IMG/VR virus record: IMGVR_UViG_3300027286_000002
Direction: 5' to 3' (one strand)
DNA from: a virus
Lineage: Duplodnaviria; Caudoviricetes
Length of the DNA stretch: 64,000 bases
Shown: positions 1 to 64,000 of the stretch, one piece after another
How the letters are laid out: every line of letters begins with the position of its first letter
Position numbering within the stretch: position 1 is the stretch's first letter
Made by a program: the position numbers and the translations under genes
The notes under the pieces: model-generated
Databases searched by the model: none
Seen by the model: the letters and a program-made list of their open reading frames with translations, nothing else
What the model was told of the DNA's origin: nothing

Positions 1-237
1 GCAGGTCATGAAGTTCAAGACAATACTCAAAACTTTGTAGGTATTCCTGCTAATGATATTGATAGCTTTTTCTCAGGCGATAAATACCAAAGAATTTTGA
101 CAAGTGATTTGGCTGTTTCTTCTGCTGAAGGTGCTTTGTCTGTTATGCTTTCTGATGCTTTCACTTACAAAGGTGTTCAATCACAAGCTGTTGTTATTTA
201 TAATAATAATGGTACTGTGTATGATCCACAAGCCTAA
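1..237 (+). CDS. 3' end of a hypothetical (possibly virion) protein, truncated by the window edge
   Basis: Frame 1 is open from base 1 to TAA at 235-237 (AGHEVQDN...VYDPQA*), with normal codon usage. Confidence 0.6.
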   Translation, partial: AGHEVQDNTQNFVGIPANDIDSFFSGDKYQRILTSDLAVSSAEGALSVMLSDAFTYKGVQSQAVVIYNNNGTVYDPQA

Positions 238-270
238 TATTTAAAGAATAAGTTATAAAGGAAATAACTG

Positions 271-480
271 ATGAAATTAAATTTAGAGGATAAGAAAGTT
301 ATCCAAGCATTCTTTAATAAGAAACAGTTTGAATCTAGATGTTTTACTACAGATGGATTCAAATTAAATGCCACATGGGGCGAACAGGTTGCCGAATGGT
401 TAGATAATCAAATTGTCTATAACACAGAAAGCAAAAAAACTAAACAAATCTTAGATCAAGTGAAAAGCCTTTTAAAATGA
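271..480 (+). CDS. hypothetical protein
   Basis: 69-aa ORF, AAGGA SD upstream, stop overlaps the next start (ATGA). Confidence 0.6.
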   Translation: MKLNLEDKKVIQAFFNKKQFESRCFTTDGFKLNATWGEQVAEWLDNQIVYNTESKKTKQILDQVKSLLK

Positions 481-713
481 CTTATAGAACTTCTGATTTG
501 TACTTTGCATCTTTTCTTAAAGCTAAAGGTGTTATTCTACAATCCACTGAAAAAGATGATTTTAAAATCTCTTTTCTTTTTCAAGACAATGGTTCTATTA
601 AAGATCTTAAAAAAGAATATTTTAACAGGCAAGCTACTATCACTGCTTTGGATTTTGTTGATGAAATTAGATCTATGAAGTCATTAACATATATGTCTAA
701 AAAGGAATCTTAA
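477..713 (+). CDS. small phage protein, DUF5659-like
   Basis: N-terminal YRTSDLYFASFL motif resembles DUF5659-type phage proteins; translationally coupled to the upstream gene. Confidence 0.55.
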   Translation: MTYRTSDLYFASFLKAKGVILQSTEKDDFKISFLFQDNGSIKDLKKEYFNRQATITALDFVDEIRSMKSLTYMSKKES

Positions 714-714
714 C

Positions 715-1044
715 ATGGCTATTTATCCAAATGATGTATATGCACATAATGTTTTTTTCACATCACCTGAAGGTATTCCTATTGTCATTGCAGATGCTAT
801 CTACACTCTTTATCGTTTTAATGATGATAACACAATAGAGAAACTTATCACTAATCAAGCGATGGATTTACTTGATGAAGATGAACCATCTAGCTGGACA
901 GCCTTTATTACCATTCCTAGTGATACAGCAGGTCAAACTCTATATATTAAAGTAGAAGGTACTAACCTTGATGATGAACGAATTGTAAAAGAAACTACTA
1001 TCAATATAGATGCTATTAAAGGTATGCGAATTAGTTTTGTTTAA
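715..1044 (+). CDS. hypothetical beta-rich protein (possible virion Ig-like domain)
   Basis: 109-aa ORF in an operon, with alternating beta-strand-like pattern. Confidence 0.55.
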   Translation: MAIYPNDVYAHNVFFTSPEGIPIVIADAIYTLYRFNDDNTIEKLITNQAMDLLDEDEPSSWTAFITIPSDTAGQTLYIKVEGTNLDDERIVKETTINIDAIKGMRISFV

Positions 1045-1072
1045 TTGTGCATAGCACATAAGAGTTTTACAG

Positions 1073-1912
1073 ATGTTTGAAAATGCAAGAGAACTAGACC
1101 AATTTTATACAAATTTAGAGTGTGCTAAAAACTTTTTCAATATCATCCAAAGTAAATTAGATTTAGTTTCATTTGATTACATTATTGAGCCAAGTGTTGG
1201 GAATGGTGCTTTTTATCACCTATTTGACCATACAAAAAGAATCGCAATTGATATAGATCCTAAAATTGATGGTGCAATCAAAATGGATTTCTTAAAATGG
1301 AATTGTTTACTAAAAGGCAATATCATCACAATTGGAAATCCACCTTTTGGTAAAAATTCAAATCTAGCAGTAGATTTTTTCAATCACTCAGCAACATTTA
1401 GTAATGTGATAGCATTCATATTGCCTAAAACTTTTAGAAAAAACTCTTTTGTTAAGAAGCTAGATAAAAACTTTCATCTTATATATGATGAAGATGTACC
1501 AAAAAATAGCTTTATATTCAATAACAAATCTTATGATGTTTCTTGTTGCTTTCAGATATGGCAAAGACAAATAAACCAAAGACAAAATACCAAAGGATTA
1601 GATGTTTCAAAAGCAAATAGTTATTTTGATTTTGTTGAGCCAAAAGATTGTGATTTTATAGTGCAAAGAGTTGGTGTAAAGGCAGGTCAAATTATCATAG
1701 ATCAAAAAGACAAGTACACAACAAAAAACTTTTTCTATATCAAATCTAAGCATGAAACAACATTAAGCATATTTCAAAATATAGATTTTAATAAAGTAAA
1801 ACACAATACAGTAGGCTATCCTAGTGTCAGTAAAAAAGAATTAGTAGAACTGTTTTTGCAAGAACTAGATTTACTAGGCTTTTTTGAATTTCTTCCAAAA
1901 AAGTTTAAATAG
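1073..1912 (+). CDS. DNA N6-adenine methyltransferase (orphan)
   Basis: SAM-binding motif IIEPSVGNGAF followed by catalytic NPPFG. Confidence 0.85.
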   Translation: MFENARELDQFYTNLECAKNFFNIIQSKLDLVSFDYIIEPSVGNGAFYHLFDHTKRIAIDIDPKIDGAIKMDFLKWNCLLKGNIITIGNPPFGKNSNLAVDFFNHSATFSNVIAFILPKTFRKNSFVKKLDKNFHLIYDEDVPKNSFIFNNKSYDVSCCFQIWQRQINQRQNTKGLDVSKANSYFDFVEPKDCDFIVQRVGVKAGQIIIDQKDKYTTKNFFYIKSKHETTLSIFQNIDFNKVKHNTVGYPSVSKKELVELFLQELDLLGFFEFLPKKFK

Positions 1913-1966
1913 CTTGGTAATATGATTTGCACAATTAAGTGCAATCCACACAAGAGAGTAAAAACT

Positions 1967-2416
1967 ATGGGTTCTATTATTAGAAGAGGTTCTCGCAAGA
2001 AAAGAAAAAGTCCACCACCTTATGAAGTTTTCAAACGAGTTCCCTTATTGCAAAAGATTCTTTCTAAATACCTTGACGAAGAACAAATCAAAGAATTTGA
2101 AGAATTTTCTCATGTCAAATCTAAAGAATTGTTAGATAAAACACTAACAGGTAAATTTAAGTTTTCTTACACAGAATTTCAAGATGGCTCATTCCGTCTT
2201 AAAATCTCTGCAAGTAAAAAATCAGGACTCATCAGAAATGATTCCATATGCACAGAATCATTTATTGATAAGCAAACTTTAGTTTTTGATACCTGTTCTG
2301 TTGATAATCCTTTAAATTTTAATAAAGCTATTGCAAAGCATTTAAAGAAAGATATTAAGGCTTTCTTTAAAACTTTTAAACAATCTTATATTCCTCCTTG
2401 TTGTGAAGAAGATTAA
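1967..2416 (+). CDS. hypothetical basic protein
   Basis: ORF 1922-2416; ATG at 1967 follows the purine-rich AAGAGAG and is the more likely start. Confidence 0.55.
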   Translation: MGSIIRRGSRKKRKSPPPYEVFKRVPLLQKILSKYLDEEQIKEFEEFSHVKSKELLDKTLTGKFKFSYTEFQDGSFRLKISASKKSGLIRNDSICTESFIDKQTLVFDTCSVDNPLNFNKAIAKHLKKDIKAFFKTFKQSYIPPCCEED

Positions 2417-2417
2417 T

Positions 2418-2567
2418 ATGTTATTCACACAAGCTGTTAAAGATTTGATGGATAAGAAAGCGATCAATAAAGAAGGTCTTACTAAAGATGAACTTGCTTT
2501 ATTATGGGATATAGGTTTTGCTCTTGGATACATTAAAGAAAGCAAAGAAGAATTTCTTTCTAAATGA
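2418..2567 (+). CDS. small hypothetical protein (49 aa, below the ORF-track cutoff)
   Basis: MLFTQAVKDLMDKK...EEFLSK* fills the gap between flanking genes. Confidence 0.5.
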   Translation: MLFTQAVKDLMDKKAINKEGLTKDELALLWDIGFALGYIKESKEEFLSK

Positions 2568-2612
2568 TTTATTTTGATCTGCATATATAGAATCAATAAA
2601 AGAGAGCATATA

Positions 2613-2915
2613 ATGGCAGTCATATTTAAACAAAGCGATACACCTACAAAATTTGATTTAAGAATATATATCAGAGATGATAGAGATAGGTTATTTGATC
2701 CATATCGAATTACTTATGCTTTTTATGACATGAAGAAAAATAGAGTAGGTATGGCAGAAAGAACACCTATTAAAGAAAGCACAGGATATTACTTTGTAGG
2801 TGAAAAATTGAATACAGGATTTTTAAGAGGTGGATATTATGTAGAATGGTCTATCCAAAGAGATTCTACTGCACCAATAGAAATAGCAAGACAGGAATTT
2901 GCTATTGTAGGCTAA
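2613..2915 (+). CDS. virion-associated domain protein, paralog of the N-terminal domain of 7111-8463
   Basis: MAVIFK...DLRIYI...ITYAFY...GYYF...YYVEWSI...QEFAIV aligns with MSVAFK...DLDIFL...ITYAIF...GEYY...YRIKWTI...QEFGVV. Confidence 0.65.
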   Translation: MAVIFKQSDTPTKFDLRIYIRDDRDRLFDPYRITYAFYDMKKNRVGMAERTPIKESTGYYFVGEKLNTGFLRGGYYVEWSIQRDSTAPIEIARQEFAIVG

Positions 2916-3568
2916 TAATCATTTGGATCTGGATCAATTACATAAATTACTTCCATATTTACCAAAAAATCCATAGTGTTTAAACTCCAACTCACATCTT
3001 TTACTGCAATACTATAAGAATCTAAATATTGATGAACATCAACATCATCAGTATCAATACCAACAAGAAAATCTAAAGAAATACCCGCATCTTTCATTAA
3101 AAACTCTTCAACAACCTTTTCATCATAGTGAATGTTTGAACTTTTAATTCCTTGCTTTACAAACATTGCTACTGCATTTAAATATGATCCTGCTTTAAGA
3201 TCTTTTAATACCTCTTTAGCAAGAATCTTATGTGCAAAAAATTGAGGTTCTTCTGAATTGAGATGATCTGCTAATACTTTAGCTACAGATTCAAGTGCCA
3301 CTTGAATAGATAAAGATACTCGTATCTCATGTGAATAAATATCTTCTTCTTGTTTTAAAACTTTAACTTGATACTCACCATCAGCTGATTGAATGATGCC
3401 ATGAAAAACATTTGTAAGACCATCTACAATCGCACCAGATACTTGATCTTTTGCTTGGTTAGATAATTCTTTCAAATTGAACATAACACTTGGGAATGCA
3501 AGTAGTGATCCATTACCTGCTTGCTTTTGCATATAGATAGATGCAATTTTTTTACTTAAATATTTCAT
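2912..3568 (-). CDS. hypothetical protein, tandem paralog A
   Basis: Long stretches near-identical to 3694-4419; N-terminal KKIASIYMQKQA tag. Confidence 0.8.
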   Translation of the reverse strand: MKYLSKKIASIYMQKQAGNGSLLAFPSVMFNLKELSNQAKDQVSGAIVDGLTNVFHGIIQSADGEYQVKVLKQEEDIYSHEIRVSLSIQVALESVAKVLADHLNSEEPQFFAHKILAKEVLKDLKAGSYLNAVAMFVKQGIKSSNIHYDEKVVEEFLMKDAGISLDFLVGIDTDDVDVHQYLDSYSIAVKDVSWSLNTMDFLVNMEVIYVIDPDPNDY

Positions 3569-3647
3569 TTTTAATCTTCACTTTCGTTGTCGGATTAAGG
3601 AATCTTTTATCAATCACGATTTTATTAATAAACTATAAAAGAATGAT

Positions 3648-3697
3648 ACCCTACCACCTTCACCTATACCTATTATGATGCTTTAGTTGTAGGCTAA
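3648..3697 (+). pseudogene. decayed 5' fragment of the thermonuclease gene left by the tandem duplication
   Basis: ACCCTACCACCTTCACCT-ATACCTATTATGATGCT matches ACCTTGCCACCATCACCTTATACATATTATGCTGAT at 4522-4557 (TLPPSPYTYY). Confidence 0.7.
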
Positions 3698-4419
3698 TAA
3701 TCATTCAAATACTGATTACCATCAAGTATAAAACCTACTTCCATAGCTACCAAAAAGTCCATAGTATTTAAACTCCAACTCACATCTTTTACTGCAACAC
3801 TAGAGTACTCTAAATATTGACTACCTTCCATACTATTCATGCCAAGAAAATCTAAATCAAGATTTTCAATCCAACTTAAAAACTCTTCTACATGATCTGT
3901 AGCATAGCGAATGTTTGAACTTTTAATTTCTTGCTTTACAAACATTGCTACTGCATTTAAATATGATCCTGCTTTAAGATCTTTTAATACCTCTTTAGTA
4001 AGAATCTTATGTGCAAAAAATTGATGTACTTCTGAATTGAGATGTTTTGCCAATTCTTCAGCTACAAATTCAAGTTCTACTTGAATAGATAAAGATAATT
4101 TTTTTCCATTTGCACCATAAATCTCATGTGCTTCAAAACCTGTATCACTGTAATACTTACCTTGATTTCTCATCGGAATATCACCTTCAAGTGTTTCTTG
4201 TTTTAAAACTTTAACTTCATACTCACCACCACTTGCTTGAATGATGCCATGAAAAATATTTGCAAGACCATCTACAATCGCATCAGATACTTGATCTTTT
4301 GCTTGGTTAGATAATTCTTTCAAATTGAACATAACACTTGGGAATGCAAGTAGTGATCCACTGCCTGCTTGTTTTTGCATCATATATACAGATGCAATCT
4401 TTTTACTTAAATTTCTCAT
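3694..4419 (-). CDS. hypothetical protein, tandem paralog B
   Basis: Paralog of 2912-3568 with an internal insertion; both end NDY* beside the shared TTGTAGGCTAATAATCATT. Confidence 0.8.
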   Translation of the reverse strand: MRNLSKKIASVYMMQKQAGSGSLLAFPSVMFNLKELSNQAKDQVSDAIVDGLANIFHGIIQASGGEYEVKVLKQETLEGDIPMRNQGKYYSDTGFEAHEIYGANGKKLSLSIQVELEFVAEELAKHLNSEVHQFFAHKILTKEVLKDLKAGSYLNAVAMFVKQEIKSSNIRYATDHVEEFLSWIENLDLDFLGMNSMEGSQYLEYSSVAVKDVSWSLNTMDFLVAMEVGFILDGNQYLNDY

Positions 4420-4503
4420 TTTGAAAACCTTTCGTTTCTTTCATTCTTTAATAACATATTTATAAATACTTTATTGCATGAACATAAAAAAGGACAAAAG
4501 AAA

Positions 4504-4935
4504 ATGGCTAAAAAGAAAGCTACCTTGCCACCATCACCTTATACATATTATGCTGATGTTTTAGAAGTATATGATGGTGATACTCTTACTGTTATTATCG
4601 ATCTAGGTTTTAGTTTAACCATTAAAACTAAAGTTCGTCTTATGGGTATTGACACTGCTGAAATGAAATCAGAAGATCCTGAAGTTAAGAAATTAGCTGT
4701 GGCATCAAGAGATTTTATCCGTGAACAAGTACTTGATAAAAAAGTGTTATTAAAAAGCCACAAGCCTGATAAATATGGTCGTGCTTTAGCTGATGTATGG
4801 TCTTTAAATGATGATTGGACACCAGCACCTAAGACACTTAGTGAAATGATGATTGAAAAAGGTTTTGCCAAATCCTATGATGGTGGCACTAAAGATCAAT
4901 TTACTGTGGAAGATACGAAAGGACTTGAAAAATGA
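4504..4935 (+). CDS. thermonuclease (staphylococcal nuclease-like)
   Basis: VYDGDT, VRLMGIDTAE and DKYGRALA motifs; ATG at 4504 follows AAAGGA. Confidence 0.9.
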   Translation: MAKKKATLPPSPYTYYADVLEVYDGDTLTVIIDLGFSLTIKTKVRLMGIDTAEMKSEDPEVKKLAVASRDFIREQVLDKKVLLKSHKPDKYGRALADVWSLNDDWTPAPKTLSEMMIEKGFAKSYDGGTKDQFTVEDTKGLEK

Positions 4936-5249
4936 ATAGACCATCTGCTCTTAGAGTAGCATCACAATATTTAAAAGCTACTACATTTTATAAGAAACGA
5001 TTTAGTATGGATGAACTTGCTATGGCTTTAGCAGGTTACGATGATGATATTAAAAGACAATATCGTTTACAATTAATCAATGATGCTATCTTTGAGAAAA
5101 ATCGTAAAGATCCTATTTTGACTTTTGCTCAAAATGGTTTTTCTAATCCTGCTAATGGTGAACCACCTGAAGAAATTAAAAAACAAATTCGTCATGCTTT
5201 ATATAAAGCTGGTTTTGATAAAAAATTAGTTTCCGATTGGTTTAAATAA
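4932..5249 (+). CDS. hypothetical protein
   Basis: 105-aa ORF coupled to the nuclease gene; N-terminal LRVASQY tag. Confidence 0.65.
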   Translation: MNRPSALRVASQYLKATTFYKKRFSMDELAMALAGYDDDIKRQYRLQLINDAIFEKNRKDPILTFAQNGFSNPANGEPPEEIKKQIRHALYKAGFDKKLVSDWFK

Positions 5250-5261
5250 TCTTTCAAAGAA

Positions 5262-5771
5262 ATGGAAAACATTATGTCACATCGTATTGCTCAACTTAAA
5301 CATAGACTCGCTCGTCTTGAAAAAAAAACTTTTTTCGATTTCTTTAAAGAAGAACAAGATATTTTCCAAGAAGAAATCGAAAAAAGTATACCTTCTCTTA
5401 AACTTATGTATGAAGGACAAAGAAGAGGAAATACTCTCAAATATGAGTTAGTACTAAAAAATAACCATCCTCTAGCACTATATCCTACACATAAATGGTC
5501 TCTTCTTATTGACCTTTTTCCTGATAATGAAGAAGATACAATCCAAATGTCTATTCTTGTAAGTCCTTATGAATGGAATGCTCGTAAAGATATGCTACTT
5601 AACTTATCCAAAAAACTATACCTTTGGGATGAAACTACTTCTGATGATCGTGCAAGTATTAAAGCAAGTATTAAAGATTTTATATCTTTCTTAAAAAACA
5701 ATCATCCAAAAATGGTAGAAATGGGTCTCAATACAGGTACTATTCCTGCAGATGAAAGTAAATTAAACTAA
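5262..5771 (+). CDS. hypothetical protein
   Basis: 169-aa ORF; N-terminal RIAQLKHRLARL. Confidence 0.65.
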   Translation: MENIMSHRIAQLKHRLARLEKKTFFDFFKEEQDIFQEEIEKSIPSLKLMYEGQRRGNTLKYELVLKNNHPLALYPTHKWSLLIDLFPDNEEDTIQMSILVSPYEWNARKDMLLNLSKKLYLWDETTSDDRASIKASIKDFISFLKNNHPKMVEMGLNTGTIPADESKLN

Positions 5772-5822
5772 ACCTTTATCGCTAGTACCTCCACTACCTT
5801 ATTATATACTGTCATCCTATAT

Positions 5823-7028
5823 TTAGATACAAACCCAAAATAGTTTACAGCCTACAGGATCACCTGATCCATTTGTTGCTTTAAGTCTAGCTTTGAAATT
5901 CACACCCGGGTTAATCTCATAAGTAACAGGTGGTGTATTAATATCTACTGATGATGGTGCAAACACATTCAGAATTATTAGATTTGTTCCAATTATAAAA
6001 GCACCTGCTACTGTAAAAGTGATTTCACCATTATTTAAACCATCAGGTATAGTAAAGTCTTGTGATCCATAATAATGAACACCTACAGTACCATCACCAT
6101 TAAACACACCTAAAAGACCATTAAAGATATAATTATCTAAAGTAACATTTGCACCTTTAATAATAACTTTACCATCACTTGCACCACCTCCACCTGTTGC
6201 TGGATCTAAAGTAATATTTCCACTTGTCCTGCCTGCCCCAATACCTGCTCCTGATGTGATATTTACATCACCACCATTTGAAGAACCTATAAAATTACCT
6301 ACACCACCACCTGTGATATTAATATGACCACCTGTTGCCACAACATTATCAATTACAAGACCACCTGTTAAATTTACATTCCCACCTTCTTTATTCCCAC
6401 TCCATACGGGACCACCTGTAATCTCTACATTACCACCATCATCAGTATCACTATCACCACCTATAATAGATACTTTACCTGCTGTGCCTGTACTTCCTCT
6501 ATTACCATAAATATATACACCACCACCATTTACTTCACCTTCACCTGCACGGATTTCTACACCACCACCATTACCATTAAGAGATGCACCTGCATTTAAT
6601 TCCAAAGCACCACCTACTTGACCTGCACCATTTGAAGTACCTGCTTTAATTAAAATGTCAGTACCTGTAAAATCTAAAGCACCTTGAGGATCATAAGGAC
6701 CCGAAATCTCATATAGACCATTTTGGAAAGTGACATCTAAATGATTTGAAATACCATCTTCATCAGTTGAGGTATAATTTAAATCACCATGCTCAAAAAA
6801 GGTTTGAATTAAACCTTGATCAATAAATGATCTGATTGCACCTGATTCATAGCTATATTGTACTTGTTCTGTAAACAATATTGTTACTGCACCATTTTTA
6901 GGTATATATTGATATGGCTTACGATTATTTACTCTACCATTCTGATCTTTACCATCATGAATGTCATTTAAATATATAGATGAGTTTGAGCCAACATTGA
7001 TTACTTTAAGAGATAGGCTATTTGCCAT
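5823..7028 (-). CDS. glycine-rich virion protein (fibre/decoration-like)
   Basis: Repeated GGxVxIxGG beta-helix-like units over about 200 aa; AAAGGA SD. Confidence 0.65.
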   Translation of the reverse strand: MANSLSLKVINVGSNSSIYLNDIHDGKDQNGRVNNRKPYQYIPKNGAVTILFTEQVQYSYESGAIRSFIDQGLIQTFFEHGDLNYTSTDEDGISNHLDVTFQNGLYEISGPYDPQGALDFTGTDILIKAGTSNGAGQVGGALELNAGASLNGNGGGVEIRAGEGEVNGGGVYIYGNRGSTGTAGKVSIIGGDSDTDDGGNVEITGGPVWSGNKEGGNVNLTGGLVIDNVVATGGHINITGGGVGNFIGSSNGGDVNITSGAGIGAGRTSGNITLDPATGGGGASDGKVIIKGANVTLDNYIFNGLLGVFNGDGTVGVHYYGSQDFTIPDGLNNGEITFTVAGAFIIGTNLIILNVFAPSSVDINTPPVTYEINPGVNFKARLKATNGSGDPVGCKLFWVCI

Positions 7029-7110
7029 GATTTCAAATCCTTTGAAAAAATACTTATTTTATATTTAGACTCTTTAATAAATTGAAAATCACAAACAAGG
7101 TACTGATAAA

Positions 7111-8463
7111 ATGAGTGTCGCATTTAAACGAAGTCAAACACTTACTCGTGGTGATCTTGATATATTCTTAACTAATGCTAGTGGAAATGTTGCCAATGCC
7201 TCGTCTATTACTTATGCTATCTTTTTTGTAGATAATATGGTTGATGTTCTTATTGGTGATCCTGCTCGCATACCTGAAAATCCAGCTGTTGGTGAATACT
7301 ATGCCTCTCTTAGAATACCAGCTACTGCATCTTATGGTACATATAGAATAAAATGGACGATTAAAGAACTTGTTAATAGTCCTGAACAAACTGTCATTCA
7401 AGAATTTGGTGTTGTCAGTGAAACTACAATAGTAGGAAATTCATTTTCTACTAATGAAAGAATAATGGTAGATAAACTAAGATTGCTACTCCGTGATCAG
7501 TGTATTGGTGGTGAAGAGAAAATCTTATTAGATGTCAATGGTGAAAAAGTAATTATTACTTTAGAAGAACTTTATGATCTAATAGATAAAGAAAATGATA
7601 GTATTATCAAAGAATCTTTTAAAGAAGGTACTTTGAAAATCCAATCTATGGATAAAGAAGGCAATTTGTCTTGGCAAAAGATTGAGAAAGCACATAAAAA
7701 TGAAACATCATGGGAATCTATCTATTCTATTGAAACTGAATTAGGTAGTATGATTCTCACAGGTGGTCATAGAGTATATACAGATATTGATTATGCTGTT
7801 GAAGTAGAAGATTTAAAAGAAGGTGATTCTGTTTATTCTCTACAAGGCAAAGTTAAGATATTAGCTATCTCTCAAATAGATAATAGAGAGCATATGTATG
7901 ATCTCACAGTAGAAAATAATCACAATCTCTTTTTATTTGATAGTAAAATACTTGTCCATAACTGTCCTGATAAATTTTATCATTTTAGACCACCTGAAGC
8001 TGAAGCTAATGTTGGTCAATATAATAGAGTATTTGGTCAAGTATGGGAAGATGTAGAGTTATTAGAATATATTGAAAGAGCATTAGATTGGTGGAATATG
8101 ATGCCACCTGAAACTGATGGTGCATATAAAAATATTGATGTTCTTTGTAATCAGAAACCTGCATGGCGAACTGCAATCTTTCAAGGTGCTATTCAGTTTG
8201 CGGCGATGGCATTACAAGCGAATTGGATTGTAGATGAATTTGATTATTCCATAGGTGGCATTTCATTAAATATTGATAAATCCTCTAAATATGAAGGTTT
8301 AAGATCCGCCGCTGAAAGTCAATGGCAAACTGCTACTGAAATGAAAGCTAGAACTACCAAAATCATTCGTGGTTTACAACAACCTAAATATGGTGTTGGT
8401 ATCAGATCAGCTTTTGGTCCCCATGTTGGTCGTGGTGTCCTCTCTCCACGAAACTTTTTATAA
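7111..8463 (+). CDS. virion neck/head-tail adaptor-like protein containing a mini-intein
   Basis: N-terminal domain paralogous to 2613-2915; C-terminal EFDYSIGGISLNIDKS resembles head-completion proteins; interrupted by an intein. Confidence 0.6.
   Translation: MSVAFKRSQTLTRGDLDIFLTNASGNVANASSITYAIFFVDNMVDVLIGDPARIPENPAVGEYYASLRIPATASYGTYRIKWTIKELVNSPEQTVIQEFGVVSETTIVGNSFSTNERIMVDKLRLLLRDQCIGGEEKILLDVNGEKVIITLEELYDLIDKENDSIIKESFKEGTLKIQSMDKEGNLSWQKIEKAHKNETSWESIYSIETELGSMILTGGHRVYTDIDYAVEVEDLKEGDSVYSLQGKVKILAISQIDNREHMYDLTVENNHNLFLFDSKILVHNCPDKFYHFRPPEAEANVGQYNRVFGQVWEDVELLEYIERALDWWNMMPPETDGAYKNIDVLCNQKPAWRTAIFQGAIQFAAMALQANWIVDEFDYSIGGISLNIDKSSKYEGLRSAAESQWQTATEMKARTTKIIRGLQQPKYGVGIRSAFGPHVGRGVLSPRNFL
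7501..7962 (+). mobile_element. class 1 mini-intein (154 aa, no endonuclease domain)
   Basis: Block A CIGGEEKILL at 7501, block B LTGGH (TxxH), block F MYDLTVENNHN, block G LVHN followed by extein Cys at 7963. Confidence 0.92.
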
Positions 8464-8480
8464 TAAAGATAGAATAGAAA

Positions 8481-8795
8481 ATGACAGAAAAACAAAACGA
8501 ACAAATGAGAAAATGGATCAGTTGGGCAATGAAAGGCTTATCTGCTAGTGTATTGCCCCTTATCTATTGGCTTAATGAAATAAGTGTTGATAATGCAGTG
8601 CTTGAAAACCAAGTAATCAACATACAGAACAAAATAAATCAGATAGAATATCAAGTCTATGAAGTCAAAAAAGATGTTGTTAATGATAAAGTTATGGATG
8701 CTCGTACAGAACAAGCATTAAAAGATATTGAGAAAGACATTAACAGCATCGAAAAAAACTTGAATGAGATCCAAAAGATCTTAATTGAAAAGTGA
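8481..8795 (+). CDS. membrane-anchored coiled-coil protein
   Basis: Hydrophobic N-terminal segment followed by heptad repeats. Confidence 0.6.
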   Translation: MTEKQNEQMRKWISWAMKGLSASVLPLIYWLNEISVDNAVLENQVINIQNKINQIEYQVYEVKKDVVNDKVMDARTEQALKDIEKDINSIEKNLNEIQKILIEK

Positions 8796-8805
8796 GTTTT
8801 AAAAA

Positions 8806-9102
8806 ATGAAAGTTTATGCTTTAGCTATTCTGTTTACTTCTGTTTTCTTTCTTATATCGGGTACAGATGATTTCTTTAAACACAAAAAATTAGAAATGAC
8901 TACCATCCGTGCAAAAGAAATAAAGATGGTCGAAATACCTCCACCATCACCTTTAGTTATTAAAGAAGATATAAAATTTAATGATCTTAAAAAGAAAACA
9001 GATTGTATAAATAATAAGTCTAAAGACATCTTACTTAAACTTAAACTTAAAAAGGCAGTTCAAAATGCAAAGCACTACAAAACAGATCGGGACACTCTCT
9101 GA
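8806..9102 (+). CDS. small protein with N-terminal transmembrane/signal segment
   Basis: MKVYALAILFTSVFFLISG then a basic, Pro-containing tail. Confidence 0.6.
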   Translation: MKVYALAILFTSVFFLISGTDDFFKHKKLEMTTIRAKEIKMVEIPPPSPLVIKEDIKFNDLKKKTDCINNKSKDILLKLKLKKAVQNAKHYKTDRDTL

Positions 9103-9328
9103 ACAACAAATCCAAAAGTTTGCAGAATTAAAGCAAACTGCTATCCAGCTTGTTAATCAGTTAGGCTCTCTTGAACTTAAAAAACATAACATCATTGAAA
9201 CTCTCAATAAGAATGAGAATGAAGCTCAAAACCTTTTAAGCCAAATTAAATTTAAATTTGATTTGAAAGAAGATCAAGTTTTCCAAATCTTAGATGATGG
9301 CAAGGTAATTGTTAAGGTTGAAGAATAA
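9065..9328 (+). CDS. small coiled-coil hypothetical protein
   Basis: 87-aa ORF with heptad pattern. Confidence 0.6.
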   Translation: MQSTTKQIGTLSEQQIQKFAELKQTAIQLVNQLGSLELKKHNIIETLNKNENEAQNLLSQIKFKFDLKEDQVFQILDDGKVIVKVEE

Positions 9329-10001
9329 TCTCAAAGGTATAATAATCTGTATTGTTATCTTCTATCCATCTTAAATGATTTAATCCTGTTGCTTTCTCAA
9401 AGCTATCTATATACCTTTCATCTACACGAACACGAATTTGATCTTTATCCATAAATGACAATAAATCTGTATTCCACTGTGCAGGCTGTAAATCATCATT
9501 GCTCTTATCTATATAAGCATGATGCTCTTTTAAACACTTAAACAAAGTATTCTTATCACAATTTACTACCTGCTCAAATGGTCTTTCATAAAGCATTGTT
9601 GGTCTTACATCTTTAAGATATGCCATGATATGATCATAAGCAATTGGATAATCTTTCTTTTTTAAAACCTTATAGAATTTCTGAATAAAGTCTTTTTGCA
9701 TACTGCTCAATAGCAATTCTTTTGCCATATCTATCCTTTCATATTTAAATGCACAAGCTGTAAAGAAAAGTATTTCCCTTTGGCTTATGGTTTCTAATGA
9801 TAATATCTGTTCTCTTGTTAAAGCATCCGTAGGATAAAACACATAAGTAGTCGCTTTCTGTGTTCTAAAGAAATCTACCTGTGTATTTGCCATATCTAAT
9901 GAAAATGCAAAGTAATCTGATTTCATAGGTGGCAACTTTTCACTAGCTGGTATAATATGTACTAGATACATACTTTTATATGTGATTAGCTTTTTGATCA
10001 T
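9312..10001 (-). CDS. hypothetical protein
   Basis: 229-aa ORF with normal composition. Confidence 0.65.
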   Translation of the reverse strand: MIKKLITYKSMYLVHIIPASEKLPPMKSDYFAFSLDMANTQVDFFRTQKATTYVFYPTDALTREQILSLETISQREILFFTACAFKYERIDMAKELLLSSMQKDFIQKFYKVLKKKDYPIAYDHIMAYLKDVRPTMLYERPFEQVVNCDKNTLFKCLKEHHAYIDKSNDDLQPAQWNTDLLSFMDKDQIRVRVDERYIDSFEKATGLNHLRWIEDNNTDYYTFEIILQP

Positions 10002-10089
10002 ATCTTTTCCTTGTTTATTTATCTTATCTTATATTTTATTTATATCTTTTTTCCTTGATATGAAACACTTAAACGAAAAGGTAAACATT

Positions 10090-10530
10090 ATGTCTTTACA
10101 TGATTTAAAAACACGATTGGCATCTGTACAAAGAATTGCTTTAATCAAAACTCAAGTTGGCGATATTGTGAGTTTTACTGATGACCCTAAACTTTGGTAC
10201 TTTAATCTTTTTATTAAAAGTTTAGTCAAAAGACTTATTCAAAAGAAAATTGCAGATCATCTTATTTATGTAGATGATAAAAAAAACCATATCTTAACTG
10301 TAAAGAACCTTGCACATGAAGATGGTGATCCTCAATTAGTTATTGAATTTGTGCATTCTAAAAAAGGCAAACTTTGGGAAACTGCTCTTAAATATAGAAC
10401 AAGAGGTACAGAAAAGAATATCAAAGGTGAAATTACTATTAAAGATCAAGAAAAGTTAAATGATGAATCTGTAGATGAAATCTCTAAACTTGTTAAAGAA
10501 TTTGTTAAGCTAGAACCACTAAAAGATTAA
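10090..10530 (+). CDS. hypothetical protein
   Basis: ORF 9982-10530; ATG at 10090 follows AAAGGT; begins LKTRLASV. Confidence 0.6.
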   Translation: MSLHDLKTRLASVQRIALIKTQVGDIVSFTDDPKLWYFNLFIKSLVKRLIQKKIADHLIYVDDKKNHILTVKNLAHEDGDPQLVIEFVHSKKGKLWETALKYRTRGTEKNIKGEITIKDQEKLNDESVDEISKLVKEFVKLEPLKD

Positions 10531-11592
10531 TTAAAGGATTGCAATACATCCACGATTTTCACCATAAGTATATCCTATCTTCTTAACACCTGTGTAATTT
10601 TGAATCCTTTTTAATAAACTTACTAATGGTTCTACACTACCATTCCACAATTCTTTAATTTCCCAAAAATCTTCTGCTGTTCTAATCTTTAAAACACCTA
10701 CCTGCACAGGTATATCTGTCTTTGTAATAATAAGTGTATCTACACCATTTACTTGTATTGCCTCTTTTAATAAATCTAAATCCAACCAACCTATCTTTCT
10801 AGGTCTACCTGTTGTTGCTCCATATTCTTTACCTACAGATCTATATTTCTCCGATAACTCTTCATCTAGTTCTTCAAACTCACCTGTACCTACTTTGGTT
10901 TCATAGATTTTAGCTACACCTATTACTTCATCTATTTGTTTATGACTTAAACGAGTAGAATAAAAGACTGCACCAATGGTTGTGCATGATGAAGTAACAT
11001 TGGGATATTCTTCACCCCATACATCTAGTCGATAACCTTGACAGCCTTCTAATAAAAGATCCATTGTAGATAAATGGTCTTGTAGAAACTTTTCTGCATC
11101 ACCTATATAATCTTTTAAAAGAACTGCATCTTCTGTGTAATCAAAAGATTGAAGCCAAGCATTAATATTCATGGCATCTCTTGCATAAAAATCTCTTAAA
11201 GCGGGACCAATACCTTTTGCAGTCGTACCTAACTTCGATTGGTATTTGGCTTTATCCTCTGCAATATGCCATGACATGACTACAGGACAATAAGGCGAAA
11301 TAATAAGAGATCCTTTCTGAACATTAAATTGTTTGATCTCTTCTACAAGCTGAATAGGATCTACCACTGTTGCTCTTGTAATAACATTAATAGCATTTGG
11401 ATTTAGAACACCACTAGGTAATAGATGCACTACAGACTTATTACCTTTTTCATCATAAATAGTATGTCCTGCATTTGCACCACCTTGAAAACGAACAACA
11501 ACAGGTTTATCTGCTTTAAAGCACAGATCATCTACAATCCTGCCTTTACCTTCATCACCATTTTGTAAACCTAGAATAACTTTGACTGCCAT
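10531..11592 (-). CDS. purA: adenylosuccinate synthetase
   Basis: GDEGKG, RFQGGANAGHT, LGTTAKGIGPA, LLEGCQG, YPNVTSS and EYGATTGRPRKIGWLD motifs. Confidence 0.95.
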   Translation of the reverse strand: MAVKVILGLQNGDEGKGRIVDDLCFKADKPVVVRFQGGANAGHTIYDEKGNKSVVHLLPSGVLNPNAINVITRATVVDPIQLVEEIKQFNVQKGSLIISPYCPVVMSWHIAEDKAKYQSKLGTTAKGIGPALRDFYARDAMNINAWLQSFDYTEDAVLLKDYIGDAEKFLQDHLSTMDLLLEGCQGYRLDVWGEEYPNVTSSCTTIGAVFYSTRLSHKQIDEVIGVAKIYETKVGTGEFEELDEELSEKYRSVGKEYGATTGRPRKIGWLDLDLLKEAIQVNGVDTLIITKTDIPVQVGVLKIRTAEDFWEIKELWNGSVEPLVSLLKRIQNYTGVKKIGYTYGENRGCIAIL

Positions 11593-11662
11593 CTTTTTAA
11601 CCTTTTCTTTTGTAGGTAGAGAATATATTAATACTATACATAAATCATCAAAGAGTTTTGTA

Positions 11663-11671
11663 TGCTATAAT
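11663..11671 (+). promoter_or_regulatory. extended -10 promoter element (TGcTATAAT)
   Basis: TGCTATAAT about 40 nt upstream of the ATG at 11710. Confidence 0.5.
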
Positions 11672-11709
11672 AAGGTAACTCAACCTTCATCATGTAAAAG
11701 AGAAAAAGT

Positions 11710-11955
11710 ATGATTTTACTCACATTGTTAAATTTAGTCCTTCTTATATACTTTACACCTGCTGTGACAAAAGACTTAATGGAACAGCAAGATCCACCTG
11801 TATCAAAAAGATATAGACAAGTTACAGTATATATTTGGTATGCTTTAGTACCTACTCTTACTTATGCTTTTCAAGATTACTCGGCAATCCTCACTGCCAC
11901 CATTTTTTGGTTTTGGTTGCAAGCCATTTCATATCCTACAAAGGATAATCCATGA
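11710..11955 (+). CDS. small membrane protein
   Basis: Three hydrophobic segments in 81 aa. Confidence 0.6.
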   Translation: MILLTLLNLVLLIYFTPAVTKDLMEQQDPPVSKRYRQVTVYIWYALVPTLTYAFQDYSAILTATIFWFWLQAISYPTKDNP

Positions 11956-12461
11956 TTCAAGTTATTAAACCTGATAGTGAAGATCAAAAAGCAATCTTTC
12001 CAAACAGAACTATCTTTTTAGCTGGCAGTATTGAAATGGGATCTGCTGTAGATTGGCAAAGAGAAGTTGAAGAAGTCTTTGACAAAGAAATCTTTAAGAC
12101 AGATGGCTGTACTGTTTATAATCCTAGACGAATTAATTGGGATAGTTCATGGAAGCAATCTATTGAAAATGAACAGTTCAAATATCAAGTCGAATGGGAA
12201 TTAAATAAGCTGTATGAATGTGGTCTTATTCTTATGTATTTAGATGAGAATACCAAATCACCTATCAGCCTGCTAGAATTAGGTTTATATGCACAAGACA
12301 CTAAATTACTTGTGATCTGTGGTGAAAACTTTTGGCGAAGAGGAAATGTAGAAGTCACTTGTGATTTTTATGAAGTACCTTTACTTATACACAATCCAAG
12401 AGAAAAGAGTTTAAGCACACTCTTAATTGAGAAATCTAATAAAATTCTGCTTGGTATTTAA
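11952..12461 (+). CDS. nucleoside 2-deoxyribosyltransferase-like protein
   Basis: IFLAGSI...DWQ, YNPRR..W, QVEWEL and SPISLLELG motifs. Confidence 0.8.
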   Translation: MIQVIKPDSEDQKAIFPNRTIFLAGSIEMGSAVDWQREVEEVFDKEIFKTDGCTVYNPRRINWDSSWKQSIENEQFKYQVEWELNKLYECGLILMYLDENTKSPISLLELGLYAQDTKLLVICGENFWRRGNVEVTCDFYEVPLLIHNPREKSLSTLLIEKSNKILLGI

Positions 12462-12810
12462 TCACAAGTTCTTTTAATTTTTCCCATGTGAAATCATGAT
12501 TTTCAATATCCTTATAATCTAAATAAGAATCTTCATCTTCTTTATAGGATGATGCCAAACAAGACACTTGCATTGTATTCTTATCAAGATCACATAAAAT
12601 ACATACCTGCTTAGGCATACCTTCCACTACAAGGTCTTGACCAAAGTTTATGTGGATGCCAAAGACAGGTAAGTCATTATATAGACTTGAATCTTCTAAC
12701 ATAACATTTGTATATCCCAAATCTTCAACAAAACAATGCAAATAAATTTGTAGTTCTTCTTGTGAAGTGGTGGTTGGTAAATCAAATAAGAATCTAAACT
12801 GCTCTTGCAT
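12436..12810 (-). CDS. hypothetical acidic protein (early-type cassette)
   Basis: 124-aa ORF in a run of small minus-strand genes. Confidence 0.65.
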   Translation of the reverse strand: MQEQFRFLFDLPTTTSQEELQIYLHCFVEDLGYTNVMLEDSSLYNDLPVFGIHINFGQDLVVEGMPKQVCILCDLDKNTMQVSCLASSYKEDEDSYLDYKDIENHDFTWEKLKELVIKYQAEFY

Positions 12811-12815
12811 TTTTA

Positions 12816-12947
12816 TTATTTCCCTTCTTCTGTTTGGTTTTCTTCTTCTGCAATTTCATCTAAAATTGCTCTTTTTTCTTCTTCTGTAAGACAATCATTT
12901 GATGAGTAAAACTCTTCACAAGTCATGGTGCATAAAAAATCATCCAT
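12816..12947 (-). CDS. small acidic hypothetical protein
   Basis: MDDFLCTM... from ATG 12947 (AAAGGT upstream); the ORF-track extension to 13010 overlaps the upstream gene. Confidence 0.45.
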   Translation of the reverse strand: MDDFLCTMTCEEFYSSNDCLTEEEKRAILDEIAEEENQTEEGK

Positions 12948-12948
12948 T

Positions 12949-13140
12949 TTATCTATTACCTTTCTTTTCATAAAGTGCTGAGATAGTTCTGTCATCCCAA
13001 GCATTTGCAAACTTGGTTTGTGGTTTAATACCTAAAGTCAAAAGATCAGTATCTTTGAAAGACAATGCTCTTTTATTTGCTGTGGTTTTTGGTGTTTTGA
13101 AGATTTTGCCAACAGGCACATTTCTTACTGTTCTTGACAT
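12949..13140 (-). CDS. small basic hypothetical protein
   Basis: 63-aa ORF, AAAGGAAA SD, downstream of the conserved promoter-like motif. Confidence 0.6.
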   Translation of the reverse strand: MSRTVRNVPVGKIFKTPKTTANKRALSFKDTDLLTLGIKPQTKFANAWDDRTISALYEKKGNR

Positions 13141-13168
13141 TTTGTCATTTCCTTTCTTTGGTAATAGA

Positions 13169-13197
13169 TAAACACTTATCTTTAAAGTTTATTGCAA
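13169..13197 (-). promoter_or_regulatory. conserved TTGCAATAA-N12-AGTGTTTA motif, copy 1
   Basis: Same two boxes and spacing as at 13583-13611 and 60943-60971, each just upstream of a small minus-strand gene. Confidence 0.7.
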
Positions 13198-13204
13198 GTT
13201 CGCA

Positions 13205-13543
13205 TTAAAAATCTTCATCTTCTGCTTCAGATAATTCTTTGTAATACTCATCTTCCATTCTACGAAACTCAATCCTTTCTGCTATGAGTAAGGAAATCCT
13301 TTCAATTAAGGATTTGAGATTGTAGTGATGAACCTCAAAAATCATTTCTTCATCGTATCCGATATCATAATGAAATCTGCTTTCAGATACACTTGCATAC
13401 TCACTTGTGATAAACAATGAAAATGCCATGTTGTTCTTTTCTACTGTTGCATAGACTTCATCATCTACACTGCTATTAATGGTGGTGGTGATTTGGTGTG
13501 TTGCAAGAACATCTGCTACAATTTTAACGATTGAGTTAATCAT
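13205..13543 (-). CDS. hypothetical acidic protein
   Basis: 112-aa ORF, AAAGGAG SD. Confidence 0.7.
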   Translation of the reverse strand: MINSIVKIVADVLATHQITTTINSSVDDEVYATVEKNNMAFSLFITSEYASVSESRFHYDIGYDEEMIFEVHHYNLKSLIERISLLIAERIEFRRMEDEYYKELSEAEDEDF

Positions 13544-13582
13544 TTTTTTACTCCTTTGATGAGTTGGTTTATTGATACTATC

Positions 13583-13611
13583 TAAACACTTTGCATAAGA
13601 TATTATTGCAA
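13583..13611 (-). promoter_or_regulatory. conserved TTGCAATAA-N12-AGTGTTTA motif, copy 2
   Basis: Exact motif match 40 nt upstream of the ATG at 13543. Confidence 0.7.
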
Positions 13612-13671
13612 GTTCACTTAATCTTTTATTAAAAATTTTATTGTATCCCTTACTTTGAAAGTTGAGTTCCT

Positions 13672-14361
13672 ATGAAAATTTTAGGTATCAGTACCACTAC
13701 ACATTCACCTGTACCTGAACATCCTGAACCATCTGCATCTTTTACTACATTAGAAACTTTAATTAAGATTTTAGATCAGTATGGACATGATACTCAAATT
13801 CTTGATGCTAATAAACTTCATATCATTAAAAACCTGTCTTGCTATTCCACAGATAAAAAGAATTGTGGATCTCTTGATGCTGGCAAATATAGATGTTGGG
13901 CAACTCATCTTTCTCATGAAAATCCTGATGAGTATGGTGGCAAAGACGAAATGACTTATATTTATGATGGTATTGAATGGGCTGATGTTATTCTTATCTC
14001 TACTTCTGTTAGATGGATGAGTCATAGTGCTTTACTACAAACTATTATTGAAAGACTTAATGTGATTGAAAATAGGCATAGTGTTTATGAAGAACCTAAT
14101 CTTGTTGCGAATAAAAAAGTAGGTTTTATTGTCATTGGACAGCATTATCAATCTCAACAGGTATCTAGTCATTTAATAGAAGTGTTTAGTCAATTAGGAT
14201 TTATTACAGATAGTAGAGATGGATCATTTACTTGGCAAAGAACTGTTAATAGAAATTTAGAACAGGATGGAAGTAATCGTCCACATATTATAAGTTATCT
14301 TGCCACTGCTGAAGGTACAGACCAACTTAATAACTTTATCAATTGGATTGAAAGGTTTTAA
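13672..14361 (+). CDS. flavodoxin-fold protein (NADPH-dependent FMN reductase / iron-sulfur flavoprotein-like)
   Basis: MKILGISTT start, Cys cluster LSCYS...NC...RC, and DEMTYIYDGIEWADVILISTSVRW. Confidence 0.8.
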   Translation: MKILGISTTTHSPVPEHPEPSASFTTLETLIKILDQYGHDTQILDANKLHIIKNLSCYSTDKKNCGSLDAGKYRCWATHLSHENPDEYGGKDEMTYIYDGIEWADVILISTSVRWMSHSALLQTIIERLNVIENRHSVYEEPNLVANKKVGFIVIGQHYQSQQVSSHLIEVFSQLGFITDSRDGSFTWQRTVNRNLEQDGSNRPHIISYLATAEGTDQLNNFINWIERF

Positions 14362-14363
14362 AA

Positions 14364-15071
14364 ATGAAAGCATTAAATTTAAGTCTATCTGAAATCAGAT
14401 CTTTTTTAGAAAAGAAATATGGTAAAACAGCTTTAAAAAAAGGTGTTTATTTTGATATGGATATGTATTGGGAAAGATATAATATTGAAATACCTTTAAA
14501 TGAAGATAGGATCATTATAGTCGAAATCATAGGTATAGATGAAAATAATTTACAAAACTTTAAAGGCTGGAAAGATAGTCTAGCAACAAAAGTTCAAGAT
14601 CAAGATAAAGAAGGACTTCATTTAGCATTAAGTAAAGAAGTAGATCTTTCTACAAATTGGAAAGACAATTTACTTAAAGCTATCAATGCAGTTCAATCTG
14701 AAGTTGCTTTAAAATCTAAAGAGAAAGTAAATGCAGATAAGTTATTAAAAGATCTTAGATCTACACCTATGTTTAACTTTGATCCTTTTTTAAAATCTTT
14801 AGAAAAGTATTTACTTGCACATGATACTTTAACACCTGCTCAACAGCAGGCATTTAATAAAGTTAAATGGCGATATACACCTCGAATTGCTTTAAACAAA
14901 AAACAAATTGATTTTCTTAAAGCAATGAATACTTTACCTACAAATGAAATGGATACAAATGAAATTGAAACCATTTCTAAAATGTATGCAAAGGCTTGTG
15001 CAGGCACTACTTGGAATGATAATGAAAGAAATGAAGTTGCCTTTATTATGAAAAAGTATATTGCATTATGA
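14364..15071 (+). CDS. hypothetical protein
   Basis: 235-aa ORF; C-terminal FLKSL...LTPAQ helical motif. Confidence 0.65.
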   Translation: MKALNLSLSEIRSFLEKKYGKTALKKGVYFDMDMYWERYNIEIPLNEDRIIIVEIIGIDENNLQNFKGWKDSLATKVQDQDKEGLHLALSKEVDLSTNWKDNLLKAINAVQSEVALKSKEKVNADKLLKDLRSTPMFNFDPFLKSLEKYLLAHDTLTPAQQQAFNKVKWRYTPRIALNKKQIDFLKAMNTLPTNEMDTNEIETISKMYAKACAGTTWNDNERNEVAFIMKKYIAL

Positions 15072-15322
15072 TTTATGATTTTTTAGAAGAGATAGGTTTT
15101 ATCCCTGTGTCTTATTGCATTATATATAGGAAAGACAATATTGAGATCATCTTTAATAATGAAATCAATATTGATGTTTACATAGATGAGATACATACCA
15201 AATATAAGATTAGAAATAACAATGAAGTAGAAAAGATACAGAATGGTGTTCTACTTGAAGTCTTGCCTAATATCTATGATGAACTTAAACATATTTATGA
15301 TACACATATTGTGCATAAATAA
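15068..15322 (+). CDS. hypothetical protein
   Basis: 84-aa ORF coupled to the upstream stop. Confidence 0.55.
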   Translation: MIYDFLEEIGFIPVSYCIIYRKDNIEIIFNNEINIDVYIDEIHTKYKIRNNNEVEKIQNGVLLEVLPNIYDELKHIYDTHIVHK

Positions 15323-15416
15323 AGACAGGCACTAAGACATAAGGATTTTCAGAAAAGAATATAAGTGTAATACCTATTAAGATTAGGCATAAGATCATAT
15401 GTAGATAGATATTCAT
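15285..15416 (-). CDS. small hydrophobic peptide (43 aa)
   Basis: MNIYLHMILCLILIGITLIFFSENPYVLVPVFIYAQYVYHKYV*; ATG overlaps the upstream TGA (ATGA). Confidence 0.4.
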   Translation of the reverse strand: MNIYLHMILCLILIGITLIFFSENPYVLVPVFIYAQYVYHKYV

Positions 15417-15568
15417 TTTGTATAGCAATTCTTATATGGTCTACAACTAGCTTTCTCACTAAATCCCATTTCATCACAGGATTTAGACATACAATGTTTT
15501 TTATCCCATTTTCTAGGCATATCGAATTTGACTTTAGCTAGTCTTATTTTTAAATTCTCTATATTCAT
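15413..15568 (-). CDS. small Cys-rich protein (51 aa)
   Basis: MNIENLKIRLAKV...HCMSKSCDEMGFSEKASCRPYKNCY; starts just after tRNA-Glu. Confidence 0.6.
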   Translation of the reverse strand: MNIENLKIRLAKVKFDMPRKWDKKHCMSKSCDEMGFSEKASCRPYKNCYTK

Positions 15569-15573
15569 TTTAA

Positions 15574-15647
15574 TGCTCCTAACGAGATTTGAACTCGTGT
15601 TACTGCCTTGAAAGGGCAATGTCCTTACCTGACTAGACGATAGGAAC
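15574..15647 (-). tRNA. tRNA-Glu(TTC), no encoded CCA
   Basis: Acceptor GTTCCTA/TAGGAGC, anticodon arm TTGCC-CTTTCAA-GGCAG, T arm ACGAG-TTCAAAT-CTCGT. Confidence 0.93.
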
Positions 15648-15772
15648 TTATCTTTAAGTGCATATAGGTTTTTAATCCACATCCACTTAAAAACTTTTCA
15701 ACCAAACCCTAATAGATAACCTACAGGATTATGTTTGTTATACTCATTTCTTTTTCATCATGCAATATAAAA

Positions 15773-15916
15773 TTACATAATGTTTTCAATTTCTTTTTTC
15801 TCTACACGATTTAAAGGTTTTGGACTGCTTTTAGTATAGATCGCAACTAATAAACTTAAAACAATAATTGTAATTGCTGTGTAATTTGCTAGCTTTGAGA
15901 TTTGTGTGTTTGTCAT
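15773..15916 (-). CDS. small membrane protein (47 aa)
   Basis: MTNTQISKLANYTAITIIVLSLLVAIYTKSS...; AAAGGA SD; upstream TTGCAT-17-CATAAA with a TG extension. Confidence 0.55.
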   Translation of the reverse strand: MTNTQISKLANYTAITIIVLSLLVAIYTKSSPKPLNRVEKKEIENIM

Positions 15917-15991
15917 TTTTTATGATCCTTTGGATTTGATTGGAAGGTATCTTTATTTATGACATAGTATTTTTAGTTATGCAAATATAAA

Positions 15992-16064
15992 TGGGTCGTT
16001 TGGGACTCGAACCCAAAACCTGAAGATTAAAAGTCTTATGATCTACCTATTGATCTAACGACCC
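15992..16064 (-). tRNA. tRNA-Lys(TTT), no encoded CCA
   Basis: Acceptor GGGTCGT/ACGACCC, D stem GATC/GATC, loop CTTTTAA, T arm TTGGG-TTCGAGT-CCCAA. Confidence 0.93.
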
Positions 16065-16126
16065 ATAGTCATAATGAATGGTCTTATGACTTGCGAAAAA
16101 ACTTAAAGCTATATCTCACTACCTAA

Positions 16127-16194
16127 AAGAAAATGTGAGATTTGAACTCACATCACCTATATTGGCATTTTTACAATTTAAAATAATCTTCCCT
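16127..16194 (-). pseudogene. degenerate tRNA-like element (possibly a decayed tRNA-Gly GCC)
   Basis: Intact T arm GTGAG-TTCAAAT-CTCAC, D-arm-like TTTT-AAATTGTA-AAAA, TGCCAA loop remnant, weak acceptor pairing, missing 5' anticodon stem. Confidence 0.5.
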
Positions 16195-16313
16195 TAAATT
16201 GTAAGACATAGCTTTTTCAGTATTTCTATTTTCATTATACATATCCATTTTATTTTTTTCATTTTATTTTTTCATCTTATTTTAGAAAACATTTACATAA
16301 AGGATTTTCACCT

Positions 16314-16805
16314 ATGGACAACAGAGAACTCATGGCAATTAGAATTGCTAGTATTTATTTAGAAAGCAAAGACAAAGACAAAGGCTTACCTAAAAAATAC
16401 TTGTCAGGTCTTAAAGGTAAAGATAGAAAAAAAAGAGTAAATGAAATCGACAAAAGAAAAAATGAAACTGATCCAAAGAAAAAGTTTAAACCTTTCAAAT
16501 CAGATAAAGGTGAATCCACTTCCAAAAGCCAATACTCTAAAACAGACATAGCTAAAAAGATCAGAGAAAAAATTGAAGGTCAAGGCAAAGATGCTTTCAT
16601 TGAAGCATCATCTAAAGTATCAGGTGTATCTAAATCTATTTTAAGTGAAGTTTATGCAAGAGGTGCGGCGGCATGGGCAACAGGACATAGACCGGGTGCT
16701 ACTCAACAGCAATGGTCTATTGCTCGTGTTTATAGTTTCTTATCAGGTGGCAAAACTCAATCCACTGCTGACAAAGATCTAGCTGAAAAAGCTGGACTAT
16801 TGTAA
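16314..16805 (+). CDS. DUF5824-like basic protein
   Basis: PKKYLSGL and RGAAAWATGHRPGATQQQWSIARVYSF motifs recalled from DUF5824-type viral proteins. Confidence 0.65.
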   Translation: MDNRELMAIRIASIYLESKDKDKGLPKKYLSGLKGKDRKKRVNEIDKRKNETDPKKKFKPFKSDKGESTSKSQYSKTDIAKKIREKIEGQGKDAFIEASSKVSGVSKSILSEVYARGAAAWATGHRPGATQQQWSIARVYSFLSGGKTQSTADKDLAEKAGLL

Positions 16806-17597
16806 TTCTTTAAAGATTTGTAAATTCCATTTACATTTAACACAAACTCCACACATATTCTTATATGGTGGCTTTTGCTTATTATAATGTGCTTTAAAAA
16901 ACATCTCTCTCATATAACAAGATGCTGTGTATTCAAATAATCCCTTTTCTAATAAAACTTTCACTTTCTCTTTTCTAGGTACTGTTATATGACTAAACTT
17001 TAAAGCACCTACTTCTTTTCTTAAAACATCTTCAAATAAATGATATGCTTTAGGTGTATCTGAATACATTGTTATACTGCCATCATCTATATGATCATTA
17101 ATACAAATCACTGTACCTATCTTATGCTCTCTTATTAAATCTACCAATAACAATAAAGCATATTGATTTTTCACTACACTTTCTTTATCTATCTTATCTG
17201 ACAGATATTGATCTTTATGTAGTAGCCTTAACTCACTTGGATGATCAATCACTGTCAAATTGAGATTTAGCTTTTCTTTTAAAACATTCACTGCCTTTAA
17301 TTCTTTAGATGAGATAGCTGGATTAAGCATCTTTATAAACACAGGATAAACTTCATATCCTAATTTAATATGTTCTAATAAAGACCATGTGCTATCTACA
17401 CCACTTGAAAATAAGACCACTGCTTTCTTTTCATCTAAATCCTCAATAGGTTCTTTATAAATACTTTCTTCATCTATATATGAGATATTAACACCATGAT
17501 ATTCTGCTAAACCATCTGCATATGCTTTAAGAGAATAAGGCACTGTGTGTTCAGATTTTAAAGGTGTAAATAACTTATAGAACTCTTTTGCATTCAT
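16797..17597 (-). CDS. QueC-like PP-loop ATP pyrophosphatase
   Basis: KAVVLFSSGVDST (PP-loop variant) and C-terminal TASCY...CGVCVKC zinc site. Confidence 0.75.
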   Translation of the reverse strand: MNAKEFYKLFTPLKSEHTVPYSLKAYADGLAEYHGVNISYIDEESIYKEPIEDLDEKKAVVLFSSGVDSTWSLLEHIKLGYEVYPVFIKMLNPAISSKELKAVNVLKEKLNLNLTVIDHPSELRLLHKDQYLSDKIDKESVVKNQYALLLLVDLIREHKIGTVICINDHIDDGSITMYSDTPKAYHLFEDVLRKEVGALKFSHITVPRKEKVKVLLEKGLFEYTASCYMREMFFKAHYNKQKPPYKNMCGVCVKCKWNLQIFKELQ

Positions 17598-18730
17598 GTG
17601 AGTTTCCTTTGTTTTAATTTGTTTAGTAAATCTGCATCCGTGTACAAGTCAAAAACTAAATGGATTCTTGTTTTGCCATTATTCACTACTCTATGTGGTT
17701 TTCTAGTATCTAAATACCAAAGTTCACCTTCTTTAAATTTAAAGACCTCTTTACCTGTCATGCCATATACTTCAAACCAACAATCATCATGTGTATCTAT
17801 TGGTATATGAAATCTTGGTACTTCACCTATGCCTATGCCACATTCACTATCTACTAAATCAGTATGTTGTTCAATAACTTTACCTGCATCTAGTTTCATT
17901 ATCCGAACACGATCTACTTTAGCTGTCTTTGATACCTGCTTAATAATCTCTTTCACTTCAGGAAATAAATCATAAACACTTGTATCTTGAATATGGAAAT
18001 CTTGACCTTTATGTTTTTCATGCCATTTGTCATTCATCTCTAAAGGTTTAATAATAAAGTTTGGATCAGCACTATATCCTCTTAATGATATAGCAGACCA
18101 ACCACCATCTGCATTATAATTTGAATAGTGATTGGCAAAGTTCAGTTGAGATACCTTTTCTTTTAATGCTGTTATATCATAATGGAAATCAGTAAATTTA
18201 AAAGCACAGGCTATTTCATGTGGATCAGTATATAGGCAAATAGGCTCTTGATCAAATAATGAAAAAGATGGTTTCTTTTCTAGGTAATAGACACCAAAGC
18301 AATCACCAAAAGAATTAATCTTGCTACCTATTCGTGTAAATCCTAATTGTGTAATAGGTGTGAGATCACCATCATCCAGCCATAAGAGCCAAAGGTTTTC
18401 TGTTAAGCTATTAAGATAAGATATAAAGACAGGTAAATCTCTAATTTGAACATAGCTTAATTCTATATCATTCGCTTGTTTTACTGCAAGTATATGATTT
18501 TTAGAAGAATAAACTTTGATTTTGGATGGTTTATTTGATTGGGAAACAAGTACATCATAAGCATCAGTTAAGATGAGTTCACCTGTAGAAAGATATTCTG
18601 CAATATTATTCTTTTTCATTTGCATGAAAGGTGAAATGATTTTCTCATTAAGAGTATCATATCTAGCTTGCAAGGATTTTAGGTATTCTAAATCATATCC
18701 TTTTTGCCATTCTTTAAGATCTTCGGACAT
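17594..18730 (-). CDS. two-domain protein with C-terminal aspartyl/asparaginyl beta-hydroxylase-like 2OG-Fe(II) oxygenase
   Basis: RVRIMKLDAG...QHTD, RFHIPI and GELWYLDTRKPHRVVN...RIHLVFD motifs. Confidence 0.8.
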   Translation of the reverse strand: MSEDLKEWQKGYDLEYLKSLQARYDTLNEKIISPFMQMKKNNIAEYLSTGELILTDAYDVLVSQSNKPSKIKVYSSKNHILAVKQANDIELSYVQIRDLPVFISYLNSLTENLWLLWLDDGDLTPITQLGFTRIGSKINSFGDCFGVYYLEKKPSFSLFDQEPICLYTDPHEIACAFKFTDFHYDITALKEKVSQLNFANHYSNYNADGGWSAISLRGYSADPNFIIKPLEMNDKWHEKHKGQDFHIQDTSVYDLFPEVKEIIKQVSKTAKVDRVRIMKLDAGKVIEQHTDLVDSECGIGIGEVPRFHIPIDTHDDCWFEVYGMTGKEVFKFKEGELWYLDTRKPHRVVNNGKTRIHLVFDLYTDADLLNKLKQRKLT

Positions 18731-18809
18731 TTTACGATCTCCTTTATTTATTTATTCTTATATTGTTTGTATTATTCTTTACAAAATCCCAAAGAAAGGT
18801 TTTTAAAAA

Positions 18810-19613
18810 ATGGATTTAAGAGATAATTTTAAGAGTAGGTGTCCTGTCAGATATAATTCTGATGGTACACATTGGTATTGCAAAAGACAACTTAGTGAAA
18901 AGCAAGAGATTGAGAATAAGACTTGTAATTATTCCAGATGTCCGGGCAGAGAATTAACAGAAGAAGAAGAAACTGCTCGCTTACTTGAAATTGAATCTAA
19001 GATGAAAGATACCAAGAAAGAGGTTACTAAAGATCCTATGGATGCACTTATTAGAAGAATGAAAAGAGAACTCGAACGAATTGAGGCTGAAGAACATAAC
19101 TTTAAGAAGTGTGATATTAAAGTAAACGATAAGAATAAATGGTTTTGTAAAAAGAATATGGATAGTGCTTTATCTATGGATGAGAAAGAATGTTATCGTG
19201 ATGGTTGTCCCGGTCGTAAAGCAACCTATGAAGAAGAAAAAGAAGAGAGTATTAGAAAAGAAAAAGTTCAGAAAGAACTGACTGCATTACAAAAGAAAAC
19301 TAAGAAACCTATTGTTAATAAGCAACCACCTGTGGTTATTGAAGATTTACCTAAGCCTATTGTTATAGTAGAAGAACCTATTGTAATAGTAGAAGAGCAG
19401 GTAGTAATAGTAGAGCAGGCTTCACCTTTAGAAAATCCTATTGTAGAACCTGTATTAAAGAAGTGTGAATGGCATATCTGTCCAAACTACTTTGAAGCTG
19501 GTGGTAAAAAAGAAAAGTTTTGTTGCGAACGATGTAGACGAAAAGATAATAGATTAAAATCAAGACGAAGGTGTGCTTTAAGAAAGAAAGAGATCTCTGC
19601 CAAAGGATTGTAG
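18810..19613 (+). CDS. Cys-rich multi-zinc-finger protein
   Basis: Two C-x10/11-W[YF]CK-x12/14-C-x4-CPGR-type repeats and a C-terminal CxxxxC...FCCERCR. Confidence 0.65.
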   Translation: MDLRDNFKSRCPVRYNSDGTHWYCKRQLSEKQEIENKTCNYSRCPGRELTEEEETARLLEIESKMKDTKKEVTKDPMDALIRRMKRELERIEAEEHNFKKCDIKVNDKNKWFCKKNMDSALSMDEKECYRDGCPGRKATYEEEKEESIRKEKVQKELTALQKKTKKPIVNKQPPVVIEDLPKPIVIVEEPIVIVEEQVVIVEQASPLENPIVEPVLKKCEWHICPNYFEAGGKKEKFCCERCRRKDNRLKSRRRCALRKKEISAKGL

Positions 19614-20546
19614 TTTTTTAGTCATTCTTTCTAAATACAATCTCAACCTTCTTTCAGGCATATCTATTGCTTTTGACCATGCAGAAACACTTGGATATTT
19701 TTGATAAAGTTTATCTAAATATAATTGATTGTAAAACTCATACTCATCAGGGAATTTAACTTTTAAACATTCAAGTACTTTTTGATTTAATTGTTTTTCT
19801 CTAATCGTCAAATCAAAATCTTCTTCTTGATGTTCATTAAACATATCTAAAACTTGACCTTCATCATTTTTTACTTGTCTTGCTACTACAGGTGCTTCAA
19901 ACACAGGTTCAATACCTAAATTTCTTTTTGCTAATTGTGCTTGTGTTCTTGAACCTTCTTTTTCTCTTGAAAGTGCATCTTTACCTTGTTTATGTCCAAA
20001 ACGAACTAACCATTGTGTAAAGTGATACCATACTGCACCTACTTTAATATTGTTTTCTTTTTCTAATTCAGATCGCAAATGGTCTATTTCTACCATCCAT
20101 ACCATAAAATCTCTTACTCGATCTACTTGATCGCATAATGGGATTTTATAATAAGTTGCTGTTCTTAAATTTTTGATCAGTTCAGTTTCAATTTTTTCAA
20201 ACCTATTAAATGCAGGATGAAAAATCCATTGTTCTGTCAAATTCACTTCTTGTACTTTTTTAGTGTATCTAGGTTTTTCAGATACTACTTCTTTAGTAGT
20301 CAATTCTTTAGTAATGATTACTTCTTTATCATCGGATTGAATTTCTTGTGATTGAATTTCTTGTGATAGTTTTTCATTCAAGTTTGCTTTTCTTTGTTCA
20401 ATCATTGAATAAAATTCATCATCATCACTTACTTGACTTTGTTCAATTTGAACAGTTTCTTTTTCATCATTATAAATTTCATCATCAAGTAAATTAAGAT
20501 CAAAACAGTTTAAATCGGATAAAATAAGATTTCTTAGAGATAGCAT
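19578..20546 (-). CDS. putative divergent sigma-like / HTH transcription factor
   Basis: Acidic N-terminus, aromatic helix (WYHFTQWLVR) like sigma region 2, C-terminal HTH-like SVSAWSKAIDMPERRLRLYL; function inferred. Confidence 0.35.
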   Translation of the reverse strand: MLSLRNLILSDLNCFDLNLLDDEIYNDEKETVQIEQSQVSDDDEFYSMIEQRKANLNEKLSQEIQSQEIQSDDKEVIITKELTTKEVVSEKPRYTKKVQEVNLTEQWIFHPAFNRFEKIETELIKNLRTATYYKIPLCDQVDRVRDFMVWMVEIDHLRSELEKENNIKVGAVWYHFTQWLVRFGHKQGKDALSREKEGSRTQAQLAKRNLGIEPVFEAPVVARQVKNDEGQVLDMFNEHQEEDFDLTIREKQLNQKVLECLKVKFPDEYEFYNQLYLDKLYQKYPSVSAWSKAIDMPERRLRLYLERMTKKLQSFGRDLFLS

Positions 20547-20697
20547 TGTATTACTCCGTAAGGGTTATGTTTTTGTAGATAGGCAATAATGACAAGTTTT
20601 TTGTTTCAAAGGTCGTGCCTAATTTCTTTCAATAGTTTATCTATTTTCTATCAGTTTGTCAATACCAAATCGCTTTTTAATGAAAGGTTTTTTAAAA

Positions 20698-22035
20698 ATG
20701 AGTTTAATCAAAAAAGCACATAGTTTGCTCCTACAAGCAAGAAATGAAACAAATCCTAGAAAAGCAATGCTTTTAAAAAAAGCATCTGCTACTACATATA
20801 ATGAAATGATTGCTTTTGCTTATATTTATGGTGTCATTACTCAAGATGATGATATTGATAATGTTACTCAAGCTATGGCAACAGGTGGTGATAATTTTGA
20901 AAATGGCATCATTAAGCTAATCTCTAAAACACAAGGTATTAGTTTTAGAAATATCTCTGTAGCTAGAAAACTTGCCACTGAATTTTTTAATGCTAGTCAA
21001 TTGGGAAACCAAAGATTTTATGAAAAGATGATCAAAGATTTTACCTATACTTTAAAAAGTGTAGATAAAGCTGAAGATGCTGTCCATAATATCCTAGCAG
21101 GTTTCAATCCTGTTACTCAAACTGCTTATCAAAAAGTAGAAGCTAAAAATGCTTTTGCTCATGCTGGAAAAGAACATAGTGTTTTACCTGCTCTTTTCCA
21201 AAAGACTGTAGAAGAACTTAAAGTTAATTCTTTAACTTCTATACCTAATAAATATCAAGATTGTGTAAACAGTATTCTTTCCACCATCACTCTTTATAAT
21301 AACAGACTAAAATTTAATAGTCGTGGCAAAGGTCTTACTCAAACTGAGAACTTTTCTGCTTTAACTAAAAATGATGATGAAACATCTACTCCTTTTGAGA
21401 ATAAACTTAAAGATAAAGATCTAAATCCTGAACAAATTGCTGGATCTATGATTACTGAAAATACTTTAGATCGTCTTATTGAACTTTTCAAATTAGGTTA
21501 TGGTTGGAAATCTATCAGAACTCCTGCTAAACAAAGAAGAGCAATTTCTCATATTCTTTTCTCTATGAAATTAGCTTATAGCAATCTTTCATCTTTAATC
21601 AGTACCAAAGACGATATGAAACTATATAGCCAATTAGCTTATCCTGCACAGAAACTTTTTGAAGAAGGTCGTGTTATTAGAGATACTAAATTAGCTGATA
21701 GTCTTGAAAACCTTAGCATTGCTGTTAATCAAGCTGATGCTCTTGATGAATTTTCAGAATTTATTGTTGCTGTCATTAATCTTTATGAATCCATTAATCC
21801 TACCGATGACATTACTGAATCTGTTGGTGAAAAAGCATGGGATAAAGCATTTTCTTCTTTCTTTCAAGAAATTGGTCAAGATATTGAAGCTATTAGTTCT
21901 GAAACTCCTCTTTTAATTCCTTCTGCACATAGTCTTATTGATAATATCGCACCTATTTTCAAACAAGGTTCTCAAAAGAAAGCATCTCTTAAATCAAGAG
22001 TAGCCTCTTTACTTAGACGATATAATCAAATCTAA
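20698..22035 (+). CDS. hypothetical helical protein, possible head-internal protein
   Basis: ATG 20698 after GAAAGGT; KKA/RVAS tags at both termini. Confidence 0.65.
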   Translation: MSLIKKAHSLLLQARNETNPRKAMLLKKASATTYNEMIAFAYIYGVITQDDDIDNVTQAMATGGDNFENGIIKLISKTQGISFRNISVARKLATEFFNASQLGNQRFYEKMIKDFTYTLKSVDKAEDAVHNILAGFNPVTQTAYQKVEAKNAFAHAGKEHSVLPALFQKTVEELKVNSLTSIPNKYQDCVNSILSTITLYNNRLKFNSRGKGLTQTENFSALTKNDDETSTPFENKLKDKDLNPEQIAGSMITENTLDRLIELFKLGYGWKSIRTPAKQRRAISHILFSMKLAYSNLSSLISTKDDMKLYSQLAYPAQKLFEEGRVIRDTKLADSLENLSIAVNQADALDEFSEFIVAVINLYESINPTDDITESVGEKAWDKAFSSFFQEIGQDIEAISSETPLLIPSAHSLIDNIAPIFKQGSQKKASLKSRVASLLRRYNQI

Positions 22036-22830
22036 TGGTGCATTAGATAATCCCAATAAGATTATCTGATCTAACTTTGATAACCTTTTCATTCGCTTAT
22101 AATACTTATTAATCTTTCCCATATCACCTATTATTGAATGTGCATACTTTATAGCTTTCGCAGGACATGGTTTACTTGTATTGCCATAATTGTAATGACA
22201 TAATAACTGCACCATGTTCTTCTTATATATATTAGCATATGTCTGTATTGCTATTATGCCTGCTTTCTCTAAATCACATTCCACATACTCACAATTTTCT
22301 GTATCACAGTAAATCTCTTGACACTGTTCATCATAATAGTGATTGGTCTTTAACTTCTTTTTCTTTTTACAAGTTCTTTGGATATTCGGAATAAATAAAA
22401 CATCTGTTTTACTTTGCCAATCATCTCTACCTGTCTGTAGCTTGCACCACCATTTAGGTATTACCTGCATGATACCTAAACTTGGACTACCTTTTATTTC
22501 TTCCTTATCCAATCTTGCAATTTTATTTGCCTGTGTATGTTTAGATATTGATGGTTTAGATATTTTACCTATGCCACCTACGATTTTACGAGCAAACTTA
22601 CTTTCATGTTTTGCTACTGCTATGGCTAATATAGGATCTACATTTTCCCTTAATGCTAAATTACCTATCTCAACACAAGCACGGATTCGATCTCTTTTAG
22701 CATCCTGTATATCCAAACTTATCTCTACTAAAGAATTATTATAAACACTAGGATAAGTTTTTTCTATACTCATACCATTAACAAGCATCACACAAGTTAA
22801 GATGATCTCATTTATGGTATTATATATCAT
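22009..22830 (-). CDS. lytic transglycosylase (SLT domain)
   Basis: AIAVAKHESKF (catalytic Glu), SLGIMQV and HYNYG motifs. Confidence 0.8.
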   Translation of the reverse strand: MIYNTINEIILTCVMLVNGMSIEKTYPSVYNNSLVEISLDIQDAKRDRIRACVEIGNLALRENVDPILAIAVAKHESKFARKIVGGIGKISKPSISKHTQANKIARLDKEEIKGSPSLGIMQVIPKWWCKLQTGRDDWQSKTDVLFIPNIQRTCKKKKKLKTNHYYDEQCQEIYCDTENCEYVECDLEKAGIIAIQTYANIYKKNMVQLLCHYNYGNTSKPCPAKAIKYAHSIIGDMGKINKYYKRMKRLSKLDQIILLGLSNAPLDLIISSK

Positions 22831-22857
22831 TTCCTTGCACCTTCAACATTTATCCTC

Positions 22858-23958
22858 CTATGAGAATAATGGTTCTACTTTGAGTGCTGTCCTTTCTGCA
22901 TTTAGCTTTTCTAAAATATGAAAAAGCACAAGTTGATGGAAAGGTCGCACTGACTTCATTGTAAAGTTTTTAAATTCATACTGATTGATTTTAGTCTTGT
23001 TCGCTTGGTCTAAAACAAGATCTTCAAAATCTTTCGTGTACACTATTCCTTTCTTTGAACAGTACTCTTGTACCATTTCTCTAAATGATACATCTTCATT
23101 ATACATTGTCAAGACTACATCTCTATATACGATTTCACAAAAGCCTTTGCTTACATCTAAAGCATCCACTGATGTGAAACCTTTATCTTTCGTTGTAGCT
23201 GTCTTTGACACATACTCACTACCTATATTATACTTAATCAATAAATTATTGACTTCATCACTTAACTCAGTAATGACTTCTTTAGGTAGCATCCAATTTT
23301 CAACTGCACCATTTCTTGTAATCGCACACTTGACATTCATCCATTCTTGGATGGTCATCATTTTTTGATCCTGTGGTGTGTACTCCTTTAATAAATACTT
23401 TCTTAAAGTTTCTAATAAAGCTACTACACAACCATTGCTCTTTTCAAAGACCTGTCTTGTGCTTGGTGAAATTGTTGTGATTGTAGATTGTGATGTACGA
23501 TCATAACCTTTACCTAATAAGGTAGCTGAAATTGTGCCTGATGCTCCTCGCATTCTGCTGTTAGCTGAAGACCAATCTACACCTAAACACATTAGAAAAT
23601 CTTCAATTTCTAATCCTTGTGGATAGCTTGGATTTTCATAAACACTGACAAACTTTTCAATATCAAAAGTAATGCCAAATCTTTCTTTTACTAATTGCCA
23701 TAAATCTGTAGAAACTGTTTTTTCTACAACAACAGAAACTTGTGGTACAATTTCATCTTTTTTATCAGATGATCCATTTAAATTGTTGAAAAGTGATTTC
23801 AAATCATTTAAGTTAAAACCTAATTCGGATGCCTCCAAAAGATAACTTAAGATTTGGTCTGCTTTTTCAATGCCATGTGTGGCAATGATACCTTGATATG
23901 AATCAAAACCTAGAACTTTTAATTGTCTGGCTTTCTGAATGAATTGGATCATGTCCAT
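22858..23958 (-). CDS. hypothetical protein
   Basis: 366-aa ORF, AAAGGA SD. Confidence 0.7.
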   Translation of the reverse strand: MDMIQFIQKARQLKVLGFDSYQGIIATHGIEKADQILSYLLEASELGFNLNDLKSLFNNLNGSSDKKDEIVPQVSVVVEKTVSTDLWQLVKERFGITFDIEKFVSVYENPSYPQGLEIEDFLMCLGVDWSSANSRMRGASGTISATLLGKGYDRTSQSTITTISPSTRQVFEKSNGCVVALLETLRKYLLKEYTPQDQKMMTIQEWMNVKCAITRNGAVENWMLPKEVITELSDEVNNLLIKYNIGSEYVSKTATTKDKGFTSVDALDVSKGFCEIVYRDVVLTMYNEDVSFREMVQEYCSKKGIVYTKDFEDLVLDQANKTKINQYEFKNFTMKSVRPFHQLVLFHILEKLNAERTALKVEPLFS

Positions 23959-24004
23959 TTTCTCTTAATCCTTTTTTTATACGATAAAGAAAGTAGGTGC
24001 TACT

Positions 24005-24760
24005 TTGTTAGAAGAGCAATATACTTATATGAAATTAAATCATGGTGGACACAAAGTTGTAAAAAAAGATGATAAATTTATCATCGATTCTCTTGAACTC
24101 ACTGCCAAAGAATTTAAAAAGAAATTTGGCAAAATCCCTGAACTCTATTTTGAAGTTAAATTGCCTGTCTATCTCAAAGGTCTTTCCTCTATCTTTGATA
24201 TCATTAAAACTAAACCTGTTATTGAAGAAGATATTAAACCTAAACGAAAATTAGGTGTAGATGTTGATGCTAAAGCAAACGATATTAAATCTATCTTCTA
24301 TAAACACTTTGCCAAAATGTGTATCCAATCTAAATATGATCCTGAAGAAATGCTACAGGAAATCTATTTAGGTATTCTACATCGCAATAAAGGTAACTGT
24401 CCTTTTGATCCTGCTAAATCTTCTTTATCTACATATATTGTTATGGTTAGCAGATGTATTCTCTTTAATATCTTCAATAAAGAAAATAAGACAAGAGCAA
24501 GGATTTTTGATCCCAAAGAAAAAGATGATTTGTTTAGACTTATTAAAGATAACCATGACTTTGACACTAAATTCCTAATAGAAGAAGCTAGAAATCTTTG
24601 TAAAACTGAAGATATGAAAAATGTTTTTGATCAAATGTTGCTTGGATATAATATAAGCCAAATCTCTAGCAACCTTAAAATCGAAAACAGGAAAGTCAGT
24701 GAAATGACTTCCAAAATTAAGAAAACTATTTCACCTTTGTTTAACAAGGATATTGATTAA
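24005..24760 (+). CDS. RNA polymerase sigma factor (ECF-like)
   Basis: Region 2 DPEEMLQEIY...FDPAKSSLSTYI and region 4 GYNISQISSNLKI. Confidence 0.8.
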   Translation: MLEEQYTYMKLNHGGHKVVKKDDKFIIDSLELTAKEFKKKFGKIPELYFEVKLPVYLKGLSSIFDIIKTKPVIEEDIKPKRKLGVDVDAKANDIKSIFYKHFAKMCIQSKYDPEEMLQEIYLGILHRNKGNCPFDPAKSSLSTYIVMVSRCILFNIFNKENKTRARIFDPKEKDDLFRLIKDNHDFDTKFLIEEARNLCKTEDMKNVFDQMLLGYNISQISSNLKIENRKVSEMTSKIKKTISPLFNKDID

Positions 24761-24763
24761 GAT

Positions 24764-25366
24764 ATGCTTACCTTCTTTTACTCCACTATTAATGCAGGCA
24801 AAACTGCTAATCTTATTTTATCTGCCCATGCCTGCTCTCAAAGAAATATTAAATACTTGATCTTTGTACCTGCTGTTGCATCAGGTAGAGATGGTTTTAA
24901 TAAAGTCAGTTCAAGAATTGGCATACATCAAGATGCCATCTCTATTGATGAAAATGATAACCTTTATGAAATGGTATCTACACAGATCATTACAAAAAAT
25001 ATAGATAGCAATCCTTTACAGATTGTCTTTGTAGATGAATCTCAATTTCTCACTGCTAAACAAGTAGCACAGCTCACTCAAATCTGTGATATATATAATG
25101 TGCAAGTTCATGCTTATGGTTTAAGAACTGATTTTAAAGGCGAACCTTTTGAAGCAAGTAAATATCTTTTAGCTTGGTCGGATCATATTAGAGAAGTTGA
25201 AACATGGGCAGAAAATAGCAACACTGCTGAAAAAGCATTGATGAATATTAAACTAGATGAACACGGTAAACGAATTACTAATGGTGATTCCGTGTCTGTT
25301 GGTTTTGCATATAAAGCTGTTTCTAGATCTGAATTTAATATCTATAAACATTGGAATAAGAAATAA
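24764..25366 (+). CDS. tdk: thymidine kinase
   Basis: STINAGKT P-loop, VDESQFL and YGLRTDFKGEPF motifs. Confidence 0.92.
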   Translation: MLTFFYSTINAGKTANLILSAHACSQRNIKYLIFVPAVASGRDGFNKVSSRIGIHQDAISIDENDNLYEMVSTQIITKNIDSNPLQIVFVDESQFLTAKQVAQLTQICDIYNVQVHAYGLRTDFKGEPFEASKYLLAWSDHIREVETWAENSNTAEKALMNIKLDEHGKRITNGDSVSVGFAYKAVSRSEFNIYKHWNKK

Positions 25367-25412
25367 TACTTTTATTTTGTATTCTCTTATATATAGAAAG
25401 GGAATACATAAA

Positions 25413-25736
25413 ATGGCTGTCTATAATAATAAAAGCAAAGGCATGAATTTTTGGATTAGACCAACAGGACAAAACACTTTAAAAGGTGTTGAGGATAATG
25501 AATTTAATCCACCTGTTTTACCTGCTACTCTTATTCAAGAATTACTCAGCGATTATCCTGATGCTCGTAAAGGTTTCTTAGAACTTTTACCTACCATGTT
25601 GCCTGAAGAACAAGAAAGACTACAAGCTATTGTAGATGATTGTCCTAATGTCATGAAAGACAAACCTAATCACCAGCAACTTGAAGATAACTTTCAATCC
25701 AAATTAAACAAACCTGTGATTAGATTTCCAAAATGA
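25413..25736 (+). CDS. hypothetical protein
   Basis: ATG 25413 after GAAAGGGA is the likely start of ORF 25257-25736. Confidence 0.6.
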   Translation: MAVYNNKSKGMNFWIRPTGQNTLKGVEDNEFNPPVLPATLIQELLSDYPDARKGFLELLPTMLPEEQERLQAIVDDCPNVMKDKPNHQQLEDNFQSKLNKPVIRFPK

Positions 25737-26014
25737 TTAAAATTGATAAGATGCCACTACAATCTAAAAAGTTTATCGCATACCTTATTAGTGAGATAGG
25801 CTGGAAGATTACTTTATTTTACTTGCTATGGAAAATTCAAGGTCAAATTGATCCATCTGATCTCACTCTTTTAATTACCATTGTCTTAACAAGTGGTTTT
25901 ATTCAGATAGGTTATATACTTGGTCAAACTGCTTTAGATAAATATGTACAAATGTCTTTAAGAGATGATGACGATGATGACGATGATGATGATAAGAAAC
26001 CTACTGCAAAATAG
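25733..26014 (+). CDS. small membrane protein, holin-like
   Basis: Two hydrophobic helices and a highly charged poly-Asp/Lys tail. Confidence 0.45.
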   Translation: MIKIDKMPLQSKKFIAYLISEIGWKITLFYLLWKIQGQIDPSDLTLLITIVLTSGFIQIGYILGQTALDKYVQMSLRDDDDDDDDDDKKPTAK

Positions 26015-26543
26015 GTGATACACCTAAATCATAATGAACTAAACTTTTAAAGAATGGTGACATCATAGCATTTTCTAAAATCTCATCTTCTGTTCTTTTA
26101 ATAACAAGTCCATCATCTGTCTTTTCAATATTGCCTAAAAACACTTTGGCAAAATTATCTACTGTCACAAATAAAACTACAACACCATTTCCGTGCTTTA
26201 CTTCTTTGGTATCTAAATCCCTTCTTGTATATCCTGTTTCACAGACTACCATATATCCAATAGGTTTTCTATAATCCACGATATTACGAATGATGCCACT
26301 CCAATCTTTCTTTGAATACTTTAAATATGTCATTTGACCATCTTCAAAATCTAAGAAATATGGTAGATCAGGTGATAAAGTGTTAATATCATCTTCATCT
26401 TCAGGTGTTAAAGTTACCAAAAATGCAGGCATAGGATTTTCAGCAGACCACTCTGCACTCTTATCCCAATTGTTTAAGAAACTCTCTGCTAATCCCATTG
26501 TCCAATCAATCGTTTGATCTACAAAATTATCTTTATCACTCAT
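26001..26543 (-). CDS. hypothetical protein
   Basis: 180-aa ORF, AAGGA SD. Confidence 0.65.
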   Translation of the reverse strand: MSDKDNFVDQTIDWTMGLAESFLNNWDKSAEWSAENPMPAFLVTLTPEDEDDINTLSPDLPYFLDFEDGQMTYLKYSKKDWSGIIRNIVDYRKPIGYMVVCETGYTRRDLDTKEVKHGNGVVVLFVTVDNFAKVFLGNIEKTDDGLVIKRTEDEILENAMMSPFFKSLVHYDLGVSPILQ

Positions 26544-26595
26544 TTTAGTTAAATCCTTGTTTAAAGAGATGTGAAAGGTATTATGTCTTATAATA

Positions 26596-27753
26596 TTAAA
26601 ATAAAGTATTCATAGGTTCTACTTGAATTTTATTTTTTACTTTACCTTTGCTCCATACAAACATAGGCTCATAAATTACATCTTCACTTGTTGTATGTTC
26701 GCCCGGTCTTGACTGCATACCATATCCAATCACACCTTCATATGTATATCCCAACTTTAAAGCATGATCTAACATCTGTTTACAAAATGGTGTTTTAGAT
26801 ACATCATTAATATTTAAAATAAGACGACCACCATCTTGCAACCAATCATATGACTTTGCCATGACTTTAAATAAAAATCCATTAAGCCATCTTTCTACAC
26901 TGCTACCATATCTTTTCCACGACTGTGTTGATTCTTCTGAATATCTTTCACGATCAAAATAAGGTGGTGATGTAAAAACCATATCAAATTGATTTGGTTC
27001 TAACTCAACATCTTCAGCTGGCTGGCAAAGAAATTTTGTTTTCTTATTATGTCTATAATAATTATTAATACCTGCATAATGTGGATGCAAAGCTGTATTT
27101 GGATCAATGCCTGTATATGAATCAATATTAGATGCCAAAGCACCTACAAGTCTATCTCCCCATCCCATAGACAGATCAAGTACATTTTTACAATCAAACA
27201 TCTCATAAATAGCTTTTGCACACATAGGTGAAAATTGACTTGCTACATATCCACTTGAATTTGAGATTGTTGCTCTTAATGTCTTTGGTGATACATTCTC
27301 ACATACATTATAAAGAAACCTAAATACAGATGTTCTTTTTTCCCATGAGTTAATAGGTGATAAACCACGATCTTTAGCTTCACATTTCATTCTTTCCACC
27401 TGTGTGAAATTATCTGAACATGATCTGCCTACAAGGTTTGGCAACAAACCTAAATACCTACCATCATAAGTGAAATCAAAGGCAGGTATTTCTAGTCTAT
27501 GACTTGACCATTTGGCATAAGAGATGATGCCATAATGATGTGTATTTTTTAGCTTTGAGAACTCATCTTTTAGACCAAGTTCTGTGTATTCCTTATATGG
27601 AAAAGGAATATTATGTTTCACAATTAAAGAATGAATGTAGTTTTGCACATCATGTCTTTGATGGTGTTTTTTGATCAAATCCCAATATTGCTGGTTGATA
27701 GATAGTTTACCATCTTTAAGGAAAATATCTTCTCTTAAATAGTTTTCTTCCAT
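26596..27753 (-). CDS. DNA amino-methyltransferase (probably N4-cytosine), orphan
   Basis: VLDLSMGWGDR motif I and FTSPPYF motif IV. Confidence 0.85.
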   Translation of the reverse strand: MEENYLREDIFLKDGKLSINQQYWDLIKKHHQRHDVQNYIHSLIVKHNIPFPYKEYTELGLKDEFSKLKNTHHYGIISYAKWSSHRLEIPAFDFTYDGRYLGLLPNLVGRSCSDNFTQVERMKCEAKDRGLSPINSWEKRTSVFRFLYNVCENVSPKTLRATISNSSGYVASQFSPMCAKAIYEMFDCKNVLDLSMGWGDRLVGALASNIDSYTGIDPNTALHPHYAGINNYYRHNKKTKFLCQPAEDVELEPNQFDMVFTSPPYFDRERYSEESTQSWKRYGSSVERWLNGFLFKVMAKSYDWLQDGGRLILNINDVSKTPFCKQMLDHALKLGYTYEGVIGYGMQSRPGEHTTSEDVIYEPMFVWSKGKVKNKIQVEPMNTLF

Positions 27754-27794
27754 TTTATTCCTTTGGTTTAAAGAGTATCGTATCTTATATTATA

Positions 27795-27989
27795 TTAATA
27801 TCCGTCTTTAAACCAACCTGCTCCTTTTAATGAAAAGCTACTTGGCAATAAAATCTTTTCTAACTCACCATCACATTCTATTTTTGGTTCTACTTCTTTA
27901 CATACCTTTGGCTGTGGTGTTGAGATTGTGCTTAATCTTACTGTCACTTCTCTTTCGCATTTTTTACATTTATAGCTATACATTGGCAT
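27795..27989 (-). CDS. FmdB-family zinc-ribbon protein
   Basis: MPMYSYKCKKC...C...LEKILL...FSLKGAGWF. Confidence 0.85.
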   Translation of the reverse strand: MPMYSYKCKKCEREVTVRLSTISTPQPKVCKEVEPKIECDGELEKILLPSSFSLKGAGWFKDGY

Positions 27990-28170
27990 TTTTCTTTTTA
28001 CTCATTTCTTTGATGTAGTCATCAAGTTGTCTTAGTATTCTTCTTAAAGGATCAACATCACCATTGTCTAATCTACTGACTTTAGATTGTACAAATCGTA
28101 TCTGATTTCTAATCTCATCTAAATTCTTTTGTATTATCTTTAAATCTCTATTATTTTTTTCTTCTTCCAT
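27976..28170 (-). CDS. small coiled-coil protein
   Basis: 64-aa ORF coupled to the zinc-ribbon gene. Confidence 0.55.
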   Translation of the reverse strand: MEEEKNNRDLKIIQKNLDEIRNQIRFVQSKVSRLDNGDVDPLRRILRQLDDYIKEMSKKKNANV

Positions 28171-28182
28171 AAAGGCACTCTC

Positions 28183-28671
28183 ATGTTTGTTATTGATTAT
28201 GAACAGATTTTACAACAAGTTAGAAAACAAAGTTTTGAATATTTTACTAGAACTGCCAAAGAGATGCTAGTTTTTTGGTTTGAAGATGCCTGTAAAGATG
28301 ATCTTTTTGATTTTCCTGTAGTTTACATCTCTCTTACCTTTAAAGGTTTTAATTATGAAGAAGGCAGTCTTATCTTTACTTCAGATCCACCTGAACTTAT
28401 AAATGAGAAAGGTATCTTAGATGATAGTACATATCATATTATTCAAAATAAAATAGAAAGCAATTTAAGTACATTAAGCTATGTTTACTGTTATCAAGCA
28501 AATGGTGTTTTGCATATTCATTATGAAGATCTCAATGGTTTAATAGATTTTAAATTAAATTTTAAAGTTAATGATGATCATACTGTTAGTTTCTTTGAAG
28601 AACATACAGATGAAAATCCCATTAGGTTTAAACTGCTCGCAAACTTCTTTAAAGATGATAAACTACAATGA
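28183..28671 (+). CDS. hypothetical protein
   Basis: 162-aa ORF, AAAGG SD. Confidence 0.6.
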   Translation: MFVIDYEQILQQVRKQSFEYFTRTAKEMLVFWFEDACKDDLFDFPVVYISLTFKGFNYEEGSLIFTSDPPELINEKGILDDSTYHIIQNKIESNLSTLSYVYCYQANGVLHIHYEDLNGLIDFKLNFKVNDDHTVSFFEEHTDENPIRFKLLANFFKDDKLQ

Positions 28672-28958
28672 TTGACTTTACATATTTTGACCATAAAGGA
28701 TCTTTAGATGAGTATGATGTATTACTCACTGTTCTGGCTTATTTTGATATTTATCTAGCTAAACAAGTAGCAAGACTTTTATTTATTGAAGAAGATGAAC
28801 TTGTAGGCATATTGAAATACCATACTGACCATAAAGATATAAAACAATTTATTGACTATGCAGAGAAGAATAAAGATAAGTTCTTTTCGGAATATTTAGA
28901 TTACTTAGGTAATGATTTTATCAATAAAGATGATATTATTAAAATAATCGGTGTTTAG
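28668..28958 (+). CDS. hypothetical protein
   Basis: 96-aa ORF coupled (ATGA overlap). Confidence 0.6.
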   Translation: MIDFTYFDHKGSLDEYDVLLTVLAYFDIYLAKQVARLLFIEEDELVGILKYHTDHKDIKQFIDYAEKNKDKFFSEYLDYLGNDFINKDDIIKIIGV

Positions 28959-29874
28959 CTTTTTTCTTAATAACAGGTTTGCCATAAAATCCTGACAGCC
29001 ATAAGGTTTTTAAAAACCTTTCTTTTTGTTTATCATCTAAACGATTAGGTGTTAAAAACCATAATCTAAAAGTTTCTGCAAAATCTTCATTTGCATTATA
29101 ATGCAATTTACTTGGCAATCCCAAATCTACTTGAAAATCTAATTCTTCAAGAAATCTTTCCACTTTCCCACTCTCAAATTCAGCTCGATTAAATAAATCT
29201 AAAATTTCTTCAGGATACTCATCAAAACTGACATCACGATTTTCAGGATTTAAAAAGAACTCTTCAATATCAGTAGACAAAAAACCATCCCATGTAAATG
29301 GTTTCCTTTGACTAAGATGTTCAAAAAAAGCATCATCATCCATTTCATTTTCATTTAGGTAAAATGAAAATAAGAGAAATAGTTTAATATGATCTGCTAG
29401 ATTTTTAAATCTAATTTTAGAAATATCACCATCTACAGTAAAAAGTTCTTTGATTACTTTCATAATGAAAGGTCTATTATTTTTGAGAGCATTAAAATTA
29501 TATTCTAACCATGGGGTTTGCCAAAACTTTAATGCCTCAATATGCAGGTTTTCTTGTAAAGCATGACCTATTTCATGAATCAAGGTATTATAGTAAATAG
29601 GATACTCATTCTGAAAAACATCTGTTTTAGACGATTGGTCTATGATATACATTGTTTTTCTACTAGGTACATAAATACCTAACTCTGTACTATAATCTAT
29701 ACTTGGACTATATGGACGAAGAGCAATCCTTTGCAATACTTTTTTTAAATCCCTTACTCCTCTCATTTTTACTTTTATTAAAACATCTTCTACAATGTTT
29801 AATAACTTATTTTCGGATTCAGGATTTTCTAAAGTAGACTCTACTTTAAAACCATTGATTTGAAAGTTCTTCAT
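28939..29874 (-). CDS. zinc metallopeptidase (HExxH), distant relative of the 49.7-62.7 kb array
   Basis: LIHEIGHALQ and NANEDFAETF motifs. Confidence 0.75.
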   Translation of the reverse strand: MKNFQINGFKVESTLENPESENKLLNIVEDVLIKVKMRGVRDLKKVLQRIALRPYSPSIDYSTELGIYVPSRKTMYIIDQSSKTDVFQNEYPIYYNTLIHEIGHALQENLHIEALKFWQTPWLEYNFNALKNNRPFIMKVIKELFTVDGDISKIRFKNLADHIKLFLLFSFYLNENEMDDDAFFEHLSQRKPFTWDGFLSTDIEEFFLNPENRDVSFDEYPEEILDLFNRAEFESGKVERFLEELDFQVDLGLPSKLHYNANEDFAETFRLWFLTPNRLDDKQKERFLKTLWLSGFYGKPVIKKKAKHRLF

Positions 29875-29887
29875 TTTTTACAGACCT

Positions 29888-31180
29888 TTAAAAGTATCTT
29901 CTTTGAAATCTTGCCTGATTGGCTAACCTTGCTCGATTGGATAATCTTGCTCGATTGGCTACTTTGGTAGCATAACTGTATGGATTATTACTATCATCAT
30001 TAATATCAGTTACATTCTCAAAAAGATCTTTGTTTGGTGATGTACTATCGACTACTTTTTGTAATTCTTCTGAAGCATCATCAGTATCTTTCAATTCCCT
30101 TTGATGAGTATTCATTCGATATGCTTCATCTTGTTTAGGAATAATAATCTGTGCAATTTCATGTGGATTATCTTCATCAAATGGTTTTCTTGCTACACCT
30201 AAACTATCTGTACAAGCATTTAAACATGGCAATAAAGTCTTGATTGGTAAATCCATCCATACAACAGGCATCTTAATAGATGTATCACCACCACCTTTAT
30301 TGCTTTTTAGCCATTCTGAAATACCTTTAGCATTTTCATCTTGTACTAAATTCAATAAGGTTGGTTCATCTGGATTTGATGATAATGTTGTCATGCTTTC
30401 TGTTGAAAAAGCATTAACCAATCCAATCGCTGCCCATCTGTGATGTCCATCAATAATATAACCTTCTTTTGATACAATAGTTACATTATCAGGATCAAAT
30501 GTTGCCAATCCTTTGAATTTACCTAATAAGTAATTTTGTGCCATACCAAAGGATTTAGCAAAATTAATTTCTGATTGTGTTGGTTTCAATGAACCTGCTT
30601 TTACAGCTACTTGCTTTACAGCTACAGGCATTGGTTTATCTGCTGATCTTTGATGATATTTAGTCACACCATCATATCCTATTTCCATATCTGCAATACC
30701 TAGTTTTTTAGCTTGTACTGCATTTAAACTTGTGATCTCAATAAGTTTGCCTTGCAATTCTTTCTTAATTGATGGAATTGATGGAATTTCAGCATATCTT
30801 GCTCGATAAGCATCTTTTGGTGGATTTTGCCAATCAATAAGACCATTCTTTAAATTCTTTGTCACTACCTGTAAATTTTTACCTTCTAATACAGGCATTT
30901 CCATTCTAGGAATAGCTTTTCTTCCTGCACATAATGCAGGATCTGCACTACAAAAATCTACTTTCAATTTCGCACTTTTTGTAATCAATCCATTTGTAGA
31001 ATTTGATAACTGATTTGGATATAAAGCATATGCTAATACCAATGATCTTAATCCCATTCTATCATCATCTTGCAACTTGATATTATTTGCTCTTAATACC
31101 ATCTTTGCTGTTCTTAAAATACTACGACCTTCTGTAGATTGTAGATATGCTTTAATTTGTCTTGCTTCTCTTGTTAGCAT
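29888..31180 (-). CDS. ParB/sulfiredoxin-like domain protein
   Basis: LKPTQSEI...IVSKEGYIIDGHHRWAA; ATG 31180 after GAAAGGA. Confidence 0.75.
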   Translation of the reverse strand: MLTREARQIKAYLQSTEGRSILRTAKMVLRANNIKLQDDDRMGLRSLVLAYALYPNQLSNSTNGLITKSAKLKVDFCSADPALCAGRKAIPRMEMPVLEGKNLQVVTKNLKNGLIDWQNPPKDAYRARYAEIPSIPSIKKELQGKLIEITSLNAVQAKKLGIADMEIGYDGVTKYHQRSADKPMPVAVKQVAVKAGSLKPTQSEINFAKSFGMAQNYLLGKFKGLATFDPDNVTIVSKEGYIIDGHHRWAAIGLVNAFSTESMTTLSSNPDEPTLLNLVQDENAKGISEWLKSNKGGGDTSIKMPVVWMDLPIKTLLPCLNACTDSLGVARKPFDEDNPHEIAQIIIPKQDEAYRMNTHQRELKDTDDASEELQKVVDSTSPNKDLFENVTDINDDSNNPYSYATKVANRARLSNRARLANQARFQRRYF

Positions 31181-31236
31181 TTTGGACTGTCCTTTCTTTA
31201 TAAAAAGTTTCATCTATCATTTAAATTATAAATGAT

Positions 31237-31674
31237 TTATCTAAATCTTTGTCTTAATAAATAAAGATTGGTTTCATGTGCATTCGCTGTTGCCATAATG
31301 AAATCATCCATACCTAATGACATTTGATCTTCTAGTTCATCATAAACTACTTCAAATAAATCTTGTAGAAATTCTTCTACACATAATGCTCTATGTAATG
31401 GATCTGTTGATGCTTCACTAATAGCTTTTACTTGCATTGTCATTTCTTCCATCTGTGCATTTAAATCTACTGCTTCTGCTCCAAATTCAGCTACAATCTT
31501 TTCTGCCAAAGCATCAATTTCTTCAGGTAAGCTATTATATAACTTATCCATCAATAAATGATCTCCATAATATGGCATACCTTTGACTTGCCAATGGCTT
31601 GTCCAATGACTTAAATGTGCTGATCTTAATCCTGCTAATAACATTAACAGCATTTGTAACTTATTCGCTTGCAT
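31237..31674 (-). CDS. nested in-frame ferritin/Dps-like protein with its own RBS
   Basis: AAGGAG-7nt-ATG at 31674, exactly at the domain boundary. Confidence 0.55.
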   Translation of the reverse strand: MQANKLQMLLMLLAGLRSAHLSHWTSHWQVKGMPYYGDHLLMDKLYNSLPEEIDALAEKIVAEFGAEAVDLNAQMEEMTMQVKAISEASTDPLHRALCVEEFLQDLFEVVYDELEDQMSLGMDDFIMATANAHETNLYLLRQRFR

Positions 31675-32307
31675 ACAGGCTCTCCTTGTTTTTAATCTCT
31701 GATATTTCTCAGGATGTTTTCTTCTTTGTTTCTGATACATCTTTAGTTTAACTTTATTTTTTCTTTGATATTGTCTTACATTTCGCTTTATCTTAAAACG
31801 ATTTTTCTGATAATACCTTTTAGCATCTCTTCTTTCCTGTCCTCTTTGCTTATGTTGTCTTTCCTGCCTTCTAGGTGGTCTCCATTCTATACCAGCCTCT
31901 TTTTCTTCATAGGCTGTCATCGTTCTTCTTTGATTCAACATTGTACCTTGATCTATATATGGATGTCCATATTGATCACCCGGCACTCCTGTTGTTCTCG
32001 GACTTTGATGTAATGGCTTTCCCATAGGCTTTGGACTAACTGCATTTTCAGATCTAGGTTTGCTATAATTTGATGAATTATCCATACTGTCAGATGGTGT
32101 ATTAAAGACAGGTGGTCCCGGTCTTTTTTCATCTCGACCTTCAGGATGTCCACTCGGTAATGGCAATACTCTATCTCTTTGTGGTTTGCCATCTGCATAA
32201 TCTTCTCTACTCTTTTCAGGTTTCGTTGTATCTGTACCCGATTCAGGTTTTACAAATGTCTTTGCACCTGATAAAGATTCATCTGATCTATAAGAATATC
32301 TTCTCAT
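31237..32307 (-). CDS. fusion of Pro-rich/basic N-terminal region with a ferritin/Dps-like domain
   Basis: C-terminal HWTSHWQVKG..YYGDHLL..KLY...IDALAE four-helix-bundle signature. Confidence 0.75.
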   Translation of the reverse strand: MRRYSYRSDESLSGAKTFVKPESGTDTTKPEKSREDYADGKPQRDRVLPLPSGHPEGRDEKRPGPPVFNTPSDSMDNSSNYSKPRSENAVSPKPMGKPLHQSPRTTGVPGDQYGHPYIDQGTMLNQRRTMTAYEEKEAGIEWRPPRRQERQHKQRGQERRDAKRYYQKNRFKIKRNVRQYQRKNKVKLKMYQKQRRKHPEKYQRLKTRRACMQANKLQMLLMLLAGLRSAHLSHWTSHWQVKGMPYYGDHLLMDKLYNSLPEEIDALAEKIVAEFGAEAVDLNAQMEEMTMQVKAISEASTDPLHRALCVEEFLQDLFEVVYDELEDQMSLGMDDFIMATANAHETNLYLLRQRFR

Positions 32308-32672
32308 TTTTTACTCATATACTTTGATGCTATTCGTCTAGCACTTGGATATGGATTAAACTTACTTGCTATATCCACTAATTCTCTATCTTCATGTGGC
32401 AATCTTTGACGATAAAATCCTTCACCTAATTTGATTAAAGCATAGGTTGTCTTATCTAATGACTTTTCCATATTCTCTGATGATCTAGGTATCATCAATA
32501 ATACATCACCACATAGTCTTTGCAATTCTTCTTCTAGTTCAGGATTTTCTTTAACTGCCTCTAGTAATTGCTTTACACATACACTTATTCTATGTGCTTC
32601 TACTCTAGCTGAATTTACACCTTCACTTATTAAACTCCAGCTCGCTTGACTATTTGATTGCTTTTTCATCAT
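32304..32672 (-). CDS. hypothetical protein
   Basis: 122-aa ORF; C-terminal RRIASKY tag. Confidence 0.7.
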   Translation of the reverse strand: MMKKQSNSQASWSLISEGVNSARVEAHRISVCVKQLLEAVKENPELEEELQRLCGDVLLMIPRSSENMEKSLDKTTYALIKLGEGFYRQRLPHEDRELVDIASKFNPYPSARRIASKYMSKK

Positions 32673-32720
32673 TCACCTTTACTTTTATTCTTAAAGATAA
32701 ATGAACATATAAATATATTA

Positions 32721-33035
32721 TTAAGACAAGCCTATTAGTATTGCTATAAAGATTAATGATAAGGATACAAACATCTTAAAACTAAATCCAAAGAAATATG
32801 TGTTTAAAGATACTTCTACTATAAATAAAATCACTTGCCATATCATGGTGGCTTTCCATATATCATACGATTCTCTTAAAAACCACCATGCACTTAAACT
32901 TGCATAGTTGGTTATTAAACTCGTATATAACCACCACTGAAATGGTGTCCAATGTAAATCAAATACTGCTTTTGCATTTGATCTAAACCAATATACCAAT
33001 GCACAGAACACAATTAAACTTAAACTATATAGCAT
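32721..33035 (-). CDS. small multi-pass membrane protein
   Basis: Four hydrophobic segments in 104 aa; AAAGGA SD. Confidence 0.7.
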   Translation of the reverse strand: MLYSLSLIVFCALVYWFRSNAKAVFDLHWTPFQWWLYTSLITNYASLSAWWFLRESYDIWKATMIWQVILFIVEVSLNTYFFGFSFKMFVSLSLIFIAILIGLS

Positions 33036-33089
33036 ATCTTTTTTCCTTTATAATAAGATACCATATAGCTTGATCATATTAACAACAAA

Positions 33090-34076
33090 TTATTGTTGAT
33101 CTGCTAATGCTTTATCAATCGCTTTCACTACACCATCTGTTTCAATCGCTTTGATCTTTGCCAATGTTTCTGCATCATTGCCATATTTCTCTACTGCTAA
33201 CTTTACACGATGTTGCCAATGCTTTGATTTATCCCATGAAAATTCATCACCTTCACCAATAATCACTGCACCTGTACTTGGTTTGGCATCTAATGCTTCT
33301 ACTGTCTGTAAATCCTCTTGTAGATTTGACATCGCCTCTACAATAGGATCTAGATTTAATTCGCTTGATGGTTCTTCTGTAACAGGTACTTCTTCAGCTT
33401 GACTTAATGCCACACTCAATTCATCTTGTGTAATTGTTTGTGTATTCAAAACTTCTTCTGCACCTTGTTGATCATCTACTACTACAGGTTTCTTTACTGC
33501 ATCTCTTTGTAGATTTTCTAGCTTTGCCATTTCTTTAGTAATTTGACTTCCATCTGAAATCACTACTTTTTGCTTTGATGCTGTCTTTAATGGAATCTTT
33601 ACTGATTCTGCACCTTGTTGTGCTGATACATTATCCATTGCACTTGTTGCACCTGATACTGTTGCTCCACTCTTTGTATCTACTTTATGTACAGGACGAA
33701 CATCATCATCTTGACTTTCTACTTGCACAGGGAATTTCTTTGCAGGTACAACTTCTTTCTTTACAACATCTGCTACTGACTTTTCTTCATCATATACCTT
33801 TTGTACAGGCATTTCTTTCTTTGGTACTGATACTACAGGTTGAGCAACTTTCTTTTCTTCTACATATTCAGCTGGATCTACGATTGTTAGCCAACCTCTT
33901 TTAATACCTGATTTTAGTTCAGGCATCACAACATCTTGATTGCCTACTCTTAATGTAACACCATCAAATTCTACTACATCACCTTGATAAAGATTTCTTT
34001 CAAGTTTTCCTAAATGAATTGTAGTATTTGCCTTTACACGAATAAACACACCTTTATTGAAATTCACTTCTGACAT
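33090..34076 (-). CDS. hypothetical protein downstream of the capsid cluster
   Basis: 328-aa ORF, AAAGGA SD, low-complexity central part. Confidence 0.7.
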   Translation of the reverse strand: MSEVNFNKGVFIRVKANTTIHLGKLERNLYQGDVVEFDGVTLRVGNQDVVMPELKSGIKRGWLTIVDPAEYVEEKKVAQPVVSVPKKEMPVQKVYDEEKSVADVVKKEVVPAKKFPVQVESQDDDVRPVHKVDTKSGATVSGATSAMDNVSAQQGAESVKIPLKTASKQKVVISDGSQITKEMAKLENLQRDAVKKPVVVDDQQGAEEVLNTQTITQDELSVALSQAEEVPVTEEPSSELNLDPIVEAMSNLQEDLQTVEALDAKPSTGAVIIGEGDEFSWDKSKHWQHRVKLAVEKYGNDAETLAKIKAIETDGVVKAIDKALADQQ

Positions 34077-34153
34077 TTCATTTGTCCTTTTTTAAGGTTT
34101 GAGAAATAAACATACATAACATATATACAAATTATAAAGATTTTATCACAAAT

Positions 34154-34191
34154 AAAAAAAGGCATAGTAGTTTTATTTACTATGCCTTTTT
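34154..34191. terminator. rho-independent terminator, likely bidirectional
   Basis: AAAAAGGCATAGTA-loop-TACTATGCCTTTTT perfect inverted repeat with A/T tracts on both sides. Confidence 0.85.
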
Positions 34192-34358
34192 AAACAACAA
34201 CAACCACTCGCACTACTTGGTGGAAAACCACACCAAATAAAGGAGAAGGATTTTTTTAGTAGTGTCTTAATCACCACGACTAAAACACTACAAACAAAAA
34301 CAAACAAACAAGTTCACACAAACATTGCCTGTCCATTTATAAACATAATCCATCTCTT
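34192..34358 (-). ncRNA. candidate structured RNA / 3' trailer of the homing endonuclease gene
   Basis: 14-bp hairpin 34259-34291 with G-U pairs only on the minus strand; second hairpin 34217-34236; ends at a terminator. Confidence 0.35.
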
Positions 34359-35309
34359 TTAAGATTGCAAATGTTTTTTTCTCATACTATTCATTGTTTT
34401 TAATCCATATCTCTCTAACCACCTATCTACTGTATTATATCCTACACCTAATTCTTTTGCCATCTCATCTTTTGTATATCCTTTCGCTATCAATCCTTCT
34501 AATACAGGTTTTTTCATCTTCTGTGCTACTTTGTTATTTCTACCATCTCTATATGCAAATGTCATCTTATATGACATACAATCAGGTACATAAGGTTTAA
34601 TGATCTCAATAAACTTATCACCTTCTTCTTTCTCAAAATGAAACTCACCTGTTTCACCTTTTCTTAATTTCCATTTAGGTAATAAATTAAACTTCTCAAA
34701 GATCAGATAAGCATTGCCTCTACTACCATCTTTAGCACCAAAAGAAATAGCTGGATAATGTCCTGCCCAACCATCATCTAAATACCATATAGCTAAAGCA
34801 TAAGCATCTACCATATCCACCAATTCAGGTTTAACAACTTTCCATCCCTTTTCTCTCTCTGTATAGAATAAATCTCTATATTGGTTTAAATCACTATGTG
34901 CTTTAGTTCTAAAGATATGACTAGCAAATTCTCTACTATAAGCAATAGTTAAATCTCCTGCACTCCATTCACCCCACTTATCAGCTTTCCATTTTAAATA
35001 GTCTAGCTGTTCAGGTGAATGTCTTTCTTCATAATGAGATGCTTGTCCTCTAAAGGCAATTCTACCGTCACCTAACATAGAACCTATTAATAAGGATTTC
35101 AATTCACCTTCAATAGCAGGTGGTTTAAATCTTTCATATCTTTGTAGTGTTGGAATATTATAATCATCTCTCCACCTACACACTCTTTTTTTAGTAGCTT
35201 CATATCCTTCTTTACATAGAACTTCTGCTACTTGCTCATCTGTCAATAATAAGTTGGTATATAATTCTGATAACCTATCAGATGTAATTGGACATGGTAT
35301 CTTTTTCAT
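34359..35309 (-). CDS. free-standing LAGLIDADG homing endonuclease with HTH-like segments
   Basis: LLIGSMLGDG and LAIWYLDDG motifs; C-terminal TKDEMAKELGVGYNTVDRWL HTH; AGGAGG SD. Confidence 0.88.
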   Translation of the reverse strand: MKKIPCPITSDRLSELYTNLLLTDEQVAEVLCKEGYEATKKRVCRWRDDYNIPTLQRYERFKPPAIEGELKSLLIGSMLGDGRIAFRGQASHYEERHSPEQLDYLKWKADKWGEWSAGDLTIAYSREFASHIFRTKAHSDLNQYRDLFYTEREKGWKVVKPELVDMVDAYALAIWYLDDGWAGHYPAISFGAKDGSRGNAYLIFEKFNLLPKWKLRKGETGEFHFEKEEGDKFIEIIKPYVPDCMSYKMTFAYRDGRNNKVAQKMKKPVLEGLIAKGYTKDEMAKELGVGYNTVDRWLERYGLKTMNSMRKKHLQS

Positions 35310-35333
35310 TTATTTGTCCTCCTTGTATTTAAA

Positions 35334-35362
35334 ATTATACAAAAAATGGAAAATGGAAACAA
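35334..35362 (-). promoter_or_regulatory. sigma70-type promoter of the homing endonuclease
   Basis: TTGTTT-17 nt-TATAAT upstream of the AGGAGG SD. Confidence 0.6.
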
Positions 35363-35382
35363 ATAAATTTACATCTAAAATG

Positions 35383-35416
35383 AAAAAAGCCACTGTGCAA
35401 TTAAACACAGTGGCTT
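35383..35416 (-). terminator. rho-independent terminator after the major capsid gene
   Basis: AAGCCACTGTG-loop-CACAGTGGC followed by a T6 tract on the minus strand. Confidence 0.88.
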
Positions 35417-35458
35417 CAAAACCACGATAAAATCGAATGTTTTAATAGGTTTAATAGA

Positions 35459-36340
35459 TTAACGAGTTACTGTTAAACGAGTTAAACCACGAGGATTATA
35501 AGCCCCGATACCTAAATTCTCGAACACACTGAAACCAATTGTACGAGCCTTTGGATCATCAGCAGAAAGAACAGTCAATTCTGTACGAACAGGAATACGA
35601 CCAAACATTTCAGGTTCGCAACAAACATATACAGTGCCGGGGTTAACCAAACGACTTGTAATGATTTGTGCACCCCAAAGAGTTGCTTGCAAACCTGTCT
35701 TTAAGAGGGCGGCTTGACTTTCGATATCCAAAATGTCACGACCAAACTTTCTGATATCAGCATAGTCACGAGCATTGATAAATACACGAGCTACACGGAG
35801 ATCATGCTTTTCAATTTGTGCATAAGCATCAGCAAGTACTGCACCATTTAAAGGAGCAATAACAGGAATATCAGGATTGGTTTGACCAGCAACACCATCA
35901 AAACCTTGAGTAGCAACTGCATCAAGAATTGCAAATACTCTTTCATCTTCGGCCGCTTGGATTTGGGCACGAGCAAGGTCTTGGGCTCTTTCAATCAAGT
36001 CAAATCGTCTTTCCTTAATTTGTGTTAAAGGAATTTCAGGATTTGATGCAATTTCAAAGAGAGGGAAAATTACTCTTCGTGGCTTGGTAATAGCAAGAAT
36101 GTTTTCACCTTCTTCACCAACTACGAATGCTGTAACATCAGGATCTTTGTCATAGATTGGCAAAGCACCATCAGGTAATTGTTCTACCAAGAAAGTCTTA
36201 CGACCAACAGAGGTATAATCTCTTCTAAGACGAAGTGGTTGTGTCATAGAAGATGCAAGTTTTGCACGACCTTGAGGAGTCTTAATATAGTCAGAAATGA
36301 TCTTCTGTTTTACTGCATTATCAACATTTAAATTTGTCAT
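35459..36340 (-). CDS. major capsid protein (HK97-fold, inferred)
   Basis: Last gene of the protease-scaffold-decoration cluster, strong terminator, high-expression codon bias (CGT), and P-domain-like AQIQAAEDERVF and LWGAQII motifs. Confidence 0.8.
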   Translation of the reverse strand: MTNLNVDNAVKQKIISDYIKTPQGRAKLASSMTQPLRLRRDYTSVGRKTFLVEQLPDGALPIYDKDPDVTAFVVGEEGENILAITKPRRVIFPLFEIASNPEIPLTQIKERRFDLIERAQDLARAQIQAAEDERVFAILDAVATQGFDGVAGQTNPDIPVIAPLNGAVLADAYAQIEKHDLRVARVFINARDYADIRKFGRDILDIESQAALLKTGLQATLWGAQIITSRLVNPGTVYVCCEPEMFGRIPVRTELTVLSADDPKARTIGFSVFENLGIGAYNPRGLTRLTVTR

Positions 36341-36361
36341 TTTAACTGCTACCTTTCTTTA

Positions 36362-37003
36362 TTAAATTCTTTGGTCATAGACGAGTTCATCAGAAGATGT
36401 ATCGCCTGCAACAGTTAAAATACCAATAGTCCATGAACCACCTGCTGTGGGACCTGAACCATGATCAACATCATGTAAATCAGCATTAGCAGTAGCATTG
36501 GTCAAATAACCATTTACAGATGCAAACAATTCATCACCAATGGTATAAGCCAAATCAGAATTATCATCTTGAGATTGTGTTTCATAAAGTGTATTACCAT
36601 AAGTACCTTGTGCAGATACATAGGGTCCACGATTTGATGCAACACCGGGTTGATTGGTAAATGCAAGACCTACAGCAGTATTAATGAAAATACCAATTGG
36701 CTTTTCTTTATCATTATCAGCACCACCATTAGCACTACCTGCTGTGGGACCACCATGATAAAATTCACCTTCATCATTACGAGTAAAGGCAATAGAACCA
36801 CTTAATACACCTAAAACACCTGCTGTGAAACCACTAGCAGTTGTTTTCTTGGTGTTTGTTGTAATAACAGGTGGATTAGTTTGAGTAAAAGAATCAGCAG
36901 TCAATTGACCAACTGTATTGCGAACACCAACATGAAGGATTCGCAATGCACTATTACTTTGAGTAAATCCACCACTCGCTTGTCCAAGTAAAGAAATAGA
37001 CAT
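36362..37003 (-). CDS. capsid decoration / cement-like protein
   Basis: Gly/Thr-rich, lies between scaffold and MCP; ATG 37003 after AGGAG. Confidence 0.6.
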   Translation of the reverse strand: MSISLLGQASGGFTQSNSALRILHVGVRNTVGQLTADSFTQTNPPVITTNTKKTTASGFTAGVLGVLSGSIAFTRNDEGEFYHGGPTAGSANGGADNDKEKPIGIFINTAVGLAFTNQPGVASNRGPYVSAQGTYGNTLYETQSQDDNSDLAYTIGDELFASVNGYLTNATANADLHDVDHGSGPTAGGSWTIGILTVAGDTSSDELVYDQRI

Positions 37004-37229
37004 GATGTCACTCCTAAATCTCTGACTCTCTGTTTTCAAGAGAATGGTTTATGAAAAAAAGTTTTAAAAAGTTTAAAAGTTTGAAATTATTTTTAATAAC
37101 TTCACTTTATATACTCTTGTTTAATAGATAAACTATTAAAGATTTAATAGTCATCTACTACTTTTTCATCATCTTTTTTCACATTTATTTTAAATGCTCT
37201 TAAACATGACTACTTAAGATAACCAAATC

Positions 37230-39314
37230 TTAGCTAAAGAACTTGCTAACATCAGGTGCTGATTCCCACAACTTTGACAATTCATTAGCATCACTTGCTG
37301 TTCTACTAATATTGCCAAGTGTCTTTACACTAGCTTGTTGTGTCTTTGGTCTAGGAGTAATAGATGCTTTCTTAGAAGATGCTTTACCTTCTTCTTTAGC
37401 AGGTGCTTTACCTTCTTCTTTAGCAGGTGCTTTCTTTGCAGGTGCTTTTTTAGCAGGCTTTTCTTCCTCTTCTTCTTCCTCTACTTCTTCATCCTCAGTT
37501 TCTTCTTCTTCAGTTTCTTCTTCAGATTTTTTAGCTTTGGCAAAACGACTAGCTTTTTTAGATGCTGTTTCAGTTTCTTCAACTTCTTCTTCATCTTCAT
37601 CACTAGCAAAAGAGAAAAGACTTGCTAATCTAGGATCAGCATCAGCCATCATATCATCTGAATCAAGACCAAATGGATCTACTTCATCAGATTCAACTTC
37701 ATCAGCCATCCAATCAGCTTGTTCTTCTTCTTCAGATTCAACTTCATCTGCCATCATGTATTCAGTTTCATCTTCAGCCATGAACATAGCTTTCTTTGCA
37801 GATTGCTTGCCTTCACGAGCTTCAATTTCTTCTTGATAGAAATGACGAGGATCATTTTGACCAGCTTTTTTATTAGCTTTCTTAGATGCAAACTTTGATG
37901 CTTGTTGTTCCATAGCTTCTTCAGCTTCAATTTCAGCTAAAAGATCTGCTAATGATTCAGTACCATCATCTGCAATACCTTCATCTTCAGCCATATATGA
38001 ACTAAGAACATTTGCTAAACGACCAACACCTGCTTTTCTTGAAGATGCAAATCTTTCTACAGGTTGTTCACCATGAGAAGAATAGTTTTGTTCTAAAGCA
38101 TCTAAAACTTCACTGCCTGCTAATCTTTGTCTTAAACGAGCATTTGCTTTTTTAAGTGCTTTGATTTCTTCTTCAAGAACTTCACTATCGCTTAATTCTT
38201 CTGATTCTTCAGATTTTTTAGCTTGTCTTAAACGAGCATTTGCTTTCTTTGCTTGTTTAAGTTCTTCAGCAAGACTTTCAACTTCAGATGAAAGAGTTTC
38301 AACTTCTTCAGCTAATTGTTCAGCTGTTTCTACTGCTTCTTCAGCTAATTGTTCTGCACCATCAGATTTCTTTGATTGTTTTAAACGAAGATTAGCTTTC
38401 TTTGCTTGTTTAAGTTCTTCAGCAAGGTTTTCAACTTCTTCAGCTAATTGCTCTGCTGTAGAAACTGCTTCTTCAGCAATGCTTTCAGCTTCACTTGCAT
38501 CTTCTGATTTCTTGCCTGCTTGTCTTAATTTAAGATTTGCTTTCTTCATTGCTTGCAATTCAGCTTTGAGTTCTTCAACTTCTTCAGCTAATTGTTCGGC
38601 AGTTTCTACAGCCTCTTCAGCTAGTTGTTCAGCTTCACTTGAATCTTCTGATTTCTTACCTGCAAAACGACCACGATTTGCTCTACGAGCCATCATACTC
38701 ATTTCAGCCATCATATCTGATTCATCTGACATAAGATCTTCAGCATCAACTTCGCCAAAATAACCTGTGCCTTCTTGAACTACATTTTCAGCAAACATAT
38801 CTGATTCATCAGCCATCATATCAAATTCATCTGACATCATATCCATTTCATCAGCTAAAAAAGAAGATGAAAGTTTTCTTTGAAGTGTGGAATTAGATAA
38901 ATTCATATATGACAAAGCAAGATTTTCAATCGCACGAGCAGATGCTTTACGACCAAGTTTCTTTTCAGCTAATTCAATGCACTTTGATGCTTTTCTTTCC
39001 ATAGCTTGCTTTAAATTCAATTCATGTAATTGACTACCTGTTTCATAATCTTCTACAAGGTCTTCATCTACTGCAGGATGATCAGGCATCCAACCTACTG
39101 ATGCAGGTGGTGGACCGGAAAGATATGGACCCTTGCGAACACCTTCGCCAAAATCACTATCAATACCATATTCATCTACTTCAGGTTGAGCATAAGATGC
39201 AGGATGTCCAAAAGCATCCCAACCTTGATTATCATAGCCGGGGATTCCTGAATTTGCTCTTCTTCTATTTGAAAAAGATGATCTTCTTGTACGGAATGTC
39301 ATGTTAAACTCCAT
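37230..39314 (-). CDS. prohead scaffolding protein
   Basis: Very acidic coiled-coil 694-aa protein directly after the protease. Confidence 0.7.
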   Translation of the reverse strand: MEFNMTFRTRRSSFSNRRRANSGIPGYDNQGWDAFGHPASYAQPEVDEYGIDSDFGEGVRKGPYLSGPPPASVGWMPDHPAVDEDLVEDYETGSQLHELNLKQAMERKASKCIELAEKKLGRKASARAIENLALSYMNLSNSTLQRKLSSSFLADEMDMMSDEFDMMADESDMFAENVVQEGTGYFGEVDAEDLMSDESDMMAEMSMMARRANRGRFAGKKSEDSSEAEQLAEEAVETAEQLAEEVEELKAELQAMKKANLKLRQAGKKSEDASEAESIAEEAVSTAEQLAEEVENLAEELKQAKKANLRLKQSKKSDGAEQLAEEAVETAEQLAEEVETLSSEVESLAEELKQAKKANARLRQAKKSEESEELSDSEVLEEEIKALKKANARLRQRLAGSEVLDALEQNYSSHGEQPVERFASSRKAGVGRLANVLSSYMAEDEGIADDGTESLADLLAEIEAEEAMEQQASKFASKKANKKAGQNDPRHFYQEEIEAREGKQSAKKAMFMAEDETEYMMADEVESEEEEQADWMADEVESDEVDPFGLDSDDMMADADPRLASLFSFASDEDEEEVEETETASKKASRFAKAKKSEEETEEEETEDEEVEEEEEEEKPAKKAPAKKAPAKEEGKAPAKEEGKASSKKASITPRPKTQQASVKTLGNISRTASDANELSKLWESAPDVSKFFS
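38127..38663 (-). repeat. tandem 144-nt (48-aa) coding repeats in the scaffold
   Basis: Units start at 38663, 38519, 38375 and 38222 (xKKSE...AEQLAEE...KKANxxLxQ). Confidence 0.85.
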
Positions 39315-39326
39315 AGGTTTAAAGGT

Positions 39327-40823
39327 TTATCTTAAACTTAAAATCTTAGCTAATCTCACTAAGATCTTTTGTTCTTTATCTGTTAAAGGTTTTTTATAAA
39401 TTGTATCAGCTGTTGCTAAATAAGTATTTACATCACCATATTGTTTTGTACTACCTAAATAACTTGCCAAACGATACAAATGATTTGGGATTTCTACACC
39501 ATATTGCTTATTCACATAAGCAACATTCTTGATCGCTGTTTCATTTGATTGAGATAAGTTTACTGCCACTCTTAAATGACTAAAATAATTCTGCTGTAAA
39601 CTTGCTTGTTTCTTAGCTTTATCTTTTTCAACCAAACGACCATATAATTTTTCTACTAAAGCATCTATATCTTCATCTGACATTTCTTTTAAAGATACTG
39701 TCTTTTCTTCTGTATCTTCATCTTCTTGTGCTGTTTTAGAAATAGACCAATTCTCAAAATTCAAATTGCCTTCTTTAATCACACTATCATTTTCATGAAT
39801 GCTAGATTTACTCATATCTACTTTAGGTTCTTCTTTCTTGCCTGAAAGTTCTTCTTCTAACTTAGACTTTACTCTATCCATCACTACTTGCTTAATGTGT
39901 TCTTCTAATTCATCAATAGGACTTTTAGCAGGTTCAGCAGGTTTCTTTTCTTCACCACCACCTTCTTCACCACCACTTGAATCATCACCAAAATCAAAAG
40001 CTGATTTGGATTGACTTGCAACCTTTTGAATATCTAAAGTATTTCTTGCGACTGCACCTTTAAATGCAGGTGTAGCTACCCATGATGCCTCAATAAATGT
40101 AACACCACCATTATCACCTTCTGATTCATGTCCACATAGTTCTGCTACTCTGTGCTTATTACCTTTTTCATCATAGAAAACATTGCCTTTTTCATATTTG
40201 ATGTGCTTACACATTTCTGTTTCATCACTCGCAACATTTCCACATTTAGTACATAGGGTATAGTCTACAGAACATCCCATACTCATCGCATTCATTTGAC
40301 CTGATATAATCTGTTGTACTAAATCAGTATGCTTTTTATTAGTAGCTACTAAAATATCTACATAAAGACTATCACCAATATCTCTTAATACTGCATCAAT
40401 AATCTTACCTTTAGATAATTCTTCTACTTGAATATGTTCTACAAAATTATGGGCACCAATAAATGACTTGTAGGATTTCTGTAATACACCTCTTGACCAA
40501 CAATCTAAATTATTATTGATATATTGATCGCAATCAGCTTTCACTACATAATCGGCAAATCTTCTATTAATCTTTTCACCTTCAAATTGTACTGAACCTG
40601 TCTTTACATTTGTAGGTGTATCTACATCTACAGAACATACGATTGTTGAATGTGTTAATAGATATTTATCAGGTGTAAATGTTTCACCTAAAATTCTTTC
40701 AGCTTGTTCTTTTAAACTTGCATCTAATCTTCTATTGCCACTTGCAACACGAATACGATCCCATTCACCACCAAATATCTTTGGTTTAACGATACTTGAT
40801 TTTGCATATCTTAGAAATGCCAT
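39327..40823 (-). CDS. prohead maturation protease with a Cys/His zinc-ribbon-like insertion
   Basis: NFVEH...GKIIDA, AMSMGC...CTKCGN...CKH, and FIEASWVATPA motifs; position before the scaffold. Confidence 0.8.
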   Translation of the reverse strand: MAFLRYAKSSIVKPKIFGGEWDRIRVASGNRRLDASLKEQAERILGETFTPDKYLLTHSTIVCSVDVDTPTNVKTGSVQFEGEKINRRFADYVVKADCDQYINNNLDCWSRGVLQKSYKSFIGAHNFVEHIQVEELSKGKIIDAVLRDIGDSLYVDILVATNKKHTDLVQQIISGQMNAMSMGCSVDYTLCTKCGNVASDETEMCKHIKYEKGNVFYDEKGNKHRVAELCGHESEGDNGGVTFIEASWVATPAFKGAVARNTLDIQKVASQSKSAFDFGDDSSGGEEGGGEEKKPAEPAKSPIDELEEHIKQVVMDRVKSKLEEELSGKKEEPKVDMSKSSIHENDSVIKEGNLNFENWSISKTAQEDEDTEEKTVSLKEMSDEDIDALVEKLYGRLVEKDKAKKQASLQQNYFSHLRVAVNLSQSNETAIKNVAYVNKQYGVEIPNHLYRLASYLGSTKQYGDVNTYLATADTIYKKPLTDKEQKILVRLAKILSLR

Positions 40824-40835
40824 TTCATGTACTCC

Positions 40836-41306
40836 TTAGTTGAAACCAAGTATATCTGTGGTTTTGATGAGAAATAAACATTCAGGACAGCATAGAAGTC
40901 TTTCAGATTTACCACCTACTCTTTTATAGATGGTTTTCTTTAGTTCTACACCTTTGCATCTAGGACAAGTAGGTTTGAGTTCATCTCTACACATCCTATA
41001 CTTGCGATCTTTATCTGCCCAATATAATGCTGTTTTTGCATTAACAGGCTTTGTGCCAAGACCTCCGGGGATTGAATCATATTGCACAGGCTCAATGTCT
41101 AAGTCTGCAATCTGTAAATCCTCTACAGGATATCTTGAGCTACCAAAAGGAAATTGAACATCAACCATACCAATAGCTGGATAAATCGCTACTACTGTTC
41201 CGTGATGATCTTTACTGCCACCATAAAAAGGAAATACTTTCATACCTATTCTAAAGGTATTAGCTATCTCTTGATAATTGGTGATCGTTGTAGATTTCTT
41301 TTTCAT
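40836..41306 (-). CDS. nested in-frame 156-aa protein (SH3-like barrel plus zinc ribbon) with its own RBS
   Basis: AAAGGA upstream of ATG 41306, preceded by an intergenic-like AT-rich stretch (NNNNN when translated). Confidence 0.5.
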   Translation of the reverse strand: MKKKSTTITNYQEIANTFRIGMKVFPFYGGSKDHHGTVVAIYPAIGMVDVQFPFGSSRYPVEDLQIADLDIEPVQYDSIPGGLGTKPVNAKTALYWADKDRKYRMCRDELKPTCPRCKGVELKKTIYKRVGGKSERLLCCPECLFLIKTTDILGFN

Positions 41307-44300
41307 ATTAAAATCTAGTCCTTTGCTATTATTATTGTTGTTAATAAATACTTTATTAAAGTTTTTATCAGTTCCTAGTCTTGTTTTTTTAAAAATAGGT
41401 GGATCACTATCATTATTTTGCAATAATTCTAAATATTCTTGTCTTTTCTTTGGATCAGGTATCTTTCTAATTGCATCTATCATTGCTTTAGATCGTTCAT
41501 CTCTTGTTGCTTGACTTGCCTTTGCCAAATTCAAATCTGTTGTGATTTGTTTAATCCTCTCTACTCTTTTATTTTCATCTGGTATGAGTAAAGCATCTTC
41601 AAAATTCTTTGTGTATTTCTTAATCTCTTCTTGATGCTTTTTTACCTGTTCTTTTTCTTCTTTTGCCTTCTCCTTCTCTTTTGCCTTCTCCTTCTCTTTT
41701 TCTTTTGCTTCTGCTTCTTCTCTCTTCTCTATCTCTTTTGCCATTTCAGAGACATCCTCTTTTTCTTCAATGTCCATTTTTGTAGGTTTTGCTTTTGTCT
41801 TACCTTTATCTGCATTCGTAAAAAACATTTCATTTGAAATGAAATCTAATATATGTTCCCTTGCCTCTTGTTTTTGTGCATAACTTAATGTAACATTACA
41901 TTTATTATCATCATCATCTCTATCTTTGCTTTTATTCGCAACATCTTGTGGACAATAATCTGCACCTAATAATTTTGCCATTTCACCAACACTCGTATTT
42001 TCTACTACAGACATTAAATCTTCATCAGATACAGATTTAAATATGGTCTTTAAATTTTCTTTATATTCACCTTGTTCTTTAATTTTTGTCATTTGCATTA
42101 ATGCACCTAAGACTTTAGGATTATCCATTGTTTGAACCATTGCCACAATATCTTTATTCACAGGATATCTTTTTGTTTTTATAAATTCCTTGTCTTGTAA
42201 TTTTCTAGCTTTCTCTTCTAATTTTTTAAGTTCATCACTTGCAATAGTAAGATCGCCTGCTAATTTTTGTAATTCTGTTTCTTCTTTTTCACTTAACTTC
42301 CCATCCTTTTCTTTTTTAATTTTCAAAGTAGTTATCTTTTTCTTTAATTCAAACCATTGCATCTGTTTAAATCTTACTTTACTACCATCTAAAAGCTTCT
42401 TATTTTCTTCTTGCTCTATTTCTTTTTTAGTTTCATCTTTTAATGATTGGATTTTATTCGCAGTATTCTTTCTCTCATTTAAAGCACTTTGTGCTGTAAT
42501 TGCTTTTTCTTTCTTTTCTAATAATTTCTTATATGCAATCTGGTCTTTTGCCAAATCTTCTTTTTTCACTTTCGGATTAGATTGTGATTTTAATAACTTT
42601 TCCTTTAAGGTTTCTAATTCAGCTTTCACTTCTTCATAAGATGCCACATCTTTTAAAAGACTTTCTTCATCTCTTAATGCTAACTTATAATCATTTTGTT
42701 CTATTTTAGCTGTCTCTTTTTCTATCTTTTCTTTTGCACTTTGTTGTTTAAGAAGTTCTTCATTTAATTTTTCTAATTCTTTTTGATCTTTTGTTTTAGA
42801 AATTGCCTGTTGTATTTCTAAAATACTATTTCCTATGCTTTGAGATTTCTGCTTATTCTCAGTTATCTTTTTACTATTTTCTTCTCTTTTTTTCTTTTCT
42901 TTATCATTTAATGGCATCTTCATTTTTTCTAAATTAGAAATTTCTTTTTCCCTTTTATCTTGCTTTTCTTTCCTCTTTGCATCTTGCTTTTCCTTATATT
43001 CCTTTTTCTCATTAGGACTCATTCCTTCTGTTGGATCAGCATCAAATAATTCTTGCATTTCATCTTCATTGTTTTCAAACATTGCTGATGCTAGTAGTCC
43101 TTCATATGCACTTTCCAAAACATCTATTTTTTCTTTATCTTTAAATGGATCTAATTTATCCATTTCTGCTTTTAGTTTATTTCCCATCTCTTTTCTATCC
43201 TCAGCAGGCATCTTTGCATATCTTTCTTTTTCTGATTCTCTTATCCATTCTTTATGTTCTTCTATATCCTGTTTATTCATTGTTGTTAGGTTTTCTAAAC
43301 CTAAACCATTTAATGGATTAAAATGAAATTCTGCCTCTTTCTTTATTGCCATTGCCTTTGCTAATTCTTTTGGATCTTTTATTTTGCTTAAATCCACATC
43401 TCTATATTTCTTATAATCTGAATGACTTTGTTCTTTCTTTACTGTATTTGTATAAGACTCCATAAAATCATTTAGTTCTTTTTCATCCATATCCACATCT
43501 AAACTCTTTAAATGTTTTTCAAAAGATTTTGGATTAAAAGGTACTTTATTTTTCTTTGCCCATTCATTTACTCTATTCATATCCAATCTAGGTTTAGCAG
43601 ATACACCTGTTTCTACTACAGGTGGTGGTGCTTGTACAGGTGGTGGAGTTTGCTCTTGTGGTTTAGATTGATCCTGTTTAGGTTGTTTTTCCTGTGGTTT
43701 AGATTGATCCTGTTTGGTTTGATCAGTAACTTTAGATTGATCAGTAACTTTAGGTTGATCTTTTTTAACAGGTGCTTTCTGTTTAGGTGGTGCTTTAGAT
43801 CCTTCAGGTCTTTGCATTCCTAATGCCTGTTGTAATTCAGGTTGAGATAACAATTCTATGATAGCATCTAAAGTGCCTCTTTCACTGCCTTGCTCTATCT
43901 GCTTTAATTCCTCTAATGCCTTTGCCTTATCATGTCCTCTTAATGCTTTTAATAACTTCTTTGCATTATCTTTTGTCTTTATAGGATCTATTTCTGAAAT
44001 ACTTTTTTTAGGTGCTTGCTTTTCTTCTTTTTGTTCACCTTTATCTTTTTGACTACCTGCTCCACCTGTTTCTTTTTTTGATCTTGCCTTATCCATACCT
44101 TTATTGAAATCTTCTTTTGCCTGTGCATTTCCTCTTGCATATGCAGTTCCAAAAGATAGTTCTACACCTGTAGCAGTATCTTTATATCTTTTACCTTTTA
44201 GTCCTTTTTTTACTTTATCTGCTAATTCAGGATCAGCAGTACTTTGACTTTTTGTAGTTTCTTTAGCTTGCATCTCTGTTAATTTATTTTGAATAAATTT

Positions 44301-44372
44301 TGTCATTGATTGCAATTCATCTAAATCTTTATCAGCTGTCTTAATATTCAATAAAGGATCTAATACATACAT
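40836..44372 (-). CDS. large Lys/Glu-rich protein between portal and protease (head morphogenesis / internal protein)
   Basis: 1178-aa ORF with long coiled coils; C-terminal small beta domain plus CPRC...CPEC. Confidence 0.65.
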   Translation of the reverse strand: MYVLDPLLNIKTADKDLDELQSMTKFIQNKLTEMQAKETTKSQSTADPELADKVKKGLKGKRYKDTATGVELSFGTAYARGNAQAKEDFNKGMDKARSKKETGGAGSQKDKGEQKEEKQAPKKSISEIDPIKTKDNAKKLLKALRGHDKAKALEELKQIEQGSERGTLDAIIELLSQPELQQALGMQRPEGSKAPPKQKAPVKKDQPKVTDQSKVTDQTKQDQSKPQEKQPKQDQSKPQEQTPPPVQAPPPVVETGVSAKPRLDMNRVNEWAKKNKVPFNPKSFEKHLKSLDVDMDEKELNDFMESYTNTVKKEQSHSDYKKYRDVDLSKIKDPKELAKAMAIKKEAEFHFNPLNGLGLENLTTMNKQDIEEHKEWIRESEKERYAKMPAEDRKEMGNKLKAEMDKLDPFKDKEKIDVLESAYEGLLASAMFENNEDEMQELFDADPTEGMSPNEKKEYKEKQDAKRKEKQDKREKEISNLEKMKMPLNDKEKKKREENSKKITENKQKSQSIGNSILEIQQAISKTKDQKELEKLNEELLKQQSAKEKIEKETAKIEQNDYKLALRDEESLLKDVASYEEVKAELETLKEKLLKSQSNPKVKKEDLAKDQIAYKKLLEKKEKAITAQSALNERKNTANKIQSLKDETKKEIEQEENKKLLDGSKVRFKQMQWFELKKKITTLKIKKEKDGKLSEKEETELQKLAGDLTIASDELKKLEEKARKLQDKEFIKTKRYPVNKDIVAMVQTMDNPKVLGALMQMTKIKEQGEYKENLKTIFKSVSDEDLMSVVENTSVGEMAKLLGADYCPQDVANKSKDRDDDDNKCNVTLSYAQKQEAREHILDFISNEMFFTNADKGKTKAKPTKMDIEEKEDVSEMAKEIEKREEAEAKEKEKEKAKEKEKAKEEKEQVKKHQEEIKKYTKNFEDALLIPDENKRVERIKQITTDLNLAKASQATRDERSKAMIDAIRKIPDPKKRQEYLELLQNNDSDPPIFKKTRLGTDKNFNKVFINNNNNSKGLDFNMKKKSTTITNYQEIANTFRIGMKVFPFYGGSKDHHGTVVAIYPAIGMVDVQFPFGSSRYPVEDLQIADLDIEPVQYDSIPGGLGTKPVNAKTALYWADKDRKYRMCRDELKPTCPRCKGVELKKTIYKRVGGKSERLLCCPECLFLIKTTDILGFN

Positions 44373-44378
44373 TTTCTT

Positions 44379-45053
44379 TTACCATCTTCTTCTTGCTACT
44401 TTGGTTGTATGTAATGATAAATCTCTATCACCTTCTGCACCTAAATTCTCAATATCCTTATCGTTCTCTACAATCCTATTTTGTCTTAAATCTTCTCTTT
44501 TAGGTTTCAGCTTTGGTGATGGCTTTACCATTTCAGATACTCTTTCATCTTCTTTCTGATTATCACTTTTAGTAGCATATTTGCCATGTGGACAGTAAGA
44601 TGCAAACTTCTTATTATGTTTTGACTCGTCCATTTCCACTACATCAAAACAATATGGTGTTAGCTTTTTTCTTACATCTCTTAATGCCTGTGATATCAAT
44701 AAATATCCTTTTCTCTTTTTGATCTCATCATCTTTAATATCCAGCCATATTGATTGCAAATCTCTTAATACTTGTGCTTGACCTTCTAATATATCAAGAT
44801 ACTTTAAATCTTTATCTAGTGAGATCGCCTCTTCAAAGAATGCCTCAATCGTTAAGAAATGTTTTCTAATACAATCAGGACACCTCTTGCGAACATTATT
44901 TAAATGATCTTCCAATAAACAAGATTGCTTACAAATCTCTCTCATATTAAATAAAGGATTCATAATAGGCAATAAACCTAAATCACTTTCACTTGCTCTT
45001 TTTATTCTTGTCTTTAAAGAACTTAAACGAAATGATAAATCAAACATATACAT
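44379..45053 (-). CDS. conserved viral protein with LLEDHL...RCxDCxxKHF motif
   Basis: NPLFNMREICKQSCLLEDHL...KRCPDCIRKHFLTIEAFFEEA. Confidence 0.7.
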   Translation of the reverse strand: MYMFDLSFRLSSLKTRIKRASESDLGLLPIMNPLFNMREICKQSCLLEDHLNNVRKRCPDCIRKHFLTIEAFFEEAISLDKDLKYLDILEGQAQVLRDLQSIWLDIKDDEIKKRKGYLLISQALRDVRKKLTPYCFDVVEMDESKHNKKFASYCPHGKYATKSDNQKEDERVSEMVKPSPKLKPKREDLRQNRIVENDKDIENLGAEGDRDLSLHTTKVARRRW

Positions 45054-45104
45054 ATCCTTTTTTTTAGATTTTTTATATAAAAAAGGATATTCATTTAATA
45101 GTTA

Positions 45105-46838
45105 TTAAAAACGACCACCTTCACCTTCAGGCTTTGGCTTACTATATTTCAATCCTATGTTTTTTGCTATCAATTCTATCGCATCACTATTCTCTGCTAA
45201 CATTCTACCTGCCTCACCATATATACCTCTCAACACTTCATTAAATGTACTGTCATTAAATGTTAAAGCATCTCTCTTTAGCTTTGCCTTTGTGGTTTCA
45301 CTGTCAATATTCAATAACTCTAAAATCACATCTATATCTAATGATCCCTTTTGATACAGATTAAACAAAGCATCAAAGGTGTCTTGATTATCTCTTAATC
45401 CTAATCTTGTAAATGATAAAGACGGATGAACCACCACTTCTTCACCATCATCATCTACTTCTATAAATCCCATTCTTTCACACATAGGTTTAAGCATATT
45501 TTCTTCTACCATTTCCTGTAGAATTTCTCTCATTAACATATATCTAGTGTTAATGACTTCCAAATGAATACGATCACCACTATATGCACCTTCACCACTT
45601 AATAAACTTTCTGTTACACCTAAACCTGCATATAGCTGTCTATCTGTCATATCGTATTCAGATGACAGGTCTAACAAGCGACTATCTGCACCCATTTCTT
45701 CCCAATTCACTTGGAAATTTGAAATAATAGAATAATCAGGATCTTGTAATGCTAAATCTACTTGATCTCTTAATGCCTCTACATCCATTGCATCCATATC
45801 CTCTGCATATACTAAACGAATAGGTGTTAAGTGTCTTGATGCAATACTTGTCTGTGCTTGTCTTAATTTATCTCTAAACACTAAAATTCTTAAACATCTT
45901 TCTAATACACTATGTCCACGAGGTTCATATTGTGATTTCTTTCTTGCCATATAAAACACAAAGCTACCTAGATTTGGATCTGTATTTAATGGTATATTCC
46001 TACCTTCTTTAATTGCATCTACTACATCAGGTGGCATTGATCTAGCTATTCTTAATGCTTCAGGATCATCCATACCTGCTCTCTCTACTACATCTTTTGT
46101 CTTGCTATCAGGTATTAATTGAATCATCTTTTGATCTGTAAATGGAAAACTCTCCATATGTACTTGTTCAGGTGGCAAAATACGAATAGCTGTCCATCCC
46201 TTATAATTCTTTTTCATCCACTCATATGCCCTCTCATTACTATCTTCATATTCTTCCCAAAGTTCTTCAATCTGATCTGCTGTACCTTCCCTTAAAGAAA
46301 TCTTTTTTTTATGTGTAACTTCTTTAGGCATATCTGGATTGTTATCTTCACAGAATACAAACACTTCACCAAGTAAATTATATTCATGCACAATTTCAAT
46401 AAGTCTGTGTAGTAAACCTACTTTCTTTGCCCATTTCTCACAAAAGGATAATGCTTTTCTAGCTAACTCACTGTCTTTAGCTTTTGGCATACCTAATCTA
46501 ATTTTAGATAAAGGTAATTCGGTATGTAAATCAATCGCTTGACCAACAAATGGATCTGTACGATAAAAGAATCTAAAGTAGTTTCTCTGTTCATCTTGAG
46601 ATTGTGGTAATTCCAAAAAGTCTGTTGAAAGTTCAGGTGAGTAAAAATTACCACCACCACCTAATTGAGTACCACCTGTTGTCATCGCAACCTTTACTCT
46701 TGATTTCATCTCATTAGGTGTTAGCTTTTTTGCAGGCTGTGTCTTTACCTTTTCTCTTGGTCTTACTTTACTGACTACTTTTACATCATCATCTTCAATC
46801 GTTGGTGTCTGTTGGTTTGATTGCTTTGCCATTTTCAT
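45105..46838 (-). CDS. portal protein
   Basis: 577 aa, between terminase and protease; YRTDPFVGQAIDLH and GHSVLERCL...DKLRQAQ motifs. Confidence 0.8.
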   Translation of the reverse strand: MKMAKQSNQQTPTIEDDDVKVVSKVRPREKVKTQPAKKLTPNEMKSRVKVAMTTGGTQLGGGGNFYSPELSTDFLELPQSQDEQRNYFRFFYRTDPFVGQAIDLHTELPLSKIRLGMPKAKDSELARKALSFCEKWAKKVGLLHRLIEIVHEYNLLGEVFVFCEDNNPDMPKEVTHKKKISLREGTADQIEELWEEYEDSNERAYEWMKKNYKGWTAIRILPPEQVHMESFPFTDQKMIQLIPDSKTKDVVERAGMDDPEALRIARSMPPDVVDAIKEGRNIPLNTDPNLGSFVFYMARKKSQYEPRGHSVLERCLRILVFRDKLRQAQTSIASRHLTPIRLVYAEDMDAMDVEALRDQVDLALQDPDYSIISNFQVNWEEMGADSRLLDLSSEYDMTDRQLYAGLGVTESLLSGEGAYSGDRIHLEVINTRYMLMREILQEMVEENMLKPMCERMGFIEVDDDGEEVVVHPSLSFTRLGLRDNQDTFDALFNLYQKGSLDIDVILELLNIDSETTKAKLKRDALTFNDSTFNEVLRGIYGEAGRMLAENSDAIELIAKNIGLKYSKPKPEGEGGRF

Positions 46839-47055
46839 CCTTCCTTTGCTTTATTAAATATTTAATCACTGTTTTTAATAACTTAACATGGTCAGGATGT
46901 CCTTCATAAAACTGCTTCCATGTTCCACCTTTTTCATTATACAATAAAGCAATCTCTTCTATTAAATCTAAATCCTCTTTTTCATCACCATAGGATATTT
47001 CTAATATTCTTGAAATCACTCTTTGGTATGCCATTCCTAAATGCTTTGGTTTCAT
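46795..47055 (-). CDS. hypothetical protein upstream of the portal
   Basis: 86-aa ORF overlapping the portal start. Confidence 0.6.
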   Translation of the reverse strand: MKPKHLGMAYQRVISRILEISYGDEKEDLDLIEEIALLYNEKGGTWKQFYEGHPDHVKLLKTVIKYLIKQRKDENGKAIKPTDTND

Positions 47056-47108
47056 AATTCATTTAACCTTTCTTGTTTATTACACATCATAATTAAAAGG
47101 ATTATCAA

Positions 47109-47384
47109 ATGTTTAATGAAAACCACCAATACTATTCCCTTTGTATGTTCTTTCTCGAAGATTATCTTGAACTAGGTAAACCATATATTTTCTGTTCAGA
47201 TAAAGATACTCTTACTGCTGAATGGTTTGAACTTCAAATCAAACTACAAATCAATTTACTTAATTTAGATAGTGAATTGTATATCAAAAATCTACTTGAC
47301 CATCGTACTAATTTATATAACTATGGTAGGAGATACCTTTTAAAAAAACATATACAAAGCACAGGACTTAAACCACATGGCTAA
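47109..47384 (+). CDS. hypothetical protein, first gene of an inserted two-gene cassette
   Basis: 91-aa ORF, AAAGGA SD, overlaps the next start. Confidence 0.6.
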   Translation: MFNENHQYYSLCMFFLEDYLELGKPYIFCSDKDTLTAEWFELQIKLQINLLNLDSELYIKNLLDHRTNLYNYGRRYLLKKHIQSTGLKPHG

Positions 47385-47778
47385 CCTTATTGATGTTGCG
47401 AAATACATTCTTGATACCTATAAAAGTACAACAGGCATAAAACTACATAAACTACTTTATTACTGCCAGCTAAACCACTATATGAAACATAATGGATTGC
47501 TTATGGATGATGCAGATTTTGTTCTTAAAGATAATGGCATCATTTGTAATACTCTTTACACTCATATCACTCAACTTGTATCAGGCAATGCGAACAGACT
47601 TACAAATGATGAAGTCTTGTCTATTAATAATACTTTAAATAGATATGGCAAATACACAATCCACGAATTGACTGCTCTTAATAAAAAAGAAATCCCTGTT
47701 GGTACTCTTATTTCTTTTCCTGCTATTCTTGATCTATATCTCTCATCATCTACTGCGACCAATCATACCACGAATTGA
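47377..47778 (+). CDS. Panacea/DUF4065 (SocA-like) antitoxin-domain protein, degenerate C-terminus
   Basis: LIDVAKYIL...IKLHKLLYYCQ N-terminal signature. Confidence 0.7.
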   Translation: MANLIDVAKYILDTYKSTTGIKLHKLLYYCQLNHYMKHNGLLMDDADFVLKDNGIICNTLYTHITQLVSGNANRLTNDEVLSINNTLNRYGKYTIHELTALNKKEIPVGTLISFPAILDLYLSSSTATNHTTN

Positions 47779-49587
47779 ATGTTTAGGTAATTTTGGTGCT
47801 ATACGATTTACTGCACTTCCTTCAGGCACTGCTCTGCCAAATACTAATCCTCTACCTAATGGTGATGATCTTGTTGAGCCACCACTAGACATAGATAAAA
47901 ATTTACCTTTACCTACATTTTGACTTGCTACCCAAAACATTCTCACTATCGCATCACTCATATCGTCATGCTTGCCTTCTGTTTGTGGTGCTTCTACTGT
48001 TATTAAATTCTTACTATGTACTGTCTGTTGCAATTCTAACATTTCTTGAATATATGGTTCATGTCCATCTACATCACAATTCTTTTTATTATATAACACC
48101 AATCTCTTATCCCACATCATATCTTTAAAGTTTTGAAACATTTGACTTGTTAATTGCTTTGTCATTTGTTGTGTCTTTAATTGTGTTATCCCTCGCTTAT
48201 TTAATGCTTGCTCAAATGGAATACCTGCCCATTGGTCAAATATCCCTTCTGTAATATAAAATTTCTTTGTGTAGTCTAAAACCCAATCTGCTACATCATC
48301 AAATTCTAATCTTTCTTTATCTGCATATTTACCTACACCTGCTTTAATCATATCTACTTTATCTAAAACTAACTTATCACCATCTAAATGTCCTATTGCT
48401 ACTGCACTACCATCACCTACCAAAGCAACATCTATTCCCATGAAATATGGTTTTCTTGCTACACCTCTTTCTACAGGTCTATGCTTTTCATCTACACAAG
48501 CTAATAAGTCTTTACTATCTTCTATCCAACCACGAGTTCTATCTGTAAATTCACCACCATATTCTGTAAAGAATACAGCTGGATTTTTTAAATAATGCTT
48601 TTCAAATTCTGTTGCAGGTACTGTTGGATTTACTTCCCATGTTGGTGCTTGCACACATAACATATTTTCTGATGCTTTGCCACCTTGCATACCAATTTGA
48701 AATAACTTATAAAACAAACCTTGTTTACCTAATGGTGATGAAATAGATATTACACGACCTTCTACGGGCCCAATAGGTATTCTACGATCTGTTGGATCTT
48801 TTGGTGAATAAGCTGATGTAGATGGTACAACTGCATTATATACTTCTTCTGCACCACTTTGACCTGTTTCGGTAAAGTGAGCGATCTCATCCATAATAAC
48901 ACAAATATTACCAGCACCACGAAGACCTTTAGCAACACAACTTCTAAATGTTACTTTTAAGGTAGCTTTGGCACTTGGATCTTCTATATACCTACCATAT
49001 CTTTCTACATCTTTAGGTGTTTGAAATCTAGCATAGGATTGTGTATTGTTTGCAGTGTAGGGTCCAAAGAAGGCACAATTGCGAAAGTGTCCAGAAACCT
49101 CGTTATATAGCAAACCTGCCTGATCTTTATCAGTAGCTACTGAAATGATCTGAATGTTATTACTTGCAGGCAATCCATAATACTCTTGTGGATCTTGTTT
49201 TCTAATAAGTTTATATGTTTCATAGGCGGCGATACAAGCAGAGATAGTTGTCTTACCCGATCTACGACCAATGGACAAAACCATTTCTCTTCTTTCTTTG
49301 CCCGGTATAACTTGACCAATATTACATCTACCTTCATCAAAGAGTAATTGTAGATATTCTTTTTCTGTAACATCTCTAAAATGTTGCCTTCGCCAATCAG
49401 AGATTTTAAATCTTTTCACATCATCTAGTTCAAGACCATAGTGTGCTTTAAGAATAACCTTTTGCACAGGGAATAAAGTCATACCTAGTCCCCAAGGTGC
49501 TTCAACAAAGTCAATAATATTTGCATCTTCTTTGGATTGAACACCTGCTTTGGCACTAGCTGAAATTGCAATCGTGGATAAAGCCAT
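47746..49587 (-). CDS. terL: terminase large subunit
   Basis: Walker A GRRSGKT, Walker B IMDEIAHF, nuclease MGIDVA and KHDDMSDA motifs. Confidence 0.92.
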   Translation of the reverse strand: MALSTIAISASAKAGVQSKEDANIIDFVEAPWGLGMTLFPVQKVILKAHYGLELDDVKRFKISDWRRQHFRDVTEKEYLQLLFDEGRCNIGQVIPGKERREMVLSIGRRSGKTTISACIAAYETYKLIRKQDPQEYYGLPASNNIQIISVATDKDQAGLLYNEVSGHFRNCAFFGPYTANNTQSYARFQTPKDVERYGRYIEDPSAKATLKVTFRSCVAKGLRGAGNICVIMDEIAHFTETGQSGAEEVYNAVVPSTSAYSPKDPTDRRIPIGPVEGRVISISSPLGKQGLFYKLFQIGMQGGKASENMLCVQAPTWEVNPTVPATEFEKHYLKNPAVFFTEYGGEFTDRTRGWIEDSKDLLACVDEKHRPVERGVARKPYFMGIDVALVGDGSAVAIGHLDGDKLVLDKVDMIKAGVGKYADKERLEFDDVADWVLDYTKKFYITEGIFDQWAGIPFEQALNKRGITQLKTQQMTKQLTSQMFQNFKDMMWDKRLVLYNKKNCDVDGHEPYIQEMLELQQTVHSKNLITVEAPQTEGKHDDMSDAIVRMFWVASQNVGKGKFLSMSSGGSTRSSPLGRGLVFGRAVPEGSAVNRIAPKLPKHSIRGMIGRSR

Positions 49588-49663
49588 AAATGAAACCTCC
49601 TTTATTTTATTTATCTATAATACCTATATAGATAAAACATTTAGAACAGGATTACATATAAAA

Positions 49664-50911
49664 ATGGCAATGACACAAAAACAATATGATGAAACCATCA
49701 AAGACCATTTTCTAAAAAAAATAGCTTTTGTTAAAGGCTATGTTACTAAAGATTGGACAGGTAATGGTGCATCTTATCCTTATGTTATTAAAAATAAATA
49801 TGGATATTGGTATCAAAGACCTGTTCAGATACCAGCGAATGATTATGGATTCCCATCCGAAATTACGATTGGTGGTTTGATACTACAATTAATAGAAGAT
49901 CACCAATCGGATTTGAAACTTTTAAATCCTCTTCCTAAGTATAAGTCTATGGAATATACAACTATTGGTTTTATTAATTTTATTATCAATAAAGATAGGA
50001 ATAAATTAAGATTAATTCCTAAAAACAAAGACAGCAATGCCTATGAAATATATCTTAGAAATATAAGTCCAAGGGCACACTCTGATTATGAAGATATTGT
50101 AAAAGATTTGGAAAATATAAAAACCTTAGTTTCTCAAATTAAACTTATTCTTACTTCTATAGATAGCAGTGAAGTAAGTGAAGATAGTGAAAGTGCTATT
50201 ATTAAATTAGCAAATGTTTCTCTACATATCATGTCAAATATGACTTTAAGCCAAACGATCGAATTTAAAAAAGCCTTATCTACAGCTATTGAAAAACTAA
50301 AAAACACACCTTTTAAAAAAGTTTTTTCTAATTCAGTAATCCTTGTTGGCACAGAAGACCAATCTGACTCTCCTCGTGGAAATGCTATTGCTCGTTATCG
50401 GGAATTAGCAGATCAAATTTTTTATTTTTTAAAATCGGATGGCAGTACTTATTCTAATAAAGAAATTTACATTACTTTGATTCATGAATACGGACATAGA
50501 TTTCATGCTCATTTTATGAAGAATGGTTATAATAATCCTAAAATCAAGAAATTATATTTAGAATCACAAGAAGGAACTAAAACTTGTTATCTTAAAAACC
50601 TACCAAAAATAGGTGATCCTCTTTCCGATTTAAGAGAAGATTGGTATTCTGTTAGAATGGCATCCAATGAATATTATTTAAAAAAGATAGTTGGTGATAA
50701 CTACATCTATGAGAATGAGCGAGGTAGGATTATAGTAGTTCCAAAGAAAGACATTCTTAAAAGAATCACCTGTCCTTCTCAATATGGGGCAAAAAATGAA
50801 AGGGAGTTTTTTGCTGAGATGTTTACTCTTATTGTTTTAGGTTTAGTAAAACCTAATCAAAAAGTACTAGCAGATAAGTTTATGAAAATCATAGAACAAG
50901 ATTCTATTTAA
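49664..50911 (+). CDS. zinc metallopeptidase, array member 1
   Basis: LIHEYGH...CYLKNLPKIGDPL...CPSQYGAKNEREFFAE; ATG 49664 after AGGA. Confidence 0.85.
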   Translation: MAMTQKQYDETIKDHFLKKIAFVKGYVTKDWTGNGASYPYVIKNKYGYWYQRPVQIPANDYGFPSEITIGGLILQLIEDHQSDLKLLNPLPKYKSMEYTTIGFINFIINKDRNKLRLIPKNKDSNAYEIYLRNISPRAHSDYEDIVKDLENIKTLVSQIKLILTSIDSSEVSEDSESAIIKLANVSLHIMSNMTLSQTIEFKKALSTAIEKLKNTPFKKVFSNSVILVGTEDQSDSPRGNAIARYRELADQIFYFLKSDGSTYSNKEIYITLIHEYGHRFHAHFMKNGYNNPKIKKLYLESQEGTKTCYLKNLPKIGDPLSDLREDWYSVRMASNEYYLKKIVGDNYIYENERGRIIVVPKKDILKRITCPSQYGAKNEREFFAEMFTLIVLGLVKPNQKVLADKFMKIIEQDSI

Positions 50912-50922
50912 ATATTCCTTTT

Positions 50923-50991
50923 ATTGCGAATAAGTTTATGGAAGGTCTTGCTGAGTATGCTGGTGAAAAAATAGGCAGTCAATTTCTTTAA
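50923..50991 (+). pseudogene. orphaned 3' end of a deleted array paralog, copy 1
   Basis: Translates IANKFMEGLAEYAGEKIGSQFL*, matching the (I/L)ADKFM C-terminal helix of array members. Confidence 0.7.
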
Positions 50992-51098
50992 AGATTATCA
51001 CTATCGTTCAAAGTGAATTGTCTTAAAACAGGTGTATTTAATATCTTATTTATAAACTTTGTTTAAATTAAACCACATTTAAACAAAGGTATTAAAAA

Positions 51099-52661
51099 AT
51101 GAAATTTTTAAAAAAAGCATATTCCGATGCAGAAGCACAGGTTATTGTTCAAGAATCAGAAACCTTACTAAATGACTTAACTAATACCTTATCCCTAGTG
51201 AAAACATTAGGATCAAGTGCATTATTTAATCCGATGAGTCCACTACGAGTAAAAATGAAATTATTACTAAAGCAGGTAGTTTCTCATCTTCCTCTTCAAA
51301 TGTTAACTATACTTATGGAAAAAAAAGAAATTCCTAGTAGTAAAGAAAGAGTGGCTTTAGGAAAAATTAAGACTCTTTTATCAAAGAAATCCTACAGCAC
51401 AGATGATTTTAGTATGTTCCAATCTGTTTTTACAGAGATGATTACATGGTGGAAAACTTGGAAAGATATCGATATGTCTGCTGAAGAAGGTGAAGATTTT
51501 TTTAAAGTTAAAGATATTAGAGTTCGTGTAACATCTAAAATCACACCTGCTCTTATGGTGGAATGTAAAGAAATTATTGAAAAAGCAGTGGAATTTATAA
51601 ATAAAAGCAATTTACCTAGATTTAAAGAAATGCTTAAGAACCTACAAATTTTTATCGTAGGTGGCAAAAAATCAAGCACCATTGCTTATTATAATCGTAT
51701 TGATGATTTTGTTTATTTACAACATCAATATATCAAATCTGAAGGAATTGAAGATAGTGTTCATAGTGTCATTCATGAACTTGGACACCGATATCTAAAT
51801 AAAATTGCAACAGACAGTCAAAAAACAGAATGGAAATCATTTTATAAAGATATCCAATCAAAACAATGGAGTTCTGATTCTGCAAAGTTTTATCCTCAAG
51901 TTGGCGACAGTCTTTCAAAAGATTTCAAAGTTAATACAAAACATAAATATCCTTTAGATGTTGTTAAAGAAGTAAGATTTGAACCCATGTTTGGTGAAAC
52001 TGTCCTTGTTCTTGAAAGTGGTGGCATGGTTTCAAGAGCAGGATTTAGAAAAACACTTGGTTTCCCAACTACATACTCAAGCGATTCACAAGATGAATTT
52101 TTCTGTGAAACTTTAGCTTTAATCCACATGAAAAAATTAAAACCTCTTTATGCAGATGTTAAAGCGAAATTCTTAGAGATTTGGCAAGGTGGTACTTCTG
52201 ATGATGATATTGTTGTTTATACACCACCTACAAAAACACCTGAAGTAAAGACAACACCTAAAGTTGTTGTTGTTCCACCTACACCTGTCACTTACACTGA
52301 ACCTACACCACCTAAAACTAGAAAACCTAGAACACCTAAAGCACCTGTACCTACACCTACACCTGTACCTACACCTGTACCTACACCTAAAGTACCTGTT
52401 GCTCCTGTGTTCACACCATCTGCACCTGTTGTTCAACAACCATCACCAACAGGATCAAAATTTAATCCATATGCAGATATACCTACCTATTTAAGTAGAT
52501 TTGAGAAAACATTAGCTAAAATCAAAATGACTAAAGATAGTTCTACTGAATGGGAAACTAAGTTTATGGCAAATATGATCAAGATGCTTAAACAAAATAT
52601 ACCATACACACCTAAACAACTTTTATGGATTGAAAAGACACTTCAAAAGTACTCTATCTAA
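51099..52661 (+). CDS. zinc metallopeptidase, array member 2, with Pro/Thr-rich linker and C-terminal helical domain
   Basis: VIHELGH...YPQVGDSL...TYSSDSQDEFFCE. Confidence 0.85.
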   Translation: MKFLKKAYSDAEAQVIVQESETLLNDLTNTLSLVKTLGSSALFNPMSPLRVKMKLLLKQVVSHLPLQMLTILMEKKEIPSSKERVALGKIKTLLSKKSYSTDDFSMFQSVFTEMITWWKTWKDIDMSAEEGEDFFKVKDIRVRVTSKITPALMVECKEIIEKAVEFINKSNLPRFKEMLKNLQIFIVGGKKSSTIAYYNRIDDFVYLQHQYIKSEGIEDSVHSVIHELGHRYLNKIATDSQKTEWKSFYKDIQSKQWSSDSAKFYPQVGDSLSKDFKVNTKHKYPLDVVKEVRFEPMFGETVLVLESGGMVSRAGFRKTLGFPTTYSSDSQDEFFCETLALIHMKKLKPLYADVKAKFLEIWQGGTSDDDIVVYTPPTKTPEVKTTPKVVVVPPTPVTYTEPTPPKTRKPRTPKAPVPTPTPVPTPVPTPKVPVAPVFTPSAPVVQQPSPTGSKFNPYADIPTYLSRFEKTLAKIKMTKDSSTEWETKFMANMIKMLKQNIPYTPKQLLWIEKTLQKYSI

Positions 52662-52714
52662 TATCTTATTTATATACATCTCTTAAATTAAACATTTGAA
52701 AAGAGAGATGTACC

Positions 52715-53839
52715 ATGAGTTCAATGAGTGATATTGAATTAGAACTAACAAAAAAACAAATTTTAGATGCTTTCAAACCTGTCAAAAAACGAACTAAAGA
52801 TTTTATGTTTGATCCTGAAAGTTATAGGTTAGCAAAATCTATCATTTCTTATTTAGAAAAAAACATACCAAAGTTAAAACTCAATAAACCTATATCTAGC
52901 TATATTACTTTTAAAAAAGAAATTGAAGATATTGATACTATAGGTTTAAATCCAAACGATAATATTAAGAGTAAGATCATAAATTTTACAGACACATTCG
53001 CTAAAGAAATCAAAAAGATTAAAATCACAGATACTCAAATTACAGAAAATCAAACCTCTTGGGAAGATGCCTCTAAACAAGAAATTGAGATTGTCATTCA
53101 ACAAGTACCTTCTTTAAATCTCAAATTCCTTTCGCAAGTCACTATGGATAATCTCATCAATTTTAAAACAAACATTCTTAAAGCTGTGGATAGAATCAAA
53201 ACATCACCTATCTCTAAACTACATAAAGCTGTCACAGGTGATTTAATTATTGCTACAGATAAAGACATTCAAAAAGAATATGGTATTAAAAAAACAAAAA
53301 CAGCTATTGCTTTTTATTCTCAAAACCATCAGATCGTTGTTTATTATATTGATGAAACTCAAAATGTAGATAAAAGAGAGATTTACATTTCTCTTATTCA
53401 TGAATTTGGTCATAAATTTCACGATAAATTCATGAAAGCAGGATTTGGAAGCACAGCAGTCAAAGTATTATATCTTGAAGCAATGAAATCTACAGAACAA
53501 TGTTACTTAGACCAATTACCTAAAATAGGTGATCCTCTTTCTAATTTAAGAGAAGATTGGTGGACAGTTAGGATGTCATCTGAAGATTATGTTTTAACTG
53601 AAATCCAAAAAAGTAACTTAGGTATTAAGTATGTCTACACTAACACGGAAGGTAAAACTATGCAAATAGATAAGAAAGACATTCTTAAACTAATAACTTG
53701 TCCTTCCCAATATGGAGCAAAAAACGAATTAGAATTTTTTGCTGAAATGGTAACACTTATCACTTTAGGATTAGTGAAACCATCTCAACAGGTTATTGCT
53801 GATAAGTTTATGGATATTATTAATAAGTATTCAATCTAG
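52715..53839 (+). CDS. zinc metallopeptidase, array member 3
   Basis: LIHEFGH...CPSQYGAKNELEFFAE. Confidence 0.85.
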   Translation: MSSMSDIELELTKKQILDAFKPVKKRTKDFMFDPESYRLAKSIISYLEKNIPKLKLNKPISSYITFKKEIEDIDTIGLNPNDNIKSKIINFTDTFAKEIKKIKITDTQITENQTSWEDASKQEIEIVIQQVPSLNLKFLSQVTMDNLINFKTNILKAVDRIKTSPISKLHKAVTGDLIIATDKDIQKEYGIKKTKTAIAFYSQNHQIVVYYIDETQNVDKREIYISLIHEFGHKFHDKFMKAGFGSTAVKVLYLEAMKSTEQCYLDQLPKIGDPLSNLREDWWTVRMSSEDYVLTEIQKSNLGIKYVYTNTEGKTMQIDKKDILKLITCPSQYGAKNELEFFAEMVTLITLGLVKPSQQVIADKFMDIINKYSI

Positions 53840-53857
53840 GCAAAAGAGAGATATATT

Positions 53858-54631
53858 ATGAACACCATGAGTGATATTGAATATGGATCAGATAGACTTA
53901 AAGCTGTTGTTATTGAAGTAGATGGTATTAAGATAAGCATTCAATCTCTTATCACAGAAAAAGACATAGAATTTTTTAAAGCACAATTATCTTTAGCAGG
54001 CAAGTATATAAGCCAATCCCCTATCCACTCTTTTAAAAAAGTTCTTTCTTCTGTATTCATTGATTTAGGTTCTCATGCTGACTTATATCAAAAATATAAT
54101 CAAAGTAAAAATACAGTAGCAGTATATAAAGGTAAAACTAAATCGATTGGTTTTTTCTTTGATTCAATAAAATCTCATCCAGCATACATTACTTTAATCC
54201 ATGAACTTGCACATCAGTTTCACCATACTTTGATTAAAAATAGCTTTGGGAATAAAGTTATTTTAGCTTTATTTAAAAGAGCAACCAATTCAAAGAGGCA
54301 ATGTGAATTATTCACTTTACCTAAAATAGGCGATCCCCTCTCTAACTTAAGGGAAAGTTGGTGGGCTGTTAAGAAAGGTTCAAGAGATGAATATTTATTA
54401 ACTAAAATCATTCGTGGTGTTTATTATTATGAGAATGGAAAAGGTGATGATACGATTTTTACTAAAGAAGAAATCATAGAGATGCTTGCCTGTCCATCTG
54501 AATATGGTGCTTCAAATGCAGAAGAATTTTTTGCTGAGATGGTAACACTTATTACTTTAGGATTAGTGAAACCTAGTCAACAATTAATAGCTGATAAGTT
54601 TATGAAAATCATAGAACAAGATTCTATTTAA
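53858..54631 (+). CDS. zinc metallopeptidase, array member 4 (minimal catalytic unit)
   Basis: LIHELAH...CPSEYGASNAEEFFAE. Confidence 0.85.
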   Translation: MNTMSDIEYGSDRLKAVVIEVDGIKISIQSLITEKDIEFFKAQLSLAGKYISQSPIHSFKKVLSSVFIDLGSHADLYQKYNQSKNTVAVYKGKTKSIGFFFDSIKSHPAYITLIHELAHQFHHTLIKNSFGNKVILALFKRATNSKRQCELFTLPKIGDPLSNLRESWWAVKKGSRDEYLLTKIIRGVYYYENGKGDDTIFTKEEIIEMLACPSEYGASNAEEFFAEMVTLITLGLVKPSQQLIADKFMKIIEQDSI

Positions 54632-54654
54632 ATAATCCTTTTATTTAATCTTCT

Positions 54655-54747
54655 TTGTAAACACCTAATCAACAAGTGATTGCGAATAAGTTTATGGAAG
54701 GTCTTGCTGAATATGCTGGTGAAAAAATAGGTAGTCAATTTCTTTAA
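54655..54747 (+). pseudogene. orphaned 3' end of a deleted array paralog, copy 2
   Basis: TPNQQVIANKFMEGLAEYAGEKIGSQFL* matches VKPNQKVLADKFM / VKPSQQVIADKFM. Confidence 0.75.
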
Positions 54748-54767
54748 AGAAAGAAAAGAGATATGTT

Positions 54768-55883
54768 ATGAACACAATGAGTGATATTGAATTTAAAAGA
54801 GCAAAAGAAGGGATTTTAAAACTCATCTCTAAGATTAGCAATATGACTATAGACGATGATGCTGAGAGTTTAGACTTGGGAAAAGCAATTTCAGCTATTG
54901 AAACCAATTTACCTAAACTAAAACTCACTTTTGAGAAAAGTTTTGAATTATCATCTATCATCAGTTCATATGAAAGAGAACTTAAAAAAAAACCAATATA
55001 TTTAAAAAACGAAAAAGCTGATCTGATTATGTTTTTGTCTTTTTTAAATAATTTTGCTAAGGAAATCGAAAAGATTAAAATCACAGACACTACCATTATT
55101 GAAAATAAGATGACTTGGGAAGATGCCTTAGATCAAGAAATCACTATTGTGATGCAAAAAGAACCTAACTTAAAGATCAAGATCATTTCGCCTGTATCTA
55201 TGGAAGACCTTTTAGACTTTAAGAAAAACATTCTTAGATCAATAGGTGCGATTAAAGCATCGCCTATTCCTAATTTTGATAAAGCATTAAAAGGTAATTT
55301 AATTTTAGGTACAGAGGCAGATATTAAAGAACAAACAGGTGTTACGACACCATATAAAGTAAGTGCTTTATATGATGAGAAAACAAACGATATTATCTAT
55401 TTTATAGATATTGCACCCTTTCAACCAGAAAGAGATATTTACACTACTTTTATACATGAGTTTGCACATAGATTCCATTACAACCATATTAAAGGTGGAT
55501 TTAAAAATCCTAAAATCAGAACACTATATGTTCAAGCATTTAGATCGGAAGAACAATGTTATTTAGACCAATTACCTAAAATAGGTGATCCTCTTTCTAA
55601 TTTAAGGGAAAATTGGTATACAGTTAGAAGGTCATCCGAAGAATGGATTTTATCTAAAATTAAAGATAACTCATATGCCTATAAAAACTCTAAGGGTGAA
55701 CTTAAGTATTTAGATAAGAAAGACATCCTTAGAAGGATAACCTGTCCAAGTCAATATGGTGCTAAAAATGAAGGTGAATTTTTTGCTGAAATGGTAACAC
55801 TTATCACTTTAGGATTAGTGAAACCATCTCAAAAATTAATAGCTGATAAGTTTATGGAAATTATTAATACAGAATTAATCTAA
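54768..55883 (+). CDS. zinc metallopeptidase, array member 5
   Basis: FIHEFAH...CPSQYGAKNEGEFFAE; N-terminal domain shared with member 3. Confidence 0.85.
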   Translation: MNTMSDIEFKRAKEGILKLISKISNMTIDDDAESLDLGKAISAIETNLPKLKLTFEKSFELSSIISSYERELKKKPIYLKNEKADLIMFLSFLNNFAKEIEKIKITDTTIIENKMTWEDALDQEITIVMQKEPNLKIKIISPVSMEDLLDFKKNILRSIGAIKASPIPNFDKALKGNLILGTEADIKEQTGVTTPYKVSALYDEKTNDIIYFIDIAPFQPERDIYTTFIHEFAHRFHYNHIKGGFKNPKIRTLYVQAFRSEEQCYLDQLPKIGDPLSNLRENWYTVRRSSEEWILSKIKDNSYAYKNSKGELKYLDKKDILRRITCPSQYGAKNEGEFFAEMVTLITLGLVKPSQKLIADKFMEIINTELI

Positions 55884-56032
55884 GCTGGTGGCAAAGTAGC
55901 ATCATGAATTTGTTTAGATAATTTCTCAAATCCTAATATATGAAAAACTTCACTTACAGGATGTCCAATTAAATTATGTAAAGACCATTGATATTTTTCA
56001 GGTAGTCTTGCGATTAGCTTTTGCATAGTCAT
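55880..56032 (-). CDS. small His-rich protein (50 aa, below the ORF-track cutoff)
   Basis: MTMQKLIARLPEKYQWSLHNLIGHPVSEVFHILGFEKLSKQIHDATLPPA*; AAAGGA SD and upstream TTGCCA / TATAAT-like boxes. Confidence 0.7.
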   Translation of the reverse strand: MTMQKLIARLPEKYQWSLHNLIGHPVSEVFHILGFEKLSKQIHDATLPPA

Positions 56033-56161
56033 ATCCTTTTATATGTTCTGTGTATCATTATTATATAGTGAAAAGAGTAAAAGAATGGCAAGCTGTTTTG
56101 AATCATAATCTTTTTATATATCTTATTCCTTATAGATATAAATTTAAAAAGGATAAAGATT

Positions 56162-57553
56162 ATGAATTGGGATGATGAACAACAAGTCTTAGAACAAGCT
56201 AAAAACTCAATATATGGAATTAGAGATGCTAGTCCTAGACTTAAAAACAATTTACCTTTTCTTTTAAAAGCTGTTAAAGGAAGAATCACAAATTTTAATT
56301 ATGCTTCTGAAGAACTTCAAAATAATGAAATCTTATATAACACTGTCAAAAAAACCATCTTATCCCAACCAATGGATTTAAGATATATACCTAAGAAATT
56401 TAAAGACGATAAAGAAATAATCTTAAAAGCAGTAAAAGATTATTATGGTAATTTTGAATATGCTAGTGACAGGTTAAAACAAGATGAAGATATTATCCGA
56501 ACCACTTTAAAAAGCATACCATCCGACAGATTATCTTTTTCAGAAGATTTTATAAAAAGTATGGATATTCAAAATCCTTATCTCATCTTAGATACTTTTA
56601 AAGAACATACCTTTGTAATAAACTATCTCAATGAGAAATTAAAATCAGATAAAACATTCATGCTTAATGCTATTAAAATAAATCCATACTTTTTTCTGTA
56701 TGCAGATGATAGTTTAAAGAACGATAGGATGTTTATCATAGATGCTATTAATATAAATCCTGATATCAGAATTATGGATGATAAGATACCTTTAGAAATA
56801 AGACAAGATCCTGAGATTGTTAAAGATGAAAATAGACAGGTCACAAAAGTTAAGCTACGAGAACTACCAATTAATCTCTTCTTTTTCAATATCAGTAAAG
56901 AAGAGATATTGATTTTCAGAAAGAATTTAAAAGAAACTATCCAGCTGATAAAATCATCTAAAATACCAAATTTCAGTGATGTCTTAAATGGCAACATTTA
57001 TATTGGTACTAGAGAAGATCTCATTCTTAATTTTGGTGGATCAGGCATAGATGAAAATGTAGGTGCTTACTATATTGAAAAAATAGGTGTCTTTTATATC
57101 CTACCAACAAAAATAGGAAGTGTTAGTACTCTCATCCACGAACTTGCACATAAATACCATTATACTTTGATTAAGGATGGATATCGAAATTATGCAATCA
57201 TGCAATTTTTCCGATTTTCCCAATATAGAGAATGTAGTTTTCCACAGGTAGGTGATCCACTTTCAGATCTAAGGGAAGATTGGTGGATTGTTAAGAAAAT
57301 GGCATCTGATGAATACTATTTAAAAAGAATACTCTCTAATAATGCCTATGAATATGAGAATAAGAACAAAGATAAAAAAGTCATACCTTATGGTAAAATG
57401 ATTGAACTAATCAACTGTCCTTCTCAATATGGTGCTAAAAACCATAAAGAGTTTGTTGCTGAGTTGTGTACTCTTATCACTTTAAATAAAATGAAATCAT
57501 CTATGCAAAAACTAGCTGATGACTTTATCCGTATGCTTGAGGAAGAAATCTAA
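56162..57553 (+). CDS. zinc metallopeptidase with DUF4116-like helical repeats, array member 6
   Basis: NWDDEQQVL, DDKEIILKAV and YADDSLKNDR repeats; LIHELAH...CPSQYGAKNHKEFVAE. Confidence 0.85.
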   Translation: MNWDDEQQVLEQAKNSIYGIRDASPRLKNNLPFLLKAVKGRITNFNYASEELQNNEILYNTVKKTILSQPMDLRYIPKKFKDDKEIILKAVKDYYGNFEYASDRLKQDEDIIRTTLKSIPSDRLSFSEDFIKSMDIQNPYLILDTFKEHTFVINYLNEKLKSDKTFMLNAIKINPYFFLYADDSLKNDRMFIIDAININPDIRIMDDKIPLEIRQDPEIVKDENRQVTKVKLRELPINLFFFNISKEEILIFRKNLKETIQLIKSSKIPNFSDVLNGNIYIGTREDLILNFGGSGIDENVGAYYIEKIGVFYILPTKIGSVSTLIHELAHKYHYTLIKDGYRNYAIMQFFRFSQYRECSFPQVGDPLSDLREDWWIVKKMASDEYYLKRILSNNAYEYENKNKDKKVIPYGKMIELINCPSQYGAKNHKEFVAELCTLITLNKMKSSMQKLADDFIRMLEEEI

Positions 57554-57617
57554 TCACTCATAATCTTTTTATATATCTTATCTTATATATATATCTACAT
57601 AAGAAAGGACAAAGATT

Positions 57618-58778
57618 ATGAATTGGGATGATAAAGAACAAGTCTTAAAGGCAGTACAAAACAATTTCAATAATTATCTATATGCAAGCAATAGATTGAA
57701 AAAAGATGATGATGTTATCGTAGCTACTTTAAAAAGCATACCCACAAGTAAAATCCCTTTCCAAACCAATTTTATAAAAAGTATGAATATCCAAAATCCA
57801 TATCTCATCTTAGAAGGGTTTAAAGAATATTCATTAGCAATAACTCTTGTAAACCAAAAGTTAAGATCTGATGAAGCATTCATGCTCTATGCTATTAAAC
57901 TAAATCCATACTTTTTTGTATATGCAGATGAGAGTTTAAAAAACGATAGGAATTTTCTTATTAATGCTATTAATGTAAATCCTGAAATTAGAATTACATA
58001 TGACATCATTCCTTTAGAATTAAGACAAGATCCTGAGATTGTTAAAGATGAAAATAGACAGATCACAAAAGTTAGACTACGAGAACTACCAATTAATCTT
58101 TTCTTTTTCAATATCAGTAAAAAAGATGTCTTAGCTTTCAGAAAAGATTTAAAAGAAACTATCCAGCTGATAAAATCATCTAGATTACCAAATTTCAATG
58201 CTGTCTTAAATGGCAACATTTATATCGGATCACAAGAAGATCTCATTCTTAATTTTGGTGGTGGTGTATATGTGAATGAAAACACAAGTGCTTACTATAC
58301 TGAAAAAGCAGGTATCTTTTATATCCTACCAACAAGAGGAAGTCTTGTTAGCACTCTCATCCATGAGTTTAGTCATAAATACCATTACACTTTGATTAAA
58401 GAAGGATATGGAAATGATAAAGTCAAAAGATTTGCTCAATTTGCTAAATTTAGAGAATGCACTTTTCCAAAAATAGGAGATCCACTTTCTAACCTAAGAG
58501 AAGATTGGTGGCTTGTTAAAATGGCATCAGATGAATATTATTTAAAAAAGATAGATAGAAAGAAAAACTATATCTATAAAAATATTGCAGGTGATGAAAA
58601 AATCATCAGTTCGGATAAAATGAGTCAGCTGATCAACTGTCCTTCTGAATATAGTATGAAAAACCATAGAGAATTTGTTGCTGAATTATGCACTCTTATC
58701 ACTTTAAATAAAGTCACACCAGCTATGCAAAGTCTTGCTGATGATTTTATCACTCTACTCGAAGAAGAAAGAATATAG
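57618..58778 (+). CDS. zinc metallopeptidase with DUF4116-like repeats, array member 7
   Basis: Near-identical DNA blocks with member 6; LIHEFSH...CPSEYSMKNHREFVAE. Confidence 0.85.
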   Translation: MNWDDKEQVLKAVQNNFNNYLYASNRLKKDDDVIVATLKSIPTSKIPFQTNFIKSMNIQNPYLILEGFKEYSLAITLVNQKLRSDEAFMLYAIKLNPYFFVYADESLKNDRNFLINAINVNPEIRITYDIIPLELRQDPEIVKDENRQITKVRLRELPINLFFFNISKKDVLAFRKDLKETIQLIKSSRLPNFNAVLNGNIYIGSQEDLILNFGGGVYVNENTSAYYTEKAGIFYILPTRGSLVSTLIHEFSHKYHYTLIKEGYGNDKVKRFAQFAKFRECTFPKIGDPLSNLREDWWLVKMASDEYYLKKIDRKKNYIYKNIAGDEKIISSDKMSQLINCPSEYSMKNHREFVAELCTLITLNKVTPAMQSLADDFITLLEEERI

Positions 58779-58781
58779 AAT

Positions 58782-60023
58782 ATGAAACAAGCAGGTACAA
58801 ACATCAGATTAAATTTCGTACCACCGTCTTTTAGAGATGATAAAGAAATCGTACTACAAGCAGTAGGTGATTCATATGAAGAATATCTATATGTAAGTGA
58901 CAGGCTAAAGCAAGACAAAGATGTTATTCGTACTACTCTAAAAAACACACCTAAATTTTATATCGTGGATGTCTTAAGATGGATGGATTACAAAACCAAT
59001 CCATTATTTAAAGATGAGAAATTTCTCTTAGAATTAATAAAAGAAAATCCACATATCTTCTTTGAGATAGATTTAGCATATCGTAAAGATAAAAAGTTCA
59101 TGCTTGAGGCTATTAAAATAAATCATAATTTTTACAATTATGCAGACTATTCTTTAAAAGAACCTACATTATATGCAGATGGCAATATAAAACGATATTG
59201 GTTTATTGAAAATGCTATTGATGCTAATCCTGCTGTGAGATATCTTGACATACCAAAAGAAGTAGCTAAAAGTCCATATCAAATTGAACCACGAGCAGGC
59301 AAAAGAGTTACTATTAAACATCCATACTTGCCTTTGCTTTTAACTTTTATTAACATTAATAAATATACTCTTTTAGAATTTAAAGAAAACTTGAAACAAG
59401 TCACTTCTTTAATCAAAAAGTCAAAAATCCCAAAGTTTAGTAAAGTCTTAAAAGATAATATTTATATTGCGAATAAAGAAAACCTTAAAAAGTATTTTCT
59501 TTTAGAAGGTTTAGACGATACAAGTGCATTGTACTCAAAAAACCTAGATGATATCTTTTATGTCATGCCATCTAAATCATCTTCAATCTATGATCTTGTG
59601 CATGAATTTGGACATAAATTTCAGAATACTATGATTAAAGATGGTATGGAAAATGAAGCTATTTCTTCTTTCTTTATGAAACTGCAAAATGATACCTGCT
59701 CTATGCCAAAGCTAGGTGATCCATTATCTGATCTAAGAGAAGATTGGTGGAATGTTAAAATGAGTTCAAGTAATGAGTTTTATTTGAATGAGATAGATAG
59801 AAATAAAAACTACATTTATAAAAATGATCAAGGTGTGGAAAAAACCATCAGTTCAGATAAAATGAAAGAACTAATGGTTTGTCCAAGTCAATATGGTGCA
59901 TCTAATGTACAAGAATTTTTTGCTGAAATGGTAGCACTTATTACTTTAGGTAAAGTGAAACCTAATCAACAATGGATTGCAGATAAACTGATTAAGATCA
60001 TTAAAGATAATTTAGAAGTCTAA
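58782..60023 (+). CDS. zinc metallopeptidase with DUF4116-like repeats, array member 8
   Basis: DDKEIVLQAV repeat; LVHEFGH...CPSQYGASNVQEFFAE. Confidence 0.85.
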   Translation: MKQAGTNIRLNFVPPSFRDDKEIVLQAVGDSYEEYLYVSDRLKQDKDVIRTTLKNTPKFYIVDVLRWMDYKTNPLFKDEKFLLELIKENPHIFFEIDLAYRKDKKFMLEAIKINHNFYNYADYSLKEPTLYADGNIKRYWFIENAIDANPAVRYLDIPKEVAKSPYQIEPRAGKRVTIKHPYLPLLLTFININKYTLLEFKENLKQVTSLIKKSKIPKFSKVLKDNIYIANKENLKKYFLLEGLDDTSALYSKNLDDIFYVMPSKSSSIYDLVHEFGHKFQNTMIKDGMENEAISSFFMKLQNDTCSMPKLGDPLSDLREDWWNVKMSSSNEFYLNEIDRNKNYIYKNDQGVEKTISSDKMKELMVCPSQYGASNVQEFFAEMVALITLGKVKPNQQWIADKLIKIIKDNLEV

Positions 60024-60572
60024 ATAATATGCCACTAAAGATAATCTAACTTCTGCAGGAAAAAACACTGTGTAATCATATTTTTTCCAAAACTTTTCTG
60101 CCAAAATTTTTACTTGTTCTTCATACATAGATGGTGGAAATTTTTTCAAAATGCCTGACTTTTCTACTTCTACCATTAACTTGTATTGAATGAGTTCTCT
60201 ATCACTATTAAATGGTGGATCATCTGATAACATATTCTCAATCACTTCTCTAATGATAGGAAAATCAAAATAGAAGTAAAATGGTTTGCTTGCATGAAAA
60301 TCACTTGCAATTCTAGAAATGTGTTGAAACCAATCTAATGGAAATTCATCACGAATATCTGTAATCTCACCATCACGGATTGCTCTATCCATCATTTTTT
60401 GATCAGATCCTAAATCTCTTGTTTTAGGATTGTTATCTACAAGTTCTAATAACAATTCATGTACATTTGTACCTCTAGTTTGACTCAAATCCATAAAATG
60501 CTCACCTCTAAATAGAGAATGATTTTGATACATCTTTAGTAAACTCGATCTACGACTTCTATGACTATACAT
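60012..60572 (-). CDS. hypothetical protein inserted in the array
   Basis: 186-aa ORF, GAAAGGA SD. Confidence 0.65.
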   Translation of the reverse strand: MYSHRSRRSSLLKMYQNHSLFRGEHFMDLSQTRGTNVHELLLELVDNNPKTRDLGSDQKMMDRAIRDGEITDIRDEFPLDWFQHISRIASDFHASKPFYFYFDFPIIREVIENMLSDDPPFNSDRELIQYKLMVEVEKSGILKKFPPSMYEEQVKILAEKFWKKYDYTVFFPAEVRLSLVAYYLDF

Positions 60573-60636
60573 ATTGTATATCCTTTCTTTTTTCAGCTAT
60601 GCCTATTAACAATAGACTTTATAAATAAAGTAAAAA

Positions 60637-60906
60637 TTAAAGTGTTTCTCTGATCTTGAGTATTTGGTTTAATGACAGTGGATTTGTCATGCTGTTTAAC
60701 TCTAGATCAAATCTTACTTTTTTTGACTGCCATTCAATAATGGTAAATTGAATTTTTTCTTTTTGCACATACTCAAAGGTATATTGCTTACCATTTGTTT
60801 CAACAGTATTCCAAAAAAGATTTTCTTTAGACTTTAATCTGTGCAATGGGAAAACACCTAATACAGTACAGATCTTTTCATTTACTCTAAAAATATGTTC
60901 GTTCAT
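60637..60906 (-). CDS. small hypothetical protein inserted in the array
   Basis: 89-aa ORF, GAAAGGT SD, preceded by the TTGCAATAA-N12-AGTGTTTA motif. Confidence 0.7.
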   Translation of the reverse strand: MNEHIFRVNEKICTVLGVFPLHRLKSKENLFWNTVETNGKQYTFEYVQKEKIQFTIIEWQSKKVRFDLELNSMTNPLSLNQILKIRETL

Positions 60907-60942
60907 GTCTTTTACCTTTCTTAACGACCATTCATATATATG

Positions 60943-60971
60943 TAAACACTTAAGATAAAAGTTTATTGCAA
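60943..60971 (-). promoter_or_regulatory. conserved TTGCAATAA-N12-AGTGTTTA motif, copy 3
   Basis: Exact motif match 37 nt upstream of the ATG at 60906. Confidence 0.7.
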
Positions 60972-61034
60972 CCTCGACTAATTTTTATTTTATATATCCG
61001 TCTTTTTATATACATCTTAAAAAACAGGTAAAAA

Positions 61035-62714
61035 ATGACTAAGTATAGACAAGCTGAATATGAAAATTGGGATGATTATAATTTTGTTTTAAAAAGAATA
61101 CAAAATGGTAATGGTAGCGAAATTGCTAAAGCAAGCAGGGATTTAAAATCCAATCCTACATTGAGAGAAATTGCTATTGAGAATGGTGCTTTAATATCAG
61201 ATACTTATATGCCTACTAGTAGATACATAAGAATTTCTGATCCAAATCTTGCTATTAAAGGTTTGAAAAATGGTGGCAGTGATCAACTTGGATATTTAGA
61301 TAGTAGTCTTACTAATAATAAAGAAGTAGTTTTAGTAGCAGTAAAATTAGATCCAAATAATCTTATGTTTGCAAGTGATGAACTTAAAGATGACTATGAT
61401 GTTGTTAGCCTTGCTGTTAAGATAGATGCTAACACTATTCAATTTGCTAGTGATCGTTTAAAAAATGATCTCACTATCGGAAACTACATCCTTGAAAAAA
61501 ATCCACAAGTATTCGTTTCATTAATGAATGACTTAAAGACAAATATTGATTTTGCCATTCAAAGACTTTCACAAAACCTACAAGACCTTAGATTTTTCCC
61601 AAACCTAGTAAATCACATTCAAGTTCAGAAACTTCTTAAAAATAAAAAACTAATTTTGCAATCTGCTGGCATCACACCTGATGCCAAATCAGTTTATCAT
61701 ATTTTCAATATGGTAAATGAAAATCATTTATCTTTCCTTGATCACATAGCAAATGATTTAAAAAACGATGAAAGTTTTATGCTTAAACTTTTAGAAGTAA
61801 CACCAAAAGCATATACCATCCTTCCTGATTCTTTAAAAAATGATCCTGTGTTTATAAATAAAGCAATGGATGTGTCTTTGATTGACACCTATTTGAACTT
61901 TGATGAAGATAAAAAGAAAGAACTTGCAGGAAAAATAACAACTTTAAGTTTGAGTACTGCACCTGCTTTAGATTTTATATTCTATGGTAGAATTACAACA
62001 CCGGGTCTTATCCTTTTTAAAAAACATTTGAACTTCACAATTAAAACCATCAAAGGTTCGCCTTTAAAGAACTTCAAAAAAGTCTTTTCAGCAGGTAAAG
62101 TTATAGTTGGTCAAAAAATAGACCTTCTAGCATCTAATATTTTACCATCTGAAATTGCTAGTGAATTACAAACATTTAAAGGTATACTTGCTGGCTTTTT
62201 TGATCCACGATTTGTAAATAATGTTTACATCATCTTAAATGGTGAAACATATAAAAAATCCGATGCCATTAATCTTATTCATGAACTTGCACATAAATTT
62301 CAATATCACCATATAAAGAATGGTATGGAAAACAAAAGACTTAAAGATTTATTTGACCTAGCTAAAAATCCAATTGGTGATGAATATTGCGAACTGCCAC
62401 AAATAGGTGATCCTTTATCTAATCTTAGAGATCCTAAACTTTGGGGCATTAATAATAGATTAGCTAATTCCGAATATTATTTAAAGAAGATTGACCAATG
62501 GAACTATATCTATGAAAATGAACAAAAAAAACAAAAAATCTTACCTAGATCTGAAATCAGAATACTTAGCAGATGTCCATCTCAATATTCTAAAATGGCT
62601 CACTATGAATGGTTTGCTGAAATGGCTACTCTTGCTACTTTAAACCTTGCCAAGACTTCTGAAAAATTGATTGTTGAAGAATTTATTAAAATTGTTAATG
62701 AAGAATCTATTTAA
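61035..62714 (+). CDS. zinc metallopeptidase with multiple DUF4116-like repeats, array member 9
   Basis: NNKEVVLVAV, FASDELKDD and FASDRLKND repeats; LIHELAH...CPSQYSKMAHYEWFAE. Confidence 0.85.
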   Translation: MTKYRQAEYENWDDYNFVLKRIQNGNGSEIAKASRDLKSNPTLREIAIENGALISDTYMPTSRYIRISDPNLAIKGLKNGGSDQLGYLDSSLTNNKEVVLVAVKLDPNNLMFASDELKDDYDVVSLAVKIDANTIQFASDRLKNDLTIGNYILEKNPQVFVSLMNDLKTNIDFAIQRLSQNLQDLRFFPNLVNHIQVQKLLKNKKLILQSAGITPDAKSVYHIFNMVNENHLSFLDHIANDLKNDESFMLKLLEVTPKAYTILPDSLKNDPVFINKAMDVSLIDTYLNFDEDKKKELAGKITTLSLSTAPALDFIFYGRITTPGLILFKKHLNFTIKTIKGSPLKNFKKVFSAGKVIVGQKIDLLASNILPSEIASELQTFKGILAGFFDPRFVNNVYIILNGETYKKSDAINLIHELAHKFQYHHIKNGMENKRLKDLFDLAKNPIGDEYCELPQIGDPLSNLRDPKLWGINNRLANSEYYLKKIDQWNYIYENEQKKQKILPRSEIRILSRCPSQYSKMAHYEWFAEMATLATLNLAKTSEKLIVEEFIKIVNEESI

Positions 62715-63409
62715 CCTTTTTCCATCCTAGCTTTTGCTTCTTTCATCCATTCCTCTGCATCTATCATTTTACCAAAATTCGCAAATATACTTTCTGTCAT
62801 TTCAGGTCTTACTTTCGCTTCATCACAGGCTCGCCTAAATGTTTCAGCTAAAAACCCAAACAAAATCTTAAATGCTTTTGAATCCATATCTATCGTTTGG
62901 TTTGATAACATTTCTTTCTTTTTAATCCAAGCATCACCTACTGCCTTTAAAGCATTTACTCTACGAATAGATAACTGACTTGTATTCTCACCTTTTCTTT
63001 CTGCCTCTGATCTCTCAAATTTTAATGATGCTGATTCTTCTGCCAAACCTTCAATCACTGAATTTAATACATCACCACTCTCAATATTTGTTATTACATT
63101 GCCTAATATCTTATCCTGCATTAAAGTATTCATCTTATTTAATTGCTGATTTGCTACATTAAGCTGTGTAGATGACATTGCTATCTGTGCTTGTTGAATT
63201 GTAGGCACAGGTGTACTTGGTGTATTTGTTGGACTAGATGCAGGTTTAGTTTTACGACCCGGTTCGGTATTCATCGTAATTGGTAAACCTGTTGTTGGAT
63301 GCAACATCACTTGATCTGTTGGTTTCAATTCATCAGGTTTCCTCCATACAATCTTTCCTAAATCATCTATTACTTTTACTCTTGCTACATTGGGATCAAT
63401 CACTGTCAT
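62711..63409 (-). CDS. helical protein, candidate terminase small subunit
   Basis: Co-oriented with and directly upstream of terL if the array is removed; central coiled coil; function inferred from position only. Confidence 0.35.
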   Translation of the reverse strand: MTVIDPNVARVKVIDDLGKIVWRKPDELKPTDQVMLHPTTGLPITMNTEPGRKTKPASSPTNTPSTPVPTIQQAQIAMSSTQLNVANQQLNKMNTLMQDKILGNVITNIESGDVLNSVIEGLAEESASLKFERSEAERKGENTSQLSIRRVNALKAVGDAWIKKKEMLSNQTIDMDSKAFKILFGFLAETFRRACDEAKVRPEMTESIFANFGKMIDAEEWMKEAKARMEKG

Positions 63410-63455
63410 TTATTCATATCCTTTTTTAGATTAGATTTTTATATTAGTATTATAT

Positions 63456-64000
63456 CTAAAAAGGTGCAATAAGGTCTAATATTGTTTGCTTATTCTTTTC
63501 TAATGATCCAACCACTCGCATTGCATCTGCTTGTGGTGCATCTAAACTTGTTATTGTTAAGTTATCTACTGCCACTTCTGTTTTCACATAGACACCACCT
63601 ACTAAATTATAAGTAATTGTGTTCTGTGTTAATGGATTATATACCATCTCTACTGTATTTCCTGATGGTGCTATAAATCTTACTTTTTGATCTGCTGTAC
63701 GAATATCTGTAAATACATAGATAGGAATAAACTTAATGCTTTTAATAAAATTACTAAAGTCATTTGCCACAGGTGATTCCTTTAATTCACTCATTGGCAA
63801 AATTGACTTTTCTCTCACCACTTGCTTTCTTCCTAACTTATGATCATCTGATGGATCATATAGCAAATTGTTTTCCATATCATAAATTAAGAAAGGTGGA
63901 ACACCATTAAACAAATCATAGCTATATTGCAAAAACTGAACAATTAAATTATCAAACAAAGACACTGACTGCACAATCACTTGTGTATCATTATCGGGAT
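63456..64000 (-). CDS. hypothetical protein, 5'-truncated by the window edge
   Basis: The frame stays open from the GTG at 63980 to the window end. Confidence 0.6.
   Translation of the reverse strand, partial: PDNDTQVIVQSVSLFDNLIVQFLQYSYDLFNGVPPFLIYDMENNLLYDPSDDHKLGRKQVVREKSILPMSELKESPVANDFSNFIKSIKFIPIYVFTDIRTADQKVRFIAPSGNTVEMVYNPLTQNTITYNLVGGVYVKTEVAVDNLTITSLDAPQADAMRVVGSLEKNKQTILDLIAPF

Follow-up and report, generated by a model that had tools for sequence, protein, structure and literature searches.

A hypervariable island of predicted lethal-factor-like metallopeptidase genes beside the terminase gene of a huge freshwater phage

To our knowledge, the characterised phage proteins that counter host defence are mostly inhibitors, nucleases or modifying enzymes, and the proteolytic destruction of host factors by phage enzymes has barely been explored. 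Anthrax lethal factor (LF) carries the tyrosine Y728, the zinc-ligand glutamate E735 and then E739. The T4 internal proteins and the peptidase domains of polyvalent proteins are loaded into the capsid and reach the cell together with the DNA. For jumbo phages, host proteins have been put forward as the targets of zincin peptidases of variable copy number (PMC7824862), and ArdC needs its metalloprotease domain for overcoming restriction (PMC7213743). The earlier note on this DNA, which described an array of LF-type peptidase genes, knew of no described phage precedent for its architecture. Our literature search turned up no published account of either the family or the array, and to that extent the claim stands; zincins acting on host proteins had, however, already been proposed (PMC7824862, PMC5512222), and because variable-copy phage zincins are already part of this comparative literature the idea is not as new as the note supposed.

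The window (the whole stretch of DNA analysed here, 64,000 nucleotides) holds the array, which sits on a 350,655 bp contig, that is, on a huge phage (roughly 350 kb, freshwater). Re-derived ORF coordinates bear out nine co-oriented plus-strand ORFs with HExxH motifs at 49664-62714 (W1 to W9; Table 1); the start of W1 is placed at its ATG since a TTG at 49550 would overlap the gene of the terminase large subunit (TerL). The HExxH variants are exactly those listed before, the downstream Y-x6-E-[FW]-[FV]-[AC]-E pattern fits all nine proteins, and none has lost a catalytic residue (HExxH and Y-x6-E-x3-E kept in 9/9). The earlier note was also right that signal peptides are absent (no hydrophobic N-terminus or transmembrane segment; maximum Kyte-Doolittle 19-mer 1.37) and that the setting is a phage, as TerL, portal, prohead protease and major head protein adjoin the array. 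A domain-profile search of the window returned exactly nine copies, with none outside the array. Fourteen alignment columns are invariant in the nine paralogs (H, E, H, a P..GD.LS block, L, P, Y, E, E, L) and stay so when 23 metagenomic relatives are added (32 core sequences); the catalytic residues are invariant also in 71 distant relatives (about 100 diverse sequences altogether). The gene order of the array is repeated on independent ENA and JGI contigs, and 74-98% of sampled array words are present in 20 riverine, lake or freshwater runs, so the array is not an assembly artefact. A search of sequencing runs found no RNA run containing the locus.

Table 1. Features of the peptidase island and of the adjoining genes (window coordinates).
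Feature	Length (aa)	Coordinates	Strand	HExxH	Description
Prohead protease		39327-40823			dedicated, in the same head module
TerL		47746..49587	-		terminase large subunit; left anchor of the island; divergent from W1
W1	415	49664..50911	+	HEYGH	unique N-terminal region of ~185 aa and LF-like peptidase domain (YGAKNEREFFAE)
D13		50923..50994	+		relic of a paralog 3' end, encoding ...IANKFMEGLAEYAGEKIGSQFL*; 97% identical to 54679-54750
W2	520	51099..52661	+	HELGH	peptidase domain, then Pro/Thr-rich linker, then C-terminal domain of ~90 aa
W3	374	52715..53839	+	HEFGH	N-terminal module of ~140 aa (common to W5) and peptidase domain
W4	257	53858..54631	+	HELAH	catalytic domain alone; model pLDDT 83.6
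Relic, second copy		54679..54750	+		same relic gene end as D13
W5	371	54768..55883	+	HEFAH	N-terminal class as W3; 95% identity to L012 ortholog
ORF within array	48	55880..56026	-		gene call also on independent contigs
W6	463	56162..57553	+	HELAH	DUF4116 repeats (5 stretches; PF13475 E 8.9e-36) and peptidase domain
W7	386	57618..58778	+	HEFSH	DUF4116 all-alpha module (residues 1-136) and peptidase domain; pLDDT 86.7
W8	413	58782..60023	+	HEFGH	DUF4116 and peptidase domain; ortholog L012_8205
Gene within array	186	60012..60572	-		function unassigned; 70% aa identity in L002
Gene within array	89	60637..60906	-		function unassigned; conserved in L002 and L001
W9	559	61035..62714	+	HELAH	longest DUF4116 region and peptidase domain (YSKMAHYEWFAE); ortholog L002_12810
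p232	232	62711..63409	-		conserved gene; right anchor of the island; its end overlaps the W9 end by 4 nt

The paralogs share a catalytic domain of ~230 residues at the protein end, with HExxH (on the helix spanning residues 109-125 in the W4 model) followed by Y-x6-E-x3-E, and differ in what precedes it: DUF4116 alpha-solenoid repeats in 4/9, a common 140-aa module in 2/9, a unique region in 2/9 and nothing in 1/9. The DUF4116 assignments (PF13475) are well above the gathering cut-off of 24.9 bits (W6 121.6, W7 74.9, W8 65.9, W9 86.1), and the N-terminal 136 residues of W7, a recent duplicate of W6, are all-alpha in its AlphaFold model. Between the zinc-ligand helices lies a family-specific insertion of 55-60 residues, composed of LPKIGDPLSNLREDWW and a three-stranded beta-meander; the LPKIGDPLSNLREDWW stretch is conserved to the same degree as the zinc motifs, and a conserved Cys pair flanks the insertion in 8/9 paralogs. 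Because of this insertion, eight paralogs have 103-111 residues between HExxH and the Glu that serves as third ligand, vs 49 in LF, a difference that the earlier note missed. The W2 domain is of the ancestral or 'wide-family' type (HELGHRY, PQVGD, FPTTY...EFFCE, without the Cys pair) and clusters with L002_10737, L012_12457 and L007-L009. Two further candidates were rejected: the N-terminal module of W3 and W5 as a degenerate second peptidase copy, like LF domain I relative to domain IV (hhalign probability 0.5%), and the conserved C-terminal -ESI as a tag, since these residues just close the last helix and are not constant among relatives.

The structural comparison with LF and PPEP proposed earlier was run on two paralogs, and for both AlphaFold models the best match is the catalytic domain of LF (1yqy_A; W4, Z 11.1, rmsd 3.4, 176 residues aligned; W7, Z 13.0, rmsd 3.7, 175 residues aligned), followed by PPEP-3 (Z 9.6 for W4, 11.1 for W7) and PPEP-2 (Z 9.3 and 10.0), with the next unrelated zincins at Z 7.6 and 9.0, respectively. 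The LF motif and Y-to-E spacing given in the earlier note were correct: HMMER aligns the Y..E..E block of the family to SYGRTNEAEFFAEAF of the PDB LF chains, its Y-x6-E-x3-E falling on YGRTNEAEFFAE. Profile searches of the PDB returned mainly LF and an ATLF-like protein at borderline E-values (0.001-0.3); for profile A5 every row except a single weak one was LF or ATLF-like (best E 0.001), and profile A2 placed LF second (E 0.094). In a language-model search, ATLF was the first and most frequent of the named clusters. None of the nine paralogs matched PF07737 (ATLF) at E<=1, so that its gathering threshold was not reached, and among distant relatives 26/90 touched Pfam ATLF weakly, with even the best of them (E 1.3e-4) short of the threshold. 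The catalytic domain is not covered by any model of Pfam, PHROG, NCBIfam or PADLOC; weak Pfam touches were to Peptidase_M90 and DUF2268 (E 0.02), and the polyvalent-protein MPTase model PF18818 matched no window protein and only 5/90 distant relatives, weakly. The earlier assignment to the LF/M34 type thus stands for fold and motifs, which indicate intact zincin domains, but not for Pfam ATLF membership, and it took no account of the large family-specific insertion. Because the fold ranking and the borderline profile matches go together with a conserved insertion of 55-60 residues, sequence and models indicate that the domain is LF-like (an LF/PPEP, M34-like gluzincin fold) yet a separate predicted family.

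We compared the island between TerL and p232 with the same interval in related phages, as the earlier note had suggested, and found the same anchors with differing copy counts: nine copies here, and 4, 2 plus a fragment, 4 and 6 in same-anchor relatives. Relatives whose TerL is 82-97% identical (identity given where TerL falls within the fetched locus) carry 2 to 4 copies, and one further relative has 6; overall, copy number ranges from 2 to 9 among phages with TerL, portal or both 82-99% identical. The locus is a hypervariable accessory island, and the clade that carries it consists of huge freshwater phages of ~270-350 kb. Orthologs of most window paralogs occur in other phages, with dN/dS of ortholog pairs at 0.20-0.33 vs 0.02-0.05 for flanking genes, and dN for the same genome pair at 0.18-0.23 in the array vs 0.010-0.025 for TerL, portal and p232. 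These ratios, together with the invariant catalytic residues, agree with the earlier claim that selection keeps the array. An arms race does not follow from a dN/dS below 1, and the raised dN could have relaxed constraint as its cause. Recombination in the island is ongoing, as identical patches of 57, 44 and 42 nt between diverged paralogs and relic gene ends attest; the relic tail EKIGSQFL occurs in the intact relative P0033. The paralogs thus persist as orthologs under purifying selection despite fast copy gain, loss and recombination. Contig joints inside the array hint, though not firmly, at co-occurring variants, the source being fragmented mixed-strain contigs.

The family is confined almost only to phages and metagenomes. 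Its core was absent from 185,579 species genomes, and in a collection of 50,697 phage records no cultured phage with the catalytic domain was found: tblastn with W4 gave zero matches, the distant-type relative P0103 matched two uncultured records only, and W6 matched through its DUF4116 part only. DUF4116 is present in a cultured Fusobacterium phage. Stand-alone relatives of 225-270 aa, similar to W4, are common. In distant relatives the domain forms the very C-terminal end of large multidomain proteins (with Topoisomerase IB, HAD_SAK_1 or C39 peptidase), on contigs with huge-phage-like genes (EF-Tu, chaperonin, HU). Among viral proteins, MuF-like proteins, minor capsid proteins and a virion RNA polymerase are structural neighbours of the domain, often as fusions (weak matches, E 1e-4 to 1e-1). 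The gene neighbours of the distant relative L018 carried no useful annotation, and a second-cluster seed from a 316 kb relative had no match on the 350 kb contig in a search that can miss members. A promoter-motif search aimed at placing the array, whose strand is opposite to that of the head genes, in the early or late regulon: scans for sigma-70 promoters and for terminators gave no more hits than expected from shuffled sequence, a word common to the upstream regions, TATATCTTAT, was not enriched within the window, and AT-rich TTTATATA-like words were found ahead of genes of all kinds.

Our leading proposal, to which we give an even chance, is that these are soluble endopeptidases of the infected cell whose N-terminal modules aim at different host or rival proteins, with a repertoire that is turning over. 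As cytoplasmic enzymes acting within that cell, the nine proteins would each be brought by a variable N-terminal module to a protein substrate of its own, which would most probably come from the host (a defence or housekeeping protein) or from a competing element, and turnover of the repertoire would follow change of targets. Family-model searches including PADLOC found no similarity to anti-defence or defence families. More tentatively, the island may be a modular counter-defence arsenal in which each LF-like cutter would use its own recognition module (the DUF4116 solenoid or another) to capture a specific host immune protein, and in which island content (2 to 9 copies, reshuffled via duplication, gene conversion and loss) would track the defences of local hosts; we regard this as possible but somewhat doubtful.

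A reading that differs from the endopeptidase proposal chiefly in delivery and timing is that the peptidases are packaged in the virion and ejected, entering with the DNA to act at once on host proteins or to process co-injected cargo. The island lies right next to the genes for terminase, portal, prohead protease and capsid, the domain in distant relatives is the C-terminal part of large multidomain proteins on huge-phage-like contigs, MuF-like proteins, minor capsid proteins and a virion RNA polymerase are among the structural neighbours, and packaged polyvalent proteins have been described with such peptidase domains (PMC5512222). However, the matches to virion proteins are weak, the array and the head genes run on opposite strands, no sequence could be recognised as a capsid-targeting one, and phages whose heads are nearly identical carry different numbers of copies; we consider this delivery route unlikely. 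The position within the head module would also suit morphogenetic or processing peptidases that cut the phage's own scaffold, internal proteins or polyprotein-like precursors during assembly, and extra zincins have been suggested for maturation in some jumbo phage groups (PMC7824862). Yet a dedicated prohead protease is already present, and copy number varies from 2 to 9 despite 82-99% identical TerL, portal or both, dN is 10-20 times that of head genes and the N-terminal modules are variable; the range of copy number, the high dN and the variable N-termini fit accessory genes rather than core assembly genes, and a role in assembly appears distinctly improbable.

It might also be that the domains are not proteases in practice, serving as a binding or encapsidation module or as a non-protein hydrolase, with the N-terminal modules as the real effectors. 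Distant relatives always have the domain C-terminal to other enzymatic domains, and N4 virion RNA polymerase needs its peptidase-domain region for encapsidation (PMC5512222), but the strict conservation of all catalytic residues over about 100 diverse sequences is at odds with such a role, and because stand-alone catalytic domains are common (W4 and the relatives of 225-270 aa) the domain must have a function of its own; this makes a non-proteolytic role very unlikely. By analogy to LF and phage-borne toxins, the LF-like fold could point to effectors against eukaryotes (grazers or hosts of the bacterium), yet the proteins are without a secretion signal or translocation domain, no receptor-binding component lies nearby, the core family is missing from the 185,579 species genomes searched and the cultured Fusobacterium phage likewise carries DUF4116, so we attach next to no probability to it.

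If the paralogs do cut distinct host proteins, they would represent a new phage effector class and a source of specific endopeptidases, and would offer a structural view of an LF-type scaffold re-aimed by evolution; should the counter-defence reading hold, the island would do with proteases what anti-CRISPR and anti-restriction gene islands do by other means. If they are assembly enzymes instead, they would be of specialist interest only. The resource itself is an almost phage- and metagenome-only family with intact catalytic residues, a confident fold model and nine natural variants in a single genome, along with natural islands of 2, 4, 6 and 9 copies that are open to comparison.

Among known systems, LF domain IV, PPEP-2 and PPEP-3 (MEROPS M34, PF07737) resemble the window proteins in fold, in HExxH and in the Tyr-7-Glu-3-Glu block, and in LF, as here, the catalytic domain is C-terminal behind other modules. 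The window proteins differ from them in the conserved insertion and the resulting HExxH-to-Glu distance (M34 typically about 45-50 residues), and from LF also in being phage-encoded and, as predicted, cytoplasmic, without secretion or protective-antigen-binding parts. MtfA/Peptidase_M90 and DUF2268-type LF-like zincins are, similarly, small cytoplasmic gluzincins, but they serve bacteria in housekeeping or regulation, have neither the insertion nor an array organisation, and are related to the window family at E 0.02 only. The MPTase domains of polyvalent proteins, including ArdC (PF18818; PMC5512222, PMC7213743), are mobile-element peptidases related to LF by profile methods, with a presumed role either in processing or accompanying proteins on their way into the cell or in attacking host proteins. 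In the window family, too, distant relatives occur in large multidomain proteins, whereas the window domain itself belongs to proteins of 257-559 aa that contain no more than one additional module and are encoded in a multi-gene array, not as one giant polypeptide. Jumbo phages also encode SprT-like and ArdC-like metallopeptidases (PMC7824862), which share with the island a patchy occurrence of zincins and a copy number that varies among related phages; in contrast to their 1-3 copies of another zincin family, the window family reaches up to nine LF-like copies, at a fixed hypervariable site beside the terminase and with DUF4116 and other N-terminal modules.

The array consists of nine long ORFs on one strand (W1-W9, in gene order), and a profile of their shared domain found these nine copies and no further one in the 64 kb window. 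The HExxH variants listed in the earlier note match all nine ORFs exactly, and the Y-x6-E-[FW]-[FV]-[AC]-E block lies downstream of HExxH in 9/9; aligning the nine leaves 14 invariant columns (H-E-x-x-H, a P..GD.LS block, L, P, Y, E, E and L), with the catalytic residues intact throughout, as had been claimed. A hydrophobic N-terminus is absent from every paralog, in agreement with the reported lack of signal peptides, as is any membrane-spanning segment. The gene order recurs on independent ENA and JGI contigs, and of the words sampled from the array 74%-98% occur in 20 riverine, lake or freshwater runs; this shows that the array exists as such and did not arise in assembly, and the original observation is confirmed. 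Its neighbourhood is of tailed-phage type: portal, prohead protease and major head protein come after the terminase, and the longest contig with these proteins measures 350,655 bp. A 1178-aa protein encoded nearby matches no Pfam or PHROGs family, and its identity is no more than 47-54% in relatives with a 97-99% identical portal. Three small genes are embedded antisense in the array, two of which (186 and 89 aa) are kept at the same place in relatives.

Coordinates of the array, its surroundings and features of related loci
Sequence	Feature	Coordinates	Strand	Remarks
window	W1-W9 array	49664-62714	+	nine ORFs
window	terminase large subunit (TerL)	47746-49587	minus	68% identity to TerL of uncultured phage LR745208.1 (485 kb)
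window	homing endonuclease gene	34359-35309	minus	LAGLIDADG/HNH-type; adjoins major head protein gene
window	1178-aa protein	40836-44372	minus	between p224 and prohead protease
window	p224	44379-45053		portal-side gene
window	small antisense genes	55880-56026, 60012-60572, 60637-60906	minus	embedded in array
window	W2 C-terminal part	52194-52658		Pro/Thr-rich linker (~70 residues) + extra domain (~90 residues)
window	W3/W5 exact identity, 57 nt	53732-53788 = 55776-55832
window	W3/W5 exact identity, 44 nt	53507-53550 = 55563-55606
window	72 nt relic gene ends	50923-50994, 54679-54750		intergenic; 97% identical
window	breaks in Logan contigs	47500-63600		joint 56026 to 62715 skips W6-W9
L010	terminase large subunit with intein	5183-8029		LAGLIDADG endonuclease, also in L003; window terminase matches in two pieces
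G001 (IMGVR_UViG_3300046779_001841)	second, divergent two-copy cluster	73696-75500		316 kb relative; far from terminase island
L018	655-aa protein	6996-10050		stretch in which this protein (with p224-homologous segment) lies directly upstream of distant-type peptidase

The catalytic domain, some 230 residues long, was not recognized by any curated library. When a profile of the nine domains was searched against the PDB, anthrax lethal factor (LF) came second (E 0.094), just behind Wss1 (0.082); with a profile of 71 distant relatives, LF was best (E 0.001) and the Pro-Pro endopeptidase PPEP-3 next, all rows but one weak one were LF or ATLF-like (ATLF being the Pfam family of LF and the PPEPs), and the Y..E..E block aligned to YGRTNEAEFFAE and HExxH to HEFGH. 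Pfam ATLF was touched below threshold by 26/90 distant relatives, and every other family by fewer. We compared models of two paralogs, built from different alignments (W4, pLDDT 83.6; W7, pLDDT 86.7), exhaustively with 48,161 solved chains; the LF catalytic domain ranked first for both (Z 11.1, rmsd 3.4, 176 residues for W4; Z 13.0, rmsd 3.7, 175 residues for W7), followed by PPEP-3 and PPEP-2 and then by all other zincins. Among language-model features, ATLF clusters were the first and most frequent named ones. Since profile searches, Pfam touches, structure models and language-model features all lead to the LF/PPEP group, the LF-type assignment made in the earlier note holds and is supported at the level of fold and motifs, but not as membership in Pfam ATLF as judged with the model of that family. 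HExxH and the Glu ligand are 103-111 residues apart in eight window paralogs vs. 49 in LF; in the W4 model, a helix, a loop and a three-stranded beta-meander make up the extra length. This insertion holds a LPKIGDPLSNLREDWW stretch as conserved as the zinc motifs and is bracketed by two cysteines in 8/9 paralogs.

What precedes the peptidase domain varies. W4 is a catalytic domain alone, W3 and W5 have a common N-terminal module of about 140 residues that is unrelated to the catalytic domain, W1 and W2 have N-terminal regions unique to each, and W6-W9 carry DUF4116 repeats over the Pfam threshold. Only W2 continues after the peptidase domain, with a linker and an extra domain that have no family match and are missing from its ortholog in the related phage L002. 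Alpha-solenoids are typical protein-binding scaffolds. The DUF4116 part of W7 is modelled as an all-alpha module, and DUF4116 was earlier modelled as an alpha-solenoid (PMC8078820).

Paralog expansions are common in huge phages. Here the island behaves as accessory DNA between fixed anchors, the terminase on the left and a conserved 232-aa gene (p232), its end overlapping that of W9, on the right, with a copy number that differs widely among relatives, from 2 to 9. L002 has four copies (terminase 97%, portal 99% identical), the 316 kb relative L001 two plus an 83-residue fragment (terminase 93%), L010 and L003 four each (terminase 82-87%, intein-interrupted), and L012, whose analysed stretch does not include terminase, six plus one divergent copy past the right anchor. 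A maximum-likelihood tree built from 35 domains places most window paralogs beside another phage's copy and not beside each other (supported pairs: W2/L002_10737, W9/L002_12810, W8/L012_8205 and W5/L012_3378), and thus the paralogs are old and individually retained; W3 falls in the W5 clade, and the one recent duplication is that of W6 and W7. Purifying selection is evident from dN/dS of 0.20-0.33 in ortholog pairs, with similar values for N-terminal and catalytic parts. In comparison with the same partner genome, dN is 0.010-0.025 and dN/dS 0.02-0.05 for TerL, portal and p232, and dN is 0.18-0.23 for the array genes; array proteins evolve 10-20 times faster than their neighbours and are still constrained.

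Traces of exchange are visible within the array. W3 and W5 (52% protein identity, dS about 0.64) share two exactly identical patches that look like gene conversion. The last 42 nt of W1 and W4 are identical, and each of two relic gene ends comes after a gene with this 3' end; the relics code for another version of the family's tail (…EKIGSQFL), which is intact in the metagenomic relative P0033. Logan contigs from public freshwater runs (X9, X20, X18, X6) break repeatedly inside the array, and some of their joints link distant points and would remove several copies, a hint that co-occurring strains differ in island content.

We searched 1.84 billion representative proteins exhaustively with a profile and obtained 530 relatives (51 with E<=1e-30); every one whose origin was traced is from a metagenome assembly or a MAG. 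The core type was absent from 185,579 prokaryote species, one genome each, and the distant type was found on two MAG contigs only; the latter aligns to the window domains with an hhalign probability of 100%. W2 is of the distant type, apparently the ancestral one, and the other eight are of a derived type with the Cys-bracketed insertion. Multidomain members carry the peptidase at the extreme C-terminus, with fusion partners that include Topoisomerase IB, HAD_SAK_1, C39 peptidase, pentapeptide repeats and DUF4116; contigs with fusion proteins also encode EF-Tu, chaperonin and HU, which looks like huge-phage gene content. On L018, an unrelated metagenomic contig, the peptidase and the 655-aa protein belong to a single long operon of co-oriented genes, among them one for a virion structural protein.

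Judging from sequence and models, the paralogs may be zinc endopeptidases at work in the infected cytoplasm, each brought by its N-terminal module to its own substrate, a host or competitor protein. We consider this functional reading plausible and give it about an even chance. Its main rival, which we hold rather unlikely, is that the proteins are effectors loaded into the capsid and ejected together with the DNA; the array's place in the head module, a weak structural likeness to peptidase domains fused to MuF/minor capsid proteins and virion RNA polymerases, and the literature on polyvalent proteins (PMC5512222) speak for it. That the array would serve phage assembly is improbable, given 2 to 9 copies behind near-identical head genes and a dedicated prohead protease in the same phage. 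A non-proteolytic role is slightly more improbable still, since all catalytic residues are strictly conserved and stand-alone catalytic domains are frequent, and a toxin directed at eukaryotes, for which delivery machinery is absent, is very improbable.

Our literature search found no paper that deals with this peptidase family, with peptidases fused to DUF4116 or with arrays of this kind, and we therefore regard this as an undescribed LF-like family, almost wholly restricted to phages and metagenomes, whose copies number up to nine at a hypervariable site of fixed position. The novelty supposed in the earlier note thus stands for the family and the array but not for the general idea, voiced before for jumbo phages: their SprT-like or ArdC-like peptidases, present in 1-3 variable copies, may act on proteins of the host (PMC7824862). 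As a candidate for a phage effector arsenal built on proteases, the locus is clearly delimited and amenable to experiment. A close concept in the literature is that of zincin peptidase domains in polyvalent proteins and in ArdC (PMC5512222, PMC7213743). Among solved structures, LF domain IV and the PPEPs are nearest; the window family has fold and catalytic motifs in common with them, whereas it differs from them in model membership, insertion, cellular location and biology.
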